Shown here: positions 1 through 64,000 of the stretch, one piece after another | Layout: every line of letters begins with the position of its first letter | How positions within the stretch are numbered: the first letter of the stretch is position 1 | NCBI GenBank assembly: GCA_016935095.1 | Contig: JAFGRO010000002.1 | Span: 3,306-67,305 of the forward strand | DNA: 64,000 nucleotides | Direction: 5' to 3' | Origin: Candidatus Woesearchaeota archaeon | GTDB lineage: Archaea > Nanobdellota > Nanobdellia > Woesearchaeales > GW2011-AR15 | Notes under the pieces: generated by a model | Database searches by the model: none | The model's input: the letters and a program-made list of their open reading frames with translations, nothing else | What the model was told of the DNA's origin: nothing | Made by a program: the position numbers and the translations under genes

Positions 1-220
1 TAACTCCTGTTTTTTCAATGACCTGTTTTATCTCATTGATTCCGTCTCTATTAAAAACAGGGTTTTGCGAGATATCTTCTTCAAAAATCCATTCTATGCA
101 ATCAAGGCCAACTTTATTTGCTGAATAAAATTCATTTTTCCAGCTATCTTTAGGAAATGCCTGTATCCTGTTATTTACTGGCGGAGAAAGCCTTCCCTGC
201 ATCACACCAATTCTGTTCAT
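1..220 (-). CDS. Partial CDS (N-terminal 73 aa; continues beyond the window start). Xylose-isomerase-like TIM-barrel sugar phosphate isomerase/epimerase family; last gene of the nonulosonic acid operon.
   Basis: Reverse-complement translation starts MNRIGVMQGRLSPPVNNRIQAFPKDSWKNEFYSANKVGLDCIEWIFEED. The GxMQGRL N-terminus is typical of AP_endonuc_2/TIM-barrel sugar isomerases. Its start codon at 218-220 overlaps the upstream stop (ATGA), indicating translational coupling. Confidence 0.5.
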   Translation of the reverse strand, partial: MNRIGVMQGRLSPPVNNRIQAFPKDSWKNEFYSANKVGLDCIEWIFEEDISQNPVFNRDGINEIKQVIEKTGV

Positions 221-936
221 TTTTTATGACCTGTAGCTAAAAGCATTTTTTCTTTTGCGAATCTTATTAATTTTCTTTGTGAAGTTTCATTTCTGTCTTT
301 CCATTTTAAATAATCAGGCAATAAGCTTATTATTTTCGGAATAAAGTTTAAACAAGGATATTCCCAGATAAAAGGCAACTGCAGGAAATATTCACAGCTT
401 ACCTCTGAAAAACCATTTATCCTCATTGCATTCTGCAGTCCTTTTCTTGTAAAAGCCTTTACATGTGTGTAATCATCCCAGTAATTTTTAAACTGGCTTT
501 TCCAGTCAGGAGTCATAATAACGGCAATTCCTCCTGGTTTTAAAACCCTAAGAGCCTCTTTTAAAATATTTTCTGTATTGGATATATGCTCAATAACAGA
601 TTTTGAAAAAACAAAATCAAAGAAATTATCTTTATAAGGAAGTTTGTCTTTTTCAAGATCACAAGATTCAATCGTGAAATTTTTTAATATTTCAACACAT
701 TCTCTTCTCTTATCAATGCCATAAGCCTGGAGACCGCATCTTGAAAAACCGACCAGGTGATTGCCTTTTCCGCTGCCTATATCCAGAATCCTGCATTTCT
801 TTTTGTTTTTAATTGCATAATGCTTAAAAAATCTTTTGAAAATATAATTACATATTTTTTGGGGATAATCTCTTTTTCCGTACTCTTTCCTGAAATAATT
901 AGTTTCAAGATAGCTTGGCATTCTATAAGACCTCAT
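217..936 (-). CDS. Class I SAM-dependent methyltransferase
   Basis: SAM-binding motif I LDIGSGKGNH is followed by an acidic residue (GIDKRRE) and then a VLKPGG motif. Co-directional with and overlapping the neighbouring genes. Confidence 0.8.
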   Translation of the reverse strand: MRSYRMPSYLETNYFRKEYGKRDYPQKICNYIFKRFFKHYAIKNKKKCRILDIGSGKGNHLVGFSRCGLQAYGIDKRRECVEILKNFTIESCDLEKDKLPYKDNFFDFVFSKSVIEHISNTENILKEALRVLKPGGIAVIMTPDWKSQFKNYWDDYTHVKAFTRKGLQNAMRINGFSEVSCEYFLQLPFIWEYPCLNFIPKIISLLPDYLKWKDRNETSQRKLIRFAKEKMLLATGHKK

Positions 937-1678
937 TAACCTTTTTTCTTAATTCCCTGAATTCATCATTATTTAAAATCTTTTCAGCGTATTTTAAATC
1001 TTCAATTATATCTAAATCTGCTGTTTTATCTGTAATAAAAGCATGTATGAATTTTCCATGGAGCATGTTTGTTCTTTTAATTGTTTCTGGTTTTATTATA
1101 TCAATATATCCATTTGGTTTGAATGTAACAGGAAATTTTTGTCTTGGATAATTATGGTATTCTTCATCTTCTTTAAATTCCTGTTTACAGAAAAAGTCAT
1201 AATAGCCTCCTGCTTTTTTGAATAATTTATAAGGTGTTTCTTTTAGTATATGCGAGCTTCTCAGAGAAGTTGCTTTTTTATCAGTAATCATCTCTTCAAT
1301 TGCCTTATCTATTAGTCTGAAATCCCTGAGCGGTGTTGTAGGTCTTAGGTGTACAATCAAGTTAGGGACATAATTCTCATTTTCTTTGAGAAAATCCAGT
1401 GCATGCATTACCCATTCCCTGTCAGTTGAATAATCACCAGATATATCTACTGGTCTTAAAAAAGGAACTTCAGCTCCATATTTTTCCGCAATCTTCGCAT
1501 ATTCTTCACTGTCAGTGGAGACAATGATCCTGTTAATAAACTTAGATAATTTGGCAGCCACAACTGAATACGCAATTAATGGATGTCCTCCTAAGTTTAT
1601 GATGTTTTTATCAGTGATTCCCTTTGAGCCGCTTCTTGCGGGAATCAGTGCAAGTATTTTTAGATTTGTTTCTTTCAT
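923..1678 (-). CDS. Acylneuraminate cytidylyltransferase family (CMP-nonulosonate synthetase, NeuA/LegF-like), copy 1
   Basis: N-terminal ALIPARSGSKGITDKNI and the following fold are characteristic of CTP_transf_3 CMP-NeuAc/CMP-Kdo synthetases. Sits directly downstream of a NeuB-like synthase. Confidence 0.85.
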   Translation of the reverse strand: MKETNLKILALIPARSGSKGITDKNIINLGGHPLIAYSVVAAKLSKFINRIIVSTDSEEYAKIAEKYGAEVPFLRPVDISGDYSTDREWVMHALDFLKENENYVPNLIVHLRPTTPLRDFRLIDKAIEEMITDKKATSLRSSHILKETPYKLFKKAGGYYDFFCKQEFKEDEEYHNYPRQKFPVTFKPNGYIDIIKPETIKRTNMLHGKFIHAFITDKTADLDIIEDLKYAEKILNNDEFRELRKKVNEVL

Positions 1679-1682
1679 TTAA

Positions 1683-2714
1683 TTATAGATTATCCACTCT
1701 TCTTAGTTTTTTAATTATCGGCTTTTCCGACTCAAATATCTTTTTATTGCCGTCGCCTAAATATAAAGAGAGGAATTCAGCTTCTCTGGTAATATATTCC
1801 ATTCCCTTTTTTTCAAGGCTTGCTGCCTGGTCACTTCCATACATAGACCTGTCCAGGGTAATATGCCTTTCAACTACGCATGCTCCTAATGCGAGTGCAA
1901 CAACCGAAGGCATTATACCTGTTTCATGGCCGCTGTACCCTATAGGGCAGTTAAAGTATTTCCTGAATGTTTTTATAACATTAAGGTTCAGCTCTTCCAG
2001 CTTTGTAGGATAAGTTGATGTGCAATGCAGAATCACAAGATTTTCCTCGCCTAATATACTTAATGCTTTTTTGATTTCCTCCATTGAAGACATGCCTGTA
2101 GATAATATAACCGGCTTGCCTGTTTCTTTTATTTTATTCAGCAATGATTTATTCGTTAGAGTGGCTGAAGCAATTTTATAACATGGCACATCAAATTTTT
2201 CAAGAAAATCAACACTGCCGACATCCCAGGGAGAAGCGAACCACATTATGCCTTTTTCTTTGCAATACTCATCAATCTCTTTGTATTCTCTCTCTCCGAA
2301 TTCCAGTGCCCTTTTTAAATCACCGTTTGTAGTGCCAAAAGGACTTTCCCTTGCTCTTTCTAAGTCCTCTTTTGAATAAACAACATCAACATTCCTTTTT
2401 TGGAATTTAACAGCATGCCATCCGCAATTTACTGCCAGATCAATTAATTTTTTTGCAATATTTATATCACCGTTATGGTTAATACCTATTTCAGCAATTA
2501 AAAAAACGGGCTGCTTATGACCTATTAGCCTGTTGCCTATTTTTACTGGTTCCGGGTTTTTAATATCCAGGAATATTTTTTCATAAAAATTCCAAGCCTG
2601 GATAACTGCCTGGGTCTTATTCAGAATTAGCCCGCTGCTTTCATTGACATAGCTGCTGATCTTTTCATTTAATTCTTCAGGTATTGTTAAAGACATATAA
2701 CCTTGTTTTGGCAT
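1683..2714 (-). CDS. N-acylneuraminate-9-phosphate/nonulosonate synthase family (NeuB/LegI/PseI-like), copy 1
   Basis: FLIAEIGINHNGDINIAKKLIDLA is the NeuB TIM-barrel signature. A C-terminal SAF-like domain (LRRVDNL) is present. Same strand as and adjacent to the cytidylyltransferase. Confidence 0.9.
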   Translation of the reverse strand: MPKQGYMSLTIPEELNEKISSYVNESSGLILNKTQAVIQAWNFYEKIFLDIKNPEPVKIGNRLIGHKQPVFLIAEIGINHNGDINIAKKLIDLAVNCGWHAVKFQKRNVDVVYSKEDLERARESPFGTTNGDLKRALEFGEREYKEIDEYCKEKGIMWFASPWDVGSVDFLEKFDVPCYKIASATLTNKSLLNKIKETGKPVILSTGMSSMEEIKKALSILGEENLVILHCTSTYPTKLEELNLNVIKTFRKYFNCPIGYSGHETGIMPSVVALALGACVVERHITLDRSMYGSDQAASLEKKGMEYITREAEFLSLYLGDGNKKIFESEKPIIKKLRRVDNL

Positions 2715-2816
2715 TTTCCCACCTCTGTGTTATGTACAGTACCTTTTTTTATTTATTTAAATAATTTTCTGTCATAAATTAGTTTGTACAGTACAAGTAC
2801 CGTAATAGTTAAAGAA

Positions 2817-4454
2817 TTATCTCTTTTTTAATATGCTATTTATTGCTTTAATTAATCTGTCATTAGCTTTTCCATCTGTTTTATAACAATATTCATAAGT
2901 CTCATTTTTTCTTTTTTCATTAATAGATTCTCTGAAGTTTTCATCAAATAGCATTTTTTTAATCAATTCATTTAATTTGTCACCGTGCTTAACAATAAAG
3001 ATAGAAGATATTCCATCAAACATATTTTCAAATAAATTCTCTCCGGACTCAAATTTCAGCAAGATACAGGGCCTGTTTAAGATCATTGCCTCAATCAAAG
3101 CAGTTGAGCCGAAGCTAATTACCAAGTCAGATTCCAGAATGGAATTATATAATATATCAGCGTTTTTATTACTTAGTGAGCCAAACCTGAATCTAATGTT
3201 TTTAATCCCAATCTTTTTGATTATTTTTTTATGCAAAGATATGTCTTTTTCAAGAGGATGTGTTTTAATGATAATCTCGGAATCAGGAAACTCTTTTAAA
3301 TTGGAAAACAGATAAAATAAATATTTTTCAAACTTTTCTTTAGGAAGAACTTTAAACTGCACTAGCGGTGAAGATAAGATTAATATTTTTTTTTTCCCTT
3401 TCTTTTTTTCTTTCTTTTTTATATAATTGCAGATACGCTCATTAATAAAAGAGCCAGTAACAAATATATTTTCAGGTTTCCATTCAGAGTATTTGATCAG
3501 TCTTTTTTTATCATTCGGGCCCCATACAGCAATCTTCGAGCTTGGAAAAAATTCAAAATTTATTCCTGTTAAATTATATGCATGAACTAAAAATAAAGAA
3601 GGTATTCCAGAAGAATGGGCAGCAGCAACCGCACACCTTTCCTGCAGACCGGAAACAACCAGTACAAGATCCAGTTGCTCTTTTTTAATAATATCTTTGA
3701 TTGTGTAATAATAAAGCAGGTAAATGAACAATATTTGTTTTGAGAATAATAAATCCAGTTCTTCATTCACAAACTTCAATAAGGATTCTTTTTTATAAGC
3801 AAATAGTCTCTCTTTAATCTTTTTATCTAATCTTTTCCATTTCCCGGAATATTTTTTTGCTTCTTTTAATGAGCGATAAAATGTTTCTTTGGAAATATAC
3901 TTATCAATCCAGTGATAATACCCTGAGGAAAGAGGCTTTTCAAATGGATTAGTGATTCTTGTTCCGATTACAGGAATTAATTCAATTTTATTGTCCTTTT
4001 CAAGTCTCCTGAATAATTCTCCAATTCTGAAAATATCAATTATTTTTCTTTTTTCATCCAGTTTAATCTGGTCAGTATGCGCTAGAAGCATGACCCTTTT
4101 CTTTTTTGTCTTTTTGCTTTTTTTTTTAACATCCTTTTTTTTAATTAACCTGATATAGTATGTGAAAATAATCACGCTAAGAAAGATTCTGAGGCTGAAT
4201 GAGGCTAGTTTCATCATAAGCCTATGAAAAAAAGAATAATCTCTTTTATCTAAAATTGCATTAAACCGTTTTGTGATTTCAAAGAAAGGAAGCGGAAAGC
4301 AGCCGGCATTAAACCTGAATGAATGAAACCACCAGATTGGGATGTTATCATCAATTTTAAAGGAGTCATCAAAACTCTGTTTATTGTTGATTTTTTTTTT
4401 TGACCAAACAAGTAGTGTCTCTTCAATGTTTTTTAAGGTGTCTCTTGTTTTCAT
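2817..4454 (-). CDS. Membrane-anchored GT-B-fold glycosyltransferase-like protein (TagF/KpsS 'capsule polysaccharide biosynthesis'-like). Candidate CMP-nonulosonate transferase. Paralog of 15985..17610.
   Basis: Hydrophobic helix near residue 90 (LASFSLRIFLSVIIFTYYIRLI). Poly-Lys linker KKKDVKKKSKKTKKKR. CAVAAAHSSGIPSLFLVHAYN motif. C-terminal GT-B-like nucleotide-binding region (VISFGSTALIEAMILNRPCILL). Family assignment not confirmed. Confidence 0.5.
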   Translation of the reverse strand: MKTRDTLKNIEETLLVWSKKKINNKQSFDDSFKIDDNIPIWWFHSFRFNAGCFPLPFFEITKRFNAILDKRDYSFFHRLMMKLASFSLRIFLSVIIFTYYIRLIKKKDVKKKSKKTKKKRVMLLAHTDQIKLDEKRKIIDIFRIGELFRRLEKDNKIELIPVIGTRITNPFEKPLSSGYYHWIDKYISKETFYRSLKEAKKYSGKWKRLDKKIKERLFAYKKESLLKFVNEELDLLFSKQILFIYLLYYYTIKDIIKKEQLDLVLVVSGLQERCAVAAAHSSGIPSLFLVHAYNLTGINFEFFPSSKIAVWGPNDKKRLIKYSEWKPENIFVTGSFINERICNYIKKKEKKKGKKKILILSSPLVQFKVLPKEKFEKYLFYLFSNLKEFPDSEIIIKTHPLEKDISLHKKIIKKIGIKNIRFRFGSLSNKNADILYNSILESDLVISFGSTALIEAMILNRPCILLKFESGENLFENMFDGISSIFIVKHGDKLNELIKKMLFDENFRESINEKRKNETYEYCYKTDGKANDRLIKAINSILKKR

Positions 4455-4478
4455 ATTATTATTTCAAATATTCTTTTG

Positions 4479-6227
4479 TTAATGATATTCATTATTCTTC
4501 AATATTGAATCCAGAAACTTTGAATTATTATAGATGGCATTAGTAAAATCATCTATTTTTCCGGAATTAAATGCTTCAATAATCTCAAGAATTCCCTGTT
4601 CAGCCTTTAGTTTAGTCCTGAAATTTAATTCTTTTTTAATTTTATCAAAATTCACTCTATAGTCTCGTTTATCAACATCTTTAAGCGAAATGTTCATCTT
4701 TGAGCTGGGAATTAATTCTTTTATTTTTTCTCCTATTTCAATAATTTTATAATTCTCTTCATTAGAGCCAACATTAAAAATTTCTCCTTTTACTTTGTTA
4801 ATAGGCGCTTCCAGAACTTTGATGTATGCGTCAGCAGCATCTTTTACATGAAGCAAGGGTCTCCATTGCTCTCCTCCGAAAACTGAAAATTCTCCTTTTT
4901 TTATGGCCAACGCTGTCAATATGTTCAAAACCAAATCAAATCTTGGCCTGTGAGAGAATCCGTAAAGTGTGCCCATCCTCATGATTGTAGGAGAAAAGTT
5001 TTCATCAGTTAATTCAAATAAACCTTTTTCACTGTTAATCTTGTCTCTTGCATATAACGAGACAGGGCTTAATTCTGAGTCTTCTGTTAAAATATCCTGG
5101 CCCTGCCCATAGACACTGCAGCTGGAGGCAAAAATAAACCTGTTAATCTGGTTGTATTTGCATATCTGAGCTAAATTTAAGGTTGCAAGATAATTCTGCT
5201 CAATTGTTTTTAAGGGGGATAAACCACATGCAGGATCTCCCACTATTCCTGCCAGATGAATCACAGCATTAACATCTCTTATTGATTTTGTGATATCTTC
5301 AATATGCCTTACATCACCTGTAACCAACCTGAAATTCGGATGATTTTCCAATTCACTGAGAGACTCTTTCCCGTATAATAATCTGTCCAGAACAACAACC
5401 CAGTATCCTCTTTTTAGGAGTTTTCTGACCAAGACCGAGCCCAAATACCCTGCGCCTCCTGTCACAAGAACAGAATTTATTTTTTTGTTTTTATAAGTTG
5501 AATAATTACTAAGATAATCATAGTAACCTTTGTTATAAACCTGTTTAAGTGCAGTTACCCTGGCTTCTTTATCTAAAACAGGGATTTTAAGAAATTTATT
5601 ATGGGGGATTAATCTAATTAGCTCTTCATTATCCATATTTTCTGTTCCGGTGACTGGATTTTTATTCATAATTTTGCCAATAGGCTCTTCATGACTTACT
5701 CCGGACAGAATTCCCTCTCTTATATCATTATCTGTAACAAGTCCTTTTAACCTTTCATTATCATCAACAATTAATCCAATCCCTAACCCGGATAAATCAA
5801 TCTTTTTCATTACAGATTTTAAAGAGTCATTTTTATTTACAAACACTTTCTCAAGTTCTTTGCCTTTTATTGAAACAGGCAACTCACTAAACTTGATAAA
5901 AATGTCAGCAACTTTATTGTCATCATCCACTAGGATAAGTTTTCCGACAATATCTCTTTTTTCAGTTAGTTCAATAAGTTCCTGTTTAGAAGAATTAATG
6001 TGGGCTGTAACTGGATTAAAATTAGCAATGCTTTTCAGCTTTTTGTTAATGTCATTATCTTTTATAAGGCCTCTTCTTAAATCCCCTGCGCTTACAATGC
6101 CTTTTAGCTTTTTATCCTGGTCAACTAATATGAGAATGCCTAACCCTGTCTCATTTAATATGCCTAGTCCTTTTTCAATAGTTTCATCCTCATTAACAAG
6201 AAGGGAATCTATAATGCCCTCATTCAT
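4479..6227 (-). CDS. Fusion protein: N-terminal tandem CBS domains plus C-terminal NAD-dependent sugar-nucleotide 4,6-dehydratase/epimerase (PseB/LegB/CapD-like)
   Basis: The N-terminal ~240 aa carry repeated CBS-like segments (VTAHINSSKQELIELTEKRDIVGKLILVDDDNKV; LKGLVTDNDIREGIL). The C-terminus has the Rossmann motif VLVTGGAGYLGSVLVRKLL and an SDR extended-family fold. Confidence 0.85.
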   Translation of the reverse strand: MNEGIIDSLLVNEDETIEKGLGILNETGLGILILVDQDKKLKGIVSAGDLRRGLIKDNDINKKLKSIANFNPVTAHINSSKQELIELTEKRDIVGKLILVDDDNKVADIFIKFSELPVSIKGKELEKVFVNKNDSLKSVMKKIDLSGLGIGLIVDDNERLKGLVTDNDIREGILSGVSHEEPIGKIMNKNPVTGTENMDNEELIRLIPHNKFLKIPVLDKEARVTALKQVYNKGYYDYLSNYSTYKNKKINSVLVTGGAGYLGSVLVRKLLKRGYWVVVLDRLLYGKESLSELENHPNFRLVTGDVRHIEDITKSIRDVNAVIHLAGIVGDPACGLSPLKTIEQNYLATLNLAQICKYNQINRFIFASSCSVYGQGQDILTEDSELSPVSLYARDKINSEKGLFELTDENFSPTIMRMGTLYGFSHRPRFDLVLNILTALAIKKGEFSVFGGEQWRPLLHVKDAADAYIKVLEAPINKVKGEIFNVGSNEENYKIIEIGEKIKELIPSSKMNISLKDVDKRDYRVNFDKIKKELNFRTKLKAEQGILEIIEAFNSGKIDDFTNAIYNNSKFLDSILKNNEYH

Positions 6228-7417
6228 TTGCAGGCCTCTTTAACTTCAGTTTTGAATTTATGTATCCTGATAATAGCTTTACATATTTTGTTAATTGTCT
6301 CTTCATCCATGAAATTATAGATAGGAAGACAAATCACATTATTTGAAACAAGTTCAGTATTTTTTAAATCATTATATTCTGCTTTTTCTTTATAAGCATC
6401 AAGTTTATGCATCGGAGGATAAAAATAAAATTTTGTCATAATATTTTCAGCATTCAATGCTCTTGCTAATTCATACCTGTTTAATCCAAATTCATTTTCA
6501 TTGACAGTAAATCCAAAATCCTTGTGTGTGGAAACATTTCCCTCTTTAATAATCTGGAAATTGATGCCCTGAATGTTTTTTAGTTCCTTTTTAAATTTAT
6601 CAACATAACTGTTCCTGTTTTCAACATATTTATCTAAATCTTTTAATTGGTGCAATCCTGTGACTGCGTTGATTTCGCTCATCCTTGCATTTAAACCAGG
6701 CCTCTTGCAGGAATAATCAGGATAATTGCCATAGTTCCTGTCAATTTTTAACATTTCAGCTAATTCAGTGTTATTTGTGGCTACTATTCCTCCTTCTATT
6801 GTCGTCAAAAGCTTTGTCGGGCTGGCACTGAAAACCTCAACATCACCAAACTGCCCGATTTTTTTTCCCTGATAAGATGAACCTAATGCATGGGCACAGT
6901 CAAAGATTAATTTTAAGTTATGTTTGCTGGCAATTTCCTGTAATCTCTCAATATAACAAGGGTTTCCATACATATGTACAGCAATAATTGCCTTTGTTTC
7001 AGGACTGATATTTTTTTCAACTTCTTCAGGTGAAATAGTAAATGTTTCCCTGTCAATATCAACAAATCTGATTTTGCAGTTATTCCAGTATGCGGCATGG
7101 ACTGTTGCAGAAAAGGTAAATGCAGGAACTAGCACTTCTGAATTTCTTAAACCAAGTGCCTGCATACTTAAAATTAAGCCGGATGTACAGGAAGAAACGC
7201 CTATAACATGTTTAACACCAATATAGTTTTCCAGTTCCTCTTCAAATTTCTTTAGTTTAATATCAACAGAAGTAAGCATATTGCTGTTTAAAACAGCGCT
7301 AATGTCTTTCAGCAATTCTTTTTCAACATATTTATCAACATTGGGCCTTATAATCGGCAGTCTTTTATCAAAAACAGCTCTCCCATTTAAAATTGCAGGT
7401 TTATTGTCCATTTTCAT
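6224..7417 (-). CDS. DegT/DnrJ/EryC1/StrS-family PLP-dependent sugar aminotransferase (PseC/LegC-like)
   Basis: Aminotransferase class V-like fold with the PLP-lysine context FSASPTKLLTT. The ORF track starts it at 7477, but the MKMDNK start at 7417 avoids a 77-nt overlap with the upstream gene. Confidence 0.85.
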   Translation of the reverse strand: MKMDNKPAILNGRAVFDKRLPIIRPNVDKYVEKELLKDISAVLNSNMLTSVDIKLKKFEEELENYIGVKHVIGVSSCTSGLILSMQALGLRNSEVLVPAFTFSATVHAAYWNNCKIRFVDIDRETFTISPEEVEKNISPETKAIIAVHMYGNPCYIERLQEIASKHNLKLIFDCAHALGSSYQGKKIGQFGDVEVFSASPTKLLTTIEGGIVATNNTELAEMLKIDRNYGNYPDYSCKRPGLNARMSEINAVTGLHQLKDLDKYVENRNSYVDKFKKELKNIQGINFQIIKEGNVSTHKDFGFTVNENEFGLNRYELARALNAENIMTKFYFYPPMHKLDAYKEKAEYNDLKNTELVSNNVICLPIYNFMDEETINKICKAIIRIHKFKTEVKEACK

Positions 7418-8075
7418 TATCTCCTTTAAAAATAAATTTATTTCCATATACTTCCAGGTAAGGTAAATCCCTTGCATTTGGAAAATATGTTGCTTTTAAT
7501 CTTCTTTTAATTTCATTTTCATCCATATCAAGGCTTAATTTACATAGTTCCTGCAAATCTTTTCTTGTATATGGTCTTCTTAACCATTTCTCATCTGACC
7601 TGGGTAAGGGTTTCTCTTTTTCAATGAATTTGAGAATATCATAAAATAAGGTGAGCATATAATCCATGGTTCTTTCTTTTAAAGATTGTACTGTATCTGT
7701 ATCCTGCATCTGGAATTTGATGGTTTTCACAATTTTTCCAGAATCAACTTTTTCCAGCATATAATGACATGTGGCGCCAAATTCCTTTTCCTGATTATAA
7801 ATTGCAAAATTATAACAGCCGATGCCAGGATATTTTGGGGATGCGGGATGGAAATTTATTGAAAACTTGGCTTTATTCAATAATTCTTTTGGAACAATCC
7901 AAGGTGAAAGATACGAGATAATATAATCACCTTCCCATTCAATATTGGGGAGAGGGTCACCGCTTTCACCTTCAAATATTTCTGTATTCGGAATTTTATT
8001 TTTAATACAATCCTGAACAATTTTGCAGTATTTTGATTTTTTTGTTAATAATAGGATTTTCATTTTTAATAACAA
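7401..8075 (-). CDS. Sugar N-formyltransferase (Formyl_trans_N family)
   Basis: FHPASPKYPGIGCYNFAIYN...GATCHYMLEKVDSGKIV matches the formyltransferase SLLPxYRG/HxxxxxxDxG catalytic-core pattern. Sits between the aminotransferase and the 2-epimerase, in the slot usually filled by an N-acetyltransferase. Confidence 0.75.
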   Translation of the reverse strand: MLLKMKILLLTKKSKYCKIVQDCIKNKIPNTEIFEGESGDPLPNIEWEGDYIISYLSPWIVPKELLNKAKFSINFHPASPKYPGIGCYNFAIYNQEKEFGATCHYMLEKVDSGKIVKTIKFQMQDTDTVQSLKERTMDYMLTLFYDILKFIEKEKPLPRSDEKWLRRPYTRKDLQELCKLSLDMDENEIKRRLKATYFPNARDLPYLEVYGNKFIFKGDNENGQ

Positions 8076-9217
8076 ATCTGCTTTTGGATTATATCTTTTG
8101 AAATTTTGATTTCACTTAATACTTTACAGATTTTAACTGAAGCAGTCCCTTCTCCATAAGGGTTTTTTATGTTTTTTAATAAATCTTTAAAATTTTCATC
8201 ATATAATGCTTTATTAATCGCTTTAATAATATCAGATTTGTCAAACTCAACATCAATCACGTTATTGCTTCTTTCTCTTAGCTTTTGCCTTATGCCAATA
8301 TTTACCACAGGTATCTTAAAAGAGGGAGCTTCTATTATACCTGAGCTTGAATTTCCGATTAAAACAGAACCATATTTTAATAATGAGAGATATTCTCTGT
8401 GCTTTAAATTTTTAAAAATTCTTAAAAATTTTTGATTCTTATTTCCCTCAATTATTTTAATTATCTGAAGAGTCCCAGAATCAGCATTGGGATAAATCAA
8501 TACTGTTGGCAAATCAAATTCTTTAATTGCATCAAGTGTTATTTTAAATTGTTTTCCTGAAGACCCGATTTCAGTTGTGACAGGATGCTGTAGAAGTATT
8601 AAAAAAGGCATATCCGGATCAATATTGAATCTTTTTTTGAAATCTTGTTTTGACATTAATTCTTCATGCAAAGCAGTATCTAGTCCTGAAGAACCCACAT
8701 TAAAAACATAATCCGGATTTTCTCCCATTTTAATTATTCTCTGTTTACTTTTTTCTGTAACTGCAAAATGAATATGGCTGAATTTTGTTATGGCATGTCT
8801 TGTGCATTCATCAAGACCTCCTGAAACATCCCCTCCGTGAATATGGGCAATAACCTTATTCATAAATGCTCCTGAAACAGCAGCAGCCAACGGCTCTGTT
8901 CTGTCACCTAAAATCAATATAATATCAGGATTTAAGTCTTTGAAAGCATTGGTTAAATTAATAATGCCTTTACCAACAGACCTGCTCATAAATTCTCCGC
9001 TGTCTCCGACTTCAGTCATTGGGACTTTTTTATCAATTGCAAAACCGTCTTTAATAATGTCTTCATAGGTATTACCGTATTCTTCCAAAAGGTGCATGCC
9101 CGTTGCAATTAACTGTAATGTGATTTTGTCATTTTCAGCTAGTCTTTTTATAATTGGCCTTAAAAGCCCGTATTCTGCTCTGGTTCCGGTCACAACACAA
9201 ATCTTTGTTTTTTTCAT
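8066..9217 (-). CDS. UDP-N-acetylglucosamine 2-epimerase family, hydrolysing type (NeuC/LegG-like)
   Basis: KICVVTGTRAEYGLLRPIIKRL and HIHGGDVSGGLDECTRHAITK are Epimerase_2 (WecB/NeuC) signatures. Confidence 0.85.
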   Translation of the reverse strand: MKKTKICVVTGTRAEYGLLRPIIKRLAENDKITLQLIATGMHLLEEYGNTYEDIIKDGFAIDKKVPMTEVGDSGEFMSRSVGKGIINLTNAFKDLNPDIILILGDRTEPLAAAVSGAFMNKVIAHIHGGDVSGGLDECTRHAITKFSHIHFAVTEKSKQRIIKMGENPDYVFNVGSSGLDTALHEELMSKQDFKKRFNIDPDMPFLILLQHPVTTEIGSSGKQFKITLDAIKEFDLPTVLIYPNADSGTLQIIKIIEGNKNQKFLRIFKNLKHREYLSLLKYGSVLIGNSSSGIIEAPSFKIPVVNIGIRQKLRERSNNVIDVEFDKSDIIKAINKALYDENFKDLLKNIKNPYGEGTASVKICKVLSEIKISKDIIQKQICY

Positions 9218-9228
9218 TTATTCCACTC

Positions 9229-10365
9229 TTATTCCAGCATCTCAAATGTAATTAAAGTGTCTTTTTTAATATCCTCTTTTGCTTTTCTTCCAATGATTTT
9301 TTCTAAAAATCTCGGGTGCAGACCCATGCCCGGTCTTTTAATTATTAAATCTTTCTTTTCTATTAACTTGCCTTTATTGATGTCTTTATCTGAGATTATG
9401 CTTTTTCTTGTAATTTTTGCAATTCGTAACTCTGCGTCATATGGTTTTTTTTCAGGTGACCCGAGGATTTTTTCAATATTATCTAATTTCAGATTCTCAC
9501 CAAATTGTTTATTAATCTCTTCAAAAGCCTGTTTTGGAGAGAGAATCTTATTATTAAAAATAAATCTTGAATATTTCATTATTTTTTCAATTTCATCAGG
9601 TTCAGCAGAAGCTTTGTGGTCAGGGCCATACATTTTTTTATCAAGTGTAAAATGTTTTTCAATTACATTAGCGTTAAGACATGCCGCTATTACAGATGCT
9701 TCAATTCCCTCACTATGATCCGAGAATCCGACCAGACAATTAAATTCATTTTTAAGTGTAAGCATTGCTCTCAGGTTAATTTTATCAAGAAGCGTTGGAT
9801 AATTAGTAGTGCATTGCAGTAATATGAGTTGGTCATTATTTTTCTTAATCACATCTACAGCTTCTCTGACTTCCTGTAAATTAGCCATTCCCGTACTAAG
9901 AAAGATTGGTTTGCCTAATCTTGAAACATAATCTAAAAACGGCAAATTAGTCAAATCTCCTGAACCAATTTTAAATCCGGGAATTCCAATTTTATCAAGA
10001 ACATCAGCACTCCATTTGCCGCAGTGAGGTGTTGATAAAAAAATAATCCCCTTCTTGTCACAGTACTCTTTCATGATTTTGTGTTGCTCTTCTGTTAATT
10101 CTATCCTTTTTAATAATTCAAGATAACTTTCATCACTTCCTGTGTTTTTTTTTGAATACTCGACCTGTTCTGTTTTTTCTGTTACAAGCAGTTCTGCTTT
10201 AAAAAGCTGGAACTTAATACTATCAACACCGATTTCCAGGGCTTTGTCAACTAATTCCTTTGCAATTTTAATATCTCCGTTATGGTTGACTCCGGCTTCA
10301 GCAATAATAAAGCAGGGATGATTTTGTCCGATTATTTTGTTGCCAATCTTAATTTTATCTTTCAT
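9229..10365 (-). CDS. Nonulosonate synthase (NeuB/LegI-like), copy 2, with C-terminal SAF domain
   Basis: CFIIAEAGVNHNGDIKIAKELVDKALEIG is the NeuB signature. The C-terminal ~60 aa look like a SAF antifreeze-like domain (LIIKRPGMGL). Confidence 0.9.
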   Translation of the reverse strand: MKDKIKIGNKIIGQNHPCFIIAEAGVNHNGDIKIAKELVDKALEIGVDSIKFQLFKAELLVTEKTEQVEYSKKNTGSDESYLELLKRIELTEEQHKIMKEYCDKKGIIFLSTPHCGKWSADVLDKIGIPGFKIGSGDLTNLPFLDYVSRLGKPIFLSTGMANLQEVREAVDVIKKNNDQLILLQCTTNYPTLLDKINLRAMLTLKNEFNCLVGFSDHSEGIEASVIAACLNANVIEKHFTLDKKMYGPDHKASAEPDEIEKIMKYSRFIFNNKILSPKQAFEEINKQFGENLKLDNIEKILGSPEKKPYDAELRIAKITRKSIISDKDINKGKLIEKKDLIIKRPGMGLHPRFLEKIIGRKAKEDIKKDTLITFEMLE

Positions 10366-11582
10366 TTCTCAGTCTCCCATATTGGGTGTCTCAGCTTCCA
10401 TTCTCCTTTTTCCTTTTTCCATAAATGAGGCGACCTGAATTTATCCGCTGTCTCAAAAAATTCATCTTTGCTCATATCCAGATACTCTAAAAATTCTTTG
10501 AAATATCGTTTTGGAAATTCTGAATCAAATTTCTTTACTAATGCAATCCCTTCATCCCTTGTGATCTTTTTATTCCTTATCTCCTGGGATGCATCATAGG
10601 TTGCTCTTCCAATCCCGAATTTGATAAGAGTTGTCCAATAATGATAAGGGTCTGTCTTGTCATCAATACTGTTATATTTTGAATAAGTTCCTTCGGTTCT
10701 CTGGTCATTTGGCTGAAACCCTATCTTTTCAACAGCAAAATAATAAGCTTCCTGGGGATCCCATTTCTCATAATAGCCGACGTAGTGTACATTGATTTCT
10801 TTATTATTTGCACTATCCGGATCAAGAGGAAGATAAGGATCAAGGTCAGTCATAGTTAATCCGTATTTTTTAATAAGCTCTCTGACCTGCACTCCTCCAA
10901 GGAATAAATTCATATAATCTCCATGTAAATGAAATTTTTTTTCTCTGAGAGAAGAAAGAACATCTTTTTTTGGGTTGCCGTATTCTGCTTCATTTTCACC
11001 GTAAAATACTAGAGGGACATCATACTTTAATGCAAATTTAGCCCCAATGTTTTTTTGTCCGAGAATAAACGGCTGGAATGGGTGAAGTAAATTGACAAAT
11101 GCTAATCTCGTTAATAACCTGTGTACCTTGCCATTTGGTGTAAACAGTATATTGTCAAATCCCCCTTTTTGAGTCCATGCGCGGAAATTACGCCACCCGT
11201 AAGGTGTAAATAAATGAGGTGCCCATGTAACAGTAAGAGGGTTCATATTGTATTTGTATTTTAACAGCCATGCTGCCATTGTGCTATCCTTGCCTCCGCT
11301 TCCCGGCACTATGCAATCATACCTACCCTCTGTTCTTCTGTATTTGTCACATAATCTTTTTAATTCTTTTTCTCTTTTTTTCCAGTCGATTTTCTCTTTT
11401 AATTCTGAAACTCTGCATGCATCGCAGATTCCTTCTTCATCAAAGTTGATGGTGTGTTTTTTGGATTTAACTGTATGTCTGAATTCCAGTGAAGAAGAAG
11501 GTCTTTGATTTGAAATAACACAATGTTTGCAGTATTTCACTTCTTTTGGTAATCCATAATATGCTTCTACGTTATTGTTCAT
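10362..11582 (-). CDS. N-acetyl sugar amidotransferase (WbuX/PseA/AglX family; PP-loop ATP pyrophosphatase)
   Basis: N-terminal Zn-ribbon cysteines (CKHCVISNQRP...GICDACR). PP-loop SGGKDS. Immediately upstream of a HisF/HisH paralog, as in the WbuXYZ / AglXYZ systems. Confidence 0.8.
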   Translation of the reverse strand: MNNNVEAYYGLPKEVKYCKHCVISNQRPSSSLEFRHTVKSKKHTINFDEEGICDACRVSELKEKIDWKKREKELKRLCDKYRRTEGRYDCIVPGSGGKDSTMAAWLLKYKYNMNPLTVTWAPHLFTPYGWRNFRAWTQKGGFDNILFTPNGKVHRLLTRLAFVNLLHPFQPFILGQKNIGAKFALKYDVPLVFYGENEAEYGNPKKDVLSSLREKKFHLHGDYMNLFLGGVQVRELIKKYGLTMTDLDPYLPLDPDSANNKEINVHYVGYYEKWDPQEAYYFAVEKIGFQPNDQRTEGTYSKYNSIDDKTDPYHYWTTLIKFGIGRATYDASQEIRNKKITRDEGIALVKKFDSEFPKRYFKEFLEYLDMSKDEFFETADKFRSPHLWKKEKGEWKLRHPIWETEK

Positions 11583-11592
11583 TTTTTCACCT

Positions 11593-13026
11593 TTATAAAG
11601 AACTAAAATATTGTATTATACTCATACCCAATGCTCCGCTTTTTTCCGGGTGGAACTGTGTTGCAAACAGACTGTCTCTTCTTAATATTGAGCAGAATTT
11701 CTGCTCACCGTATGTTGTTATTGCAACAATATTTTTCGGGTTTTCAGGATAAACATAATATGAATGAATAAAATAAGCTTCTGAGCAAGAAGACTTATTT
11801 GAAATAAACTCATTAAAGAATCCATTATTAGGTGTTAACTTATTCCAACCCATGTGAGGGATCCTGTAATATGTGTCCTTAACCTCTTTTTTAGGTTTAA
11901 AAGGAACTACTTTTCCCTGTATAATATCAAGCCCTTTATGATGTCCGAACTCAAAGCTTTCACTCATCAATACCTGCATTCCGAGACAGATTCCTAAAAA
12001 AGGTTTATTGTTCTTAATATATTTTTTAATCGGTTCAATAAAACCCCTGTTTTTAAGCTCCTGCATAGCATAACCAAATGCCCCGTCCCCTGGTAAAACC
12101 AAAAGGCTTGACTTTAGGATCTCTTCAGGATTTTCAATAATCTTTACTTTGTTCCCAAAAAACCTGAAAGCATTTACAACACTTTGTAAATTGCCTGCTC
12201 CGTAATCAATAACAGAGAGGGTCTTTTTATTATTGATATTTGGCTGTTCAACTTGCCATTCATTTTTTTCTCTCATTAAAAAATTATTTTTTTTAAGGTA
12301 AGCTTTTACTTGGTCTATAGATGTTTCATTATAATGTAAGATTGTACCAAAAGCAACAGCATCACATCTGGTTACTTCAAGACAATTCAGTATATCTGCT
12401 TCATTAGAAGCTCCTCCGCAAGCTATAACCGGCACATCAACCACAGATGAGATCTTTTTTATTAGTTCAACATCATATCCTTTTCTTGTCCCTTCCTTAT
12501 CCACAGAAGTAACAAGCAATTCTCCTGCACCTAATTCAACTAATTTTTTTGCCCATTCAATAGCATCTAGATTTGTTCTTTCCCTTCCGCAGTCAATATA
12601 GTTCTCCCATTTATCTTCTCCATGATATTTTGCTTCAATAGAGCCTACTATACACTGTGATCCGAACATTCTTGAAGCCTGATTAATAAATCCGGGATTT
12701 CTTATTGCAGCAGTATTAATTGCAACTTTATCTGCTCCTGCTCTCAGCAGTTTCTTAATATCTTCTATGGTCCTTATACCTCCTCCGACAGTGATAGGAA
12801 TAAAAATCCCGTTAGAGGTTGTATTTTCAACTACCTCAAGAAGATTGTTTCGCTCGTATAAACTGGCAACAATATCAATATAAATTATTTCATCAGCTCC
12901 TGACTCATAATACTTCTTAGCAAGCAAATCAGGCTTGCCTACAACTCTTAAACCTTCCATTTGTATTCCCTTGACAACATTAGGTCCCTTTACATCCAGT
13001 CTTGGAATAATTCTGATTTTCTTCAT
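11593..13026 (-). CDS. Fused imidazole-glycerol-phosphate-synthase-like protein: HisF-like cyclase domain (WbuZ) at the N-terminus and HisH-like class I glutamine amidotransferase (WbuY) at the C-terminus
   Basis: N-terminus IIPRLDVKGPNVVKGIQMEGLRVVGKP plus a second half-barrel (VTSVDKEGTRKGYD) give a HisF fold. C-terminus LSVIDYGAGNLQSVVNAFRFFG...GICLGMQVL...FHPEKS carries the GATase Cys-His-Glu triad. Confidence 0.85.
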   Translation of the reverse strand: MKKIRIIPRLDVKGPNVVKGIQMEGLRVVGKPDLLAKKYYESGADEIIYIDIVASLYERNNLLEVVENTTSNGIFIPITVGGGIRTIEDIKKLLRAGADKVAINTAAIRNPGFINQASRMFGSQCIVGSIEAKYHGEDKWENYIDCGRERTNLDAIEWAKKLVELGAGELLVTSVDKEGTRKGYDVELIKKISSVVDVPVIACGGASNEADILNCLEVTRCDAVAFGTILHYNETSIDQVKAYLKKNNFLMREKNEWQVEQPNINNKKTLSVIDYGAGNLQSVVNAFRFFGNKVKIIENPEEILKSSLLVLPGDGAFGYAMQELKNRGFIEPIKKYIKNNKPFLGICLGMQVLMSESFEFGHHKGLDIIQGKVVPFKPKKEVKDTYYRIPHMGWNKLTPNNGFFNEFISNKSSCSEAYFIHSYYVYPENPKNIVAITTYGEQKFCSILRRDSLFATQFHPEKSGALGMSIIQYFSSL

Positions 13027-13721
13027 TTTATCTCCATTAATTTTTCAGCTATCTTCCAGTCAATAGGCTCATCAATATCTATAGAACTGATCTTATCCAT
13101 AGGAAAGGGGAATACCCTTTTTCCATAGCCATAATTACCTGATTTAAAAATTACATCTGATGTGTAAATATAAATAGCCCCGTTTATTTCATAGGTTTCT
13201 TCTTCATCCTGTGTTCTTAAGACATTAAAATCATTCTCAAAAAGAAATCTTACTTGATTTTTCTCTTTTTTTAAAATCCACTGCGGACCAAGATGTCTCT
13301 TTGTCACAGAAAACAATGTGTCTGCATTATTGTCAGCAAATATTTTTATTGCAGAATCAATATGCTCGGCTTTTCTTAATGGAGATGTTGGTTGCAGCAG
13401 GACAACAATATCCGGAATATATTTCTCATTTGCATTCAGATAATTTAAAACATGCTTTAATACATCAATTGATTTAGACGTATCTTCTGCAAGTTCTTTT
13501 GGTCTGTCGATAATCTCCGCTTTGTATAGCAATGCACTGGCTTTTATTTCAGGGTCTTCAGTAGATACTATTGTCCTGTCAATATATTTTGAGTTTAGGG
13601 ATTGCTCAATAGAATAAGCAATTAACGGCCTGCCTTTTAATAATCTAATATTTTTTTTTTTAATTCTTTTAGAGCCGCCTCTGGCAGGAATTATTGAGAT
13701 AATCTTTCTCTTACCATACAT
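13023..13721 (-). CDS. Acylneuraminate cytidylyltransferase family (CMP-nonulosonate synthetase), copy 2
   Basis: IISIIPARGGSKRIKKKNIRLLKGRPLIAYSIEQS is a CTP_transf_3 signature. 4-nt overlap with the downstream gene. Confidence 0.85.
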   Translation of the reverse strand: MYGKRKIISIIPARGGSKRIKKKNIRLLKGRPLIAYSIEQSLNSKYIDRTIVSTEDPEIKASALLYKAEIIDRPKELAEDTSKSIDVLKHVLNYLNANEKYIPDIVVLLQPTSPLRKAEHIDSAIKIFADNNADTLFSVTKRHLGPQWILKKEKNQVRFLFENDFNVLRTQDEEETYEINGAIYIYTSDVIFKSGNYGYGKRVFPFPMDKISSIDIDEPIDWKIAEKLMEIK

Positions 13722-14220
13722 AAGGATCTACCCTGTCTTTATCATCATATTCCTTCAGTTTAAGCAGGTCATATGTTTCGAATTTGTATGCTACAGTTGT
13801 AAGTGATTCAGACCACTCGCTGATAAGATTGCTGTTCTTCTTTTTAATCTCGTCACTTACCCTTGCCAAATCCTCATGGTTTTTGGCAATTATGACAAGT
13901 GTGAAATCATATTCACCTGAGATTGAAAATACTTCTGCAATTCGCGGGTGTTTTACTACAAATTCTATGAATGATTGTACTTTTTTATGGTCATAGTTGT
14001 GCAACTTTACTTTTATGTCTACAATATAGGGATATCCAAGAATCCTTGGTCTCAGCTGGATTTTCGGGTTAAAAATCTTTTCTTTTCTCATCTTTTCAAT
14101 TCTTTTTTTTACTGAGTCAACAGAAAGCCCGACCTTTTTAGCTATGTCAGTCAGTGACATCCTGCAGTCTTCCTGAAGCAGATTCAGAATAAGACAGTTT
14201 TTTTTGTCTAAATCAACCAT
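13711..14220 (-). CDS. lrp: Lrp/AsnC-family transcriptional regulator (HTH plus RAM domain), first gene of the 14-kb operon
   Basis: N-terminal HTH LLQEDCRMSLTDIAKKVGLSVDSVKKRIEKM. C-terminal RAM/AsnC_trans_reg-like domain. 169 aa is typical for archaeal Lrp. Confidence 0.85.
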   Translation of the reverse strand: MVDLDKKNCLILNLLQEDCRMSLTDIAKKVGLSVDSVKKRIEKMRKEKIFNPKIQLRPRILGYPYIVDIKVKLHNYDHKKVQSFIEFVVKHPRIAEVFSISGEYDFTLVIIAKNHEDLARVSDEIKKKNSNLISEWSESLTTVAYKFETYDLLKLKEYDDKDRVDPYVW

Positions 14221-14324
14221 CGATTGAAAACCTCCGTTTTTTTGACAAATTATTGTGCCTTCGCTTATTTTTTAGTATCAATTGTTATATTTAAATTAAG
14301 CAAAGGCTTTTCATATATGTAATT

Positions 14325-14403
14325 AAAATTTAAGATTCATATTTATATTTTTCGTATTTTTTCGTATTTTTTCTGGTTTTTATCTTAAAATTTAAGATTT
14401 CAT
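14325..14403. promoter_or_regulatory. Divergent promoter/operator region. Two 16-17-nt direct repeats (AAAATTTAAGATT(T)CAT at 14325-14340 and 14387-14403) flank a tandem 10-bp repeat (TTCGTATTTT x2 plus a degenerate third copy, 14351-14380) and an A/T-rich TATA-like element (ATTTATATTT).
   Basis: Read directly from the sequence. Lies between the divergently transcribed lrp (minus) and a B12-radical-SAM gene (plus). The 10-bp period matches one helical turn. Confidence 0.5.
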
Positions 14404-14507
14404 TAAATAAATTAGAGATAAAATCGGCTTAAGTATATAAAAAAGGATATTTCAGGTACTTTTTTAAATTAAACTTAATTTTCAGGATTAGAAAAAGTGA
14501 TGTAGCA

Positions 14508-15953
14508 ATGTTCACAAAAAAAAACAAAGTATTGTTTATAATTCATGATGTATACCAGGAAGATAATCAGTTTCCATTAGGTCCAGGTTATCTTGCTGCT
14601 GTTCTTAATGATAAAGGAGCTTATGTTGAATCATACTGTATGGATATATTTCATTATACCCATGAGCAGCTGGCAGAGCATTTGCAGAAAAACGAGTATG
14701 ATTTAATATGTCTGGGCTTTTTAGCTGCCAGGTTCAAGGAAACAGTTCTTGATTTAAGCAGAGTTATTAATCAGAATAAGAAAAATGCATGGCTTGTTTT
14801 AGGTGGTCACGGTCCCTCTCCGATTCCTGAATATGTGCTAAAAACCACACAGGCAGATGTTATTGCTATAGGCGAGGCAGAAAACACTATTGTTGAATTA
14901 TTAAAATGCAAAATATCAGATGGTGATTTATCAGAAGTGCATGGCATTGCTTACCCTGAAAATAATGAAATAAGAATAACGCAAAAAAATAATATTGTTA
15001 AAAATCTGGACAACATCCCTTTTCCCTTGTGGGATATATTTCCAATGGCTAAATATACTACTTGTTTACAATTATTTAATCAGGAGTCAAATGAAAAAAG
15101 TTTTGTATTCCTCACGAGCAGGGGCTGTGTAAACAGGTGTAATTTCTGCTACAGGCTTGAAAAAGGGCTGAGATTAAGAAGTATATCAAATATTATTGAA
15201 GAATTCAGACAATTATATGACAGATATGGTTTGAATTGTTATTTTTTCATGGATGAATTATTTGTATTAAATAAAAAACGGTTATTGGAATTTGAAAAAG
15301 CACTTAAAGATGCAAATCTGAAAATAAAATTCTCCTGCAATGCAAGAGTTGACATTATGGATGAAGAAATGGTGAGGATTCTTAAAAGATGCGGCTGCCA
15401 ATTTATAAATTTCGGTTTTGAATCAAGCGATGATAATGTGCTTAAACTCATGAATAAAAATGCGACTGTTGAACAAAATATAAGGACGCTTGAGGTTGTT
15501 AAGAAGGTAGGAGGAATAGGGATGGGTCTTAATTTTCTCTGGAATAATTTAGGTGATAGCGAAAGAACCCTGAAGCAGAATGTTGCATTAATAAAGAGAT
15601 ACAACACATATGACCAATGCCGTACAATCAGACCTGTTACGCCTTATCCCGGATCTGATTTATATTATAAATTGATTGAGCTAGGGAAACTAAAAGGTCC
15701 TGAAGATTTTTTTAACAGGTTTATAAATTCAGATTTAATTTTAGTTAACCTTATGGATATGCCAGATAAAGAAGCATATCAGCATTTGTTAAAAGCAAAC
15801 ACAGAGCTTATTCTTGACCATTATAAGCATACCCAAGGAGATATGGAAAAGGCAAATGCGCTTATCCGGAAATTCAAAGACTTGTATGAGGGCAGGATAA
15901 CTAATTTTCGTGGTGCCAGGCATTATAACAAAAACGAGCAACAGAGTAAATAG
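14508..15953 (+). CDS. Cobalamin-binding (B12) radical SAM protein, class B radical-SAM family
   Basis: N-terminal B12-binding-like Rossmann domain (KVLFIIHDVYQ...LGPGYLAAVL...DLICLG). Radical-SAM cluster motif RGCVNRCNFCY (CxxxCxxC). Confidence 0.85.
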   Translation: MFTKKNKVLFIIHDVYQEDNQFPLGPGYLAAVLNDKGAYVESYCMDIFHYTHEQLAEHLQKNEYDLICLGFLAARFKETVLDLSRVINQNKKNAWLVLGGHGPSPIPEYVLKTTQADVIAIGEAENTIVELLKCKISDGDLSEVHGIAYPENNEIRITQKNNIVKNLDNIPFPLWDIFPMAKYTTCLQLFNQESNEKSFVFLTSRGCVNRCNFCYRLEKGLRLRSISNIIEEFRQLYDRYGLNCYFFMDELFVLNKKRLLEFEKALKDANLKIKFSCNARVDIMDEEMVRILKRCGCQFINFGFESSDDNVLKLMNKNATVEQNIRTLEVVKKVGGIGMGLNFLWNNLGDSERTLKQNVALIKRYNTYDQCRTIRPVTPYPGSDLYYKLIELGKLKGPEDFFNRFINSDLILVNLMDMPDKEAYQHLLKANTELILDHYKHTQGDMEKANALIRKFKDLYEGRITNFRGARHYNKNEQQSK

Positions 15954-15984
15954 ATTATTTAAATGCAATCATGTTCGTCTTAAA

Positions 15985-17610
15985 TCAGGTTCCGGCAATT
16001 CTGTAAATCTCTTTTACAATATTTTCTGTCCCGTTAAAAGGCTGATATAAATATTTTTCAATCTCTCTCCGGTTTTTATTAAGGACTTTTGTGAGTTTAT
16101 TTTTATTATTCACAATCCTGGCTACCTTTGAAAAATCATCTTTTATTCCCTGTTTTATAATGGTTTCTAGTTCATTGTATTCATAACCGCCGATTTGCTC
16201 ATATCCCGGAACAACAAAATAAACAACCAGTTTGTTCATCAGGATTGTATCAATCATACAGGTTGATCCGAAAGAAATGCAGAACAGGCTGTTCTTTATT
16301 AAATTGTGCAGTATTTTCTGGTTATTGTGATCACTTTTAGACCTTATTATCTCAATATCCATATCTTTGAATCTGTTCTTGAAGTTGTAATATGAATTAA
16401 TCAGCTTTTCAGCCGGGTGCAGTTTAATTTTAACCTTATTAAATCCTCTGTTTTTGAGGTTTTTCAGTATGGTCTCAATAATGGATGAATATTGCTTTTT
16501 GCTAAAATAATTATCTTCAACAACAGGCTGGGTAAATAAGAGAACATATTGTCCTGAAATATCCTGATTCTGCTGTATCTCAAATTTAAGATCTTCAAAT
16601 AAATTAGTTCCTGTTGCAATTATTCGTTTTAAAGCTTCCTTGTTTTGGTATTTGGCAATAATCTTTCTTTGGGGTTTTCCGAATGTAAAATAATATTGCT
16701 TTTCCAAAAGATAAAGATACTCCAATTCAAATAATGGTCCGTGCTGGATTATAACAGAAGGAATATTTCCTGTATGTGCAGCGGCATGCGCACATTCATC
16801 TAAAAGGCCCCAGGTAGAAAATATCAGCTTGATCTTCCTTTGCTTTATGATTTTTTCAAATGTATAATAATATAAAAAGACAATACTTAACCACTCTTCT
16901 GAAAACAGGAAATTAAATTCTTCTTCAATATAGGGATAGAATGATTTGTTTTTGAGAGCAAGTATCTTTTTTATTTTATTTTTACTGAGCCTTTTCCATT
17001 TGAAATTATACTCCCTGGCTTTACGCAGGGATTTTTTAAACAGGGTATCATCAAAAAAATCTTCTGCCCTTAGAAAATCCATGCTTGGCTTAATATTTGA
17101 GAAATATGATAAGGGTTGTATCGAAACTAAATTGCATTCAAATTTATTATCTTTTTTTATTTTTTCAATGATGCTGCTCAGCCTGTAGGCAGTTACTTTG
17201 TCATTTATTGTCCGGATCTGGTCTGCATATGTCTGGAACAATATCCCTTCTCTGCTGCAATTAGTTGTCTCGGGCCTGTTCAATTTCCAGGTAAACCACC
17301 TGAAATAAAAAACAAATTTTAGATACATTAAGACAAGGCCAAATGCAATCTTCTTATTTATTTTATATAAAATGCTTCTCTTCTTATTCTTCAGGTATGC
17401 ATTAATATTGTCCTGTAAATTCCAGGATCTTATATTAAACGGCGTTCTGATTAATTTATCCTTTAGAAACCAAAATAAGGGAATTCCATTAAAATCAAGA
17501 AATTTGCCGGTTTCTATATCCTTACCTTTATATTCCGCAAATTTATAAATTAAATATCTTACCTTTTCCAGAATTTCATTACTCATTTGTATGGACCTTT
17601 GATTATTCAT
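15985..17610 (-). CDS. Membrane-anchored GT-B-like glycosyltransferase-like protein, paralog of 2817..4454
   Basis: Shares with 2817..4454 its architecture and the CAHAAAHTGNIPSVIIQHGP motif, a hydrophobic helix near residue 100 (FGLVLMYLKFVFYFRWF), and a C-terminal GT-B-like segment (FCISFGSTCMIDTILMNKLVVYF). Confidence 0.5.
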   Translation of the reverse strand: MNNQRSIQMSNEILEKVRYLIYKFAEYKGKDIETGKFLDFNGIPLFWFLKDKLIRTPFNIRSWNLQDNINAYLKNKKRSILYKINKKIAFGLVLMYLKFVFYFRWFTWKLNRPETTNCSREGILFQTYADQIRTINDKVTAYRLSSIIEKIKKDNKFECNLVSIQPLSYFSNIKPSMDFLRAEDFFDDTLFKKSLRKAREYNFKWKRLSKNKIKKILALKNKSFYPYIEEEFNFLFSEEWLSIVFLYYYTFEKIIKQRKIKLIFSTWGLLDECAHAAAHTGNIPSVIIQHGPLFELEYLYLLEKQYYFTFGKPQRKIIAKYQNKEALKRIIATGTNLFEDLKFEIQQNQDISGQYVLLFTQPVVEDNYFSKKQYSSIIETILKNLKNRGFNKVKIKLHPAEKLINSYYNFKNRFKDMDIEIIRSKSDHNNQKILHNLIKNSLFCISFGSTCMIDTILMNKLVVYFVVPGYEQIGGYEYNELETIIKQGIKDDFSKVARIVNNKNKLTKVLNKNRREIEKYLYQPFNGTENIVKEIYRIAGT

Positions 17611-17664
17611 CCTATAAACTTTTCTAAGTAAACTATTTAAAAACCTTTTCTTTCTTTTTAAAAG

Positions 17665-18687
17665 ATGATTAATTTAATTAAACAAAAATTTCAGTCTTTT
17701 GCAAATAATAACCTGTTATTCAAAAAAACCCTTTTCTTTTTAATAAATACCTTCCCTTTTGATAAAGTTTACGATTTTTTGTATAAAAATCAGATTAAAA
17801 AAATAGCTACAAAAATAAAAATTCCAGGTTATATCCTTATTGAGCCGTACAATGTCTGCAATGCCCGCTGCACAATTTGTCCTTATAAAAAAATGACCAG
17901 GAAAAAACAGCTCATGCAGATGAAATTGTTCAAAAAAATCATTGATGACTGTAAAAATAACAATATTAAGACAATTGATTTAACGTTTTATAATGAGGCT
18001 TTTTTAGACCCGCTTCTGTTTGAGAGGATAAAGTATGTTAAAGACAACAATCTGAGGATTTATCTTTTTTCAAATGGTTCTGTTTTAAATAAACAAAATA
18101 TTGACAGAATTCTTGAGATGGAAGTAGATGATATCAGTTTCAGCCTTGATGGTGCAGCTAAAAAAACATATGAAAAAATCAGAAAAGGCCTGAATTATGA
18201 TACAGTTAAGGAGAATATTCTGAATTTAATAAAAGAAAGAGATAAGAGGAAACTCAAGAAACCAAGAATCGAGCTGAATTATGTAATCACAAATGAGAAT
18301 TTAGCTGAAATTGAAAAATTTAAGGGACAATGGAAAAATCTTGCTGATAATATAAGGTTTAGTGTTGTTGACACCCGGGAACAGGAAAACAAGCTTCCGA
18401 AAAAATATAAAGTAAAAAAATCAAAAAAGCCATGGCCATGCACGAGAATCTGGGAAGCAATGCAGGTAATGAGCAATGGAAAAGTAGTGATGTGCTGTGT
18501 TGATTATGATGGTGAAGTTATTGTAGGTGATTTAAATAAACAGACCATTAAGGAAATATGGGACAGTGATAAATTTAAAAGATTAAGATTGCTGCATTTA
18601 AAAAATAAAGCAGATAAAATCCCCCTATGCAGGAAATGTTCCTGGCTTTACAGGCACAACAGGGTTAACTGGTGGTTTTTTAATTAA
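17665..18687 (+). CDS. Radical SAM protein with C-terminal SPASM/twitch-type auxiliary Cys cluster
   Basis: CNARCTICPY (CxxxCxxC) near the N-terminus. C-terminal cysteines WPCTRIW...MCCVDYDG...CRKCSW fit a SPASM auxiliary 4Fe-4S domain. Confidence 0.8.
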   Translation: MINLIKQKFQSFANNNLLFKKTLFFLINTFPFDKVYDFLYKNQIKKIATKIKIPGYILIEPYNVCNARCTICPYKKMTRKKQLMQMKLFKKIIDDCKNNNIKTIDLTFYNEAFLDPLLFERIKYVKDNNLRIYLFSNGSVLNKQNIDRILEMEVDDISFSLDGAAKKTYEKIRKGLNYDTVKENILNLIKERDKRKLKKPRIELNYVITNENLAEIEKFKGQWKNLADNIRFSVVDTREQENKLPKKYKVKKSKKPWPCTRIWEAMQVMSNGKVVMCCVDYDGEVIVGDLNKQTIKEIWDSDKFKRLRLLHLKNKADKIPLCRKCSWLYRHNRVNWWFFN

Positions 18688-20542
18688 ATTTTTTATAGTT
18701 CTCTTTTTTAATATAAATCTTATACCACAATCCGAAACTCAATAATGTGTTTAACTGATAGCGGTAGTCTTCTCTCTTATTCAGATGCTCATTAAATAAT
18801 TTGCTGACTGATTTTAAATTTAATAATGGTTTTAATTCCCTGTCAAAAATAATCTCTTCTGTGAATTCTCTTAATTCTTTTCTGAACCATTCGCCTGTAG
18901 GAAGATTAAACCCGTGTTTTTTCCTGTAAATAATCTCTTTAGGCAGTCTGTCTTTCATTGCAAGCTTTAAAATATGCTTTGTTTCAAAGCCGTTTACCTT
19001 GTGTTTAACAGGAATACCGGCTGCCAGTTCTGTAATATTATGATCAAGAAAAGGGACTCTGGCTTCGAGGGAATTCATCATGCTCATCTTGTCAACCTTA
19101 AACAGGGCATCATCAGGCAGCCATGTTTTTATCTCTGTATAGAGATTTTTATTCAGTTCAGCGTAGTTTTTGATTTTGGGATTATATCTGTCTAAAATAT
19201 TTTTTTCAGAACCAATATAATCTTTTAATTTATATGAATAAATCTTTTTTTTTAAGTCATTATCAATAAACATATTCCAGGAAAGGCTTCTTAAAGCATC
19301 ATTGTTAATAGAGTAATTCTTCAGGGCTCTTAATTCATTACCTGTTTTGTTTAGAAAATTCTTACTTAAATTTAGAATTGAATTTTTAATAACTCCGGGC
19401 AGTTTGCTATAAAATCTTCCATGATGCTGGAATAAAGCCTGCCTATACCCTATAAAGGATTCATCACCACCATCACCTGATAGTGCAACCGTAACTTTTT
19501 TTCTTGCAAACTCGCTGACCATGTGCGTTGGAATACATGCAAAATCCCCAAAAGGCTCATCCAGATGCCATGTGATTTTTGGCAATAGCTCCCTGATATG
19601 ATTGAAATCCATAATAATTTCATGATGATCAGTTTCATATCTCTCAGAAATTTTCCTTGCAAAAGGCAATTCATTATAAGAAGCTTCTTCAAAACCAACT
19701 GAAAATGTTTGTACAGGCTCTTGAGAAAATTTAGACATTGTGGCAACAACCGCACTTGAATCAATTCCCCCGCTTAAAAAAGCTCCTATCGGCACATCAG
19801 AAATTAATCTTCGCTTCACAGATAAATCCAGTTCATGCTGAATCTTTTTTACAAAATAGTCTTTTGATTTTTTTAGTGGGTTATAGTTTAAATCATACCA
19901 TTGTTTTATTATTAATTTATTATTTTTTAGTTTTAGAAAATGGCCAGGCTGGAGCTTGTAAATGTTTTTAAACAGGGTCTTTGGCCCCAGAGAGAATTTG
20001 TATGTAAAATAATTATTTAATGCTTCTAAATCAATTTCCCTATTGATACCTGTTTCAAGAATAGCCTTGATCTCAGATGCAAATATGAATTTAGTTTTGT
20101 CCCAATAATAATATAATGGTTTTATACCATACCTGTCCCTTGCAATAAACAATTCTTTTTTGTCATCATCCCATATAGCAATTGCAAACATGCCGTTTAA
20201 TAAATCAAGGCACTTTTCCTGTAGCTCTTCATATAGATGAAGAATCACTTCTGTATCTGTTCTAGAAATGAACTTATGCTTTTTTTTAAGTGCAGCTTTC
20301 AGTTCATTATAGTTGTATGTTTCACCATTATAATTTATCCATAGATTACCTTCTTCATTGCACATCGGCTGGTTGCCTTTAACAGAAGTATCAATTATAG
20401 CGAGTCTTCTCTGTCCAAAAGAAACACCTTTTGATGTATAATAGCCTGCAGCATCAGGCCCGCGGTGCTTTAAAATATTTGTGCATTTTCTGATTAATTT
20501 TTGATCTTCCCAGTTAAAGCCGATAATGCCGCACATAATCAT
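18680..20542 (-). CDS. Asparagine synthetase B-family glutamine-dependent amidotransferase (AsnB/WbpS-like)
   Basis: N-terminal MCGIIGF carries the Ntn catalytic Cys2. PP-loop SGGIDSS. Length 620 aa. Confidence 0.9.
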   Translation of the reverse strand: MIMCGIIGFNWEDQKLIRKCTNILKHRGPDAAGYYTSKGVSFGQRRLAIIDTSVKGNQPMCNEEGNLWINYNGETYNYNELKAALKKKHKFISRTDTEVILHLYEELQEKCLDLLNGMFAIAIWDDDKKELFIARDRYGIKPLYYYWDKTKFIFASEIKAILETGINREIDLEALNNYFTYKFSLGPKTLFKNIYKLQPGHFLKLKNNKLIIKQWYDLNYNPLKKSKDYFVKKIQHELDLSVKRRLISDVPIGAFLSGGIDSSAVVATMSKFSQEPVQTFSVGFEEASYNELPFARKISERYETDHHEIIMDFNHIRELLPKITWHLDEPFGDFACIPTHMVSEFARKKVTVALSGDGGDESFIGYRQALFQHHGRFYSKLPGVIKNSILNLSKNFLNKTGNELRALKNYSINNDALRSLSWNMFIDNDLKKKIYSYKLKDYIGSEKNILDRYNPKIKNYAELNKNLYTEIKTWLPDDALFKVDKMSMMNSLEARVPFLDHNITELAAGIPVKHKVNGFETKHILKLAMKDRLPKEIIYRKKHGFNLPTGEWFRKELREFTEEIIFDRELKPLLNLKSVSKLFNEHLNKREDYRYQLNTLLSFGLWYKIYIKKENYKKFN

Positions 20543-20620
20543 ATAAAAAATGAGATTGTTTAATAAGATTTTGAATTATAAACGATAAATTTATTAAGAT
20601 TTTAAAAAACAGAAAATTAG

Positions 20621-21685
20621 ATGAAAAAGAAACTATTGAAATATCTTGTTTGTCCTCTCTGCAAAGAAAAACTTTCTTTGACTATTTTTAAGAAAAAGTC
20701 AGAGATTCAGGACGGACTTCTAACTTGTGCAAACCAGCACTGGTATCCAGTAATCAACGGAATCCCGAGAATATTAAATGATTCTCTTAAAGAGCAGATA
20801 TTGTTTTCAAAAAACATGGACTTTTTTAATAAATATAAATCAAGAATTCCCGGAATCTCCAAAACAAAAGAAAACTTCCTGAGGGATAAATCAGAAACAG
20901 CAAAGATTTTCGGATATGAATGGAAAGAATTTCCAGAGCTTCATAAAATCTATGAATCTCAATTTAAAGAATGGCTTTATCCTATAAAAAAAGGATTCTT
21001 CAGGGGAAAATTTATCCTTGATGCTGGATGCGGCACTGGAAGGCATATTTACTATTCCAGGAAGTATGGCGCTAAGGAAATAATAGGTATAGATTTAAGT
21101 GAAGCTGTTGAAGTTGCATATATTAACAACAAAAAAAATAATGTCCATATTATCCAGGCAGATATTTATAATCTCCCTTTTAAAAAAGACATATTTGACT
21201 TTATTTATTCAATAGGTGTACTGCACCATCTTCCGGATCCAAAAAAAGGGTTTTTAAGTTTGTTGAAATTCGGTAAAAAAGGAAGTACAATTGCTATATG
21301 GGTTTACGGGCAACCCACAAAACTATTGAAATATATAATTGACCCGTTGCGAAAACATGTTATTACCAAGCTGCCTACACCCATGATAAAAACACTTGCT
21401 TTTTTTAATACACTTATTGTGTTTTCACTTGCGAAATTCATTTACATGCCATTAAATAAATTAACAGATAAGGCTAAATATTTGCCATTGAATTTTACAT
21501 TCAATTATTTTTCAAAATTCAATTTCAGGATTATTTTTTCAATGATGTATGATATAATTTCACCTCCTCACCAGGTATACCTGAAAAAAGAAGATATTAA
21601 TGACTGGTTCCATAGAACGGAATTAGAAAAAGTTAAGATTTCCAGAATGAAACACAGCTGGGGAGCAAACGGAATAATAAAATGA
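20621..21685 (+). CDS. SAM-dependent methyltransferase with N-terminal Trm112-like zinc-ribbon
   Basis: LLKYLVCPLCKEKLS...LTCANQHWYPVINGIPRIL gives a Trm112-type ribbon. The later ILDAGCGTGRH is class I methyltransferase motif I. Confidence 0.75.
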   Translation: MKKKLLKYLVCPLCKEKLSLTIFKKKSEIQDGLLTCANQHWYPVINGIPRILNDSLKEQILFSKNMDFFNKYKSRIPGISKTKENFLRDKSETAKIFGYEWKEFPELHKIYESQFKEWLYPIKKGFFRGKFILDAGCGTGRHIYYSRKYGAKEIIGIDLSEAVEVAYINNKKNNVHIIQADIYNLPFKKDIFDFIYSIGVLHHLPDPKKGFLSLLKFGKKGSTIAIWVYGQPTKLLKYIIDPLRKHVITKLPTPMIKTLAFFNTLIVFSLAKFIYMPLNKLTDKAKYLPLNFTFNYFSKFNFRIIFSMMYDIISPPHQVYLKKEDINDWFHRTELEKVKISRMKHSWGANGIIK

Positions 21686-22578
21686 AAGTTTCAGCAGTTG
21701 TATGTCCGCTAAACCAGGAAAAATTCATTAAAAGATGCATAGATTCAATACTGCCGCAGGTAGATGAAGTAATAGTAGTTGATGCAAGTTCAGATGACAG
21801 GACCCTTGAAATAATAGATAAGAGATATAAAAAAAACAGTAACATTTCAGTTTATATAATCCCAAGAAAAGAGCCTCTTGCATATGCAAGGAATTACGGC
21901 GCCAAGAGGGCAAAGCACGAACTTATTTTATTTGCGGACAGCGACATTATCCTGAATAAAAACTGGATAAATATAGCAAAAAAAACATTAATTAAAGAGA
22001 ATCTTGCAAGTGTTGGCGGCAGGACAAGGGTTGAAGGCAATACATTTAATAAAAGATTTTTAAGGATTCTTAGGGATAAAGAAACATTTGACAGCTGTCC
22101 TTATCCGAGCAGGGTTATATTGATGAGGAAAGGTATATTTAATGAACTTAACGGATTTAATGTGAAGAACAAAATGGGTGAGGACGAAGAGCTCTATAAA
22201 AGAGTCCTGAAAAAAGGGTATAAATCAAGGAATATATTGACAATCTATGAGACACATCTTGGAGAGCCTGATTCTTTTTCAAGGGTTTTGAAAAGGCAGG
22301 CAAAATACGGCAGGTTCTCTTATCTTGAAAGAAACCCGGCATATAGTCTTTCAAATATACTTTTATCATTGCTGATGATATCTCCTCTAAGCATATTATA
22401 TTCACTAAGGCTTTATTATTATATCTTTAAAAATAAGCTAGAGGGAACAAAGAATATTTTATTTCTCTTTATACTGCCTTTAATGAGCTATTTATTTTAT
22501 GCTGTTTATTTTTATAATAATCTGGTTGCCATGATAACAAAAAACAGGAATGTGAAATGGCATGAGCTGAAGTGGTAG
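21682..22578 (+). CDS. Family 2 glycosyltransferase (GT-A) with C-terminal membrane helices
   Basis: VVCPLNQEKFIKRCIDSILPQ...VIVVDASSDD...DSD resemble GT2 DxD-type motifs. Hydrophobic C-terminus. 4-nt overlap with the upstream methyltransferase. Confidence 0.8.
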   Translation: MKVSAVVCPLNQEKFIKRCIDSILPQVDEVIVVDASSDDRTLEIIDKRYKKNSNISVYIIPRKEPLAYARNYGAKRAKHELILFADSDIILNKNWINIAKKTLIKENLASVGGRTRVEGNTFNKRFLRILRDKETFDSCPYPSRVILMRKGIFNELNGFNVKNKMGEDEELYKRVLKKGYKSRNILTIYETHLGEPDSFSRVLKRQAKYGRFSYLERNPAYSLSNILLSLLMISPLSILYSLRLYYYIFKNKLEGTKNILFLFILPLMSYLFYAVYFYNNLVAMITKNRNVKWHELKW

Positions 22579-22652
22579 CTACTTGAAATAGATAAAAAGA
22601 ATAGGAAATAGAAAATTTAATAAATGAAATATCTTTATTTGGAAAGATTAAA

Positions 22653-23381
22653 ATGAATGATCTTTTTATCAATGAGGTTATTACAAAAAATAAATTTATT
22701 AATTATATAAATAAAATTGATGGTTTGATATCCGATATAGAGGCTGAGTTACTATTTTCTCTTGCAAAAAAGTGTAAAAACAAGGGCGTTATTGTTGAAA
22801 TAGGCTCATGGAAAGGCAAATCTACAGTATGTTTGGCGCTGGGTTCAAAAAAAGGTTCAAAAAACAAAATTTATGCTGTTGATCCACATATAATAGAAGG
22901 ATTTAATTCAACATATAATGAATTCATTACAAACATTAAGAAAGCAAAAGTAGAGGATGTAGTAATTCCTCTTGTAAAAACATCAAAAGAAGCATCAAAA
23001 AATTTCAAAGAAAAAATTGAACTGATTTTTATTGATGGAGATCATTCTTATCAAGGGGTAAGAGAGGATTTTGAACTATGGTTTCCAAAGGTTATTGATG
23101 GAGGTATTGTAGTATTTCATGATACAATTGGGCATAAAGGTCCAAAAAAATTAGTTGAAAAGGCATTGTATAAGTCAAGATTCTTTAAAAATGTACAGTT
23201 TGTAGGAAGTATCTCTTTTGGTCAAAAAGTTAAAAAAAATTCAATTATTGATAAGATAAGAAACAGATATGTTCTCTTATTAAAAGAGCTATATGAACAA
23301 ACAGGGAACTTATGTGTAAAATTAAAAGTTCCAAAGTCAATTTATTTAATTGGAAGAAAGATTGTGAAGATATTTCAATAA
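22653..23381 (+). CDS. Class I SAM-dependent methyltransferase (TylF/CmcI/O-methyltransferase family 3-like)
   Basis: GVIVEIGSWKGKSTVCLA is motif I. IFIDGDHSYQGVREDF is typical of the CmcI/MycF-type sugar O-methyltransferase fold. Confidence 0.7.
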   Translation: MNDLFINEVITKNKFINYINKIDGLISDIEAELLFSLAKKCKNKGVIVEIGSWKGKSTVCLALGSKKGSKNKIYAVDPHIIEGFNSTYNEFITNIKKAKVEDVVIPLVKTSKEASKNFKEKIELIFIDGDHSYQGVREDFELWFPKVIDGGIVVFHDTIGHKGPKKLVEKALYKSRFFKNVQFVGSISFGQKVKKNSIIDKIRNRYVLLLKELYEQTGNLCVKLKVPKSIYLIGRKIVKIFQ

Positions 23382-23416
23382 ATATCTAAATTTATAAAAT
23401 TTAGTAAACTCTCTTT

Positions 23417-24067
23417 TTATCTTTTTTTAAACTCTTCCCAGTTGTCCAGAAATTCCTGGATTGTGCTCTCTGTTCTCGGGTTCCAGGGCAGTTTCATTAA
23501 AATAGGAGTTGGTATTGTTAGAATATGAGCTCCGCTAAGCATTGCCCTGTTTATATGCGAAACCTGCCTGAAGCTTCCCAAGATGATTTCTGATTTGATT
23601 TTATGCCTTTCAAAAATCTCAACAGTTTCACAAACAATTTGTTCGGCATTATAGCCCATATCCTCTATCCTTGCCCAGAATAAGCTCACGAATGTGGCAC
23701 CTGCTTTTGCCGCTAAAACCGCCTGCTTTGTACACATGCATGCAGTAACATTGGTTTTTATGCCTTCTTTATTAAGTATGTTCACTGCTTTGAGGCCTGT
23801 AATCCCCATTGGAATTTTTACATTAACGTTATTACCCCATTTTGCAAATTTCCTGGACTGTCTAATCATTTCATCTAAATCATTTGAAGTAACCTCAATG
23901 CTTATCGGTCCTTTCACAATCTCAATAATCTCTTTCATTCTGGTTTCAAAATCAATGCCTTTTTCTTTTGATACAATGCTGGGATTAGTTGTACAGCCGT
24001 CAATAATACCCCAGCTTAAAAGTTCTTTTAATTCATCCAGATTTGCAGTGTCTGCAAATATTTTCAT
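23417..24067 (-). CDS. tal: Transaldolase / fructose-6-phosphate aldolase family (short archaeal-type Tal/FSA)
   Basis: MKIFADTANLDELKEL..GIIDGCTTNPSIV is the Tal/FSA N-terminal signature. 216 aa. Confidence 0.85.
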   Translation of the reverse strand: MKIFADTANLDELKELLSWGIIDGCTTNPSIVSKEKGIDFETRMKEIIEIVKGPISIEVTSNDLDEMIRQSRKFAKWGNNVNVKIPMGITGLKAVNILNKEGIKTNVTACMCTKQAVLAAKAGATFVSLFWARIEDMGYNAEQIVCETVEIFERHKIKSEIILGSFRQVSHINRAMLSGAHILTIPTPILMKLPWNPRTESTIQEFLDNWEEFKKR

Positions 24068-24131
24068 TTTAAATCACCCTTTTTATTATATATATTTAAA
24101 ATGAAAACTACGAACATGAGTGAGTTTGTTT

Positions 24132-24692
24132 TCATTTTTTTCCCTCCAGCTTTTTAATGATAGTTACAGCATCTTTAAGATTTTTTGCAAAATAATCAGG
24201 GTTAATCTTTTTTTCATGCATTATTTTACACAGGGCGCATTTTAATTCGGATAACATAATTGTGGTTTTGCATACTTTTCCAGCTTCAATATCTGACAAT
24301 AAATCTCCTATCATATATGATTCTTTTAAATCAATGTTGTGTTCTTTAGCAGCTCTCAGCAGCATTCCTGATTTTGGTTTTCTGCATTCACATTCTCCAG
24401 TATATTTCGGATGATGAATGCAATTGTAAATAAAATTGATTCCAAGCTCGCTTTTCATATATTCATCAATTTTTTCTAAATCCTGTTTTTTAATATAGCC
24501 AAATGCAACCCCCGGCTGGTTTGAGACTACAATTATTTTGAATCCTACTCTTTTAATTTCAGCAATTGCTTCTTTTACATCCTGCAGGATTATAAACTCA
24601 TCAAGGTTTTTTGCACTGTATATTCCTTTGTCATCATGATACATCAATTTATTAATTACACCGTCCCTGTCCAGAAAAACAGCTTTATTCAT
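24132..24692 (-). CDS. gmhB: HAD-superfamily D,D-heptose 1,7-bisphosphate phosphatase (GmhB-like)
   Basis: VFLDRDGVIN is HAD motif I of the HisB/GmhB subfamily. Cys-rich insert (CECRKP). 4-nt overlap with upstream gmhA. Confidence 0.75.
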   Translation of the reverse strand: MNKAVFLDRDGVINKLMYHDDKGIYSAKNLDEFIILQDVKEAIAEIKRVGFKIIVVSNQPGVAFGYIKKQDLEKIDEYMKSELGINFIYNCIHHPKYTGECECRKPKSGMLLRAAKEHNIDLKESYMIGDLLSDIEAGKVCKTTIMLSELKCALCKIMHEKKINPDYFAKNLKDAVTIIKKLEGKK

Positions 24693-25290
24693 TGTAATTT
24701 TGTATGAGTTCTTTTAACCTGAAAATTATTAAGTGTTGCAATACAACATGGAATGCCTCAACATGAGGTGTTGCATTAAACGGCACAACAACACATGCAT
24801 CGCAGATCTGTTTCATAGCACCGCCGTCAAACCCTGAAAACCCTATTGTTGTGCCTTTATTATCAATTACATACTGGTAAGCTTTTGTCAGGTTTTGGGA
24901 CCAATTGCCTGCGTTTCCTTTTCCAGAGCCTCCGTGAACACTAAATCCTATGAGTATATCTCCTTTTTCAAACAGGTTTTCTAATTGGCCAAGATACAGG
25001 TTTTCCCATCCCTCATCATTAACCCATGCGCTCATCAAAGGAATATTATCATTAAGACAGATTGCTTTGAACCTTTTCCTGCCTTTAGTCATTGTTGTTT
25101 TTGCAAGGTCAGCAGTGAAATGCGTTGCAGTGGAGGCTGATCCGCCGTTTCCCATTAGAAAAATCTGTTTTCCCTGTTTCCATGCATTGAACAGTAGTTC
25201 AATTACTTTGTTTATATCTTCTTTATTAACTTCATCTATGATTGTTTTACATTCTTTGAAAAAAGTATTTATGTATTCTTTGTGCACCAT
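24685..25290 (-). CDS. gmhA: Phosphoheptose (sedoheptulose-7-phosphate) isomerase, SIS domain (GmhA)
   Basis: QIFLMGNGGSASTATHFTADLAK is the canonical GmhA SIS-domain motif. Confidence 0.85.
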   Translation of the reverse strand: MVHKEYINTFFKECKTIIDEVNKEDINKVIELLFNAWKQGKQIFLMGNGGSASTATHFTADLAKTTMTKGRKRFKAICLNDNIPLMSAWVNDEGWENLYLGQLENLFEKGDILIGFSVHGGSGKGNAGNWSQNLTKAYQYVIDNKGTTIGFSGFDGGAMKQICDACVVVPFNATPHVEAFHVVLQHLIIFRLKELIQNYNE

Positions 25291-25301
25291 TTTTTTCAGC
25301 C

Positions 25302-26288
25302 TTACCTTGAATTGAATATTATCTTTGTGCCGTCAAAGTCAAATCTAAACGGCATTTCAATTAGATCTTTGCTTATCATAAACTCCCTAAATTTTTTTTG
25401 ATGCTGGTTTTCAACATAAAACATAAAAAAACCACCGCCTCCTGCGCCAATAATTTTACCTCCGATAGCTCCGTTTTTTAGTGCTGAGTTATACCACTCA
25501 TCTATTTCAGGGGTTGTCATTTTATTTGTAAATGTTTTTTTAGTATCCCAGTGAATCTTAAGCCATTCCCCAAATCTTCTTGGATTATCTTTTTCAAGTG
25601 CTTTTTTGATTTCATAGCCAATCTCTTTTGTCCTTGTTAAGTATTGCATTTTTTGTTCATCTTTTTCAGCTTCACTTTTTTGTTCTGATAAAACTTCACT
25701 TGCACTTCTTGTTATTCCTGTATAAAACAAAAGAATATTGTTTTCAAGCTCTCTTATTGTATCAAAGCTTAGATTCAAAGGAGTAACCAGCACATTCCCT
25801 TTTTGGTTGATGTTCAGGTTAATGATCCCTCCAAAAGCAGCAGCATACTGGTCTTGTTTGCCGACTGGCTCTTTAAGAACATCCATTTCAAGGTAGCATG
25901 CTTCCTCTGCGAGAGTCTTTTTTGAGACATATTCTCCTTTATATACATGAAGTGCATGAAGCAACCCGACTGTAAATGAACTTGAGCTTCCGAGACCTGC
26001 TTTTGAACTAACATCTCCAATAGAAGTAATTTCAAGATTATCATGTATCTTTAAAAATTTCAGTGCCTCTTTAACAATAGGGTGTTCTATTTCATTATTA
26101 TTATTAACAATTTCAGTCTTTGAATAACTGACACGGGTCCCTTTATGGAATCTTTTGTTAACAGAGATATACATGTATTTATCAATTGCAGCGGTTACTA
26201 AAGAGCCTTTATGTTTCTTGTAATAAAAAGGCAAATCAGTTCCCCCGCCTCCAATAGAAATCCTAAACGGTGTTTTTGATATAATCAT
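25302..26288 (-). CDS. hddA: GHMP-family sugar kinase, D-glycero-alpha-D-manno-heptose-7-phosphate kinase-like (HddA)
   Basis: GHMP ATP-binding loop (PVGKQDQ..., GLGSSSS). Glycine-rich ISIGGGGTD. Position within the gmh/hdd operon. Confidence 0.8.
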   Translation of the reverse strand: MIISKTPFRISIGGGGTDLPFYYKKHKGSLVTAAIDKYMYISVNKRFHKGTRVSYSKTEIVNNNNEIEHPIVKEALKFLKIHDNLEITSIGDVSSKAGLGSSSSFTVGLLHALHVYKGEYVSKKTLAEEACYLEMDVLKEPVGKQDQYAAAFGGIINLNINQKGNVLVTPLNLSFDTIRELENNILLFYTGITRSASEVLSEQKSEAEKDEQKMQYLTRTKEIGYEIKKALEKDNPRRFGEWLKIHWDTKKTFTNKMTTPEIDEWYNSALKNGAIGGKIIGAGGGGFFMFYVENQHQKKFREFMISKDLIEMPFRFDFDGTKIIFNSR

Positions 26289-26362
26289 CCCAAGATATAA
26301 ACAAAAATAACCGCTATATAAAGCTTTCGCCGAAAAATTTATAAAGAGAAAATCTCATAAAT

Positions 26363-27103
26363 CTAATTTGTATTTAATCCTGAGTGTTTTATCTCTTCCT
26401 CAAACTCTTTTATCCTTTCTATCTTGCCAAGCTCTTTCCAGAATCCTTTTACAGGGAAACCCATTAGTTTTTTGTTTTGTTTTAGCAACAAAGGGAATAG
26501 ATCATATGCAAAATCAAATTTCCTGTTTTCAGGAATATAATCTAAAACATCTTTATTAATAACATATATCCCGGAATTAACCCAGTTTTTTTTTCCCTGT
26601 TTTAGAAAACCCTCTAAAAATTCTGGAGAGGGCCTTTCAATAAATTCAATAATCTGAAAATCAGGCTTTACATTAATTAAACTTGAGCCAATTTTGTCTT
26701 TTATTCTCATTAAAATTGTTGCTGCTGAATTATTTGCATTATGAAACTCAAGCATATCCTTAAAAGTTAAATCGGATATAATGTCTCCGTATAAAACTCC
26801 GAAAGTATCTTCAATCAAATCAGGATTAATATTTTTAACAGCACCTGCTGTCCCAAGTAATTCTTTTTCCTGGCTGTAAGTTAAATTAACACCAAGTTCT
26901 TTCCCTTCTTTAAAATAATCTTTGATTCTTTCTGATAAGTGGCCTACACATAAAATAATATCTGTAATGCCTTGTTTTTTCAATAACTGTAATTGATACC
27001 AAAGAAGCGGCTTTTCATTGACCTCAATCATTGATTTTGGCATCTTTTCTGTTAAAGGATGCATCCTTGTTGCCAGACCGCCGCAGATAATAACAACTTG
27101 CAT
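26363..27103 (-). CDS. hddC: Sugar-phosphate nucleotidyltransferase, D-glycero-alpha-D-manno-heptose-1-phosphate guanylyltransferase-like (HddC)
   Basis: MQVVIICGGLATRMHPLTEKMPKSMIEV is the NTP_transferase G-x-G-x-R signature. Operon context. Confidence 0.8.
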   Translation of the reverse strand: MQVVIICGGLATRMHPLTEKMPKSMIEVNEKPLLWYQLQLLKKQGITDIILCVGHLSERIKDYFKEGKELGVNLTYSQEKELLGTAGAVKNINPDLIEDTFGVLYGDIISDLTFKDMLEFHNANNSAATILMRIKDKIGSSLINVKPDFQIIEFIERPSPEFLEGFLKQGKKNWVNSGIYVINKDVLDYIPENRKFDFAYDLFPLLLKQNKKLMGFPVKGFWKELGKIERIKEFEEEIKHSGLNTN

Positions 27104-27104
27104 T

Positions 27105-28040
27105 TTATTTGTTTAACAGAATATTTACTGTTTTATTTACAGCCTCTTCAGAATTAAATTCAGGCTTCCAGCCTAGATTACAGATTTTTCCAGCAGATAA
27201 ATATGAAACAGGGACGTCTCCTTTCCAGCCCTGTTTTGAGCCTGTATATTTTAATTTTACATTTTTTAGTTCCATTCCTTTAATGACTGATTTTGCAATA
27301 AAGTTCACATCACAAGTCCCCTCAGAAGCAAGATTAAAAATATTCAGCTGTTCTTTGGAATTATTCAACCCGAAAAAAATTCCTTTAATGCAATCTTCCA
27401 CATATAAATAATGCTTGGTCTGGTGGCCATCCCCTAATATCAATAACTCATCGGGATTTTTTTTAAGCTTTTTAATAAAATCAAAAATCACGCCATGAGT
27501 TTGTCTTTTCCCGATAATATTTGCAAACCTGAATATCCATGCCCTGAAATTGAAAATATGGCAAAACGCACTGATTAAATTTTCAGAATAGACTTTGCTT
27601 GCAGCATATAGTGAGATAGTTAATTTTCCGCTGTAATTTTCATCAGCAACATCTTTACCGGTATTGCCATAGACTGTGCCGCTGGATGAAAACACAATTT
27701 TATTAATATTATTTAATCTCATGGCTTCAAGGACATTATATGTTGCTACGGCATTTTGCTTTAAATCCAGATTAGTCTCTTTTAAGCCGCGTAAAACATC
27801 AGGGTTGGCTGCAAAATGAAAGACAACATCATGCTCTTTAATAGAATCTTTGAGCTTTTCAAAATCCAGTATATCTGCATGAATAAACTTGAATTTATCA
27901 TTTTCAAAATAGTGCTTTAAAAAATCCTTTTTTCCAGAGCTTAGATTATCATAAACAGTTACAGTATGACCTTCTTCAATTAGCATGTCAACTAAATTAC
28001 TTCCAATGAATCCGGCTCCTCCTGTGATAAATGCTTTCAT
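27105..28040 (-). CDS. NAD-dependent nucleotide-sugar epimerase/dehydratase (SDR extended family)
   Basis: MKAFITGGAGFIGSNLVDMLIEEGHTVTVYDNLSSG. YxxxK is expected at YAASK. First gene of the heptose operon. Confidence 0.8.
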   Translation of the reverse strand: MKAFITGGAGFIGSNLVDMLIEEGHTVTVYDNLSSGKKDFLKHYFENDKFKFIHADILDFEKLKDSIKEHDVVFHFAANPDVLRGLKETNLDLKQNAVATYNVLEAMRLNNINKIVFSSSGTVYGNTGKDVADENYSGKLTISLYAASKVYSENLISAFCHIFNFRAWIFRFANIIGKRQTHGVIFDFIKKLKKNPDELLILGDGHQTKHYLYVEDCIKGIFFGLNNSKEQLNIFNLASEGTCDVNFIAKSVIKGMELKNVKLKYTGSKQGWKGDVPVSYLSAGKICNLGWKPEFNSEEAVNKTVNILLNK

Positions 28041-28387
28041 ATTATAATTCTTCTACAATGTAAATATTAGATTTCTATAAATTGGGAATATATTTAAATA
28101 TTGTGAAACCTTTTTTAAGATTAAATGGGACTAAAATTAGAAAAATCCTGTTAAATCAATGTCTACTTGTGTTTTTTCTTCTCTTTTCAGCAACATTTGT
28201 CACATATGATAGCATAGCTACACGTGTGCAATATCAGATTTTTTACAATTAAAAAAAGAAAGTCCTTTTGTTAAACAATCTGTTTTTATGCTCTCATTTA
28301 TATTTGCACAGATGCTTGTTACAAATACAGTTATACGGGCTTTCTTTTTAACCTGACTTGTTATAATTACACGGGCATTGTACTGTG

Positions 28388-29935
28388 TTAAGGAATTGAA
28401 GTAAGTATAGAACTTTTGACAGTATTTATACTTGTATTATCTTTTTTTGGGACTAAAATATTAGCTACAACTTTTGGGAGCCCGCTAACATCCTGCTTTC
28501 TGATATGTTCAATACCACATCTTAACAGAAATAATATCTGATTTATTGTAAATAACATCTTTGGAATCTTAATATTGCCTTTTTTATTATATACTTTAAG
28601 TAGAATTCGTGAAAGGGTTTTATTCTGCGTACTCTGTATGACAGTGAGAATGTAATTTAACAATTTGTAGTTTGGATTAAACATACTATCGTTGTAATAT
28701 TTTTCAAGTAAGTTCAGCTCTTTTGCTTTATTGTATAATTCTGTACCAGGATAAAATCGAAGGGAGTATAAGAATAATGTAAATTTTCCCTTTAAATTCA
28801 GCAAAAACTTAATTGTGGAGAGCAAATCTTCTTCATTATTAACTAAAGGATTATCCATGATAATATCATAATAGGGAAATACTAAATTATTATAACTATT
28901 AATCATATCATTAACTTCAATAATTTTTGATATATTGGTAGGTCTCCTGTATAGTTTTAAGGTTTTCAAATCAGCTGATTGTATACCCATCCTTGTTCTC
29001 TTCATTCCCGCATTAACAAGAATGTCCAGTTTTTTTTTTGTGACAAAAGAAGGCATAAATCCCATTATTCCAAAAGGTATTTTTATCTCCTTTTTGTATA
29101 TTTTAGCAAATTGTTCAAGTGTTTCTTCTTTCATTGCTATGAAACCATCATCTGAAAAATTAATATATCTTATATCACGTGAAAGTGATAGGGCATATTT
29201 AATTTCATCAATTATATAATTAACACTATGGAATCTGAACTTCTCATATCCTTTTCCGATTTGTTTGTATTTGCTGTTTACACAATATGAGCAAGAATAT
29301 GGGCAACCTAAACTGGCAAAAATATGATACACAGAACCTATTAATTTTCTTCTGATCTTTTTATCTACTCTAATTATCTTATTTTTTTTAAGAATAAATT
29401 GATGACTAATTCCATAATCCGGAAAGGGCATATTATCAATGTTTTGTATTACAGGCCTAATCTTATTTTTTATAATTTTTCCATTTTGATTCATACTCCA
29501 AATATTCTGAATATTTGTTCTTGTTGGTTCTCTACAATACTCCAACAGGGAGTCAAACCCTTCTCCAATATTAATGAGGCCAGATATTTTTATTGCATCT
29601 TCAGGGAAGATAGTCGGATGAATCCCTCCCAAAATAATCGGTTTTTTTAGTTTTTTCAATGATTTGTACAATGAAGCAACTCTTTTCCTATCCATACTCA
29701 TCATTGTAATTCCAATTAAATCACACTCTTTTATTATTGAGTTTATTTGTTTAATTATGTTATTACTATACTCAGAAAAAGATTGTCTAAAAAATAATTG
29801 CCACATTTCTGAATACGTAGTTAAGAAGATAAGTTTTGTTTCAATTTTATTTTTTCTTAAGTAAGAAGACACCAACCTCAGACCATATGCCCTATAACTA
29901 TCTAATGGACTGATTAAGGCTACTTTTTTTATCAT
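28388..29935 (-). CDS. Cobalamin-binding radical SAM protein (second paralog)
   Basis: N-terminal B12-binding-like domain (VALISPLDS...DLIGITMM...ILGGIHPT). Radical-SAM motif SLGCPYSCSYC. Confidence 0.8.
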   Translation of the reverse strand: MIKKVALISPLDSYRAYGLRLVSSYLRKNKIETKLIFLTTYSEMWQLFFRQSFSEYSNNIIKQINSIIKECDLIGITMMSMDRKRVASLYKSLKKLKKPIILGGIHPTIFPEDAIKISGLINIGEGFDSLLEYCREPTRTNIQNIWSMNQNGKIIKNKIRPVIQNIDNMPFPDYGISHQFILKKNKIIRVDKKIRRKLIGSVYHIFASLGCPYSCSYCVNSKYKQIGKGYEKFRFHSVNYIIDEIKYALSLSRDIRYINFSDDGFIAMKEETLEQFAKIYKKEIKIPFGIMGFMPSFVTKKKLDILVNAGMKRTRMGIQSADLKTLKLYRRPTNISKIIEVNDMINSYNNLVFPYYDIIMDNPLVNNEEDLLSTIKFLLNLKGKFTLFLYSLRFYPGTELYNKAKELNLLEKYYNDSMFNPNYKLLNYILTVIQSTQNKTLSRILLKVYNKKGNIKIPKMLFTINQILFLLRCGIEHIRKQDVSGLPKVVANILVPKKDNTSINTVKSSILTSIP

Positions 29936-30169
29936 ATTTTTTTAAATAAGTAAATTCTATTTAAAACCTTCGATATCTGAGTTTCACTTTAAAAATAATA
30001 ATTTTTGACCAACAAAATTAATGACCAATAACCCAAATATTTTATCAGATATATTAAGAAACTTCACAAAAAAGATTAGACTTAAAATACTAATTACTCA
30101 TGAAAGGCCATATACTGAAAAAATCCCATGATTTTTTTATTTTGAGATTATCTCTATTCTTTGATATTT

Positions 30170-30916
30170 TCAGGGTTTTTGGTAAACAAAAAACAGAGAT
30201 AAACCCACTGGAAAATGAAAAGAATGTTTAATTAAAAAATTTTCAAAATTCAGTATCCTGTATAAAATCCAGTTAAAAAGAGGATTAAGGTTAATTAATT
30301 CGGATTTTTCATCTTTAACAAAAATCTTAAGAATTAATTTTCTGAAAGCCATAGGAAAAAATAAAATACAATTCCAATAATAAATGTAAACCTTTTTAAA
30401 TTTTTTAAATAATCTTTCAATGTCTCTTTTTGAATATCTCCTATAGTGTTTTTCATATAGGTCCATGGGTCCAAATAAAACCTTATGTGCCGGAACAGTG
30501 CCAATAAACAGACCTCCTTTTTTTAAGATTCGAAAAGCTTCTTTTACTGTTTTTTTATCATCTTTGATATGTTCAAGAACATCTGAACAAATTACAATAT
30601 CAAACTTTTTTTTAAAATCCAGCTTGTTGGCATCCATTAATAAAATCTTTTTTTGTTTTTTTTTTAATATATTAACTATTTTTATGGAAATGTCAATAGA
30701 AGTTACATCTCCGTATTTTTCATATGATTCAATATCTTCACCGACACCTACTCCTTCATTTAATATTATAACCTTCTTTTTGTTTTTCTTAAGAACCAGC
30801 ATTTCAAGGAATTTTGCAATTAATTCTCTTTTTGCACGAAACCACCAGTAATCTTTCTGATAGCCTAATGTTTTATAATCCTGATAATCCATTTTTTTCT
30901 TTAAACTTACTGTCAA
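30170..30916 (-). CDS. Class I SAM-dependent methyltransferase
   Basis: VIILNEGVGVGED is motif I. DIVICSDVLEHI and LKKGGLFI resemble motifs II and III. Confidence 0.7.
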   Translation of the reverse strand: MTVSLKKKMDYQDYKTLGYQKDYWWFRAKRELIAKFLEMLVLKKNKKKVIILNEGVGVGEDIESYEKYGDVTSIDISIKIVNILKKKQKKILLMDANKLDFKKKFDIVICSDVLEHIKDDKKTVKEAFRILKKGGLFIGTVPAHKVLFGPMDLYEKHYRRYSKRDIERLFKKFKKVYIYYWNCILFFPMAFRKLILKIFVKDEKSELINLNPLFNWILYRILNFENFLIKHSFHFPVGLSLFFVYQKP

Positions 30917-31595
30917 GTCTTCTTTTTAAAACTATTAAATCAAATGCCATTTTAAAGGGATCATAAATACTCATTTTGCTATTATCCTTGTGTTCCCATT
31001 CAATAGGAATATTTGTTAAAGTAAAATTTAATTTATTAATCCTGTAAAATAATTCAACATCAAAAATCCACCCTGTTGAATCTAATGAACTGAATAATTT
31101 TCTTGCCACATCTGATTTAAACCCTTTAAATCCACAAAGATTATCTTCAATCCCTAAACCGAAGATTAAATTAACATATGGGTTAAACAAAGAGGAGGTA
31201 AATTTTCTTAATAAAGGTTGATTTATACTTGATTCTTCTAATGACCTGTTTCCGACAACAACATCATACTCCTCCAGTTTTTCAATCATTTTCGGAATCT
31301 CTTTTGGCTTAATTGAGCCATCTGCATCAATAAACATGACTTTTTCTGCCTTTGAGCTGAATATTCCTTTTCTTATTGCATATCCTTTCCCGCGGTTTTT
31401 TGAGTAGGTAATTATTCTGCAGTTATTATTCTGCACTTTTTTAAGTTTAGATAATGTTCTGTCAGTGCTGCCGTCATTGACTAATATAATCTCATAATCT
31501 TCTAATCCTTCTTTACAAAAAGAGATGAGTTCATTTAAGAAAGGAAGAGCCCTTTTCTCTTCATTGTACAAAGGAACTATTATTGAACAATCCAT
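30873..31595 (-). CDS. Family 2 glycosyltransferase, polyprenol-phosphate sugar synthase-like (GtrB/DPM1-like, soluble form)
   Basis: CSIIVPLYNEEKRALPFL..EIILVNDGSTDRT...FIDADG are GT2 signature motifs. Confidence 0.8.
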   Translation of the reverse strand: MDCSIIVPLYNEEKRALPFLNELISFCKEGLEDYEIILVNDGSTDRTLSKLKKVQNNNCRIITYSKNRGKGYAIRKGIFSSKAEKVMFIDADGSIKPKEIPKMIEKLEEYDVVVGNRSLEESSINQPLLRKFTSSLFNPYVNLIFGLGIEDNLCGFKGFKSDVARKLFSSLDSTGWIFDVELFYRINKLNFTLTNIPIEWEHKDNSKMSIYDPFKMAFDLIVLKRRLDSKFKEKNGLSGL

Positions 31596-31601
31596 TCTAT
31601 T

Positions 31602-32531
31602 TCATCTGTTTTTTTCAAGTGTTTTTATCTCCATCAGCGCACTAGGGATTAAGATGTTATAAGCATACAACATGTATCTAAAAACAGAGTTACCTATAAA
31701 AAGTTGTGCAAGTATTAAAAAAATCAAAGGAAATGCTTTTTTTACAAACCGCGGAGCTATCTTATAATTTTTTAAAGCAAATATCCAAATACTTGAATAA
31801 ATTATTATTACAATTAAAAGATAATAGGGTCTAGTAAGCAGCATTCTTAAACCAAACCAGTTATCCTTTAAATTAGCATAAAATATGGGATCTCCAACTT
31901 CGGTTCCACCTAAATTAAACTTTATTAAATAAACAGTTATTATTATTAAAGCAATTAACAAACCGGTTCTTACTAATTTTTTTTTTTGAAGAAAATAAAA
32001 AACAGGGCAAAATAAAATTTGAATCTTGTTTAATGCACCAATTACACATACTAAACAGAGCCACATAAAATGTGCATTAATAAGCATTAAATAAAAAAAT
32101 AATGTTTGCAGAAAAATTGAAATTGCATCTGCTTTTACCCATACTAAATAATGAGTTGAGGGATTAAGCAAAAAAAGCAACACTCCAATAAATGCAATAA
32201 TTCTGGAAAAACCTAGCTTTTTTAAATAATAAAAAAACACAATAGTTGTAGAAATAACAAAAAAAGAATTTAATATAAAAAAGTTAATATGAACATTAAA
32301 GGGAAGAAACTTGACTAACAAGGGAGTTAATATCCTGTATTTCATATTTGTATTTTCCTGGAGTAACTTTCCTTGACTCATCTCAATATAAGTCTTGCTG
32401 TCCCATGACTCTTCCCAGTACTGGTGGTAGAATCTATAGCTTATTCCGGACCAGAGAGTTGCACAAGCCCCTAAAATAAGAATAATTATAATTAAATCTT
32501 TTTTCAATTCTTTAGATAAAATCAAAACCAC
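31602..32531 (-). CDS. Polytopic integral membrane protein (about 9 predicted TM helices), unknown function. Possible glycan polymerase or GT-C-like component.
   Basis: Hydrophobic throughout with regularly spaced ~20-aa apolar segments. No recognisable soluble domain. Confidence 0.45.
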   Translation of the reverse strand: MVLILSKELKKDLIIIILILGACATLWSGISYRFYHQYWEESWDSKTYIEMSQGKLLQENTNMKYRILTPLLVKFLPFNVHINFFILNSFFVISTTIVFFYYLKKLGFSRIIAFIGVLLFLLNPSTHYLVWVKADAISIFLQTLFFYLMLINAHFMWLCLVCVIGALNKIQILFCPVFYFLQKKKLVRTGLLIALIIITVYLIKFNLGGTEVGDPIFYANLKDNWFGLRMLLTRPYYLLIVIIIYSSIWIFALKNYKIAPRFVKKAFPLIFLILAQLFIGNSVFRYMLYAYNILIPSALMEIKTLEKNR

Positions 32532-32534
32532 CTG

Positions 32535-32888
32535 CTACTTTTTCATTCTCATTAAACAAACTCCAAGACCCCCTAAAAATACTAATAGAGGAATTAATAT
32601 ATATATAAATTTATTCAATGGGACACCGATCATTGATAAGATAAACCACAAAGTCGGACAGACAACCAGGCCGATAATATTGCAGATAATAAATTTTTCA
32701 ATAAATGAGAGATCTAAAAGAGAGGTCCATGTAAGATATGGAAAAAAGAACAAATACCAATAAACAACTCCGAATTTCAATGCTTTTAAAATATCATTGA
32801 AAACAGCACCAATAATTAACCAGACAATTAATCCGGAGATGCCTAAATAAATCATGTCTTTATTTCTTTTATCTCTTTGTTTTTTCAT
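32535..32888 (-). CDS. Small 4-TM membrane protein, GtrA-like (polyprenol-linked sugar translocation family)
   Basis: 117 aa with four hydrophobic helices. Neighbours a GtrB-like GT2 and a UbiA-family enzyme. Confidence 0.45.
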   Translation of the reverse strand: MKKQRDKRNKDMIYLGISGLIVWLIIGAVFNDILKALKFGVVYWYLFFFPYLTWTSLLDLSFIEKFIICNIIGLVVCPTLWFILSMIGVPLNKFIYILIPLLVFLGGLGVCLMRMKK

Positions 32889-34485
32889 TTTTCAGTATAA
32901 CAATATTGTTCTGCTCATAAATTTTCGTAAAATTATTTATGTTTATGAGAATATCATTAATTATAAACTGGTTCAGTTGCCAGATGTTCTGGTTTAGATG
33001 CTCAAAAATAATATAATCAAAGTCTATGAACCGTTTAGGACAAAATCCAATTTCCTGTTTTTCATAATTAAAAAGAGACAGCTCTTTTTCAAACCTGATA
33101 ACAAAACTGCTTCCTTCCGGGCAAAAATCAATCTCAGGGAGTTCTCTGTTTTCTGCAATATATTGTGCTGCTTCCGGAAGTCTTTCAACTTCTAAAATAT
33201 AGTTTGCCCTTTTAAGGAACATATTTGCTCCCTGGTAAAACCCGTCAAAAAAGAAAATTAAGTCATCTTCAGTGGTTATACTGTTCAGCCAGTTCAGCAA
33301 ATCAAACTTCTCTTTTGTTATATGCTGGTATTGTAGCCTGTTTTTTAATTCAGTATAATGAGGGATTCCCGCTGCAATAAATATTAAACAAACAGCTAAA
33401 ACTATAATTGTTTTATTCAGGTTGATTAAATTTGCAATATTTTTTACAAGGAGAGAATAAATAATATAAGCTGCTATCGGATAAACAAAAAAAGGCAAAA
33501 TTGCCTTATGTCTTAAGATATAAGTCGGAACTATAAACATTGCGCCTATGTAAATATAGGCAAAGAAATAACCTTCTAATAAAATAAAATCCTTGTATTT
33601 TTTCCAGTTTAGTAATACCTGAATTAAGCCTGTTATTGCCAAAATCAATATTATTATTGACAAATCACTTAATTCCGGAAAAAGCAGGGGAATCTTTTCA
33701 GAAGGTATATGGAATTTAATACTGTTTTTGCCCCTGTTTTCAAACCACATTAATACCCTTGGTATGTAAAGTACAAACGGGATTATTGAAATGAGACCCA
33801 TGATCAGGATTCTCCTGGATATCTGGATTATATTTTTGCATTTGATGATCTTAATTAGAACAATAAACAGTAATGGAATAAAAGCAGCAAGCTCAGAAAA
33901 ATGGCTTAAGTAAATCCCTGTTAATGCTAATGTTAAAACAATTGTTTTCCAGAACTTTTCTTCAATTACGTAATCATAGAAGATATAATATGAAAATATT
34001 AATAACAGATTGCCCAGTGCCTGGATGCTCATGCCAATGTATGAGTTATAGATCCATACGTCTATATTAAATGGGAGAACAAACATGCTCCCTGCAATCA
34101 ATCCGATTTTTTTTGAATTAAAAATCTTTGATGCAAAAATATATATTATCAATATCTGGAATGCATTGTAAACCATCCCGAAAATAGCCGAAATATTCCA
34201 TGTCTGCAATCCTGTCACTTTTCCTGTTGCTGCAACATGAATATAAAATAAGGGGGGAAGTACATTGATAATATCTGCTTTATTATACACAAAATAAGGC
34301 GGCATATTTTTATAGGATCCTGTATTGATGATATTATCTGCAACAAGCTGATGATTAAATGCATCTGCTGCCTTAAGGTTTCCTGGATAATCAAAAATAC
34401 CTACCGTTGAAATTCTGAGAATTAAACCCAAAACAAATAAAATAAGGATTATCCAGTCTTCATTGATTATTATTTTATTTTTCAT
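32869..34485 (-). CDS. Large polytopic membrane protein (about 11 TM helices) with a C-terminal soluble domain of roughly 160 aa. Candidate GT-C-type glycosyltransferase.
   Basis: Topology inferred by eye from the hydrophobic profile. The C-terminal ~160 aa (LKNRLQYQHITKEKF...) are hydrophilic. Confidence 0.45.
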   Translation of the reverse strand: MKNKIIINEDWIILILFVLGLILRISTVGIFDYPGNLKAADAFNHQLVADNIINTGSYKNMPPYFVYNKADIINVLPPLFYIHVAATGKVTGLQTWNISAIFGMVYNAFQILIIYIFASKIFNSKKIGLIAGSMFVLPFNIDVWIYNSYIGMSIQALGNLLLIFSYYIFYDYVIEEKFWKTIVLTLALTGIYLSHFSELAAFIPLLFIVLIKIIKCKNIIQISRRILIMGLISIIPFVLYIPRVLMWFENRGKNSIKFHIPSEKIPLLFPELSDLSIIILILAITGLIQVLLNWKKYKDFILLEGYFFAYIYIGAMFIVPTYILRHKAILPFFVYPIAAYIIYSLLVKNIANLINLNKTIIVLAVCLIFIAAGIPHYTELKNRLQYQHITKEKFDLLNWLNSITTEDDLIFFFDGFYQGANMFLKRANYILEVERLPEAAQYIAENRELPEIDFCPEGSSFVIRFEKELSLFNYEKQEIGFCPKRFIDFDYIIFEHLNQNIWQLNQFIINDILININNFTKIYEQNNIVILKNEKTKR

Positions 34486-34488
34486 TAT

Positions 34489-35361
34489 CTATAAAAAGTA
34501 TACCGAAATAAATGCAATTACTGCCCAGAGCAGGATTCCGGAAAAAATCTTTTTGTCCTTGTATATCAAATGGGGATGCCTTGTAATTTTTGAGCCTGAT
34601 TCCACAAGGTAAAGATACCTGAAAATCACATACAAGGAAACAGGCAGGCTAAACAAAAGATAAGTGAATTCACTAAAAAAGATATACAGGCTGTAAACAA
34701 TAATCAATATTGTAGTTGAGATTACTGTTAATGCCTTAGTCAGGCTCAGATTATAATAGCCCAGAACTTTTTTATGGGAGACAGATTTTTTTCCTAACAG
34801 CTTCAAGTCAGATTCCCTTTTGCTGACAGATAAAAACAATGATAAAAAAAAAGGACAGAAAATCAGCCATTGGCTTACTTTTACATAAGGGAGGTTGCCC
34901 TGTGAAATTACAAAAGCGCCGCTTACAGCCCTTATTACAAAATTTATTGCAATAATGACAACATCAATAAATGGCTCATTTTTTAATATCAGTGAATAAA
35001 AAGTCCCGGTTATAAAAAGGCTTAAAACAAAAATAAAAAACATTAATGATAAATTAAAACTGCTTAAAAAAGATACTATTAATAATAATGATGCTATAAT
35101 AACTGCACTTAGTTTTGTAATTCTTCCGGATGCCAGCGGTCTTGTCCTTTTTTCAGGGTGTGCTTTATCCTGCTTAATATCAATTAAATCGTTAATTATA
35201 TAATTCACAGAAGAAACCAGGCATAATATAAAGAACCCGTAAACTGTTTTCTGGATTGCAGATAAATTAAATAATTGTTTAGCAAACACCAGAGGAAGAA
35301 ATATTACCAGATTTTTATAATACTGGTGAGGTCTTGCGAGCTTTATTAAATCTTTAATCAT
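34489..35361 (-). CDS. UbiA-family prenyltransferase, decaprenyl-phosphate phosphoribosyltransferase (DPPR synthase)-like
   Basis: LARPHQYYKNLVIFLPLVFA plus the Asp-rich motif NDLIDIKQDKAHPEKRTRPLASG (NDxxDxxxD) typical of the UbiA/DPPR-synthase clade. 8-9 TM helices. Confidence 0.8.
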   Translation of the reverse strand: MIKDLIKLARPHQYYKNLVIFLPLVFAKQLFNLSAIQKTVYGFFILCLVSSVNYIINDLIDIKQDKAHPEKRTRPLASGRITKLSAVIIASLLLIVSFLSSFNLSLMFFIFVLSLFITGTFYSLILKNEPFIDVVIIAINFVIRAVSGAFVISQGNLPYVKVSQWLIFCPFFLSLFLSVSKRESDLKLLGKKSVSHKKVLGYYNLSLTKALTVISTTILIIVYSLYIFFSEFTYLLFSLPVSLYVIFRYLYLVESGSKITRHPHLIYKDKKIFSGILLWAVIAFISVYFL

Positions 35362-35435
35362 TCAATTAAATAAATATTGATTTTTTATAAATTTTTCTGG
35401 CAATAAAGAAAATTTTTTTAAACTGGGCTGAATTC

Positions 35436-36518
35436 ATGGAAAATATGGCTAAGTCAAAAGTCATAGTTTTAAAAACAAAACCAGGCAATGTGCTCAATGA
35501 TTACAAAAAGCTGATGGAACTTGCTGATTTTAAAAAACACATTCCTGTTAATGAAGAGACTTTAATCAAATTGAATTTGTCCTGGTCATTGTATTTTCCC
35601 GCATGCTCAACAGAACCATGGCAGCTCGAGGGAGTTCTCAAAACATTGATTGGCTCAAATTATAATCCAAAAAAACTGCATGCAGTTGAAAATAAGACTG
35701 TTGTTACAAATGTCTGGAAAGGGGCAAAAGGCAATAAATGGCTGCCCTTATTAAAAAAATATAATGTTGAATATGAGCCGCTGACAGAAGTAAAATGGGT
35801 TAAGTATAAGCCAAAAGCAAAACTAGATGCAATTCCACAGCTTTATCCTGAAGGTCATTTGATTCCTGAGATGTTTATTGGAAAGAACATTATACATCTT
35901 CCTACAGTCAAAACACACGGCCATACAACAATTACCGGCTCTATGAAAAATGCATTCGGCGGCCTGATTACAGAAAGAAGACATCATTCCCATAAGCTTA
36001 TACATGAGGTATTGGTTGATTTATTAAAAATCCAGAAGGAAATTCACCCGAATATATTTACTGTAATGGATGGCACTGTCTGTGGAGAAGGTGCAGGACC
36101 GCGCACAATGGAGCCGGTGATTAAAGATTATATTTTAGCCAGCTCTGACCCAGTGGCAATTGATGCTGTCTCTGCAAAAATGATGGGTTTTGAGCCATTG
36201 AAAATTAAATTTATAAAAATGGCTAATGATTACGGTCTCGGCAAAGGAGATTTAAGCCAGGTTGAAGTTATTGGTGAAGATATTTCAAAAATAAATTTCG
36301 GGTTCAAAACAAAAAAATCACTTGTGGTTTTTTTTGACCAGATATTGAGGACAAAATATCCTGTCCTGGAGCCAATCCTTTTTCATACGCCTCTATTTAA
36401 GATATGCATATTCGGCAGTGCATTTTATCATGATTATTTATGGTACCCGGTTGTTGGCAAAAGAAAAATCAGGAAATTCCTGAAAACAGAATGGGGGGAA
36501 TTATTCAGTAAATATTGA
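35436..36518 (+). CDS. DUF362-domain protein (COG2006-like; uncharacterised)
   Basis: The KTHGHTTITGSMKNAFGGL region and overall length fit DUF362. Assigned from memory of the family pattern; moderate certainty. Confidence 0.55.
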   Translation: MENMAKSKVIVLKTKPGNVLNDYKKLMELADFKKHIPVNEETLIKLNLSWSLYFPACSTEPWQLEGVLKTLIGSNYNPKKLHAVENKTVVTNVWKGAKGNKWLPLLKKYNVEYEPLTEVKWVKYKPKAKLDAIPQLYPEGHLIPEMFIGKNIIHLPTVKTHGHTTITGSMKNAFGGLITERRHHSHKLIHEVLVDLLKIQKEIHPNIFTVMDGTVCGEGAGPRTMEPVIKDYILASSDPVAIDAVSAKMMGFEPLKIKFIKMANDYGLGKGDLSQVEVIGEDISKINFGFKTKKSLVVFFDQILRTKYPVLEPILFHTPLFKICIFGSAFYHDYLWYPVVGKRKIRKFLKTEWGELFSKY

Positions 36519-36563
36519 TTAATTTCCAAAAATAATATATATTGTTCTTTATTTTTCCGGGTT

Positions 36564-37241
36564 ATGGATAAAACATACATTGTTATTCCTGCATATAATG
36601 AGCAGAACTCGATCAAAAAAGTAATACAGGATTTAAAAAAGCAGGGGTACATGAATATTATCGTAGTTGATGACGGGAGCATTGATAAAACAGGTAAAAT
36701 CGCAAAACAACAGGGAGCCATTGTTTTAAGTCATTTAATCAACCGCGGCCAGGGTGCAGCACTGAAAACAGGAATAGACTTTGCTTTAATGAAAAAAGCA
36801 GATATAATTGTGACATTTGATGCAGACGGACAGTTCCTTGCAAAGGACATAAAAAAAGTAATTATGCCTGTAAAAAAAGGCAACGCAGAGGTTGTTTTAG
36901 GCTCAAGATTTCTAGGAAAGGCAAAAAATATCCCTCTTTTTAAAAAGATTGTCTTGAAGTTAGGCGTATTACTTGTGTTTTTTTTATATGGGATTAAAGT
37001 AACAGACTCGCAAAATGGGTTCAGGGCATTTTCCAGGCATGCTGCGTCACAGATTGAAATCAGGAGCAATAAAATGGAACATGCCGGAGAAATCTTCCAT
37101 GAAATTAAAAAAAATAATCTGGCTTTTAAAGAGGTTCCTGTTACTGTTTTATATACAAGATATTCATTACAGAAAGGACAATCATGGTCAAGAAGCATTA
37201 TGCTAGGCTTAAAAATGATATTAAAAAAATTAATGGTGTAA
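36564..37241 (+). CDS. Family 2 glycosyltransferase (Dpm1/GtrB-like, soluble)
   Basis: YIVIPAYNEQNSIKKVIQDL...IIVVDDGSIDKT...TFDADGQF are GT2 signature motifs. Confidence 0.85.
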   Translation: MDKTYIVIPAYNEQNSIKKVIQDLKKQGYMNIIVVDDGSIDKTGKIAKQQGAIVLSHLINRGQGAALKTGIDFALMKKADIIVTFDADGQFLAKDIKKVIMPVKKGNAEVVLGSRFLGKAKNIPLFKKIVLKLGVLLVFFLYGIKVTDSQNGFRAFSRHAASQIEIRSNKMEHAGEIFHEIKKNNLAFKEVPVTVLYTRYSLQKGQSWSRSIMLGLKMILKKLMV

Positions 37242-37580
37242 ATGAAAATGAATATAATCCAATTATTTGCAATATTATTCAGCTTATTTGCGGCAAGCAG
37301 GGTTTTTTTAAGGACAAAAGACAAAAAACTTACAATACCTGAATTTGTTTTCTGGATGTTTATATGGGGCTCGTTGATAATAACTGCATTTATTCCTGAT
37401 GTGACTAGCATGATAGCTAATTTTGTAGGTATAGGAAGAGGCGTGGATATTATTATCTACATGAGTATAGGAACAGTATTTTATCTCATTTTCAGGCTTT
37501 ATGTTAAATTAGAGGATGTAGAGCGGGAACTCACTGTTGTTATAAGAGAGCTGGCTTTTATGAAGAAAAGGAAAAAATGA
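37242..37580 (+). CDS. Small membrane protein, DUF2304-like (commonly paired with GT2 enzymes)
   Basis: 112 aa with 3 TM helices and a charged C-terminal tail. 1-nt spacing from the upstream GT2 and 4-nt overlap with the downstream GT4. Confidence 0.55.
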   Translation: MKMNIIQLFAILFSLFAASRVFLRTKDKKLTIPEFVFWMFIWGSLIITAFIPDVTSMIANFVGIGRGVDIIIYMSIGTVFYLIFRLYVKLEDVERELTVVIRELAFMKKRKK

Positions 37581-38719
37581 AGATTCTGTTTATCACTGAG
37601 TATTTTCCAAGTAGCTCAAAACTTAATATTAGAGGAGGAATAGAAGCAAGAATATATTTAATTGCAAAAGAGCTCGCGAAAAAACACAATATCTCAATAA
37701 TATGTTCAAGAGAGAAAAACACTAAATCATTTGAGGAAATAGATAAAATAAATATATTTCGTGTTGGCAGTCCAAGGGATTATATACAATCTGGTTCAGT
37801 ATTCTCCAGAATGGAATTTATGATTTCAGCATTTATTGAAGGGAGAAAAATTGATTTTGATATTGTTGAAGGGCAAAATTTTTTTTCATATTTACCTGCT
37901 TATATGCTCTCAAAAGTAAAAAGGAAGCCAGGTATCTCAATGTATGCAGACACTATTAAAAATAATTGGCTGAAATATCTTGGGTTTTTTGACGGGCTTG
38001 TAATGGAGATTTTTGAAAGAATCCTGTTCTTGTTTAAAAATAAGTATTTTATTACAATAAGTAATCATGTTAAAAATAAATTAATTAAATCTAGGATAAA
38101 TAAAGAAAAAATTAAGGTTGTATATTGCGGCATTGACCTAAAAAAATACAAATTCAAGGATAAAAAATACCCTCAGAAAACAATATGTTGTGTTGCAAGA
38201 CTTGCGAAGCATAAAAGAATAGATGATTTATTAAAAGCAATAAAAATCCTGAAAAAACATTACCCTGAAATCAGGTGCAGGTTAATCGGAACTGGCCCAG
38301 AAAAAAGCAAACTTGAAAAAGTAGTGAATGAACTTAAGATTAAAAAAAATGTTAAGTTTTTAGGCTTTCTAAAAAATCATAAAGAAGTAATAAGAGAGAT
38401 TAAAAAATCACATCTGGTTTGTCTGCCTTCATTAACAGAGGGATTCGGCATTATTACAATAGAAGCCATGGCATGTAATGTTCCTTATGTGAATTCAGAT
38501 ATTCCTGCAACAAGGGAAATTACCAAAGCAGGGCAGGGCGGCCTGCTCTTTAAACCTGGAGATTACAGGGATTTGGCAGAAAAGATTATATACTTGCTGA
38601 GCAATAAAAAAATATATGCAGAAAAAGCAAAACAAGGGAAGGAATTTGTGCAAAAATATGATATAAAAAATATTGCAGATGAGCTTGAGAGGATATATTT
38701 AAATTTGGTTGAAAAATGA
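37577..38719 (+). CDS. GT-B glycosyltransferase, family 4-like (Glycos_transf_1)
   Basis: C-terminal LVCLPSLTEGFGIITIEAMACNVPYVNSD is the EX7E-type GT4 motif. Confidence 0.85.
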   Translation: MKILFITEYFPSSSKLNIRGGIEARIYLIAKELAKKHNISIICSREKNTKSFEEIDKINIFRVGSPRDYIQSGSVFSRMEFMISAFIEGRKIDFDIVEGQNFFSYLPAYMLSKVKRKPGISMYADTIKNNWLKYLGFFDGLVMEIFERILFLFKNKYFITISNHVKNKLIKSRINKEKIKVVYCGIDLKKYKFKDKKYPQKTICCVARLAKHKRIDDLLKAIKILKKHYPEIRCRLIGTGPEKSKLEKVVNELKIKKNVKFLGFLKNHKEVIREIKKSHLVCLPSLTEGFGIITIEAMACNVPYVNSDIPATREITKAGQGGLLFKPGDYRDLAEKIIYLLSNKKIYAEKAKQGKEFVQKYDIKNIADELERIYLNLVEK

Positions 38720-39984
38720 AAGTATTATTAGTTACAGAATACTTCCCTCCGAAAATCTTTGGGGGAGGAGAAATCTCTGCTGAAATACTTGCGGAATCCT
38801 TAGCAGAAAAAGGCATTGATGTAAGTGTTCTGACTTCTTATTTTGAAGGCTCAAATGAGTTTCAAAAAAAAAATAAAGTGAATATTTACAGGTTATTGAA
38901 AACAGGAGATTCTCCTGATAATTTAAAAGAAAATCTTAGAAGAGTTTTCGTATTCAATAATTCAGTCAGGAAAGAGGTTATTAAATTAGATGGAAAGGAG
39001 AATTTTGATATTATTCATTGCTTAAATATAACTTCAACAACAGGAGTTGCAAACGCAAAACTGAATAAAAAATTAGTTGCCACAATAAACAGCTATGCGC
39101 ATTTGTGCCCAAAGGCAAATCTTTTTTATAAAGAAAAAAAAATATGTTCAGGCTGCGGGTTTTTTAAATTTATTGAGTGTATGTCTGTTTCAGATTATGT
39201 CGGGAAGCAGAAAATTACTTCATTTATTAAATATAACCCTATTTTTCTTAAGCTATTATACTTGGAATATTTAAGAAAAAAAAATTCATTGAAAAACTTT
39301 AACTTATTCTGCCGGAGCAAATTTATTTCATGGTTTGTAAAAAACAACAGAATAGCAAAGAAGAGGATTGGAATAGAATATCCCTTATATGAGCCGAAAA
39401 AGAAAATAATCAAAATGAAAGATATTGAAAAAAAAACAGAGAACACAACGACAATTTCATATATCGGTTCATTAGAAAAAATCAAAGGCGTGGATTTATT
39501 ATTAAGGGCATATGCAAAAATCAAGGAAAAACTTAATTCAATTTTAATTATAGTTGGAGAGGGCTCTCAGAAAATCTATCTTGAAAATTTAGCAAGGGAC
39601 CTTACCATAAAAGACAGGGTTCTGTTTACAGGAGATATAGATTATAAATATATTCCCCATATTTATGATATAAGCAGTATAATTGCGTTTTTGCCAAGAT
39701 GGCCGGAGCCTTTTTCAAGGACACTTTTAGAGGCATTGTATTATGGCAAACCAATTATTGCAACTAAATCTGGCGGGAATTTTGATGCTGTTTTTGAAGG
39801 CAAAAACGGCATTCTGGTTTCAACAAATGTCAATGAAATCTCTGAAAAACTGGAAAAATTAATCTGGTATAACAAGTTAAGGAAAAAGATGGGCGAAGAA
39901 TCCAAAAAATTATTTCAGAAGAAGTTTGGGAAAGACAAGATAATTGAGAGTATAATTGATTTCTATAAAAAAGCAGAGCAATAG
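38716..39984 (+). CDS. GT-B glycosyltransferase, family 4-like
   Basis: N-terminal KVLLVTEYFPPKIFGGGEISAEILAESLAEKG is a Glyco_trans_4 N-domain. C-terminus FLPRWPEPFSRTLLEALYYGKPIIATKSGG. Confidence 0.8.
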   Translation: MKVLLVTEYFPPKIFGGGEISAEILAESLAEKGIDVSVLTSYFEGSNEFQKKNKVNIYRLLKTGDSPDNLKENLRRVFVFNNSVRKEVIKLDGKENFDIIHCLNITSTTGVANAKLNKKLVATINSYAHLCPKANLFYKEKKICSGCGFFKFIECMSVSDYVGKQKITSFIKYNPIFLKLLYLEYLRKKNSLKNFNLFCRSKFISWFVKNNRIAKKRIGIEYPLYEPKKKIIKMKDIEKKTENTTTISYIGSLEKIKGVDLLLRAYAKIKEKLNSILIIVGEGSQKIYLENLARDLTIKDRVLFTGDIDYKYIPHIYDISSIIAFLPRWPEPFSRTLLEALYYGKPIIATKSGGNFDAVFEGKNGILVSTNVNEISEKLEKLIWYNKLRKKMGEESKKLFQKKFGKDKIIESIIDFYKKAEQ

Positions 39985-40028
39985 ATTTTGGAAAAAAATA
40001 TAAAGAACATAGTTTAAATGGTTTTATA

Positions 40029-40457
40029 ATGATAGTTTTTAATGAGAGTTTGTTAATTATAATTTCAGGGATTATAGGTGTTGTTATTGTCTTTGTTTTC
40101 TTTATTGTTGAGAAATATTTAATTAAAAAACGCCAGGTTAAAATGACTTCAGCAGATTATGGACTAATGTCTGCTGAATTAAAGACTTTTAAGCGATCCG
40201 CAGCAAAAAAAAAGGCAGCAGCAAAAATTAAAAAAACAACTCCATCAGAAACTCCTGAAATAATACATAAAGATCCATTCCATACCTTCCTTGCAATAGG
40301 AATTGCTATATTTGCGTTCATAATATTGATATTCTCTGTTATTGAGCTTTTCCAGGGAAAAGAATATAGTGCACATCTTCTCTTAGGTTTGTCATTGATT
40401 GCGAATGCAATGCTTGTATACAAAGGCAAACCTCCCACAACAACACCAAGTCCATAA
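40029..40457 (+). CDS. Hypothetical small membrane protein (2 TM) with Lys/Ala-rich linker and Pro/Thr-rich C-terminal tail
   Basis: Sequence only: two hydrophobic segments, KKKAAAKIKKTTPSETPE, and C-terminal KGKPPTTTPSP. Confidence 0.4.
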   Translation: MIVFNESLLIIISGIIGVVIVFVFFIVEKYLIKKRQVKMTSADYGLMSAELKTFKRSAAKKKAAAKIKKTTPSETPEIIHKDPFHTFLAIGIAIFAFIILIFSVIELFQGKEYSAHLLLGLSLIANAMLVYKGKPPTTTPSP

Positions 40458-40478
40458 AAAACAGAAACAAACTATCTT

Positions 40479-41237
40479 TTATCTCTTCTCATTCCACTCT
40501 TTATTTGCAAACTGTTCTTTTCTTATATTCTCAGCAAGGGCAAATTCTTCTTTTGTTATCTCGCTTATTTCAAATTCAATTTTGAAATATTCTTCAAAAC
40601 CTTTTTTCAGAGCATCGCATAATTCCTGATAGCTTACTTCTCTTCCAAGCTCTTTTTTTAGAGAGGTTACCCTCTCTTTTACGTTCTGGATTAATTTATC
40701 TCTTATCTTTTCATTTGGAACTAATAAAACAGAGAACATCCTATCAACATCAACATCCATTATCAGTGTGCCGTGCTGGAGAATTGTTTTTTCTTTTCTT
40801 GTCTGCGCGCATCCTGATATTTTTTTGCCGTTGACAATCAGGTCATTTAATGGAACATACTTAGCTTCAATACTAATCTGTTTTAAGCCGTTAATAATTG
40901 CGCCGCAAATAGCTTCATATGATTTATTTATATCCTTAGGAATAAATTCATTCTGTTCTTTTATTGTTACGCTGTATGTTAATTCTTTTTCATGAAAAAC
41001 AGCTCCTCCTCCAGTAATCCTCCTTACATAGTCTATGCCGAGTTCTTTGCACTTTGCAATATCAACTTCTTCTTTTAAGGACTGGAAATAACCGATAGAG
41101 ACAGCAGGAGGAATCCACTGGTATAATCTCAGTGCCGGAGCTTTATTTAATTTAAGCAGAGCATAGTCAATTGCCATGTTAGTAAAGGCATCCCTTTTTT
41201 TATCAATTATTAATCTCCATTTCATTTTCAGAATCAA
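40479..41237 (-). CDS. lplA: Lipoate-protein ligase A catalytic domain (BPL/LPL family; archaeal split LplA-N type)
   Basis: NMAIDYALL...GKKISGCAQTRKEKTILQHGTLIMDVDVD is the BPL_LplA_LipB catalytic-domain pattern, including the conserved K in GKKISG. 252 aa, with no C-terminal LplA domain. Confidence 0.7.
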   Translation of the reverse strand: MILKMKWRLIIDKKRDAFTNMAIDYALLKLNKAPALRLYQWIPPAVSIGYFQSLKEEVDIAKCKELGIDYVRRITGGGAVFHEKELTYSVTIKEQNEFIPKDINKSYEAICGAIINGLKQISIEAKYVPLNDLIVNGKKISGCAQTRKEKTILQHGTLIMDVDVDRMFSVLLVPNEKIRDKLIQNVKERVTSLKKELGREVSYQELCDALKKGFEEYFKIEFEISEITKEEFALAENIRKEQFANKEWNEKR

Positions 41238-42241
41238 AACAACCTGTTTTTCCAGGTTTTGGGTGTTAATTCATTGACAATCTCCAGATCAATATGGTAT
41301 TTAAACGGCTTAACACCACGTTTTTTAATCCAGTCAATCATCTCTTTTAATCCTTTTTCAAGGCTGTATTCAGTTTTATACCCGAGCAGTTTCCTTGCCT
41401 TATTTGCTGAGCAGTTTGCTAAAAAAACTTCCTGCGGACGGTCTTTAAAATACCTTGGCTTGATTTTAAAATCCAACAGCCTGCCTATTGTGTAAGCCAA
41501 TTCGTTTATTGTAACAAATTCTTCATCCGGTCCGATATTGATTGTCTCTCCTGCAACATCATCCTGAAAGCCGAGTTTTATAAGGCACTGCAGGCAGTCC
41601 TGGATAAAGCTGAAGCACCTTTTCTGCTCTCCATTGCCGTAAATTATAGGTTGTTTGCCCTGCAGCATCAGGTTTATCATGATGCTGGCAACATTCCTGT
41701 AAGGGTCATCATATTTCTGCCTTGGCCCGATAATATTATGCGGCACGGCAATTACATATTCCATGCCGTGTATTTCACATAAGTTTTTGATTAACTGCTC
41801 GCTGGCATATTTTCCTATCCCGTAAGGGTCCTGCGGCTTTGGAGTCATGTCTTCTGTAAAAGGGATTTGATTCTCTCCGTAACGCGCCATGCTGCTTGTA
41901 AAAACAAATCTTTTTACATTATTGGAAATGGCCGCACTTAATACAGATGCTGTGTTCTGCTGGACATTTTTATTAATATAATAAGGTGAGAATACAGATA
42001 ATCCCTCATAAGCAGCAGCTGCACAATGATAGACAATGTCAACATCCTTTGTGATTTTTTTCATTGAATTCAGGAAATTGCAGTCATACTGGTAGAATTC
42101 AACCTCTGCAGGCACATTATCAAGATATCCTCCAATCAGGTTGTCGCAGCCGACAACATGATGCCCGAGCTCAATCAATGCTTCTGCCAAATGGCTGCCA
42201 AGGAATCCTGCAACACCTGTGATAAATATCTTTTTTTTCAT
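41234..42241 (-). CDS. NAD-dependent nucleotide-sugar epimerase/dehydratase (SDR; UDP-glucuronate decarboxylase/4-epimerase-like)
   Basis: MKKKIFITGVAGFLGSHLAEALIELGHHVVGCDNL. The ORF track extends to 42295, but the MKKK start at 42241 is more plausible. Confidence 0.85.
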   Translation of the reverse strand: MKKKIFITGVAGFLGSHLAEALIELGHHVVGCDNLIGGYLDNVPAEVEFYQYDCNFLNSMKKITKDVDIVYHCAAAAYEGLSVFSPYYINKNVQQNTASVLSAAISNNVKRFVFTSSMARYGENQIPFTEDMTPKPQDPYGIGKYASEQLIKNLCEIHGMEYVIAVPHNIIGPRQKYDDPYRNVASIMINLMLQGKQPIIYGNGEQKRCFSFIQDCLQCLIKLGFQDDVAGETINIGPDEEFVTINELAYTIGRLLDFKIKPRYFKDRPQEVFLANCSANKARKLLGYKTEYSLEKGLKEMIDWIKKRGVKPFKYHIDLEIVNELTPKTWKNRLF

Positions 42242-42293
42242 ATAAATTTCACAAAACTTAAAAAAAAGACAGTAATTTAAATAATTTACTGGC

Positions 42294-43430
42294 ATGGGAA
42301 AGAGAATTAAAGTTGTTTATTTAGGAACCTGGGAAAAGAAATATTCAAGAAACAGGATAATTATAAATGGTTTAAAGCGAGCAAATGCAGATGTTGAATT
42401 ATTTCACATTGAGACAGTATGGAATAAGAAAACACATAAAACAAAACTTTCAAAAATCCGGATTATACTTGATCTAATTAAATCTTATTTTTTGATGATT
42501 TATTATTTTTTTAAGATTAGAACTTATGATTACATTGTTATTGGCTATCCTGGCTGGTTTGATGTTCCTTTAACATGGCTGCTGAATAAATTCAGGCCAG
42601 GAAAATTAGTTTTTGACTCTTATTTTTCTATTTATGATTCAATAGTCAATGACAGGAAATCAGTAAGAGCAAAGTCTCTTTACGCGAGATTATTGTTCTT
42701 TACTGATAAGATCTGCTGCAGGCTGGCAGATATAATCTTGCTGGACACAGATGAGCACATAAATTACTTTGTTAATACTTTTAAAATCAGAAAAAACAAA
42801 TTTATCAGGGTATTTATAGGAGCTGATGACAAGATATTTTATCCGAAAAAAAGAAAAAAGAAGAATAAAAGATTCAAGGTTATTTTTCACGGCAAGTTTA
42901 TACCTTTGCAGGGTCTTTCCTATATAATAGAAGCGGCAAAGCTTCTTGAAAAACAGGATATTGAATTTGAGATTATCGGGGATGGCCAGTTAAAAGAGGA
43001 TATTGTTAAATTAAGTAAAAAACTAAATACAAATAATATCCATTTTACAGATTTTGTTCCGGTTACAGAATTACCCGGGCTTTTATTTAAAGCAGATGTT
43101 GGTTTGGGTATATTCGGAGATACAGAAAAAGCAAAGCGTGTAATCCCCAATAAGGCATTTGAAATCCTGGCAATGAAGCTGCCATTGATTACAGGAGATT
43201 CTCCTGCTGCCAGAGAAGTCCTTGAGAATAAAAAGCACTGCATACTCTGCAAGATGGCTGATCCGGATGCACTGGCTAAATCCATTTTATTATTGAAAAA
43301 TAACCCTTTGCTGAGAAAAAAAATCAGTATAAACGGGCACAGGTTATTCAGAGAGAGATTTTCAGTAAATGCAATAGGCAGAGATTTAAAAAAAACCCTG
43401 GTTTGTCTTTGCAATAAAAAAGATTTATAA
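42294..43430 (+). CDS. GT-B glycosyltransferase, family 4-like
   Basis: C-terminal half VGLGIFGDTEKAKRVIPNKAFEILAMKLPLITGDSPAAREVL is Glycos_transf_1-like. Divergent from the epimerase. Confidence 0.75.
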   Translation: MGKRIKVVYLGTWEKKYSRNRIIINGLKRANADVELFHIETVWNKKTHKTKLSKIRIILDLIKSYFLMIYYFFKIRTYDYIVIGYPGWFDVPLTWLLNKFRPGKLVFDSYFSIYDSIVNDRKSVRAKSLYARLLFFTDKICCRLADIILLDTDEHINYFVNTFKIRKNKFIRVFIGADDKIFYPKKRKKKNKRFKVIFHGKFIPLQGLSYIIEAAKLLEKQDIEFEIIGDGQLKEDIVKLSKKLNTNNIHFTDFVPVTELPGLLFKADVGLGIFGDTEKAKRVIPNKAFEILAMKLPLITGDSPAAREVLENKKHCILCKMADPDALAKSILLLKNNPLLRKKISINGHRLFRERFSVNAIGRDLKKTLVCLCNKKDL

Positions 43431-43454
43431 ACAGTTATAATTTATTCTGAGATA

Positions 43455-45146
43455 ATGCCAAAACAGAAAAAAAAGAAAACATCTGATGAAGTTGAGATTA
43501 CACTACCAGATTTTTTTAAAAAATATAAATTTAAGATTTCCCATTTGATACTTTTGTTGATTCTTATTTATGGCTTATATTTGAGATACTATCATGTAGA
43601 TTATCCTGTAATAGGTTATCATAACTGGAAAGAGATGCATTATCTGACAGAAGCAAGAAATTTTGCAAGAGACGGTTTTTTCAAACATGGTTTTTTTATT
43701 CCTTCTACAAATATATTCAACACTTATGTTAATCAGTATGGCGCGCATTCAGATACATTCCCCTTAACGTCCATAATAACAGGAATGGCATTCAGGATTT
43801 TTGGCAACAGCCTTAAGATAGCCAGATTAATCAGTATATTTTTTTCACTCGGCTCTGTGGTATTTTTCTATCTTATTGTAAAAGAACTGTTCAAAAATGA
43901 AGAGCTTGCTATTGTTGGAGCTATGCTAATGTCTTTAAATCCTTTATTAGTGTTTTTTGGGAGACAGGTTCAATTAATAAATGCTTCATTATTTTTTTGC
44001 CTTGCAGGAGTGTACTTTTATCTTGGCTGGATAAAAGATTTTTCCTGGAAAAACACAATTTTGTTTTCCTTTTGCACTGTGCTGGGAATCATAACCAAAT
44101 ATTCATTTTTCTTATTTTTAGTTCCTATGTTGTTTATATTTCCTTTTAAAAAACTTCTTGACAGGGGCTTATGGAAAAAGTACCTAGCTGCATTTTTAAT
44201 TGGATTGGTTATATCTTTATGGATACCTTATACAATGTTTATTTATAAACAGCCGGGCGGGGATTCTTCAATCGAAAAGGAAGTCACTTCTGTAAATCTC
44301 AATAAAATTTTTGAAAAATCTTTTTGGGATACCATGAAATCTTATGCAGCTGATAATTATTCATTAACAGGGGTTGTGTTTGCTGTTCTTGGCTTGTTAT
44401 TATCTATACTGATCTTTACCAGTAAAACAACTCATGCTGGATACAGGTTTTTCCTGTTTTATTTTATTGCTTCTATTCCCTGGTTTGTCTTAATGAGTTT
44501 CAAGCTTTCCGGGCATAATTATCACCAGTATCCGATATTGCCATTAGTAGTATTTTTTATAGCATATCTGTTTGTTATTGTTGCCAATTCAATAAAGAAA
44601 TTTATTTCTTCAAGGTCATTGCAGCTTATTATCTTTGTTATAGTTGTCGGAATATTTTTTGCAATACTTTTGCCGCCTTCAATTGAAGCTAAAAACAGGA
44701 TGTTTGACACACAGTTCCAGGGACTGGATATTGCAGGCGAGTATGTAAACCAACATAAACTTCCCGGTGAGAGTTTAATGCATAGCAGCCATCAGGCACA
44801 GGGCATAGTGTGGCATTCAGATACAATGGGCACTGGCGGGATTCCCGGCAATATCTCTCTGCAGGAGGAAGCAAGAAATGCAAACTGGCTGTTTATTTAT
44901 AGTTGGGACTTTAATATTTTAAATGACGATCCGAGATCAGAGTATATAAAAAATAATTATAGGATTGTCCAATTTGGATTTTATTTAATAAATAATAATC
45001 AGGTCATGCCGGTTTATTTCCTTTTGAAAAAAGGAGGTAATTTTAATGAAACTGAGCTAAATGAGGCGCTTCAATCAAAAGTGCAGTTCAAAGACTATGA
45101 GTTGACCGGGGGGTTGAGAAGGCTTTATTATGTAAATTTGGAATAA
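43455..45146 (+). CDS. GT-C-fold polyprenol-phosphate-sugar-dependent glycosyltransferase (ArnT/PMT family 39/83-like), about 12 TM
   Basis: N-terminal TM bundle with the conserved extracytoplasmic loop (YHNWKEMHYLTEARNFARDGFF). Many TM helices. C-terminal soluble domain. Confidence 0.65.
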   Translation: MPKQKKKKTSDEVEITLPDFFKKYKFKISHLILLLILIYGLYLRYYHVDYPVIGYHNWKEMHYLTEARNFARDGFFKHGFFIPSTNIFNTYVNQYGAHSDTFPLTSIITGMAFRIFGNSLKIARLISIFFSLGSVVFFYLIVKELFKNEELAIVGAMLMSLNPLLVFFGRQVQLINASLFFCLAGVYFYLGWIKDFSWKNTILFSFCTVLGIITKYSFFLFLVPMLFIFPFKKLLDRGLWKKYLAAFLIGLVISLWIPYTMFIYKQPGGDSSIEKEVTSVNLNKIFEKSFWDTMKSYAADNYSLTGVVFAVLGLLLSILIFTSKTTHAGYRFFLFYFIASIPWFVLMSFKLSGHNYHQYPILPLVVFFIAYLFVIVANSIKKFISSRSLQLIIFVIVVGIFFAILLPPSIEAKNRMFDTQFQGLDIAGEYVNQHKLPGESLMHSSHQAQGIVWHSDTMGTGGIPGNISLQEEARNANWLFIYSWDFNILNDDPRSEYIKNNYRIVQFGFYLINNNQVMPVYFLLKKGGNFNETELNEALQSKVQFKDYELTGGLRRLYYVNLE

Positions 45147-46085
45147 TTAATTTTTAGAATAATTAATAGTTTCTCTTATTTTATAACTTTGTATGTTTTC
45201 TTTTTTTGAAATAACCAGTTCGCCAATTAGACCAATGCCGGTTAGCTGCACTCCAAGAATAATTAACAATACACCAAGAATTAACATTGCAAGGTGAGTT
45301 GCAAAAGCTTCTTTGAGGAAAATATTACAATATAAAACATAGAGTTCAGCAATAAAACCAAGAATAAATGAAAACATTCCCAAACCTCCAAATAAATGAA
45401 GGGGCCTTTGATTAAAATTTGTTAAAAATTTAACTGTTAAAAGATCTAATGCGCCTGTAATAATTCTTTTTGAACCATATTTGCTTTTGCCGAATCTTCT
45501 TTCATGATGCTTAACCTTTGTTTCACCTACTGAAAAACCGTCCCTTGAAACAATTGCAGGGATATATCTATAAAGATCACCGTAGATATTAAGGCTTTTT
45601 GCCACTTTTGCTTTCATTGCTTTGAAACCAGAATCATGGTCATGTAATTTAAGACCAAAAAACAGATAATTAAGAAAATTAAAGATCTTTGAGGCAATTA
45701 TCTTATGCAATGGGTCTTTTCTTTCAAATTTCCAGCCCATTACAAGGTCATATTTTTTTATACCTTCCAGGAATTTCGGAATCTCTCTGGGATCATCCTG
45801 TAGATCAGCATCCATTGTAATTACAATATCCCCTTTGATGGCATTAAAACCGGCCATATATGCAGCTGATTTTTTAAAATTCCTTAGAAAACTTATGCAC
45901 TTTACTTTTTTGTCTTTTTTAGCTATCCTTTTTATTAATTCAAAAGAATTGTCTGTTGAACCGTCATCAACAAAAATAATCTCATAATCTTTCCTGATTT
46001 TAGATAAAACACTGTTTAGTTTATTATATAATAAATCAATATTTTTTTTTTCATTATATACGGGAATAACAACTGAAAGCTCCAT
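45147..46085 (-). CDS. Family 2 glycosyltransferase with C-terminal TM helices: dolichol/polyprenol-phosphate hexose synthase-like (DPM1/ArnC/AglD-like)
   Basis: LSVVIPVYNEKKNIDLL..EIIFVDDGSTDNS..TMDADLQDDP are ArnC/DPM1 motifs. Two C-terminal TM helices. Confidence 0.85.
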   Translation of the reverse strand: MELSVVIPVYNEKKNIDLLYNKLNSVLSKIRKDYEIIFVDDGSTDNSFELIKRIAKKDKKVKCISFLRNFKKSAAYMAGFNAIKGDIVITMDADLQDDPREIPKFLEGIKKYDLVMGWKFERKDPLHKIIASKIFNFLNYLFFGLKLHDHDSGFKAMKAKVAKSLNIYGDLYRYIPAIVSRDGFSVGETKVKHHERRFGKSKYGSKRIITGALDLLTVKFLTNFNQRPLHLFGGLGMFSFILGFIAELYVLYCNIFLKEAFATHLAMLILGVLLIILGVQLTGIGLIGELVISKKENIQSYKIRETINYSKN

Positions 46086-46133
46086 TTTTAAATAAGAATT
46101 GTTATTTTTATTATAAATCTTTTTGAAAATATT

Positions 46134-47309
46134 CTAATTACATTTATCTAGAAGCCTTTTATAGACTTTAATCGTTTCAAGACACATTCTTTTTATTGTA
46201 TAAAACTCAGCTGTTTTTTCTCCTTGTTTAATAATCTTTTTCCTTAATTTATTGTTATTTATTAATCCAAGTGTATATTCTGCAAATTTATTATAATCTC
46301 CTGGATCAACAACAAAACCGTTTATGCTGTTTTTTATCAGCTCTTTTGTGCCGCCCACATTTCCTCCGATACATGGAATCTTCGAGACCATTGCCTCTAG
46401 GAACACAATGCCGAATCCCTCTATCAGAGAGGGCATAGCAAATATATCTGATCTTTGGAAGTAACTCAGGGTTTTTTCATATTCCTGCAGGCCTAGAAAC
46501 TCAAATTTGTCCAGAACATTATACTTCCTGCATAAATCCTTCAGTTTATTTTCATTCGGATCTTTTCCAATAACATAGACTTTAATATCCGGAATACTCT
46601 TTTCAATTAATGGAACTGCTTTTATTATTGTAGGAAGGCCTTTTCTCTGATAATTCCCGCCTACAAATAATATTCTCTTGCCAGATTGCTTTATTTTTTT
46701 GAGTTTTTTAATCCTATTTAAATTGATTCCATAGTAGATTGTTCTTAGCTTATTTTTGCTGATTTTGTATACTTTGTTCATTATATTACCAATATAATCT
46801 GTGTTGGTAATAACATAGTCTAATCTCGGAAGGGAAATTCTTTCCATAAAATTTACAAAATTATAATAAGCCCATCTTTTTATCCAGTCTCTATAGAATC
46901 TTTTATAGTAAAAAGGGTTTAAGCTTGCACTGGCAAAATAATAGTCATTCATCGTGCCAATGACCTTTGTTGAGTTTTTTTTCCTGCATAAGTTATAGAA
47001 CAGAGATTCTCTTGCATCAGTAAAATGAATTATGTCAAACTTTCCTTTTTTTTCAAGTTTTTTTAATAACTTAGCGAATTCATATGAAAGGCTGAACCAA
47101 GAACCGTGAGTTATATCAATCCTGGATTTTTTTACTCTATAAATGCATATGTTTTTTTCTTTTTTGAAAACCGAATCATCCGGGCAGATGACTGTTTTTT
47201 TAAATGAATCATTTGAAAGATTATTTATCAGATTAGTAGAATACGTTCCGATGCCTGATCTATTTACACCGTATTGCTGGGTAACAAAACAGATTTTTAT
47301 TTTTTTCAT
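46134..47309 (-). CDS. GT-B glycosyltransferase, family 4-like
   Basis: FAMPSLIEGFGIVFLEAMVSKIPCIGGNVGG is the EX7E motif. Confidence 0.8.
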   Translation of the reverse strand: MKKIKICFVTQQYGVNRSGIGTYSTNLINNLSNDSFKKTVICPDDSVFKKEKNICIYRVKKSRIDITHGSWFSLSYEFAKLLKKLEKKGKFDIIHFTDARESLFYNLCRKKNSTKVIGTMNDYYFASASLNPFYYKRFYRDWIKRWAYYNFVNFMERISLPRLDYVITNTDYIGNIMNKVYKISKNKLRTIYYGINLNRIKKLKKIKQSGKRILFVGGNYQRKGLPTIIKAVPLIEKSIPDIKVYVIGKDPNENKLKDLCRKYNVLDKFEFLGLQEYEKTLSYFQRSDIFAMPSLIEGFGIVFLEAMVSKIPCIGGNVGGTKELIKNSINGFVVDPGDYNKFAEYTLGLINNNKLRKKIIKQGEKTAEFYTIKRMCLETIKVYKRLLDKCN

Positions 47310-47359
47310 AGTTCTTTTCTTTATTAAATCTTGACTCTGGAAAACAGGTTGAGTTTTTT

Positions 47360-47380
47360 TTCATATTTTTTCATATTAAT
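47360..47380. promoter_or_regulatory. Tandem 10-bp repeat TTCATATTTT/TTCATATTAA about 55 nt upstream of the third B12-radical-SAM gene. Same motif as at 14351-14370.
   Basis: Direct sequence comparison: TTCGTATTTT x2 upstream of 14508 against TTCATATTTT x2 upstream of 47431. Confidence 0.45.
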
Positions 47381-47430
47381 TTTGAAAACTATAAAAAACT
47401 ATTTAAAAAACAATCTGTTTCTTATCAATC

Positions 47431-49164
47431 GTGATTTTAGTGAGGGGAACTATTAAAAATAAAACTACAAAAATTCTCCTGGTTAAAGCCCCGGATGTAT
47501 ATACAAAATACGGCCGCGGAGGCGAGATATGGCTTCCTATAGAGTTAGCCGAGTTAGCTGCGTATGTTTTAAAACATAATAAAAATGTGAATATTGAGAT
47601 ATTTTCCCCCCATCTGGAAAAACTGCCTTTTAGAAAAGTAGTTAACAAATGCTGTTCTGGAAATTATGATATAATAGGCATTTCATATATGACGGTGTCT
47701 GCAGATTATGCTTACCAGCTCTCTTCTTTTATAAAAAAATTTACCAAGTCCCTGCTTGTTCACGGAGGCACACATGTAACTTTATGCCCTAATGAAGTAA
47801 TTGAACATTGCGATATAGGCATTATTGGCGAAGGCGAATTGACTTTTTCGGAGATAATTGAAAAATATCAGCAAAAAGCATTAACTCTTTCAAAGATAAA
47901 AGGAATTGTTTACAAGGAAAATAATAATATAAAAATAACCCCTTCAAGGGAATTTATTAAAGATATGGATGAAATGCCCTTTCCAAGATATGACCTTCTG
48001 CCAATGGATAAATATGATAAGCCGCTGCATTATACCGGTGAGAGGATGATTGATATTATGGAATCCCGCGGTTGTCCCTATAATTGCTCATTTTGCGTTT
48101 CACCAACACACTGGAGAAGAAGATTAAGAATGCACTCTCCACAGTATATTATAAACCATATTAAATTGTTGATTAAGAATTATAATATAACTAATTTCCA
48201 TTTCCACGGAGATAATTTCATGATTCAGCCCGGATTTGTGAAAAGATTATGCGACTTGATAATAAAAAACAAACTAAAAATCAAATGGTGTGCATTAACA
48301 AGACCCGAGCATGTTATTAAACATAAAAATTTATTACCTTTAATGAAAAAAGCCGGTTGTTTTGGCATTGAAATCGGAATAGACAGTGCAGAAGAAAACG
48401 CACTGGCTGCAACAAATAAGGGACAGGATTTAAGCACAGCATTAAATGCCTTAAAAATTCTTAAAAAAAAGGGAATGATTCTGTTATATACCTTAATGGG
48501 CTTTAATCCGGAAGAAACAATCTATGGCTATTATAAGCAGCAGATAGTTGTTTTCAAAAAAATATTTGGCTTTGATACTATTAAGGGCGGGCAGGCATCT
48601 ACGCCGTACCCTTCAACGGATTATGGAATAAACTATGGCAGATATGGTGTTTTATTGGCTCATACATGGGATGAATATGACCATTCTCTAATCCCTTTTA
48701 TTCCTAATTCATTATTAGACGGAAAACCCCTGAGAACCAAAAAAAAGTTATGGTTAAACGATTATTATATAATTATAGGTGGTTATTATAATTGGAGGGT
48801 TGATATATTCCCTGTATATAATTCATTGTTTACAAGATTCTTTCTATCATTGGATTATATGAGGAGACTAAAGAGATTTTACTCGCTTTGTTTTGGCAAG
48901 TATACTCTTAGGGAGATTGCAACAATTATTGAAAACCACACCGGAATGAAACATGAAGAATCTATGAGATTCTGTGGGTTCTGTACTTTAATTCTTGCTA
49001 AAATGGGCCTTATAACTGATGCTAACCTTGACCCAATAAAAAGAGCTGAAATAAAGCCGATTTATAAGGGATTTTCTGGAAATTTGAAATCCTTGTTCAT
49101 CTACATATTAATGGCAGTGAGATTTTATTTCGGGAATAAGGAAAGGATTAAAGGAAGAATGTAA
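47431..49164 (+). CDS. Cobalamin-binding radical SAM protein (third paralog); GTG start per ORF track
   Basis: B12-binding-like N-terminal domain (ILLVKAPDV...DIIGISYMT...LLVHGGTH). Radical-SAM motif SRGCPYNCSFC. Paralogous to 14508..15953 and 28388..29935. Confidence 0.8.
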   Translation: MILVRGTIKNKTTKILLVKAPDVYTKYGRGGEIWLPIELAELAAYVLKHNKNVNIEIFSPHLEKLPFRKVVNKCCSGNYDIIGISYMTVSADYAYQLSSFIKKFTKSLLVHGGTHVTLCPNEVIEHCDIGIIGEGELTFSEIIEKYQQKALTLSKIKGIVYKENNNIKITPSREFIKDMDEMPFPRYDLLPMDKYDKPLHYTGERMIDIMESRGCPYNCSFCVSPTHWRRRLRMHSPQYIINHIKLLIKNYNITNFHFHGDNFMIQPGFVKRLCDLIIKNKLKIKWCALTRPEHVIKHKNLLPLMKKAGCFGIEIGIDSAEENALAATNKGQDLSTALNALKILKKKGMILLYTLMGFNPEETIYGYYKQQIVVFKKIFGFDTIKGGQASTPYPSTDYGINYGRYGVLLAHTWDEYDHSLIPFIPNSLLDGKPLRTKKKLWLNDYYIIIGGYYNWRVDIFPVYNSLFTRFFLSLDYMRRLKRFYSLCFGKYTLREIATIIENHTGMKHEESMRFCGFCTLILAKMGLITDANLDPIKRAEIKPIYKGFSGNLKSLFIYILMAVRFYFGNKERIKGRM

Positions 49165-49200
49165 ATAGTTTTTAAAACAACTTACCTTTCCTATATTAAT

Positions 49201-49866
49201 ATGCTAAATCCAGGAACAGATGCAATTAAGAAATTAATTGACAATTATTACCCTAATTTAAATATGCTCTATGGTCCTGCTGCTTCAGGAAAAACAACCT
49301 GCTGTTATCTTGCATCAATTGAATGCGCCAAACTTGGAAAAAAAACAATCTATATTGATACTGAAAATGGTTTTAACACAGAAAGATTTGCTCAGCTGGC
49401 CGGAGATGATTCTACAGGGTTTCTGAAAAATATTTTCCTGCTCAAAATTAATTCTTTTAATGAGCAAAGGGATTTTTTCAGAAAGCTTCCAGAATTAGCA
49501 TCTAATAAAAAAATAAAACTGATTATAGTAGATACAATCGGAAAACATTACAGGCGAGCTTTAAAAGAAAACCATTACATGGCAAATAATGCAATGCTCA
49601 AGGAGTTGAGAATCTTAAAAGAAATATCAGCTAAGAACAAAATAATCTTAATTGCAAACCAGGTCTATCAGAACATTGAAAAATATAATGAAGTTAACAT
49701 GGTTGGCGGAAATCTGGTAAAAGAAAAAATGGACTGCCTGGTTGAGCTGCAAAAAACAGTCTATAATAACAGGTATGCGGTTTTAAGAAAATATTTTGAT
49801 GAAAATTTTAAATTAAATGAAAAGATTAAGTTTGAGATAACTGAAAAAGGTATTTTTAATTTATGA
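49201..49866 (+). CDS. radB: RadB, archaeal RecA/RadA paralog
   Basis: Walker A LYGPAASGKTT and YIDTENGFNTERFAQLAG closely match archaeal RadB (YGPYASGKTT...YVDTEGGFSPERL). 221 aa. Confidence 0.8.
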   Translation: MLNPGTDAIKKLIDNYYPNLNMLYGPAASGKTTCCYLASIECAKLGKKTIYIDTENGFNTERFAQLAGDDSTGFLKNIFLLKINSFNEQRDFFRKLPELASNKKIKLIIVDTIGKHYRRALKENHYMANNAMLKELRILKEISAKNKIILIANQVYQNIEKYNEVNMVGGNLVKEKMDCLVELQKTVYNNRYAVLRKYFDENFKLNEKIKFEITEKGIFNL

Positions 49867-50703
49867 TTATTTTTTCTCTCCTGTGACGCCATTGAACACT
49901 TCTTTTAATGAAGAAAATCCTGCAATCCCTAATCTTTTGATTACGTTTTTCTTTAAATCAATGTTCCTGTGTTTGGCTCCGGGGTTGCCTGTGTAATGGA
50001 ATAATTTTCCATGTTTTTTAATTACCCTGAATAGTTCATTATAGAATTCCTGAGAATAAAGTAAATTAGCTAAGCTTAATCTAGGGGGATCATGAATAAT
50101 CCTGTCAAAAAAATCATTTTTTAATTCTTTTATATCCTGAAATATGTCTCCTTTTTTTCTTATTATTTTTTTATTGTCAAACAAATCTTCAGACCAGGGA
50201 TTTATCTTCTCGAGTTCAATGACTGCATCGTCTCTTTCAAAAGTATGGACCGAATCAGCAGTTTCTGAGGCCATTATTGCAGTATAACCAAGACCGGTGC
50301 ATGTATCAAGGACATTGCCAATGCAGGGTTTGATAAAGCTTATTTTTTTAATAGTATCCTGCTTAGGCGTAATGTCTTTCACACAATGCATCCTTATACC
50401 TGAGATTTCAATTGTGGGCCATGATTTAGTCGGAAATAACTTATAGTATTTGTTGGTTTTTTCAGAAAAAAACTCAATCTTTTCAATGCCGTTATTTTTT
50501 ATGAAAAAACAGCTTGTGTCTTTTTTAATGATTTTTTTGACTATTTGTTCTTCAATAAATTGATTATCCGGGAAAATAAATCTATTGGATTTTATGATTA
50601 TATTATTTTGCGTTTTTCCTAAATCTAAAGATATATTTACAGAAGAAGCTCCTGTTTTCTTTGCCTGCAGAAGCTGGTTTGCCTGAAAATAAGAGATTAT
50701 CAT
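49867..50703 (-). CDS. Putative SAM-dependent methyltransferase (N-methyltransferase-like D-P-P-R motif)
   Basis: VLDTCTGLGYTAIMAS is motif I-like. IIHDPPR resembles the (D/N)PP(Y/F) motif IV of amino-methyltransferases. Confidence 0.55.
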   Translation of the reverse strand: MIISYFQANQLLQAKKTGASSVNISLDLGKTQNNIIIKSNRFIFPDNQFIEEQIVKKIIKKDTSCFFIKNNGIEKIEFFSEKTNKYYKLFPTKSWPTIEISGIRMHCVKDITPKQDTIKKISFIKPCIGNVLDTCTGLGYTAIMASETADSVHTFERDDAVIELEKINPWSEDLFDNKKIIRKKGDIFQDIKELKNDFFDRIIHDPPRLSLANLLYSQEFYNELFRVIKKHGKLFHYTGNPGAKHRNIDLKKNVIKRLGIAGFSSLKEVFNGVTGEKK

Positions 50704-50704
50704 T

Positions 50705-51568
50705 TTAACCAGAAATCCGTAATGCAGAAAAGATCATAATGAATGCAGCAGCAAATCTGATTGCATAAACCTTTAGTGAATGTTTCTCAAGTAAATCAGG
50801 CTTAAAAAGAGATACTAAAAAGACAATGAACATTGAAAAAGGCAAGGAAATTATTGAGGTTGAGATACTTACATTTGAAGCATAGGCAAGGTTTGCAGAG
50901 ATATTTCCAAGGGCAATGCAAAGAGCAGCAATACCAACACTGCCAATCTGTTTTATATTTATTTTAAAAACTTCTTTATAAAATAAAGGAAGTGTAAAGA
51001 GTAATATAATTTGTGTAATCAGTGGATTAAATAAATTTGTTTCCCAATAGCCAGTATCTGCAACTGCTTTGTTTATGTATATCCCTGTCAAAGCTAAAAA
51101 TAAAGCCATAAGCAATCCATAAAGAACTGATTTTCTGAAAAATGATTTTAAATTAAACTTTTCATCAAGACTCACAAAAAATCCAGCAAAAATTATTAAT
51201 ATAATGAATACAATTTGGTTAAAAGTTAAGACTTCTCTTAAAATAATAAAACTTAATAATACAGCAAATACTGTCCTGAAATTAAACAGAGGACTCATAA
51301 CAGTCACATCAAGATGATAAAATGATAAAATATAAAAAATTAGGAACAGGGCATTAAATACAGCAGATAAAATCAGATTTTCCCAACTTATTGGGATTCC
51401 AACATTATTCTTTATTGCTAATGGAATTGTAAAAATAAGTGAAAAAAGCGCAAAAAGGAAATTAAACAACCAGAAATTCTTAATTGTATATTTGCTTGTA
51501 AGTTTTCCTATTACATTTGTAAGGCCATATAAAATAGCAGCCAACCAGGCGTATATTACATATGACAT
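50705..51568 (-). CDS. EamA/DMT-superfamily transporter (10 TM, two EamA repeats)
   Basis: Two 5-TM halves with the typical start LAAILYGLTNVIGKL. 287 aa. Confidence 0.7.
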   Translation of the reverse strand: MSYVIYAWLAAILYGLTNVIGKLTSKYTIKNFWLFNFLFALFSLIFTIPLAIKNNVGIPISWENLILSAVFNALFLIFYILSFYHLDVTVMSPLFNFRTVFAVLLSFIILREVLTFNQIVFIILIIFAGFFVSLDEKFNLKSFFRKSVLYGLLMALFLALTGIYINKAVADTGYWETNLFNPLITQIILLFTLPLFYKEVFKINIKQIGSVGIAALCIALGNISANLAYASNVSISTSIISLPFSMFIVFLVSLFKPDLLEKHSLKVYAIRFAAAFIMIFSALRISG

Positions 51569-51633
51569 AAACCAAGGATTATAATTCAGTATTAATATAA
51601 TTTACTAATATTTAGAATAATAAATAAAAAAAA

Positions 51634-52233
51634 TTATTCAGGAGTAAAGTCTTCAATTGTATATTTGAACTCTTTTTCCTTGAATTGTCCTTTTGCTTTT
51701 AGGAATTCTTTGGTCAATATATAGAATAATAATCCAAGGCTTTTCTTTCCTTTATTGTTGCAAGGGACAACCAGGTCAATGTTATTGCTTTGGTTGTTTG
51801 TGTCACATAATGCAATGATAGGAATCCCTATTTTTAATGCATCCAGTACAGCATTCCTGTCAGGCCATGAGTCTGTTACAACAAGGACCTTTGGCTCAAT
51901 AAAATTCTTAAGCTGTGGGTTTGTAAGCATTCCCGGAGGATATCTTCCTGCAACTATCTGTGCGCCTGTTATTTTTCCGAACATCTTTACTGGAAGCCAT
52001 CCGTTTTCACGCCTGCTTACAATGAGAATATCTTCTGGCTCGTACTGTGCTAAAAAATTTGCCATTATTTTTGTTCTTTCATTGATTTTTTGCACATTCA
52101 ATACGCTTAGACCGTCTGGTCTTGTCTTGTAAATGAATTGCTCCATGTACTTTGTCTTGAATTTAGTTCCGATATGGATTCCTGCTTTTAGATAAACATC
52201 ATTTGGAACCAGTAGTTCTTCTTCTTTTGCCAT
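51634..52233 (-). CDS. rps2: 30S ribosomal protein S2 (uS2), archaeal type
   Basis: LLVPNDVYLKAGIHIGTKFKTKYMEQFIY...RPDGLSVLNVQKINERTKIMANF matches archaeal uS2. About 200 aa with no bacterial-type extensions. Confidence 0.9.
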   Translation of the reverse strand: MAKEEELLVPNDVYLKAGIHIGTKFKTKYMEQFIYKTRPDGLSVLNVQKINERTKIMANFLAQYEPEDILIVSRRENGWLPVKMFGKITGAQIVAGRYPPGMLTNPQLKNFIEPKVLVVTDSWPDRNAVLDALKIGIPIIALCDTNNQSNNIDLVVPCNNKGKKSLGLLFYILTKEFLKAKGQFKEKEFKYTIEDFTPE

Positions 52234-52566
52234 ATTGAGTCACCTTTAGTTTTGATTACTGCACAGAATAAAGAAACAATCTATTCCTGCTTCTTTATCG
52301 CCCAAGCAGCACGATACAAGTCCCTTTGAGCTAACCTTGTATCAAGGCAATGTATGCATGAAAACATAAGTGATTTATAAAAGTTGCCATAACTTTTATA
52401 TATAAGTTTAGGTTCTCATTAGAACTATGTCTGGCAGAATAAACAAAAAATTTTTAATTTTTGCTAGTTTAAGTTCTCTAATTATTATTGCTATTATATA
52501 GAATTGCCCTAGTCTTTTTTTTACTAGGGTTATTAAATTCATAGATTAGAGAATAAGAGAAAAAAA

Positions 52567-53691
52567 ATGTATATTTGCGGAGTAGGAAGGACAAAATTCG
52601 GGAAACTTGAACTGGAATTACCAGAGATTATGACAGAGGCAGTTACAAAAGCATTAATAGATGCAAAATTAAGATTAAAAGATATTGATGCAATATTTAT
52701 TTCAAATAATCTGGCTGGGTTAAACCAGGGGCAATTGCACCTTAACTCTTTGTTAGCAACTATTTTGAAAATTGATATACCTATATTTAGACTAGAATCA
52801 ACATGCGCTTCAGGAGGCGCTACATTTTACAATAGCTTGTTTTCACTTTCTAAATTCAAGAATATACTTGTTTTAGGCGTGGAAAAGATGACAGGCCTTG
52901 CATCAGATTTGCTTTCAACAAATATTGGCACAACATCTGACCTGAACCTGGACCAGGAACAGGGTTTTATTTTTCCTGTTGGCGCAGCTATGATTATTGA
53001 AAGATATGAAAAAAGATTCGGGAATGTGATGGATGACCTTGCTTTAATCTCTTTAAAAAACCATGAAAACGGAAACTTGAATGAGTATGCCCATTTCTAT
53101 GGAAAAGAAGTCACTCTTGAAAAAATCAAGGGTTCAAGGACAATAGTTGGAAAATTGAGATTATATGACTGCTCTCCTGTTTCAGACGGTGCAGTTGCCT
53201 TGGTTGTATCCAAACAAAAAAGAGATAGACGCTCAATAAAGATTCAGGCTTGTGAAATGGCGACAGGACCTATCTCTTTAAGTTTAAATCCCAGAACAAG
53301 CATGCCTGCTGTTAAAACAGCATGTAAAAGAGCATTAAGCTCTGCAGGAATGAAGATTTTAGATATGGACTTAATTGAGATTCATGACGGCTATACAATC
53401 ATTGAATTGATTACAATGGAAGATCTTGGATTATGCAAACCAGGACAAGCAGGTAAACTTATAAGAGAAGGTAAAACAAAACTCAATGGAAAAATTCCTA
53501 TTAATACTGATGGCGGCTTAAAAGCAAACGGCCATCCGATTGGTGCGACCGGATTAGCACAGATTTATGAAATAGTCACACAGTTGAGAGGAGAAGCAGG
53601 CAAAAGACAGGTAAATGCAAAAACAGGTCTAGCACATAATATCGGAGGAATGGTTGGAAGCTGTGTTGTCAGCATATTTAAGAGAGATTAA
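52567..53691 (+). CDS. Thiolase-like protein (archaeal acetyl-CoA acetyltransferase / SCP-x-type thiolase)
   Basis: MYICGVGRTKFGK. Nucleophile-Cys region ESTCASGGATF. C-terminal GHPIGATGL...NIGGMVGSCVV. Followed by a DUF35 partner, as in archaea. Confidence 0.85.
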   Translation: MYICGVGRTKFGKLELELPEIMTEAVTKALIDAKLRLKDIDAIFISNNLAGLNQGQLHLNSLLATILKIDIPIFRLESTCASGGATFYNSLFSLSKFKNILVLGVEKMTGLASDLLSTNIGTTSDLNLDQEQGFIFPVGAAMIIERYEKRFGNVMDDLALISLKNHENGNLNEYAHFYGKEVTLEKIKGSRTIVGKLRLYDCSPVSDGAVALVVSKQKRDRRSIKIQACEMATGPISLSLNPRTSMPAVKTACKRALSSAGMKILDMDLIEIHDGYTIIELITMEDLGLCKPGQAGKLIREGKTKLNGKIPINTDGGLKANGHPIGATGLAQIYEIVTQLRGEAGKRQVNAKTGLAHNIGGMVGSCVVSIFKRD

Positions 53692-53692
53692 A

Positions 53693-53941
53693 ATGCCTTA
53701 TAAATGCAATAAATGCAAAAAACAATGGATGCATAAGATAGGAAAATGCATATTCTGTGATGGAGAGCTGCATGAAATTATCCCTGAAAACCTTGAAGTA
53801 ATGCATTGTATAGAGGTAAATATACCTTCAAAACAACATCCTGAGGTTCCTTATTATGTTTTGCAGGTCAAAGATAAATCAGGCAATATCTATTTCAGAA
53901 AATCCAAAACACAAAAAAAACCAGGTGAAAAATGGGCTTAA
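53693..53941 (+). CDS. DUF35-family Zn-ribbon/OB-fold protein (thiolase partner). Start chosen at MPYKC.
   Basis: CNKCKKQ...CIFCDGE is a four-Cys ribbon, followed by an OB-like segment. Sits immediately after the thiolase. Confidence 0.7.
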   Translation: MPYKCNKCKKQWMHKIGKCIFCDGELHEIIPENLEVMHCIEVNIPSKQHPEVPYYVLQVKDKSGNIYFRKSKTQKKPGEKWA

Positions 53942-54687
53942 TCAATATAGAGACAAACGGAAAAATCTGTACAATAGCTCTTAACAGAGAGCAAAGGCTG
54001 AATGCATTGAACACAGAATTGATTAATGAATTAGCTAATGCAATACAAAATCTAAAGGATGAAAGAATTGTTATTTTTAAAGGAAAGGGAAAAGCATTTG
54101 CAGCAGGTGCTGATGTTAAAGAAATGAGTGAAATGGATAATTCCAAACTAAAGGAATTTTCTAAAAAAGGCCAGCAGCTTTTAAATAGAATTGAAGACCT
54201 TGATAAACTGACAATTGCTGTTATTAATGGATTTTGTTTCGGAGGAGGTCTTGAACTTGCATGTGCATGCGATTTAAGAATTTCTTCAAAAATCTCAAAA
54301 TTCGGTCTTCCTGAATTAAAGCTGGGAGTGATTCCCGGATTCGGCGCTTTTTTCCGTGTGCAGAAATTAATCGGCAATTCCGGATTAAAAAATATTCTTT
54401 TCACAGGAAAAATAATTAATGCTGAAGAGGCAAAGGCAATTGGATTAGTTAATGAAATTGCAGAAGATGCTGAAAAAGAAGCTGAAAAAATAATTAATAA
54501 TTTTTTAGAGAATATATCATTTACTGCTTTTGTAAAAGCAAAGACAGTTCTTAATAAAAATCGGTTAAAGAACAGGAATGAATTATTAGAGTTGGAAAAT
54601 AAAACTTTTTCAGATGTCTGCACGCATAATGATAAAAAAGAAGGGATACGTGCTTTTTTAGAAAAAAGAGAACCAAAATTTGAATGA
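53932..54687 (+). CDS. Enoyl-CoA hydratase/isomerase (crotonase superfamily)
   Basis: ICTIALNREQRLNALN...AFAAGADVKEM...AVINGFCFGGGLELACACDLRI are crotonase oxyanion-hole motifs. Confidence 0.85.
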   Translation: MGLINIETNGKICTIALNREQRLNALNTELINELANAIQNLKDERIVIFKGKGKAFAAGADVKEMSEMDNSKLKEFSKKGQQLLNRIEDLDKLTIAVINGFCFGGGLELACACDLRISSKISKFGLPELKLGVIPGFGAFFRVQKLIGNSGLKNILFTGKIINAEEAKAIGLVNEIAEDAEKEAEKIINNFLENISFTAFVKAKTVLNKNRLKNRNELLELENKTFSDVCTHNDKKEGIRAFLEKREPKFE

Positions 54688-55535
54688 GGAAAAAAATGAA
54701 AGTTGCTGTTATCGGCGCAGGCACAATGGGGCATGGGATTGCCCAGCTATTTGCTATGAATGGCTATGAAGTTTTTTTGGTTGATGTTAATGAAGAAGTA
54801 GTAAGAACAGCTTTGCAAAAAATTGAAAAAAGCCTTGATAAATTCGTAAAAAAACAGATGATTACAGGCAAAGAATCTGTCTTGGAGAAGATTAAAACTT
54901 CTACAAACTTTAATGATGCAAAAGATGTTGATCTTGTTGTTGAAGCAGCATCTGAAAAACAGGAAATAAAAAAAAAGATTTTTGAAAATTTAGACCAGAT
55001 TTGCAAAAAAGAGACAATCCTTGCATCAAATACATCTTCCATACCGATAACTAAACTAGGAAATTTTACAAAAAGGCCTGAAAAAGTTATAGGTTTGCAT
55101 TTTTTCAATCCCCCACAGATAATGAAACTTGTTGAAGTGATTTTAGGAGAGAAAACATCTCCTGAAACAAAAAATAAAGTAATTGAAATTTCAGAAAATC
55201 TTGGGAAAACTCCAGTTACTGTGATAGACAGCCCTGCCTTTGTGACTAGCAGGCTAATCATGATTATGATTAATGAAGCTGTGCAATGCTTATATGAAAA
55301 AATTGCAACAAAAGAAGATATTGATACTGCGATGAAGCTCGGCATGAACCATCCGATGGGTCCTCTTGAGCTGGCGGATTTAGTCGGATTAGACATTGTG
55401 CTTGCAATTGTAAACACAATGTATGAAGGATTTAAAGATGAAAAATATAAGCCAAGCCCTTTATTAGTTGAAAAAGTAGAGAAAGGAGAACTCGGAAGAA
55501 AAACAGGAAAAGGGTTTTATGATTATGAAAAATGA
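54684..55535 (+). CDS. 3-hydroxyacyl-CoA (3-hydroxybutyryl-CoA) dehydrogenase, NAD-binding
   Basis: MKVAVIGAGTMGHGIAQLFAMNGYEV gives the Rossmann fold. The C-terminal 3HCDH_C domain has HFFNP. Confidence 0.9.
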   Translation: MRKKMKVAVIGAGTMGHGIAQLFAMNGYEVFLVDVNEEVVRTALQKIEKSLDKFVKKQMITGKESVLEKIKTSTNFNDAKDVDLVVEAASEKQEIKKKIFENLDQICKKETILASNTSSIPITKLGNFTKRPEKVIGLHFFNPPQIMKLVEVILGEKTSPETKNKVIEISENLGKTPVTVIDSPAFVTSRLIMIMINEAVQCLYEKIATKEDIDTAMKLGMNHPMGPLELADLVGLDIVLAIVNTMYEGFKDEKYKPSPLLVEKVEKGELGRKTGKGFYDYEK

Positions 55536-56101
55536 AACAAGATAAGAAAAAAAATAAAGTATTTATAATTCATGGAATTAACGGGCATCCTAATAAAAAC
55601 TGGTTTCCGTGGCTTAAAGATAAGCTTGAAAAAACAGGGTGCACTGTAGTAGTGCCTGAATTTCCAATAGGTGAAAACCTTTCATTTAGGAATTGGATAA
55701 ATACATTTAATGATTATAAAGAGCTACTTAATAAAGATACTATTGCAATAGGTCATAGTTTAGGTGTTGTTTTTCTTTTGAATATATTAGAACTCTATCA
55801 ACTCAAATGTGCTTTTTTGATTGCTGGATTTATCTCTCCATTAGAAAATGAACCTATTGATACAAGAATTAAGTCATTCATTAAAAAAAAATATAACTGG
55901 AAAAAAATAAAAAAAAATTGTGAAAAATTCTATATTATTCATTCAGATAATGATCCTGTTGTTGACTTGAAAAAAGCATATGAACTTTCTGAATTATTGG
56001 ATACAGAGGTTAAAATAATAAAAAATGTAGGGCATTTTAGCCAGAAAACCGGATTTTTTAGATTTGATTATTTATACAATGAAATAATTAAAATCATTTA
56101 A
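55532..56101 (+). CDS. Alpha/beta-hydrolase-fold serine hydrolase (YdeN/RBBP9-like)
   Basis: VFIIHGINGHPNKNWFPWL then the nucleophile elbow GHSLG. Later HSDNDPVV and GHF fit Asp and His of the triad. Confidence 0.65.
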   Translation: MKQDKKKNKVFIIHGINGHPNKNWFPWLKDKLEKTGCTVVVPEFPIGENLSFRNWINTFNDYKELLNKDTIAIGHSLGVVFLLNILELYQLKCAFLIAGFISPLENEPIDTRIKSFIKKKYNWKKIKKNCEKFYIIHSDNDPVVDLKKAYELSELLDTEVKIIKNVGHFSQKTGFFRFDYLYNEIIKII

Positions 56102-56114
56102 AACAAGATTTAAA

Positions 56115-56309
56115 ATGAAAAAAAAATTTAAGGTACTCATCAACAACAAATGGTGCAAATGCTGCAGCTTGTGCATTAAGTTCTGTCCTGTAAAAAACCT
56201 TACAATGACTGAGCAGGGAGTAAAAGACAGCGGCAAATGCATTGGCTGTAAATTATGCGAGAGATACTGTCCTGATTTTGCGATTGAGGTTCAAGAGATA
56301 AAAAAATGA
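56115..56309 (+). CDS. 2x[4Fe-4S] ferredoxin, delta subunit of a 2-oxoacid:ferredoxin oxidoreductase (PorD/VorD-like)
   Basis: Two CxxCxxCxxxCP motifs (CKCCSLCIKFCP, CIGCKLCERYCP). 64 aa. Upstream of OFOR alpha, beta and gamma subunits. Confidence 0.8.
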   Translation: MKKKFKVLINNKWCKCCSLCIKFCPVKNLTMTEQGVKDSGKCIGCKLCERYCPDFAIEVQEIKK

Positions 56310-57229
56310 CAAACAAAATAGCTATAATGGGTGCTGGTGCAGTTGGAAGTTATTATGGGGCTCTTTTAATTAGAGCAGGATTTGATGTGATTCTTATTGC
56401 AAGAGGTAAACATCTTGAAGCAATGAAAAAAAATGGACTTTCAATTAAGAGCTTTAAAGGAGATTTTCGTGTTGATGTAAATGCTACTGATAATCCTGAA
56501 GAAATCAGTCCTGTAGATTTTATCTTATTTACAGTAAAATCATATGACACAGAAACAGCTATTTCTCAAATAAAACCAATTATTCATGAAAATACACTTG
56601 TTATGTCTTTACAAAATGGTATTGATAATGACGAAAAAATTGAAAAAGTTGTTGGAAAAGGAAAACTTATTCCAGCTTTAACAAAAATAGGTGTATCAAT
56701 ACCTGAACCAGGAATAATAAACCATAGCGCAAAAGGAATAATTATTTTTAATGAATCAAATGGAGAAAAAACTAAAAGAATAAAGCAAATTGAAGATATT
56801 TTTAAGAAGGCAAATATTGAATATAATATACCTAAAGACATTCTACTTGAGAAATGGAAAAAATTTCTATGGAACTCTTCATTTAATGTGATTACTGCAA
56901 TAACAAAAAAAACACTTACTGAATTACTAAATTCTGAAATGAGTAATGAATTAATAAATCGGAGTATGAAAGAGGTTATTGCGATTGCACAAAAAAAGAA
57001 TATTTTATTAGGTCATGAAATTATTCAAACCCAGATTGATTTTTCCAGACAATTGGGGAATTTTAAGACTTCTATGCTTCAAGATATTGAAAAAGGAAAA
57101 AGAATTGAAAGCTGGGCATTAAGCGGTATAATCTCAAAATTAGGAAAAGAATTGGGCATAGATACTCCTGTTAACGAAACATTATATTATTTGTTAAAAA
57201 TAATTGGTCCAAAAGATGAAACTGACTAA
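56306..57229 (+). CDS. 2-dehydropantoate 2-reductase family (PanE/ApbA) NAD(P)H-dependent 2-ketoacid reductase
   Basis: KIAIMGAGAVGSYYGALL gives the Rossmann fold. KTSMLQDIEKGKRIE is the canonical ApbA/PanE active-site motif. Confidence 0.85.
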   Translation: MTNKIAIMGAGAVGSYYGALLIRAGFDVILIARGKHLEAMKKNGLSIKSFKGDFRVDVNATDNPEEISPVDFILFTVKSYDTETAISQIKPIIHENTLVMSLQNGIDNDEKIEKVVGKGKLIPALTKIGVSIPEPGIINHSAKGIIIFNESNGEKTKRIKQIEDIFKKANIEYNIPKDILLEKWKKFLWNSSFNVITAITKKTLTELLNSEMSNELINRSMKEVIAIAQKKNILLGHEIIQTQIDFSRQLGNFKTSMLQDIEKGKRIESWALSGIISKLGKELGIDTPVNETLYYLLKIIGPKDETD

Positions 57230-58250
57230 TGGTAATACTGCAATTGTGCTCGGAGCATTAAAAGCCGGATGCAGGCTTTTTGCAGGTTATCCTATAACAC
57301 CTGCTTCCAGTATTTTAGAAGAAATATCTGCAACTAAAATCAAGGTAATGCAGATGGAAGACGAAATTGCAAGCATTAACTGTGCAATCGGTGCAAGTCT
57401 TGCAGGAGTAAAATCAATGACCGCTACATCCGGCCCGGGATTTTCACTGATGCAGGAAGCAATAGGATATTCAAACATGATTGAAGTTCCGCTTGTTATT
57501 GTTGATGTGCAGAGGGTTGGTCCCGCAACAGGAATGCCTACAAAGCCATCTCAGGGAGATATTATGCAATCCCGTTTTGGAAGCCACGGGGATTATTGCC
57601 CTCTGGTATTTTATCCGAATTCTGTTGAAGAGCTCTATAAGTACACGATTAAGGCATTTAATAATGCTGAAATAGGAGAAATGCCTGTTGTACTGTTAAG
57701 TGATGCTTTTCTTGCTAACCTGTATGAAACAGTAAATCTGGATGACAATATTGAAATAAAAAAAAGGAAATTAAAGCCACTGGGAAAAGCAGCAAGACAC
57801 ATAACAGGGCTTGCACACCAGAGAAATTCTCCCAAGCCGCAGAGCCCGAAAGAGTACAGGAGCTTTATCGACAGGATTTTTAAAAAAACTTATGTTACTG
57901 CCAAAGAAAATAATGATTATGAATTTTCAGGTAAAAAAAACTCAGATACATTAATAGTTAGTTATGGATGTGTTTCAAGGTTTTTATCTGATTTAAAAAA
58001 TAAATATGCCTTTTTCCGCCCGATAAGGATATGGCCTTTCCTGAAAAAAGAGCTTGGACTGATTGCCAAAAATTACAAAAAAGTGGTTGTTGTTGAGATG
58101 AACAACGGCCAGTACAGGCATGAAGTTGAAAGAGTGATTAGAAAACGGCTGTTCTTTTTCAGGGTGCTTGGCGGAGAAATTGATATTAAAAAAATAGAAA
58201 AAAATATTGAAAAATTAAAATGCAAGACTACCTCACTTTACTCAAATTAA
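57204..58250 (+). CDS. 2-oxoacid:ferredoxin oxidoreductase, alpha subunit (PorA/VorA/KorA family), operon 1
   Basis: LFAGYPITPASSILEEIS...SMTATSGPGFSLMQEAIGY resemble POR domain I motifs. Confidence 0.85.
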   Translation: MVQKMKLTNGNTAIVLGALKAGCRLFAGYPITPASSILEEISATKIKVMQMEDEIASINCAIGASLAGVKSMTATSGPGFSLMQEAIGYSNMIEVPLVIVDVQRVGPATGMPTKPSQGDIMQSRFGSHGDYCPLVFYPNSVEELYKYTIKAFNNAEIGEMPVVLLSDAFLANLYETVNLDDNIEIKKRKLKPLGKAARHITGLAHQRNSPKPQSPKEYRSFIDRIFKKTYVTAKENNDYEFSGKKNSDTLIVSYGCVSRFLSDLKNKYAFFRPIRIWPFLKKELGLIAKNYKKVVVVEMNNGQYRHEVERVIRKRLFFFRVLGGEIDIKKIEKNIEKLKCKTTSLYSN

Positions 58251-58954
58251 AAAAACTGCCTACAACATGGTGTCCCGGTTGCGGCAACGGCCTAGTTGTT
58301 AAAGCATTAGCACAGGCTATGCATGAATTAAAGATGAATAAGCATAATACAGTTATTGTTTCGGGCATCGGATGCAATGGAAGAAGCGCCGGTTATTTTA
58401 ATTTGGAGTCAATCCACACATTGCATGGCAGGGCGATTCCTGTTGCTGAAGGCATTAAAACTGCTAATCCAAAACTTAATGTTATTGTGCTTAGCGGGGA
58501 CGGTGATTTACTTGCAATCGGAGGCAATCACCTGCTTCATGCATCAAGAAGAAAAACAAACATAACAGTTATCTGTGTAAATAACAGGATTTACGGGATG
58601 ACAGGCGGTCAGGCATCTCCAACCACACCTCTGAATGCAAAAACAGCATCCACTCCTTTCGGGAATGAGTTTCCAGAGATAGATGTACAGCCGGTTGTGC
58701 TTGCGAATAATAATCTTTATGCAAGATCAACTGTATATCATTTTGATCATCTGAAACAGGTAATAAAAAAGGCTCTTTTAGATAAAGAGTTTTCATTTGT
58801 TGAAGTGATGAGTAACTGTTATCAGGGATACGGCAAAAAAGCAGGATATATGCACCCTTATGAGATAATCATGGACTTTAAAAAAAATTATAATATGAGC
58901 AGGAGCCATAAAAAAGAGCTTAAAAAAAATGAGATTGGTTTTGTGAAAAAATGA
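58220..58954 (+). CDS. 2-oxoacid:ferredoxin oxidoreductase, beta subunit (TPP-binding), operon 1
   Basis: WCPGCGNG Cys-motif. TPP fold GDGDLLAIGGNH. Confidence 0.9.
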   Translation: MQDYLTLLKLKKLPTTWCPGCGNGLVVKALAQAMHELKMNKHNTVIVSGIGCNGRSAGYFNLESIHTLHGRAIPVAEGIKTANPKLNVIVLSGDGDLLAIGGNHLLHASRRKTNITVICVNNRIYGMTGGQASPTTPLNAKTASTPFGNEFPEIDVQPVVLANNNLYARSTVYHFDHLKQVIKKALLDKEFSFVEVMSNCYQGYGKKAGYMHPYEIIMDFKKNYNMSRSHKKELKKNEIGFVKK

Positions 58955-59403
58955 AAATAAAGCTGATAGGAAATGCAGGGCAGGGAATTAAAACAATCTC
59001 TCTTATACTATCTAAAATATTTACTGAAAACGGAAAATATGTCTGCTTTAGTCTTAATTACGGCACAAATGTGAGATCCGGCATTATAACATCAGATATA
59101 ATTTACTCGGATGAAAAAATTGAAAATCCCAAAATCATAACTCCTGATATTGCAGTTATACTTTCAAATGCCAATAAAACGGATTTTAAAAACTCAGAAG
59201 TCATAAGTTATGAAGAAACCGATTTTGAAAAAATATCTTTTAACGCTTTTAAAAAGGCGAGATTTGCAAACATGATTGCAATGGGAAAATTATTAAGGCT
59301 GTTAAAATTTGATTTTAAAAAAATCAATTTCAAAGATAAATTGCCGGAAAAATTCCAGGAAAAGAACATAGAAGCAATAAAACTAGGGTATGATTTAAAA
59401 TGA
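58951..59403 (+). CDS. 2-oxoacid:ferredoxin oxidoreductase, gamma subunit, operon 1
   Basis: MKIKLIGNAGQGIKTISLILSKIF is the gamma-subunit G-x-G-G-Q-G motif. Confidence 0.8.
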   Translation: MKIKLIGNAGQGIKTISLILSKIFTENGKYVCFSLNYGTNVRSGIITSDIIYSDEKIENPKIITPDIAVILSNANKTDFKNSEVISYEETDFEKISFNAFKKARFANMIAMGKLLRLLKFDFKKINFKDKLPEKFQEKNIEAIKLGYDLK

Positions 59404-59594
59404 TTAAAATAAACAAAGAATATTGTAAAGGATGTAAGCTGTGCATTGAAAACTGCCCGAAAAAATGCATTTCATTATCAAAAGAAGTAAATGACAAAGG
59501 TTATTTTTATGCAGTCTATAAAGAAGGATGCACCAGCTGTAAATTCTGTGCTTTGATATGCCCTGATGCATGCATTGAGGTTATTAAAGAATGA
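59400..59594 (+). CDS. 2x[4Fe-4S] ferredoxin delta subunit, operon 2
   Basis: CKGCKLCIENCP and CTSCKFCALICP. 64 aa. Confidence 0.8.
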   Translation: MIKINKEYCKGCKLCIENCPKKCISLSKEVNDKGYFYAVYKEGCTSCKFCALICPDACIEVIKE

Positions 59595-60712
59595 AAAATA
59601 TAACAAATTATTATTTACCAACAAGAATTGTATTTGGGAATAATTCAATTGAGAGAATTCCTGAACTAGTTACAGAATTTAATCCAAAAAACATTGCTTT
59701 GGTTACTGGAAAGACAGCAATGAGAAAATTTGGTGTGACAGACAGAGTAATTAAATTATTAGATAGATATAATGTAGTAGTTTTTGACAAAGTAGAAGAA
59801 AATCCGTGTTGTGAGACAGTAGATTTATGTGTGGAGTTCTTGAAACAAAATAATTGTGATATTGTTATTGGATTAGGAGGAGGGTCTGCAATGGATGTTG
59901 CTAAGTCAGCTGCAGTCCTTGTAAATAATCCCGGGGAAACATTGGATTATCACATGCAGAATCAAATGATAAAAAAAACAGGATTACCTTTTATAGCAAT
60001 TACAACCACATCAGGAACTGCATCTGAAGTAACTAAATTTGCAGTGCTTACCAATGCTTCATTGAAATTAAAAAAGGCACTGGTCCATGATTTTCTTTAT
60101 CCGGAAATTGCACTTATTGACCCACTATTAACAAAAACAATGAATAAAGATATTACTTATTCAACTGGATTAGATGCATTAAGCCATGCAGTTGAAGCAT
60201 ACTGGTCAAAAAATACAAATCCAATCTCTCAGATTCATTCTCTAGAATCAATAAAGCTTGTGTTTGAAAACCTAAAAGGAGCATGTGAAACTCCTGATGA
60301 TTTAAAATACAGAGAAGGAATGGCAAAAGCAAGCCTTTTTGCGGGTCTTTCATTCAGCAATGCAGGTACAAATGTATTGCATGCAATATCTTATCCTCTT
60401 ACAGTGCATTATAATGTTTTGCACGGGATCGCATGTGCAGCTGCAATGAAGGAATTTTTCAAAGTTAATAAAGATGCAATAGACTTACAAAGAATAATTA
60501 AAACAACAAACTCACCAGATTTTGATGATTTTCTTAACAAATTAGATGAGTTGCTTAATATAAATGAAAAATTAGATTTATCAAAGTTTGGCTTAAAAAA
60601 AGAAGATATGAATGATTTTGTTGAAAAAGCATATCTTCCAAGTAAATTTAAAAATAATCCTGTAGAAATATCAAAAGAACAATTAAAAAAAATATTATCT
60701 GAAATCTTATAA
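59591..60712 (+). CDS. Iron-containing (group III) alcohol dehydrogenase
   Basis: GLGGGSAMDVAKSAA is the Fe-ADH signature. Metal-binding His region HAISYPLTVHYNVLHG. Confidence 0.85.
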   Translation: MKNITNYYLPTRIVFGNNSIERIPELVTEFNPKNIALVTGKTAMRKFGVTDRVIKLLDRYNVVVFDKVEENPCCETVDLCVEFLKQNNCDIVIGLGGGSAMDVAKSAAVLVNNPGETLDYHMQNQMIKKTGLPFIAITTTSGTASEVTKFAVLTNASLKLKKALVHDFLYPEIALIDPLLTKTMNKDITYSTGLDALSHAVEAYWSKNTNPISQIHSLESIKLVFENLKGACETPDDLKYREGMAKASLFAGLSFSNAGTNVLHAISYPLTVHYNVLHGIACAAAMKEFFKVNKDAIDLQRIIKTTNSPDFDDFLNKLDELLNINEKLDLSKFGLKKEDMNDFVEKAYLPSKFKNNPVEISKEQLKKILSEIL

Positions 60713-60715
60713 AAA

Positions 60716-61765
60716 ATGACAAATAAAAAAGTCTTGAAAAAAGGAAACCATGTAATTGGTGCAGCAGCAATTGAAGCCGGCTGTGAATTTTATGCAGGCT
60801 ATCCTATAACCCCACAGAATGAATTAACTGAGTACATGGCAAAGCACATGGTCCTGAATAAAAGGCCGTTTGTTCAGGCAGAGTCAGAAGTCTCTGCAAT
60901 TAACATGGTTTTTGGTGCAAGTGCAGCAGGGGCACGTGCAATGACTTCCTCTTCCTCGCCTGGAATCAGCTTAAAGCAGGAAGGAATTTCATATATTGCA
61001 GGAGCAAACCTTCCATGTGTAATTGTAAATATGGTGCGAGGAGGCCCCGGTTTAGGCAATATTGCGGGTGCTCAATCAGACTATTTCCAGGCTACTCGCG
61101 GCGGAGGTCATGGTGATTACAGGTTAATAGTTCTTGGTCCGAATTCTGTGCAGGAGCTTTATGATTATACTATGAAATCTTTTGATCTTGCAGATAAATA
61201 CAGAATTCCTGTAATGATTTTAGGAGACGGCTACCTGGGCCAGATGATGGAATCCCTTACATTGCATAAATATGCTAAACCAAAAAATTTGCCGAAAAAA
61301 ACCTGGGCACTGACAGGATGTAAAGGAAGGAATCCCAATGTTATTAAAACACTTTACTTAACACCTGAAGATGCTCTTGAAAAGCATAATCTTGAATTAA
61401 ATGTAAAATATGAAAAAATCAAAAAAGAGCTGCAGCTATTTGAGACAATCAATGTGCAGAATGCCGAGCTTGTTATAGTAGCATATGGCACAGTTTCAAG
61501 AGTTGTTAAGAATGTTATTGAATCTTCTGATAAAAAAATAGGTTTATTCAGGCCGATAAGCCTATGGCCATTTCCTGAAAACGCTTTGAGAAATTTAAAA
61601 TGCAAAAAATTCCTAGTAGTGGAGATGAGCCTTGGCCAGATGGTTGAGGATGTTAAATTGTCTTTGTTTGGAACAGATGCAAGTGTTGATTTAATTGCGA
61701 GACCCGGCGGAATGATTCCAACCGAAGAAGAGATACATAAGAAGATTAAATTGATGCTGAAATGA
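60716..61765 (+). CDS. 2-oxoacid:ferredoxin oxidoreductase alpha subunit, operon 2
   Basis: FYAGYPITPQNELTEYM...AMTSSSSPGISLKQEGISY. Confidence 0.85.
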   Translation: MTNKKVLKKGNHVIGAAAIEAGCEFYAGYPITPQNELTEYMAKHMVLNKRPFVQAESEVSAINMVFGASAAGARAMTSSSSPGISLKQEGISYIAGANLPCVIVNMVRGGPGLGNIAGAQSDYFQATRGGGHGDYRLIVLGPNSVQELYDYTMKSFDLADKYRIPVMILGDGYLGQMMESLTLHKYAKPKNLPKKTWALTGCKGRNPNVIKTLYLTPEDALEKHNLELNVKYEKIKKELQLFETINVQNAELVIVAYGTVSRVVKNVIESSDKKIGLFRPISLWPFPENALRNLKCKKFLVVEMSLGQMVEDVKLSLFGTDASVDLIARPGGMIPTEEEIHKKIKLMLK

Positions 61766-62010
61766 AAAAAAATTTATTGTTTGCCGAAGTTATTGGATGG
61801 TATGGGGCATTTGCAATACTTATAGCATATGCGCTGAATACTTTGTTGATTGTTACTGCGGATTCATTAGTTTATCAACTGCTTAATTTAACAGGATCAT
61901 TTGGGTTGCTTGCAATTGCTTTTGTGAAAAAGGTTTATCAATCAGTTTTAATTAACGGGATATGGATTCTTATTGCGGTTATCGGGCTTATTAATATAAT
62001 TATAAATTAA
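61762..62010 (+). CDS. Small hydrophobic protein (82 aa, about 3 TM) embedded in the OFOR operon
   Basis: Start overlaps the alpha-subunit stop (ATGA). The beta subunit starts 14 nt after its stop. Entirely hydrophobic sequence. Confidence 0.45.
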   Translation: MKKNLLFAEVIGWYGAFAILIAYALNTLLIVTADSLVYQLLNLTGSFGLLAIAFVKKVYQSVLINGIWILIAVIGLINIIIN

Positions 62011-62024
62011 TAAATGATGTTAAA

Positions 62025-62765
62025 ATGAAACTCTATCAAAGACCAAAATCATTGAAAAATGTGCACACTCACTTTTGCCCGGGATGCGGGCATGGAATTA
62101 TCCATAAATTAATCTGCGAGGTAGTTGATGAACTTAAGATAAGAGAGAAAATGATTGCAATTGCTCCTGTTGGCTGCGGTGTTTTTGGCTATAACTACTG
62201 GGATTTTGATGTAAGTGAGGCAGCTCACGGAAGAACACCAGCTGTTGCAACCGGAATCAAAAGAGTGCATCCTGATAAAATTGTATTGAGTTACCAGGGA
62301 GATGGAGACTTAGCTGCTATCGGCACTGCAGAGATAATCCATGCTGCTAACCGAGGAGAAAATATAACTGTTATTTTTGTGAATAATGCAATCTATGGAA
62401 TGACAGGCGGCCAGATGGCTCCCACAACACTAATGGGCCAGAAATCAACAACAACGCCTTTTGGCAGGGAAAAGAATTTAGGATATCCTATAAAAGTATG
62501 TGAATTGCTTGCTCAGCTAGAGGGCACAACTTATTTAGAGAGAACATCTGTTAATTCTCCATTAAATGTGATGAAAACAAGAAAAGCAATAAAAAAAGCA
62601 TTTGAGCTGCAGATTACAAATAAAGGTTTTTCTTTGATTGAAGTACTTTCAATGTGTCCTACAAACTGGAAAAAAGATGCAATTGAATCATGTAACTTTG
62701 TTAAAGAACAGATGATGAAAATATTTCCATTAGGCGTAATAAAGGATACGACAAAGACAAAATGA
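62025..62765 (+). CDS. 2-oxoacid:ferredoxin oxidoreductase beta subunit (TPP-binding), operon 2
   Basis: FCPGCGHG. TPP fold GDGDLAAIGTAE. Confidence 0.9.
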   Translation: MKLYQRPKSLKNVHTHFCPGCGHGIIHKLICEVVDELKIREKMIAIAPVGCGVFGYNYWDFDVSEAAHGRTPAVATGIKRVHPDKIVLSYQGDGDLAAIGTAEIIHAANRGENITVIFVNNAIYGMTGGQMAPTTLMGQKSTTTPFGREKNLGYPIKVCELLAQLEGTTYLERTSVNSPLNVMKTRKAIKKAFELQITNKGFSLIEVLSMCPTNWKKDAIESCNFVKEQMMKIFPLGVIKDTTKTK

Positions 62766-63301
62766 AAACACAAATAATTGTTGCAGGTTTTGGAGGCCAG
62801 GGTGTTTTAACTCTCGGAGTTATATTAGCTAATGCTGCTGTTTTAGAAGATAAAAATGCAACATGGCTTCCCAGTTATGGCCCTGAGATGAGAGGCGGAA
62901 CTGCAAACTGCCATGTAATAATCTCTGAAGAAGATATTGGAAGCGCTGTTATCTCCCAGCCGGATATATTAATTGCATTTAATCATCCCAGCTTGGAGAA
63001 GTTCCTTCCAAGATTAAAAAAAAACGGGCTTTTGATAATAAATTCTTCTTTAATTAAAGAAGAGATTATCAGGAAAGATATTAAATTAGTTTCTTTGCCT
63101 TTGGTTGAGCTTGCTGCAAAAATTCAGAATCAAAAAACAATAAATATTATTGCCATGGGCGCGTTGCTTGAACTAACTGAATTAGTAAAAACTTCTTCAG
63201 TTGTTGATTCAATAAAACAAAATTTCAAGGACAAACAGGATATAATTGAATTAAATAAAAAAGCTCTTGAACTGGGTAGAGAACATGTCAAAAAAAATTA
63301 G
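62762..63301 (+). CDS. 2-oxoacid:ferredoxin oxidoreductase gamma subunit, operon 2
   Basis: IIVAGFGGQGVLTLGVILANAA. Confidence 0.8.
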   Translation: MKTQIIVAGFGGQGVLTLGVILANAAVLEDKNATWLPSYGPEMRGGTANCHVIISEEDIGSAVISQPDILIAFNHPSLEKFLPRLKKNGLLIINSSLIKEEIIRKDIKLVSLPLVELAAKIQNQKTINIIAMGALLELTELVKTSSVVDSIKQNFKDKQDIIELNKKALELGREHVKKN

Positions 63302-63677
63302 GATTCTAATTGCTAAGCCAGGGCTGGATGGCCATGACAGGGGCGCAAAAGTAATGGCAAATGCATTCCGTGATTCTGGTGTAGAGGTAATTTATACTGG
63401 GTTAAGGCAGACACCTTTGCAAATAGTAAATGCAGCTATCCAGGAAGATGTCTTGGTTATTGGGTTGAGTGTTCTTTCAGGGGCGCATATGCACCTCTGC
63501 AAAGAAGTGCTTAAATTACTGAAAGAAAAAAAAGCTTTTGATATTAATGTTGTTGTCGGCGGGATAATCCCTGAGAAAGATATCAAAGAGTTGAAAAGGA
63601 TCGGAATTAAATCAGTGTTTGGTCCTGGGACATTTATGAAAGATGCTGTTGAATTTGTTAAAAAGTTGGTAAAATGA
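63267..63677 (+). CDS. Methylmalonyl-CoA mutase small subunit / B12-binding domain (MCM C-terminal domain homolog). Likely true start at MSKK (63285).
   Basis: IRILIAKPGLDGHDRGAKVMANAFRDSGVEVIYTGLRQTP contains the DxHxxG B12-binding signature. Confidence 0.85.
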   Translation: MNWVENMSKKIRILIAKPGLDGHDRGAKVMANAFRDSGVEVIYTGLRQTPLQIVNAAIQEDVLVIGLSVLSGAHMHLCKEVLKLLKEKKAFDINVVVGGIIPEKDIKELKRIGIKSVFGPGTFMKDAVEFVKKLVK

Positions 63678-64000
63678 ACTCTCGGGAAATTGCAAAGACA
63701 ATCTCAAAAATAGAGAATAATGAGCTTAAAGTAAACTCAACTAGAAATTATAATGCTCATGTAATTGGAATTACAGGTCCTCTTGGGGTGGGAAAATCAA
63801 CTCTTGTTTTTCAGATTGCAAAACATTATGCAGATGCAGGAATTAAGCTTGGAATTATATTAAATGACCCTTCCAGCGAAAACGGAGGCTCTTTTTTAGG
63901 AGACAGAATCAGGATGCAGAAACTTTGCGAGTATGATAATGTTTTTATAAGGAGCCTTTCTGCAAAAGATTCCGGAGGAGTTGCTAAAATCTCAGGAGAA
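63674..64000 (+). CDS. meaB: MeaB/ArgK-family G-protein (methylmalonyl-CoA mutase chaperone), N-terminal 109 aa; continues beyond the window end
   Basis: Manual translation from the ATG at 63674, which overlaps the upstream stop as ATGA: MNSREIAKT...HVIGITGPLGVGKSTLVFQIAKHY...GIILNDPSS. P-loop as in MeaB. Confidence 0.8.
   Translation, partial: MNSREIAKTISKIENNELKVNSTRNYNAHVIGITGPLGVGKSTLVFQIAKHYADAGIKLGIILNDPSSENGGSFLGDRIRMQKLCEYDNVFIRSLSAKDSGGVAKISGE

Follow-up and report, generated by a model that had tools for sequence, protein, structure and literature searches.

A candidate operon for a GDP-activated higher-carbon sugar in the glycan island of a Woesearchaeota archaeon

GDP-D-glycero-alpha-D-manno-heptose is made by GmhA, HddA, GmhB and HddC, and this pathway is carried for the S-layer glycan of Aneurinibacillus thermoaerophilus, the capsules of Campylobacter jejuni and Burkholderia pseudomallei (WcbL/WcbN/WcbM) and the O-antigen of Yersinia pseudotuberculosis. 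The known GDP-heptose loci modify the heptose by 4,6-dehydratases, cupin epimerases and reductases; to our knowledge, neither the Aneurinibacillus and Campylobacter loci nor the other characterised ones contain a transaldolase or a GalE-type epimerase. The HldE-type heptose pathway, used by Coxiella burnetii (PMC5843353), likewise has a ketose-7-phosphate as its starting point, acted on by a SIS isomerase, and includes a GmhB-type phosphatase, but its kinase is of the ribokinase family and yields the beta-anomer, its adenylyltransferase has the cytidylyltransferase fold, and it employs a C6-epimerase. In Streptomyces, GDP-octose for the lincosamides lincomycin and celesticetin is formed by a six-part module: the transaldolase LmbR, the SIS isomerase LmbN, the GHMP kinase LmbP, the HAD phosphatase LmbK, the guanylyltransferase LmbO and the SDR epimerase LmbM, which works on the GDP-sugar (PMC4351081, PMC12945683). 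In those papers LmbL is termed a dehydrogenase and LmbZ an NAD(P)-dependent oxidoreductase; together with LmbS they extend the pathway by 6,8-dehydration and transamination. LmbN carries a fused carrier-protein domain.

The locus compared here belongs to a Woesearchaeota (DPANN) genome, and the window is the whole stretch of 64,000 nucleotides that was analysed. Six closely set open reading frames on the minus strand span positions 23417-28040 and encode, from 5′ to 3′, an SDR protein, a nucleotidyltransferase (NT), a GHMP kinase, a SIS-domain ketose-phosphate isomerase, a HAD-IIIA phosphatase and a transaldolase (Tal). A check of the open reading frames in the window recovered all six at the coordinates of the initial annotation, and Pfam and NCBIfam assigned each protein to its claimed superfamily, which bears out the contiguous minus-strand run of genes annotated as hddC, hddA, gmhA, gmhB and tal. 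The SDR gene lies upstream of this run, as the body of that annotation had it, and not downstream, as its title said. Counted from tal to the SDR gene, the intergenic gaps are 64, −8, 11, 74 and 1 nt, the HAD and SIS genes overlapping by 8 nt and the NT start codon lying 1 nt from the SDR stop codon; together with the 347 nt that precede the SDR gene, this spacing amounts to an operon-like layout. The genes sit inside a glycan island of about 49 kb that includes two NeuB genes, CMP-sugar synthetases, DegT and glycosyltransferases of the GT2, GT4 and PMT families. In line with an archaeal host, the kinase is 100% identical to an NCBI protein from a Candidatus Woesearchaeota archaeon, and the window also encodes a 199-aa protein matching Pfam Ribosomal_S2, a size that we take to be archaeal.

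The operon shares four superfamilies with the GDP-heptose pathway, and the same order of action is expected; the kinase, adenylyltransferase and C6-epimerase of the HldE type are all absent from it. It had been said to mirror the Aneurinibacillus and Campylobacter loci, but the nearest architecture is that of the six-part lincosamide GDP-octose module, the likeness being one of family and role. That module belongs to an antibiotic pathway of one actinomycete genus, whereas the window cluster lies among surface-glycan genes rich in glycosyltransferases. We propose, with a probability of about 55%, that the six genes form one operon making a GDP-activated higher-carbon sugar, most likely by a heptose route, for the surface glycans of the island.

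The GHMP kinase (25302-26288; 328 aa) is HddA-like and is predicted to phosphorylate an aldose-7-phosphate (or 8-phosphate) at C1, giving the alpha-1-phosphate. In the PDB search, three solved heptose kinases were nearest (3k85, 9e-39; C. jejuni HddA 4n3o, 2e-34; WcbL 4usk/4usm, 1e-33 to 4e-34), about 20 orders of magnitude ahead of galactokinase (8e-15), and HddA was the top NCBIfam model with 162 bits compared to 53 bits for galactokinase. However, the HddA score is below its cut-off of 600, identity to the three solved heptose kinases (HddA/WcbL) is 27-29%, and the kinases of the window and of the best 80 related loci from other genomes form a clade of their own, apart from characterised HddA (100% bootstrap; all trees were built by neighbour-joining). 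Were the kinase a galactokinase and the NT a mannose-1-phosphate or glucose-1-phosphate nucleotidyltransferase, the operon would process ordinary hexoses and no heptose. The NCBI name "galactokinase" for this kinase and its relatives is in line with that reading, as is the top NCBIfam model of the NT, but the kinase sides with heptose kinases and not galactokinases (E of 1e-34 to 1e-39 against 1e-15), JGI names the family hddA, and the GmhA-like SIS protein and GmhB-type phosphatase conserved beside the kinase have no role in hexose activation. We regard a hexose pathway as very improbable.

The SIS protein (24685-25290; 201 aa) is a GmhA-like variant. Its PDB matches were solely phosphoheptose isomerases or DiaA (best 1tk9, 1.6e-22), and it matched GmhA and DiaA models alone, which speaks against the KpsF type. 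In contrast to a plain GmhA assignment, its NCBIfam gmhA score is 94 (cut-off 209), its identity to GmhA is 27-36%, and in the tree its clade is distinct from characterised GmhA. The catalytic Glu65 is replaced by Asp, the phosphate loop reads SVHGGSGKGNAGNWS where GmhA has STSG, and a new TPHVE motif is present with the His180 equivalent retained. All SIS proteins linked to the cluster have Asp where GmhA has the catalytic Glu, along with a phosphate-binding loop that is different and longer, and those of bacterial type also lack the second catalytic His. These replacements suggest that the substrate, or the stereochemistry of the reaction, may not be that of GmhA. The HAD protein (24132-24692; 186 aa) is of the GmhB/HisB-N type and is predicted to hydrolyse the terminal phosphate, at C7 or C8. 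It scored above the NCBIfam cut-offs of TIGR01656 (111 vs 84) and TIGR01662 (100 vs 45), and the motifs DRDGV, SNQ, CIHHPKYTGECECRKP (zinc loop) and GDLLSD are readable in its sequence. The GmhB/HisB-N zinc loop agrees with its annotation as GmhB, but its score on the GmhB equivalog model, 134, is under the cut-off of 178.

The NT (26363-27103; 246 aa) is a single domain without the LbH tail (Pfam NTP_transferase, 134 bits) with a readable GGLATR signature, predicted to be a heptose-1-phosphate (or octose-1-phosphate) guanylyltransferase. Its identification as HddC was not sustained, since mannose-1-phosphate guanylyltransferases score above HddC both in NCBIfam (145 bits compared to 113 bits, cut-off 300) and in the PDB, where 8x7s, 7whr and the GMPPB entry 7d72 reached 97-124 bits and the HddC entries 5xhw/6jq8 72 bits. 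GDP-mannose pyrophosphorylases are thus its closer relatives, ahead of HddC; the single best PDB match, 8x7s, is annotated as a UTP-glucose-1-phosphate uridylyltransferase. The initial annotation had itself named such an affinity as evidence against its reading, although mannose-1-phosphate guanylyltransferases and HddC alike form GDP-sugars.

The SDR protein (27105-28040; 311 aa), encoded by the first gene at the 5′ end of the operon, is GalE-like and NAD-dependent. A phmmer search of the PDB matched it to Archaeoglobus fulgidus GalE-1 (3EHE; 6.5e-85, 48.5% identity) and Pyrococcus horikoshii PhGal4E_1 (8RDG/8RDH; 8e-81, 46.8%), members, with P. calidifontis 3AW9/3ICP, of an archaeal "GDP-Gal4E" subgroup described as preferring GDP-sugars and as promiscuous, gluco-configured GDP-glucose being among the substrates tested (PMC12171764). 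Identity to the subgroup is about 47-48% over the full length; P80, Y145, K149, H182 and the Trp of RGWKGD are conserved, whereas the "loop R" Arg (R83) is one position off in the window protein. The SDR protein belongs to this subgroup, and we predict that it is a GDP-sugar C4-epimerase. It had been annotated as an epimerase/dehydratase, of which the epimerase part holds: the SSSGTVYG and YAASK motifs are present and the TDE motif of 4,6-dehydratases is absent from the sequence, so that a C4 epimer is expected and a 6-deoxy-heptose is unlikely. GDP as the nucleotide has two independent supports, the guanylyltransferase matches of the NT and the GDP-preferring subgroup of the adjacent SDR protein.

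The last gene, at the 3′ end, encodes a Tal of the tal/FSA family and class 3/TalC size (23417-24067; 216 aa), predicted to make the ketose-phosphate precursor. It matched Pfam TAL_FSA (168 bits), TIGR00875 (227, slightly under the cut-off of 246) and the Tal structures of Thermotoga maritima (1vpx, 7e-58), Bacillus subtilis (3r8r) and Thermoplasma acidophilum (3s0c). Compared to such short transaldolases (1VPX, 3R8R, 3S0C; TIGR00875, TIGR02134), it is of equal length and about 50% identical, with all catalytic residues kept; Asp6, Glu58, Lys84, Thr108, Phe130 and Arg133, which include the Schiff-base Lys, follow the transaldolase and not the FSA pattern. It differs in reading SLF in place of the canonical SPF (S-L-F-W-A-R against S-P-F-V-G-R) and T-A-C in place of T-L-V after the catalytic Thr, and its gene lies within a sugar-nucleotide operon and not with pentose-phosphate genes. 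The Tals of bacterial-type clusters score above the equivalog cut-off of TIGR02134, which in Staphylococcus and Coxiella is presumed to be the housekeeping Tal; this marks them as ordinary transaldolases and makes the S-[LIV]-F motif probably a family trait and not a sign of new specificity.

The gene neighbourhood was compared across the 80 loci, most of which have these genes beside the kinase, and co-occurrence was counted in the 50 of at least 12 kb. The kinase is accompanied by SIS in 44 of these 50, by tal in 41, by HAD in 39, by NT in 39 and by the window type of SDR in 29. Adjacency is conserved across the archaea, in about nine lineages, and in more than 15 bacterial groups, far beyond chance, and this synteny supports the annotated tie of the 3′ transaldolase to the pathway. 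The same neighbourhood recruits two Tal lineages and two SIS lineages. A pathway limited to SIS, kinase, HAD and NT, beside a housekeeping pentose-phosphate Tal and an SDR that serves as a general UDP/GDP-hexose 4-epimerase, would be compatible with the ordinary sequence and intact catalytic residues of Tal and with the presence of promiscuous GDP-Gal4E enzymes in P. horikoshii and A. fulgidus, and internal promoters might lie in the gaps of 64 and 74 nt. Such a division is unlikely in our view, given the breadth of the conserved adjacency of tal and SDR, the sharing of one neighbourhood by two phylogenetically distinct Tal types and the single nucleotide between SDR stop and NT start. The conserved linkage of the SDR gene to the operon suggests a GDP-heptose or GDP-octose substrate for the GDP-Gal4E subgroup.

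A GDP-octose (C8) is a less likely product than a heptose but the foremost alternative, with the module as the glycan-building counterpart of the lincosamide pathway. Tal, like LmbR, would move a C3 unit from fructose-6-phosphate or sedoheptulose-7-phosphate to ribose-5-phosphate, giving octulose-8-phosphate, the SIS protein, like LmbN, would convert this to a gluco-configured octose-8-phosphate, and the SDR, like LmbM, would epimerise the GDP-sugar. Each of the six families has its counterpart, with the corresponding role, in the Lmb set (PMC4351081, PMC12945683), whereas the classical GDP-heptose pathway explains just four of the six genes, and the Tal-kinase linkage is as tight as that of the core enzymes even in bacteria that surely possess a housekeeping pentose-phosphate pathway. 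Ribose-5-phosphate is universal, while many archaea lack transketolase and hence erythrose-4-phosphate (PMC8407392). The separate kinase and SIS clades, with altered catalytic and phosphate-loop residues, point the same way, as does the gluco configuration of both GDP-glucose, a tested substrate of the SDR subgroup, and the GDP-octose on which LmbM acts. A Gfo/Idh/MocA oxidoreductase, the family to which LmbZ presumably belongs, recurs in 28 of the 80 loci. Against an octose, the likeness to Lmb/Ccb is one of architecture and roles and not of compared sequences, the window has no genes resembling LmbS, LmbL or LmbZ next to the cluster, and the Tals have the ordinary character described above. 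The tal gene is missing from nine of the 50 larger loci and from Rhizobium plasmid versions, in which the kinase, SIS and SDR genes are joined by an NT-HAD fusion; the Rhizobium versions fit sedoheptulose-7-phosphate as a precursor drawn from ordinary metabolism. We know of no neutral octose in the glycans of cell surfaces, widespread though the cluster is, and the open-access literature yielded no report of clusters of this kind.

The initial annotation held activated heptoses to be rare in Archaea and the operon to be probably horizontally acquired; both views gave way in this comparison. No fewer than 21 archaeal species, spread over about nine lineages, carry the cluster, and archaea account for 21 of the best 80 loci. 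The six genes show no anomaly of GC, GC3 or codon usage relative to the rest of the window (GC 0.317-0.376 within a range of 0.261-0.393; codon-usage distance 0.190, compared to 0.182 ± 0.039 for other genes), and ten DPANN kinases cluster together with moderate support (62% bootstrap). The window SIS and Tal are of a mainly archaeal type (87% bootstrap for the SIS clade), whose few bacteria, Dehalococcoidia and other Chloroflexota, are nested among archaea, suggesting transfer from archaea to bacteria. A recent gain from Bacteria by this Woesearchaeote would accord with kinases of the two domains that are 45-60% identical and interleaved in parts of the tree, with the clearly bacterial-type SIS of Methanospirillum and with the reported gain of EPS-biosynthesis and transaldolase genes from Bacteria by DPANN (PMC8407392). 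Considering the composition of the genes and the archaeal groupings, we find it doubtful, still more so than a four-enzyme pathway. The module is best explained as an old, widely shared sister of the classical GmhA/HddA/GmhB/HddC pathway, in whose history ancient inter-domain transfer may have had a part.

In the heptose route that we favour, the transaldolase would combine fructose-6-phosphate and erythrose-4-phosphate into sedoheptulose-7-phosphate, and the GmhA-like isomerase would turn this into D-glycero-D-heptose-7-phosphate, with manno or gluco configuration at C2 left uncertain by its remodelled active site. The HddA-like kinase would phosphorylate the anomeric hydroxyl to give the alpha-1,7-bisphosphate, the GmhB-like phosphatase would remove the 7-phosphate, the nucleotidyltransferase would couple the alpha-1-phosphate to GTP, and the GDP-Gal4E-type SDR would epimerise C4 of the GDP-heptose. 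Tal genes are present in most bacterial clusters, although a normal pentose-phosphate pathway should already supply sedoheptulose-7-phosphate, an observation that counts against a heptose. The open-access literature yielded no description of an archaeal glycan that contains heptose, nor one of this pathway in archaea. From the annotated heptose pathway, the families of the genes and the logic of the route persist, but all four core enzymes fall below their equivalog cut-offs, and the NT is nearer to another guanylyltransferase family. We infer the C7 substrate, the GDP, the stereochemistry and the glycan use of the product from sequence, and the heptose reading is the best one only at the level of what the module works like, each enzyme being a divergent paralogue. 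Together, these results suggest that the cluster represents a known type of pathway in a widespread, biochemically uncharacterised variant, and that a gene set including a transaldolase and a GDP-sugar 4-epimerase of its own is common in uncultured archaea and bacteria.

Six genes on the minus strand between positions 23417 and 28040 of the window were recovered with exactly the limits and common direction claimed in the initial annotation, and each was assigned to a superfamily by Pfam and NCBIfam models. In order of transcription, they encode a NAD-dependent SDR of 311 aa (27105-28040), an NTP_transferase of 246 aa (26363-27103), a GHMP kinase of 328 aa (25302-26288), a SIS-domain protein of 201 aa (24685-25290), a HAD-IIIA hydrolase of 186 aa (24132-24692), and a TAL/FSA-family protein of 216 aa (23417-24067). 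The spacings between them are 1, 74, 11, -8, and 64 nt, and 347 nt of non-coding DNA lie 5′ of the SDR gene. A sigma-70 promoter and terminator scan gave background level only, the sigma-70 model not being applicable to an archaeon. We propose, with a probability of roughly 0.55, that this operon makes GDP-heptose by a six-step route. The transaldolase (Tal) would provide sedoheptulose-7-P, which the SIS enzyme, with a remodeled active site, would convert to a D-glycero-D-heptose-7-P of either C2 configuration; the kinase would form the alpha-1,7-bisphosphate, the HAD enzyme would take off the 7-phosphate, the nucleotidyltransferase would produce GDP-heptose, and the SDR would epimerize it at C4.

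The kinase matched Pfam GHMP_kinases_N (49.6 bits) and GHMP_kinases_C (39.1 bits) and carries the Gly/Ser-rich ATP motifs KAGLGSSSS and GAGGGGF. Its closest PDB relatives were three heptose kinases, from B. thetaiotaomicron (3k85; 9e-39), C. jejuni (HddA, 4n3o; 2e-34), and B. pseudomallei (WcbL, 4usk/4usm; 1e-33 to 4e-34), in agreement with the HddA-type rather than galactokinase-type reading made at the outset, whereas fucokinase (1e-16), galactokinase (8e-15), and mevalonate kinase (1e-6) matched more weakly. Since the heptose-kinase structures (9e-39 to 1e-33) outscore galactokinase, the NCBI name "galactokinase" is wrong in spirit for this protein and was ruled out; that the locus is a hexose pathway, as in the NCBI annotation, we consider scarcely credible. 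In the strict sense, however, the kinase is not HddA. It scored 162 bits against the HddA equivalog NF049969 (cut-off 600), shares only 27-29% identity with the three solved heptose kinases, and together with 80 relatives forms a clade apart from the characterized HddA/WcbL (100% bootstrap) by neighbor-joining, the only method used for any of the trees. We predict from these comparisons an alpha (O1) kinase of heptose-7-P, in a clade without a characterized member among its database relatives. Labels in this family (window 25302-26288; database relatives P0001, P0002, P0004, P0024, P0028, P0035, P0116, and P0150) are in conflict, being "galactokinase" at NCBI, or "GHMP kinase" on RefSeq plasmids, and D-glycero-alpha-D-manno-heptose-7-phosphate kinase (hddA) at JGI, and neither the "galactokinase" nor the hddA label is founded on an assayed member of the window kinase clade.

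The SIS protein has a Pfam SIS_2 match and a GNGGS motif, with no CBS domain, and all 15 of its PDB matches were phosphoheptose isomerases or DiaA. Because it matches only GmhA/DiaA models and structures, the protein is not KpsF-like, as the GmhA-type assignment had held. Work on the E. coli and B. pseudomallei enzymes has defined Glu65 and His180 (E. coli numbering) as catalytic residues of GmhA, together with an S-T-S-G phosphate loop. Asp replaces Glu65 in the window protein and the loop is exchanged for SVHGGSGKGNAGNWS; these changes, along with a new TPH[VTA]E motif, are common to all 70 cluster-linked SIS proteins aligned, and the His180 equivalent is kept in archaeal-type proteins and is Q, A, or C in bacterial-type ones. 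With the catalytic Glu65 and the S-T-S-G loop both missing and a score of 94 bits against NCBIfam gmhA (cut-off 209), GmhA membership in the strict sense was not sustained. The HAD protein contains DRDGV, SNQ, CIHHPKYTGECECRKP, and GDLLSD, which represent HAD motifs I-IV and a Cys/His zinc insert of the GmhB/HisB-N group type, and it passes the HAD-IIIA subfamily cut-offs (TIGR01656, 111 versus 84; TIGR01662, 100 versus 45). The four motifs and the zinc insert speak for the GmhB assignment, but the protein scores just below the GmhB equivalog cut-offs (NF006506, 134 versus 178; TIGR00213, 122 versus 150), and the alpha-type GmhB model NF050049 gave 101 against a cut-off of 250. Compared with the classical GmhA/HddA/GmhB/HddC pathway, the locus would work alike, although its kinase departs from HddA in clade and cut-off and its isomerase from GmhA in the catalytic Glu and the phosphate loop.

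The nucleotidyltransferase is a single-domain protein (Pfam NTP_transferase, 134 bits over residues 3-238) with the GGxGTR-type signature GGLATRMHPLT. These features fit its assignment as HddC, but the scores fit less well, being higher for mannose-1-P guanylyltransferase (145) than for MurU (119) or HddC (NF049965, 113; cut-off 300), and in the PDB 97-124 bits for GMPP/UGPase N-domains versus 72 bits for the HddC entries 5xhw/6jq8. Scores of this kind would tell half against HddC, but both HddC and mannose-1-P guanylyltransferase form GDP-sugars. The start codon of this gene lies 1 nt from the stop codon of the SDR, which matched A. fulgidus GalE-1 (3EHE; 6.5e-85) and P. horikoshii PhGal4E_1 (8RDG/8RDH; 8e-81) over its full length at 47-48% identity. 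Both are named members of a recently defined archaeal subgroup of promiscuous GDP-preferring 4-epimerases (GDP-Gal4E), described with its key residues, for which the only substrates reported are GDP-Glc, UDP-Glc, GDP-L-Fuc, and GDP-L-Gal (PMC12171764). P80, Y145, K149, H182, and the GDP-stacking Trp motif are conserved in the window SDR, and its loop-R arginine region has L83 and R84 (ANPDVLRG versus ANPEVRIG). Judged by sequence it is a member of this subgroup, with a predicted activity on GDP-sugars. GDP as the probable nucleotide is supported by two independent lines, the likeness of the nucleotidyltransferase to GMPP and the adjoining GDP-type epimerase, and from the same two we infer the use of GTP. 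The catalytic motif of the NDP-sugar 4,6-dehydratases (RmlB/GMD) is Thr-Asp-Glu before the YxxxK tyrosine; the window SDR has SSSGTVYG, and the Thr-Asp-Glu motif was absent from it and from all 38 cluster-linked SDRs examined. A 6-deoxy-heptose is therefore unlikely and a C4 epimer is expected, so that the epimerase half of the "epimerase/dehydratase" first proposed is favored and the dehydratase half, with its DmhA/WcbK-like route to a 6-deoxy-heptose, was rejected.

The TAL/FSA-family protein is approximately 50% identical to the transaldolases of T. maritima, B. subtilis, and T. acidophilum, and its D6, E58, K84, T108, F130, and R133 align with three solved transaldolases. Work on TalB and FSA distinguishes transaldolases from fructose-6-P aldolases by Phe instead of Tyr and Glu instead of Gln, and E. 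coli FSA shows Q and Y at these two sites. The Lys/Asp/Glu/Thr/Phe set narrows the earlier "transaldolase/FSA" to a transaldolase, a slightly atypical short one: it scored 227 against TIGR00875 (cut-off 246) and has SLFWAR, not the canonical S-P-F-x-G-R. The Pro of S-P-F is replaced by L, I, or V in 57 of 57 cluster-linked Tals. We dropped S-[LIV]-F as a sign of a new acceptor specificity, since the bacterial-type Tals are regular members of TIGR02134 ("Staphylococcus-type transaldolase"; 320-349 versus 282). Archaea are generally without transketolase and transaldolase, which are present in only 21.6-42.4% of DPANN genomes (PMC8407392), and a cluster-borne transaldolase therefore makes sense in these organisms.

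A kinase-profile scan of one genome per GTDB species matched at least 593 places, the best 80 of which were analyzed. Neighbor counts come from the 50 loci that span 12 kb or more and cover genes up to 7 kb away from the kinase. A SIS isomerase was present in 44 of the 50 and a transaldolase in 41, followed by a HAD phosphatase (39), a nucleotidyltransferase (39), and an SDR of the GDP-Gal4E subgroup (29), the last three being undercounted where genes are fused. The transaldolase is thus linked to the kinase as tightly as the core enzymes. An archaeal type of SIS and Tal occurs in every archaeon but Methanospirillum and also in Dehalococcoidia and other Chloroflexota (SIS clade, 87% bootstrap), and a bacterial type is defined by SIS and Tal clades with 100% and 99.5% bootstrap, respectively. 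The presence of two distinct Tal lineages in one and the same neighborhood argues that the pathway calls for transaldolase activity. The conserved synteny of Tal and SDR with the kinase also opposes a reading in which both are bystanders of the sugar pathway, which we regard as distinctly unlikely. Recurrent extra neighbors were GT2 glycosyltransferases (35 loci), methyltransferases, and, in the 80 loci, Gfo/Idh/MocA oxidoreductases (28), classical SDRs (20), and UDP-Glc/GDP-Man dehydrogenase-family enzymes (9); examples of such oxidoreductases are found at L054 6967-8001, L041 11482-12321, and L006 10792-12108 (L-numbers denote kinase-bearing loci from other genomes). Their recurrence suggests that many lineages oxidize or reduce the GDP-sugar further, and genes of these three families were absent next to the operon in the window.

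Rhizobium plasmids hold 58 of the 78 plasmid matches of the kinase, and many of them bear a variant of the cluster. The variant on R. leguminosarum plasmid NZ_CP016291.1 (L082, 2262-12208) encodes a SIS protein, a GT2 enzyme, a 657-aa protein without a Pfam match, a lysyl-PG-synthase-like membrane protein, an SDR, the GHMP kinase (43-45% identity), two further oxidoreductases, and a 649-aa triple fusion of NTP_transferase, HAD, and PRK (uridine-kinase-like) domains, with no transaldolase in the cluster. In Lachnospiraceae/Eubacterium loci (L017, L022, L050, and L056; for example, L056 8933-10279), the nucleotidyltransferase and a GmhB-like phosphatase are fused in a protein of about 450 aa, for which the HddC model was the best-scoring nucleotidyltransferase match (108 bits). 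Lachnoanaerobaculum saburreum, an oral member of the Lachnospiraceae, is known to make D-glycero-D-galacto-heptose polymers, which are a possible chemical anchor for the pathway product. The LPS of Coxiella, which has D,D-heptose, was uninformative as an anchor because C. burnetii uses HldE-type enzymes.

The classical GDP-heptose pathway accounts for only four of the six genes. An alternative reading is that the operon is a surface-glycan counterpart of the GDP-octose module of lincosamide biosynthesis, with octulose-8-P as precursor. In that module, the LmbR transaldolase yields octulose-8-P, which is followed by the LmbN isomerase, LmbP kinase, LmbK phosphatase, LmbO guanylyltransferase, and LmbM epimerase (PMC4351081, PMC12945683). 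Compared by described families and roles, these six correspond one for one to the operon genes, which are contiguous in the window. The cluster transaldolase is kept even in bacteria with a full pentose-phosphate pathway, and ribose-5-P is available everywhere while erythrose-4-P is not. Against an octose, the cluster Tals are members of ordinary transaldolase families, variants without Tal exist, the LmbL/LmbZ oxidoreductases and LmbS aminotransferase have no adjacent counterparts in the window, and no neutral octose is known from surface glycans. Support for a normal metabolite as precursor comes from the Tal-less Rhizobium plasmid clusters and from the unremarkable nature of the cluster Tals. 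We hold the octose alternative to be unlikely; it is equally doubtful in its full form, in which the dedicated Tal of this operon and of hundreds of archaeal and bacterial relatives would make octulose-8-P from ribose-5-P for a GDP-octose that then undergoes GDP-Gal4E-type 4-epimerization. A milder reading would give GDP-D-glycero-D-gluco/galacto-heptose, with the remodeled isomerase yielding the C2 epimer.

With an actinobacterial kinase as query, all homologues recovered were MAG proteins and none came from Streptomyces; the kinase searches likewise brought up no Streptomyces lmb or ccb (lincomycin/celesticetin) sequence. Two distant kinase relatives labeled "hypothetical protein" (33-34% identity) lie on plasmids of Streptomyces sp. 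NBC_00868 (L083, 6505-10011) and Streptomyces sp. SAT1 (L084, 3190-12045). We rejected them as Lmb-type, since they belong to different clusters in which the kinase is accompanied by a SIS protein and a GalT-type (HIT) nucleotidyltransferase, with a HAD hydrolase in L083 and aminotransferases, a radical-SAM enzyme, and a dioxygenase in L084. They resemble a third kind of natural-product heptose pathway.

The GDP-heptose operon had been described as probably horizontally acquired, on the ground that activated heptoses are rare in Archaea. Its six genes have a GC content of 0.317-0.376, within the 0.261-0.393 of the 54 other window genes, and a codon-usage distance of 0.190 versus 0.182 ± 0.039, with no anomaly in either measure. 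Heptose-type clusters were found in 21 archaeal loci among the best 80 of at least 593, in Woese-, Pace-, Nano-, Aenigm-, Undin-, and Micrarchaeota, Bathyarchaeia, Nitrososphaerales, Thermoplasmatota, and Methanospirillum. These clusters are thus not rare in archaea, nothing points to recent import, and a recent bacterial acquisition of the operon is very unlikely. In the neighbor-joining tree, ten DPANN kinases group together (62% bootstrap), as do those of Bathyarchaeia and Nitrososphaerales (58%), and the other archaeal kinases interleave with bacterial ones. The SIS and Tal types do not track the host domain: Methanospirillum sp. (L021) has the bacterial-type SIS, and three Dehalococcoidia/Chloroflexota loci (L038, L040, and L053) have the archaeal-type SIS and Tal. 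The pattern points to exchange of the entire module between the two domains, both ways.

The operon lies in a glycan-biosynthesis island that spans approximately 217 to 49,164 of the window, with a B12-binding radical-SAM enzyme, methyltransferases, and GT2 enzymes as neighbors. The island contains 2-epimerases, an asparagine synthase, several methyltransferases, and GT2 and GT4 enzymes. Two separate nonulosonic-acid gene sets are present in this DPANN archaeon (217-13721, minus strand), with two NeuB synthases (1683-2714 and 9229-10365), two CMP-sugar synthetases (CTP_transf_3; 923-1678 and 13023-13721), and a fused HisF/HisH-like amidotransferase (11593-13026), accompanied by UDP-GlcNAc 2-epimerases, a CBS-fused SDR, a formyltransferase-like protein, and the DegT aminotransferase nearest to the operon (6224-7477). 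This suggests legionaminic- or pseudaminic-type sugars with acetimidoyl or formyl decoration. The three B12-binding radical-SAM enzymes of the island (14508-15953, plus strand; 28388-29935, minus strand, directly upstream of the operon; 47431-49164, plus strand) may perform C-methylation or another radical modification of a sugar, and 4 related loci (for example, L012 3454-4980) also have such an enzyme beside the kinase. On the minus strand, a dolichol-P-sugar synthase-like GT2 enzyme (30873-31595), two large proteins without a Pfam match (31602-32531, 309 aa; 32869-34485, 538 aa), and a UbiA prenyltransferase (34489-35361) recall lipid-linked sugar donor systems paired with GT-C transferases. 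A 563-aa PMT-family GT-C, similar to dolichyl-phosphate-mannose protein mannosyltransferases (43455-45146, plus strand), may transfer a lipid-linked sugar to protein or glycan. Further ORFs without a Pfam match occur at 10362-11582 and 15985-17610. An archaeal host is indicated by the kinase, which is 100% identical to a Woesearchaeota protein at NCBI, and by a Pfam Ribosomal_S2 match elsewhere in the window, in a protein of 199 aa, a size that we take to be archaeal-type. Rfam and tRNA scans of the window gave no match, and the same stretch is also present in a Logan assembly.

In the open-access literature, we found no paper on archaeal hddA or heptose, no demonstration of heptose or octose in an archaeal glycan, and nothing on transaldolase-containing heptose clusters, on octose clusters outside lincosamides, or of relevance to D-glycero-D-galacto-heptose biosynthesis. 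The gene set forms a large cross-domain family of sugar-nucleotide clusters, with at least 593 species-level matches in one genome scan. It occurs widely, and its annotation is consistently wrong or incomplete. Its biochemistry is directly open to study in cultured carriers (Rhizobium plasmids, Lachnospiraceae, and Bryobacter-like Acidobacteria), of which the Rhizobium hosts are genetically tractable. The conserved partnership of Tal and GDP-sugar 4-epimerase points to a specific candidate natural substrate for archaeal GDP-Gal4E enzymes, and raises the possibility of a widespread relative of the lincosamide octose pathway that serves in glycan building. Interest in the operon would rise sharply if its product were an octose or a non-manno heptose. 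Were the octose alternative true, neutral octoses would be widespread but overlooked constituents of prokaryotic glycans, the lincosamide antibiotic pathway would be a late offshoot of a glycan module, and the "promiscuous" archaeal GDP-sugar 4-epimerases would have an identified physiological substrate. Together, these results predict heptose or octose in the glycans of DPANN archaea, whose surfaces mediate a host-dependent lifestyle.

What the first reader, a model, noticed from the sequence alone, without database searches (positions are those of the whole stretch)
30170..35361. DPPR-synthase-like UbiA prenyltransferase, GtrA-like protein, GT2 and polytopic membrane proteins: a decaprenyl-phospho-arabinose-like lipid-linked donor system
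The minus-strand operon runs UbiA-family (NDxxDxxxD, DPPR-synthase-like), an 11-TM protein, a 4-TM GtrA-like protein, a 9-TM protein, a soluble GT2 and a methyltransferase. This parallels the mycobacterial arrangement where UbiA (Rv3806c) makes polyprenyl-P-ribose-5-P, a GtrA-like protein (Rv3789) handles the lipid-linked sugar, and GT-C enzymes use it outside the membrane.

An analogous polyprenyl-phospho-pentose (or other phosphosugar) pathway in an archaeon would be a novel donor system for surface glycan decoration.
Basis: inference. Interest (0 to 1): 0.65.

Follow-up and report, generated by a model that had tools for sequence, protein, structure and literature searches.

The report
Archaeal lipid-linked pentose glycosylation operon
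A DPANN archaeon carries an operon whose first enzyme looks like the tuberculosis enzyme that loads phosphoribose onto a lipid carrier, followed by two outward-facing membrane glycosyltransferases; similar gene sets occur widely in archaea, but none has been tested in the laboratory.

Summary
The ORFs are real and form a tight six-gene minus-strand operon (30170-35361) on a Ca. Woesearchaeota contig.

The UbiA protein is a genuine relative of DPPR/PPPRS phosphoribosyltransferases, not a DGGGP synthase. Its only solved relative by sequence is M. tuberculosis Rv3806c. Thirteen of 15 Rv3806c PRPP/Mg/lipid-phosphate positions are essentially invariant in 110 homologs.

The 538-aa and 309-aa membrane proteins are both divergent GT-C glycosyltransferases. 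The 117-aa protein is not GtrA-like by sequence; it is a conserved, translationally coupled partner of the 538-aa GT-C.

No DprE1/DprE2, 5'-phosphatase or recognisable flippase lies in the window, so "arabinose" is unsupported. The default sugar is ribofuranose or an unknown derivative.

Across 80 genomes (DPANN, Asgard, methanogens, Thermococcus, some bacteria) this UbiA clade sits beside DUF362, PHP phosphoesterase, MprF-like or ArnE/F-like flippase candidates and GT-Cs.

It is best read as an uncharacterised archaeal variant of the bacterial three-component pentofuranose system.

The parts
34489..35361 (-). UbiA-superfamily polyprenyl-phosphate 5-phosphoribosyltransferase homolog (DPPRS/PPPRS-like), first gene of the operon
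   Evidence: PF01040 E 4e-29. NCBIfam best hit is DPPR synthase NF008977 at 196.9 bits, E 4.7e-58 (below the 234 cut-off). The second hit is the HAD-UbiA fusion model NF006088. GGGP/DGGGP-type prenyltransferase models score only 27-59 bits. The only PDB sequence hit is Rv3806c 8j8j, E 1.4e-24, full length. R10, K16, Y54, N57, D58, D61, D65, K71, R74, Y122, K127, F141 and K181 correspond to Rv3806c R22, K28, Y70, N73, D74, D77, D81, K87, R90, Y138, K143, Y157 and K191.
32869..34485 (-). 538-aa divergent GT-C glycosyltransferase (PMT_2/STT3-like): about 10-11 TM plus a ~150-aa C-terminal extracytoplasmic domain
   Evidence: The protein itself has no Pfam hit. The family has 334 representatives. 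Of 61 members, 16 hit PMT_2, 8 DUF6541, 1 STT3 and 1 PTPS_related. The family profile hits A. fulgidus AglB 3waj/5gmy at E 2.5e-8, collinear. hhalign against UbiA-adjacent PMT_2 GT-Cs gives 98.9%, E 2.8e-17. D41 in loop 1 is conserved in 59/61, H195 in 57/61, and R/K327 in 59/61. The AF2 model failed (pLDDT 35).
32535..32888 (-). 117-aa small membrane protein with about four hydrophobic segments; conserved partner of the 538-aa GT-C; role unknown (candidate accessory subunit or lipid-sugar flippase)
   Evidence: It overlaps the 538-aa ORF by 20 nt. A homolog (34% identity, E 2e-22) likewise overlaps the closest M538 relative in L093. No Pfam hit, including GtrA, at E<=10. No similarity to ArnE/F-like or MprF-like clusters.
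31602..32531 (-). 309-aa compact GT-C-fold membrane protein
   Evidence: Six homologs, 31-35% identical, with an invariant D44 after TM1 and a YRILTP motif. AF2 model pLDDT 65.5, pTM 0.68. Foldseek top hits are all GT-C (PglB, PIG-U, Pmt4, STT3, ALG9, ALG3, PimE; TM 0.52-0.55), but E is only 0.05-2. hhalign against the PMT_2 cluster gives 95.7%, E 9.6e-9 over 260 columns, with 'WDS' aligned to the PMT_2 'wDE' motif. Negative controls score below 1%.
30873..31595 (-). Soluble GT2; the best curated matches are polyprenyl-phosphate sugar synthases (AglJ, PgfS, ArnC, PpgS, Dol-P-hexose transferase)
   Evidence: PF00535 E 4.4e-30. NCBIfam AglJ 2.9e-21, PgfS 8e-21, ArnC 2e-19, all far below their cut-offs. 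No TM segment.
30170..30916 (-). Class I SAM-dependent methyltransferase, last gene of the tight operon
   Evidence: Methyltransf_11/23/25, E 1e-16 to 1e-12. It overlaps the GT2 gene.
35436..36518 (+). DUF362 protein, divergently transcribed 74 bp from the UbiA gene; the most conserved partner of this UbiA clade
   Evidence: PF04015 E 4.4e-26. DUF362 lies within 3 kb of UbiA in 31/80 loci, with 35 hits near and 0 far. The same divergent pair occurs in L005, L009 and L010. Mostly 58-69% identity to the window copy across archaeal phyla. It shares Pfam clan CL0471 with the LarA N-terminal domain (PMC11770544). No PDB sequence relative.
28388..29935 (-). B12-binding radical SAM enzyme, downstream on the same strand after a 234-nt gap (possible glycan- or lipid-modifying accessory; membership uncertain)
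   Evidence: PF04055 plus PF02310. B12-rSAM genes also neighbour UbiA homologs in L005 and L007, but only 3/80 loci have one within 3 kb.
36564..37580 (+). PpgS-like GT2 plus DUF2304 small membrane protein: a second, separate candidate polyprenyl-phosphate sugar donor module next to the operon
   Evidence: NCBIfam PpgS NF058614, 189 bits, E 6e-56 (cut-off 370). PF10066 DUF2304, E 5.5e-24. The same GT2-DUF2304-GT4 trio lies near UbiA homologs in L003 and L007.

Best explanation
The operon encodes an archaeal version of the extracytoplasmic 'lipid-linked pentofuranose' glycosylation pathway.

Step 1 (strongly supported by sequence, not shown biochemically): the UbiA-fold enzyme transfers 5-phosphoribose from PRPP to a polyprenyl (dolichyl-type) phosphate on the cytoplasmic face, as Rv3806c and Citrobacter ORF15 do.

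Step 2 (inferred): the 5'-phosphate is removed. Relatives encode a PHP phosphoesterase immediately downstream for this. The window has none, so an enzyme encoded elsewhere, or retention of the phosphate, must be assumed.

Step 3 (inferred): the lipid-linked sugar may be modified. The tightly linked DUF362 protein is the prime candidate, and the methyltransferase and B12-radical SAM enzyme are others. It is then flipped outward. Relatives use ArnE/F-like or MprF-like proteins. Here the only candidate is the 117-aa partner protein.

Step 4 (the GT-C assignment is supported; the donor pairing is inferred): the 538-aa GT-C (with the 117-aa partner) and/or the 309-aa GT-C transfer the sugar to a surface glycan, glycoprotein or lipid outside the membrane.

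The adjacent soluble GT2 probably makes a second donor, a polyprenyl-phosphate hexose, for one of the two GT-Cs. The operon would then hold two donor synthases and two GT-Cs, embedded in a large surface-glycan island.
For: UbiA placement:
- DPPR synthase models score 197/147/111 bits, against no more than 59 bits for every other UbiA subfamily.
- Rv3806c is the sole PDB hit, E 1.4e-24 over the full length.
- The residues that the Rv3806c structure paper (PMC10994848) assigns to Mg2+, the PRPP 5'-phosphate, the pyrophosphate and the polyprenyl phosphate are invariant or nearly so in 110 homologs. These include K28 and Y70, which that paper says are not conserved in prenyl-transferring UbiA enzymes.

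GT-C assignment.

Operon structure.

Conserved context in 80 genomes:
- DUF362: 35 hits near, 0 far.
- PHP: 13-fold enriched.
- Flippase-like TIGR00374/LPG_synthase_TM: 35-fold.
- ArnE/F-like small EamA: 14-fold.
- GT-C: 2.7-fold.
- 64 of 80 loci have at least one of these (or an FAD amine-oxidase-like gene) within 3 kb.

Nearest bacterial relatives: Paenibacillus has UbiA, then an ArnE/F-like protein, then a PAP2 phosphatase, then large membrane proteins. This mirrors the Rv3806c-Rv3807c pairing and the three-component scheme of PMC11127046.
Against: - There is no biochemical evidence for any archaeal member.
- The UbiA score is below NCBIfam's equivalog cut-off (196.9 vs 234).
- The ribose-O3 ligand Gln135 of Rv3806c is Gly119 in the window protein, and that column varies in the family.
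- The window lacks any recognisable 5'-phosphatase, flippase or DprE1/E2-type epimerase.
- The 117-aa protein has no homology to any known flippase.
- Which GT-C uses which donor is undetermined, and the soluble GT2 alone could supply both.
- The M538 structure prediction failed, and M309's fold matches have weak E-values.
- DPANN archaea are thought (my own knowledge) to lack isoprenoid lipid synthesis, so the carrier lipid would have to be scavenged.
Confidence: 0.6

Rival explanations
1. The UbiA homolog is the organism's membrane-lipid prenyltransferase (DGGGP synthase or similar), and its position next to glycosylation genes is incidental.
For: It is a UbiA-superfamily protein with weak hits to prenyltransferase models. 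DPANN genomes often lack a recognisable lipid pathway (my own knowledge), so a divergent enzyme could in principle fill in.
Against: GGGP/DGGGP-type models score 27-59 bits against cut-offs of 269-353, while DPPR synthase scores 197 bits. No prenyl-transferring UbiA structure is hit at E<=1e-3, whereas Rv3806c is. The PRPP-specific ligands are invariant. The same family is present in Methanobacterium, Methanolobus and Thermococcus, which are expected to have their own canonical DGGGP synthase (my own knowledge).
Confidence: 0.03
2. The pathway makes a decaprenyl-phospho-arabinose-like donor specifically: lipid-P-ribose is epimerised at C2' to arabinofuranose, which is then used by arabinosyltransferase-like GT-Cs.
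For: The first enzyme matches. Some related loci carry an FAD amine-oxidase-like gene plus an SDR next to the UbiA gene (L023, L028, L030, L080), which could be a DprE1/DprE2 analogue. One M309 homolog lies beside AftA_N-type proteins (L011). DUF362 belongs to the clan of the LarA racemases/epimerases.
Against: No DprE1 (FAD_binding_4/ALO) or DprE2 homolog, and no AmOx gene, is found in the window. The window's GT-Cs are PMT_2/STT3-like, not Emb/Aft. No epimerase activity is known for DUF362.
Confidence: 0.1
3. The phosphoribosylated lipid is an end product, a ribose-containing membrane phospholipid or glycolipid head group that an MprF-like protein flips to the outer leaflet. It is not a donor for GT-Cs, and the acceptor could be an archaeal phospholipid phosphate rather than a polyprenyl phosphate.
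For: The most frequent downstream partners in Asgard archaea and methanogens are a PHP phosphoesterase and an LPG_synthase_TM/TIGR00374 'flippase-like' protein. Characterised relatives of the latter flip modified phospholipids; there is a weak hit to a GlcN-PG flippase. Several of those cassettes show no GT-C within five genes of the UbiA gene (the Thorarchaeota loci).
Against: In the window the UbiA gene is followed 3 nt later by a GT-C. GT-Cs are enriched next to this clade overall, in 25/80 loci within 3 kb. The polyprenyl-phosphate ligands K28 and K191 are invariant, although these would bind any lipid phosphate.
Confidence: 0.15
4. The two GT-Cs use only a polyprenyl-phosphate hexose made by the soluble GT2 (a Gtr/DPM-type three-component system). 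The UbiA enzyme then feeds a different, unlinked process.
For: The GT2's best matches are AglJ, PgfS and ArnC-type polyprenyl-phosphate glycosyltransferases. It sits 6 nt after the 309-aa GT-C. The arrangement of a small 4-TM protein, a GT2 and a GT-C resembles gtrABC by layout.
Against: The GT2 scores are generic (76 bits against a cut-off of 325). GT2 genes of this type are not enriched near the UbiA clade (near/far ratio about 0.8), whereas GT-Cs are. The UbiA and M538 genes are separated by 3 nt within one operon.
Confidence: 0.12

Closest known systems
Bacterial three-component pentofuranose side-chain systems (Citrobacter youngae O1/O2: ORF15 PPPRS-PRP, ORF14 MATE flippase, ORF12 GT-C/GT136, optional ORF13 SDR epimerase; Kelly et al. 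2024, PMC11127046)
   Same: A UbiA-fold PRPP-dependent polyprenyl-phosphate phosphoribosyltransferase homolog encoded with GT-C glycosyltransferases in a surface-glycan locus. The overall logic is the same: make a lipid-P-pentofuranose inside and use it outside. Optional epimerases diversify the sugar.
   Different: The organism is an archaeon. There is no fused HAD phosphatase. There is no MATE flippase (relatives use ArnE/F-like or MprF-like proteins; the window has only an unrelated 117-aa protein). The GT-Cs are PMT_2/STT3-like families with no Pfam model match of their own, and I did not test them against GT136. A highly conserved DUF362 partner is present that is not among the components that paper describes.
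Mycobacterial decaprenyl-phospho-arabinose pathway (Rv3806c DPPRS, Rv3807c PAP2 phosphatase, DprE1/DprE2, Rv3789 GtrA-like, Emb/Aft GT-Cs)
   Same: The first enzyme is homologous over its full length, with the catalytic, PRPP-binding and lipid-phosphate-binding residues conserved. It is used together with GT-C enzymes.
   Different: There is no PAP2 phosphatase, no DprE1/DprE2, no GtrA homolog and no Emb/Aft-type GT-C in the window. The sugar is therefore not predicted to be arabinose.
Undecaprenyl-phosphate L-Ara4N system (ArnC, ArnE/ArnF, ArnT) and Gtr-type O-antigen glucosylation (GtrA, GtrB, GtrC)
   Same: The operon also contains a soluble GT2 of the ArnC/GtrB/AglJ type and PMT_2/ArnT-like GT-Cs. 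Related archaeal loci carry tandem ArnE/F-like small EamA proteins.
   Different: In those systems the donor synthase is the GT2, which uses a nucleotide sugar. Here a PRPP-dependent UbiA-type synthase leads the operon. The window's small membrane protein is homologous to neither ArnE/F nor GtrA.
Archaeal AglB/STT3 oligosaccharyltransferase
   Same: The 538-aa family profile aligns collinearly with A. fulgidus AglB (E 2.5e-8). It keeps an STT3-like segment after the last TM helix (W-x-A-x2-W-I-x2-N-T-P-x-D ... F-F-Y-G).
   Different: The C-terminal domain is much shorter (~150 aa). The WWDYG motif is degenerate (FFYG; FFFDGFYQG in the window copy). More family members hit PMT_2 than STT3. Nothing shows that the acceptor is a protein Asn.

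Membership tests
DPPRS/PPPRS (UbiA-fold polyprenyl-phosphate 5-phosphoribosyltransferase) | UbiA-superfamily fold/domain | tested here: met
   PF01040, 102 bits, E 4e-29.
DPPRS/PPPRS (UbiA-fold polyprenyl-phosphate 5-phosphoribosyltransferase) | Closer to DPPRS than to any other UbiA subfamily | tested here: met
   NF008977 197 bits, NF006088 (HAD-UbiA fusion type) 169, NF008978 147 and NF008976 111, against no more than 59 bits for all other subfamilies. Rv3806c is the only PDB hit.
DPPRS/PPPRS (UbiA-fold polyprenyl-phosphate 5-phosphoribosyltransferase) | Reaches NCBIfam's curated equivalog cut-off | tested here: not met
   196.9 bits against a cut-off of 234 for NF008977. Some archaeal homologs are nevertheless named DPPRS by NCBI.
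DPPRS/PPPRS (UbiA-fold polyprenyl-phosphate 5-phosphoribosyltransferase) | Mg2+ ligands and NDxxDxxxD motif (Rv3806c N73, D74, D77, D81) | tested here: met
   N57, D58, D61 and D65 in the window protein; 109/110 in the family.
DPPRS/PPPRS (UbiA-fold polyprenyl-phosphate 5-phosphoribosyltransferase) | PRPP 5'-phosphate and pyrophosphate ligands (K28, Y70, R22, K87, R90, Y138, K143) and lipid-phosphate ligands (K28, Y157, K191) | tested here: met
   R10, K16, Y54, K71, R74, Y122, K127 and K181 are kept and invariant or nearly so. Y157 is Phe (F141), a substitution the structure paper also reports in some mycobacteria.
DPPRS/PPPRS (UbiA-fold polyprenyl-phosphate 5-phosphoribosyltransferase) | Ribose O3 ligand Gln135 and cleft Lys208 | tested here: inconclusive
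   Q135 aligns to G119 in the window copy. The column is T/S/N/G, but a Gln is the family consensus one position away. K208 aligns to K198 in the window, but that column varies in the family.
DPPRS/PPPRS (UbiA-fold polyprenyl-phosphate 5-phosphoribosyltransferase) | PRPP-dependent phosphoribosyl transfer to polyprenyl phosphate | not testable with these tools
   Needs an enzyme assay.
Three-component pentofuranose glycosylation system (PMC11127046) | GT-C glycosyltransferase encoded with the PPPRS | tested here: met
   M538 lies 3 nt downstream. It is a GT-C. M309 is a GT-C.
Three-component pentofuranose glycosylation system (PMC11127046) | 5'-phosphoribose phosphatase (fused HAD PRP or separate PAP2) | tested here: not met
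   None is in or beside the operon. The only HAD in the window (24132-24692) sits in the heptose cluster. Relatives instead have a PHP phosphoesterase at +1, and Paenibacillus has a PAP2.
Three-component pentofuranose glycosylation system (PMC11127046) | Dedicated flippase (MATE, or SMR/GtrA-type) | tested here: not met
   No MATE, Wzx, GtrA or small-EamA protein is in the window. M117 has no homology to these. Relatives carry ArnE/F-like or TIGR00374 flippase-like genes.
Mycobacterial DPA pathway | DprE1/DprE2 2'-epimerase pair | tested here: not met
   No FAD_binding_4/ALO or DprE2-type hit among the window ORFs scanned.
Mycobacterial DPA pathway | Emb/Aft-type arabinofuranosyltransferase GT-C | tested here: not met
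   M538 family members hit PMT_2, DUF6541 and STT3, not Emb/Aft families. M309 has no Pfam hit.
GtrA family (PF04138; Rv3789-like) | Sequence match to the GtrA model for the 117-aa protein | tested here: not met
   No GtrA hit at E<=10. Only its size and about four hydrophobic segments agree.
GT-C glycosyltransferase superfamily | Polytopic membrane protein with a conserved acidic residue in the first extracytoplasmic loop | tested here: met
   M538 D41 is conserved in 59/61. M309 D44 is invariant in 7/7. M309's Asp aligns directly to the 'wDE' motif of PMT_2 GT-Cs; for M538 the alignment starts two residues after D41.
GT-C glycosyltransferase superfamily | Detectable homology or fold similarity to established GT-C families | tested here: met
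   M538 family: PMT_2 in 16/61 members, AglB E 2.5e-8, hhalign 98.9%. M309: hhalign 95.7% and Foldseek top hits all GT-C with TM about 0.53, although E>=0.05 and model pLDDT is 65.
DGGGP synthase (archaeal lipid UbiA) | Match to DGGGP/GGGP-type prenyltransferase models | tested here: not met
   27-59 bits against cut-offs of 269-353.

The most novel reading that the evidence does not exclude
Archaea from DPANN to Asgard and methanogens possess their own conserved lipid-linked pentofuranose donor pathway. In it, the highly conserved DUF362 protein (LarA clan; mostly 58-69% identical to the window copy across phyla and strictly linked to the UbiA gene) is a new kind of enzyme. It would convert the lipid-linked (phospho)ribose into a different sugar, for example as an epimerase or isomerase. 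This would give archaea a surface-glycan donor with no bacterial counterpart. The PHP phosphoesterase and the MprF-like or ArnE/F-like proteins would serve as non-orthologous replacements for the bacterial phosphatase and flippase.
Probability: 0.2. Interest if true: 0.8.

Novelty: new variant of a known kind. Interest (0 to 1): 0.58.

Why it matters
Lipid-linked pentofuranose donors (DPA in mycobacteria, undecaprenyl-P-ribofuranose in Gram-negative bacteria) have so far been treated as a bacterial matter. I know of no lipid-phospho-pentose donor described in archaea, and the literature searches found none.

If the prediction holds, three things follow:
- A large, phylogenetically broad set of archaea, including cultivable Methanobacterium and Methanolobus strains, decorate their surfaces by a PRPP-derived, GT-C-dependent route.
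- Two uncharacterised GT-C families and the widespread DUF362 family gain a functional context.
- The pathway becomes directly testable in cultured organisms. That could also explain surface-glycan diversity in host-dependent DPANN archaea.

Tried and rejected
- **AlphaFold2 model of the 538-aa protein** from a 2-sequence alignment: unusable (pLDDT 35), so no fold search was possible for it.
- **DUF362 against the PDB**, by single sequence and by a 21-sequence profile: no relative found, LarA included. The LarA link therefore rests only on Pfam clan membership as quoted in PMC11770544.
- **The 117-aa protein** against GtrA (Pfam, E<=10), ArnE/F-like and MprF-like clusters, by hmmsearch and hhalign: nothing. 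The 'GtrA-like' label is rejected as a homology claim.
- **M309 and M117 in the 80 UbiA loci:** no hits. They are rare accessories, not part of the conserved core.
- **M309 family profile against PDB sequences:** no hit.
- **The part of the source contig outside the window:** the look-up with the first ORF failed, as there was no exact product on record.
- **tRNA and Rfam scans of the window:** empty.
- **Neighbour clusters c339 (Tyr/Trp-tRNA synthetase) and c358 (NFACT):** judged unrelated syntenic neighbours.
- **DGGGP synthase reading:** considered and rejected.

Full report
**1. What is in the sequence**

The window is a low-GC (about 32%) stretch. It is from a Candidatus Woesearchaeota (DPANN archaeon) metagenome-assembled contig: the UbiA, 538-aa and 309-aa products are identical or nearly so to NCBI proteins from a 75.8-kb contig with locus tags JXB41_00280 to _00290.

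The ORFs are packed like an operon (coordinates):
- UbiA to the 538-aa protein (M538): 3-nt gap.
- M538 to the 117-aa protein (M117): 20-nt overlap.
- M117 to the 309-aa protein (M309): 3-nt gap.
- M309 to GT2: 6-nt gap.
- GT2 to the methyltransferase: overlap.
- Then 234 nt before a B12-radical SAM gene.

A DUF362 gene is transcribed divergently 74 bp upstream of the UbiA gene.

The operon sits inside a roughly 50-kb surface-glycan island. The island contains:
- two NeuB-type nonulosonic-acid clusters;
- a nucleotide-heptose-like pathway;
- many GT2 and GT4 genes;
- a PMT_2 GT-C;
- a PpgS-like GT2 with a DUF2304 partner;
- four radical-SAM genes.

No tRNA or Rfam family is present.

**2. The UbiA homolog is a DPPRS/PPPRS-type phosphoribosyltransferase homolog**

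Pfam gives UbiA. Among NCBIfam's curated models the three DPPR synthase models score 197, 147 and 111 bits. The model for HAD-UbiA fusions scores 169 bits; this is the architecture of the characterised Citrobacter ORF15 enzyme. Every other UbiA subfamily (GGGP/DGGGP-type, heme O synthase, UbiA, MenA-like, chlorophyll synthase, EboC) scores 59 bits or less. The top score is below the equivalog cut-off of 234, so this is not an orthology call by NCBI's rules.

Against all PDB sequences the only hit at E<=1e-3 is M. tuberculosis Rv3806c (8j8j), at E 1.4e-24, aligned end to end. No prenyl-transferring UbiA structure is hit.

The Rv3806c cryo-EM paper (PMC10994848) assigns these residues:
- Mg2+: N73, D77.
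- Ribose: N73, Q135.
- 5'-phosphate: K28, Y70, Y157.
- Pyrophosphate: R22, K87, R90, Y138, K143, with K208 lining the cleft.
- Decaprenyl phosphate: K28, Y157, K191.

The paper states that the phosphoribose-binding sites are not conserved in the rest of the UbiA superfamily.

I aligned Rv3806c with 110 members of the window's family:
- R22, K28, Y70, N73, D74, D77, D81, K87, Y138 and K191 are invariant.
- R90 is R/K and K143 is K/R.
- Y157 is Phe almost everywhere, a substitution the paper notes in some mycobacteria.
- Only Q135 (Gly119 in the window copy) and K208 vary.

This is as strong a functional assignment as sequence can give.

**3. The two large membrane proteins are GT-C glycosyltransferases**

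M538 itself has no Pfam or NCBIfam hit, and the word-indexed search found only one homolog. An exhaustive profile search found 334 representatives, mostly full-length proteins of about 540 aa.

In a 61-member alignment, 16 members individually hit PMT_2, 8 hit DUF6541, 1 hit STT3 and 1 hit PTPS_related. The family profile hits Archaeoglobus fulgidus AglB (3waj/5gmy) at E 2.5e-8. The match is collinear through the TM domain and into the segment after the last TM helix. There the family keeps an STT3-like W/Y-D/E-A-x2-W-I-x2-N-T-P-x-D ... F-F-Y-G-D-x-Q ... K-R pattern. That this resembles the region leading to the STT3 WWDYG motif is my own reading.

hhalign against the PMT_2 GT-Cs found next to UbiA homologs in other archaea gives 98.9% probability, E 2.8e-17, over 285 columns. 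Controls against unrelated polytopic families give less than 1%. Conserved positions include P34 (61/61), D41 in the first extracytoplasmic loop (59/61), H195 (57/61) and R/K327 (59/61). The AF2 model failed (pLDDT 35).

M309 has six homologs, 31-35% identical, one of them from a Methanomicrobiales genome. They share an invariant Asp (D44) right after TM1 and a YRILTP motif. The AF2 model is of moderate quality (pLDDT 65.5, pTM 0.68). Its best Foldseek matches in the PDB are all GT-C folds: PglB, PIG-U, Pmt4, STT3, ALG9, ALG3 and PimE, with TM 0.52-0.55. The E-values are weak, at 0.05-2.

Independent support comes from hhalign against the PMT_2 cluster: 95.7%, E 9.6e-9, 260 columns. M309's 'WDS' sits on the PMT_2 'wDE' loop-1 motif.

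**4. The 117-aa protein is not GtrA-like by sequence**

It has no Pfam hit at E<=10, GtrA included. It shows no similarity to the ArnE/F-like or MprF-like candidate flippases found in related loci.

It is, however, a conserved partner of M538. The closest M538 relative (44% identity, L093) is followed by an overlapping 118-aa ORF that is 34% identical to M117 (E 2e-22). Its role, whether accessory subunit or flippase, is open.

**5. What is missing**

No DprE1/DprE2, PAP2, HAD-PRP, PHP, MATE, Wzx, GtrA or small EamA gene occurs in the window. The sugar therefore cannot be called arabinose, and two steps of the known pathways (5'-dephosphorylation and flipping) have no candidate here apart from M117.

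**6. Comparative genomics**

The UbiA clade is very widespread. There are 838 homologs at E<=1e-10 in the protein collection and at least 578 loci among GTDB species representatives. The best 80 loci span:
- DPANN lineages: Woese-, Nano-, Parv-, Micr-, Alti- and Aenigmatarchaeota;
- Asgard archaea: Thor-, Heimdall- and Hermodarchaeota;
- cultured methanogens: Methanobacterium oryzae DSM 11106 and Methanolobus bombayensis DSM 7082;
- a Thermococcus;
- bacteria: Paenibacillus, Chloroflexia, Bacteroidales and Nomurabacteria.

I clustered the three genes on either side in those 80 loci without prior assumptions and annotated the clusters with Pfam and NCBIfam:

| Neighbour | Loci (of 80) | Notes |
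|---|---|---|
| DUF362 | 29 | |
| PHP/PHP_C phosphoesterase | 22 | 15 at +1 on the same strand |
| LPG_synthase_TM / TIGR00374 'flippase-like' | 18 | 13 at +2 on the same strand |
| SDR epimerase | 13 | |
| PMT_2/GT22 GT-C | 12 | |
| GT4 | 11 | |
| Small half-EamA protein | 10 | best matches ArnF/ArnE; often in tandem pairs |
| FAD amine-oxidase-like | 9 | |
| Metallophos | 8 | |

Densities within 3 kb compared with 3-10 kb away:

| Partner | Near vs far |
|---|---|
| DUF362 | 35 vs 0 hits |
| LPG_synthase_TM | 35-fold |
| Small EamA | 14-fold |
| PHP | 13-fold |
| AmOx | 5-fold |
| GT-C | 2.7-fold |

One caveat is that the clusters were defined from near neighbours, so there is some ascertainment bias.

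Typical cassettes:
- Thor- and Hermodarchaeota: Metallophos > DUF362 > UbiA > PHP > flippase-like.
- Methanobacterium: UbiA > PHP > flippase-like > DUF362 (> PMT_2).
- Methanolobus: GT2 > DUF362 > PMT_2 > UbiA > PHP > flippase-like.
- DPANN variant 1: DUF362 > AmOx > PHP < DUF362 < UbiA.
- DPANN variant 2: M538-family > SDR > SDR < AmOx < UbiA ... ArnE/F-like x2.
- DPANN variant 3: GT2 > c250 > PMT_2 > UbiA.
- Paenibacillus: UbiA > ArnE/F-like > PAP2 > two large membrane proteins. This mirrors the mycobacterial Rv3806c-Rv3807c pairing.

The window's closest relatives (L009, L010) keep the divergent DUF362-UbiA pair.

DUF362 partners are mostly 58-69% identical to the window copy across phyla, far more conserved than the UbiA itself (37-50%). 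DUF362 shares Pfam clan CL0471 with the LarA racemase N-terminal domain (PMC11770544). I could not link them by sequence.

**7. Interpretation**

The best reading is an archaeal variant of the 'three-component' extracytoplasmic pentofuranose glycosylation pathway defined in bacteria in 2024 (PMC11127046) and related to mycobacterial DPA synthesis.

The proposed steps are:
1. UbiA makes polyprenyl-P-ribose-5-P from PRPP.
2. A phosphatase removes the 5'-phosphate (PHP in relatives; unknown here).
3. Optional tailoring follows (DUF362; in some loci AmOx plus SDR; here perhaps also the methyltransferase and B12-rSAM).
4. The lipid-sugar is flipped outward (ArnE/F-like or MprF-like in relatives; possibly M117 here).
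5. GT-Cs transfer the sugar (M538, M309).

The soluble AglJ/ArnC-like GT2 probably supplies a second, hexose donor.

What is shown is the homology and residue conservation, the GT-C nature of the two proteins, the operon structure and the conserved neighbourhoods. What is inferred is the substrate, the sugar identity, the donor-GT-C pairing, the acceptor, and the roles of M117 and DUF362.

**8. Novelty**

That bacterial paper does not discuss archaeal systems. My literature searches found no description of an archaeal DPPRS/PPPRS system, although NCBI's pipeline already names some archaeal members DPPRS.

The first enzyme and the general logic are known. The domain of life, the set of accessory proteins (PHP, MprF-like, DUF362), and the two GT-C families that lack model matches of their own are new. 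I therefore rate this a new variant of a known kind, of moderate to good interest. Its main value is that it points to a broadly conserved, testable archaeal pathway and gives DUF362 a context.

Noticed in passing
window 36564-39984 (+): A GT2 that matches NCBIfam's PpgS model (polyprenyl-phospho-GalNAc synthase; 189 bits, below cut-off), followed by a DUF2304 small membrane protein and two GT4s. The same GT2-DUF2304-GT4 trio sits near UbiA homologs in L003 and L007. From my own knowledge, it parallels the mycobacterial PpgS (Rv3631)/Rv3632 pair, which would make it a second lipid-linked donor module.
   Followed up: partly
window 35436-36518 (+); alignment A5 from loci L014-L077: The UbiA-linked DUF362 proteins are mostly 58-69% identical to the window copy in Woesearchaeota, Thermococcus, Methanobacterium and Methanolobus, which is much more conserved than the UbiA. 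Invariant residues include K45, N47, K159, H161, K171, H190, D195, D212, D238 and D243. No solved relative was found by sequence.
   Followed up: partly
window 23417-28040 (-): Transaldolase, HAD phosphatase, SIS isomerase, GHMP kinase, nucleotidyltransferase and SDR epimerase in a row. This looks like a nucleotide-activated heptose (glycero-manno-heptose-type) pathway.
   Followed up: no
window 217-14220 (-): Two NeuB-type nonulosonic-acid synthesis clusters: NeuB at 1683-2714 and 9229-10365, with a UDP-GlcNAc 2-epimerase, a DegT aminotransferase, two CMP-type cytidylyltransferases, a His_biosynth+GATase fusion and a formyltransferase-like gene.
   Followed up: no
window 14508-15953, 17665-18687, 28388-29935, 47431-49164: Three B12-binding radical SAM enzymes and one SPASM radical SAM enzyme are scattered through the glycan island, which suggests unusual C-methylation or other radical tailoring of sugars or lipids.
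   Followed up: no
window 52567-55535 and 57204-63301 (+): Thiolase, enoyl-CoA hydratase and 3-hydroxyacyl-CoA dehydrogenase, followed by two sets of 2-oxoacid:ferredoxin oxidoreductase subunits and an Fe-alcohol dehydrogenase. This is a butyrate/beta-oxidation-like block on a DPANN contig.
   Followed up: no
L023, L028, L030 (DPANN) and L080 (Bacteroidales), next to the UbiA gene: An FAD amine-oxidase-like protein (NCBIfam PRK07233, 249 bits) paired with one or two SDR enzymes sits directly beside the UbiA gene. This could be a non-orthologous analogue of the DprE1 (oxidase)/DprE2 (reductase) epimerisation pair.
   Followed up: partly
L011 (GCA_019058445.1) 12072-16925: A homolog of the 309-aa GT-C lies in a cluster with two ~600-aa proteins that hit AftA_N (PF12250), the N-terminal domain of mycobacterial arabinofuranosyltransferase AftA.
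   Followed up: no
window 32869-34485; alignment A3: The M538 GT-C family keeps an STT3/AglB-like segment after the last TM helix (W/Y-D/E-A-x2-W-I-x2-N-T-P-x-D ... F-F-Y-G-D-x-Q ... K-R). It looks like a degenerate counterpart of the region leading to the WWDYG motif. The window copy is itself divergent there (NSITTEDD ... FFFDGFYQG).
   Followed up: partly
L085, L090, L091, L092 (Paenibacillus spp.): Bacterial members of the same UbiA clade sit in the order UbiA > ArnE/F-like small EamA > divergent PAP2 (DUF212) > 558-aa > 753-aa membrane proteins with no Pfam match. This is probably an uncharacterised Gram-positive pentofuranose system.
   Followed up: partly
window 43455-45146 (+): A further PMT_2/PMT-type GT-C (563 aa) lies about 8 kb from the operon, flanked by GT4 and GT2 genes. 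It is another possible user of the lipid-linked donors.
   Followed up: no
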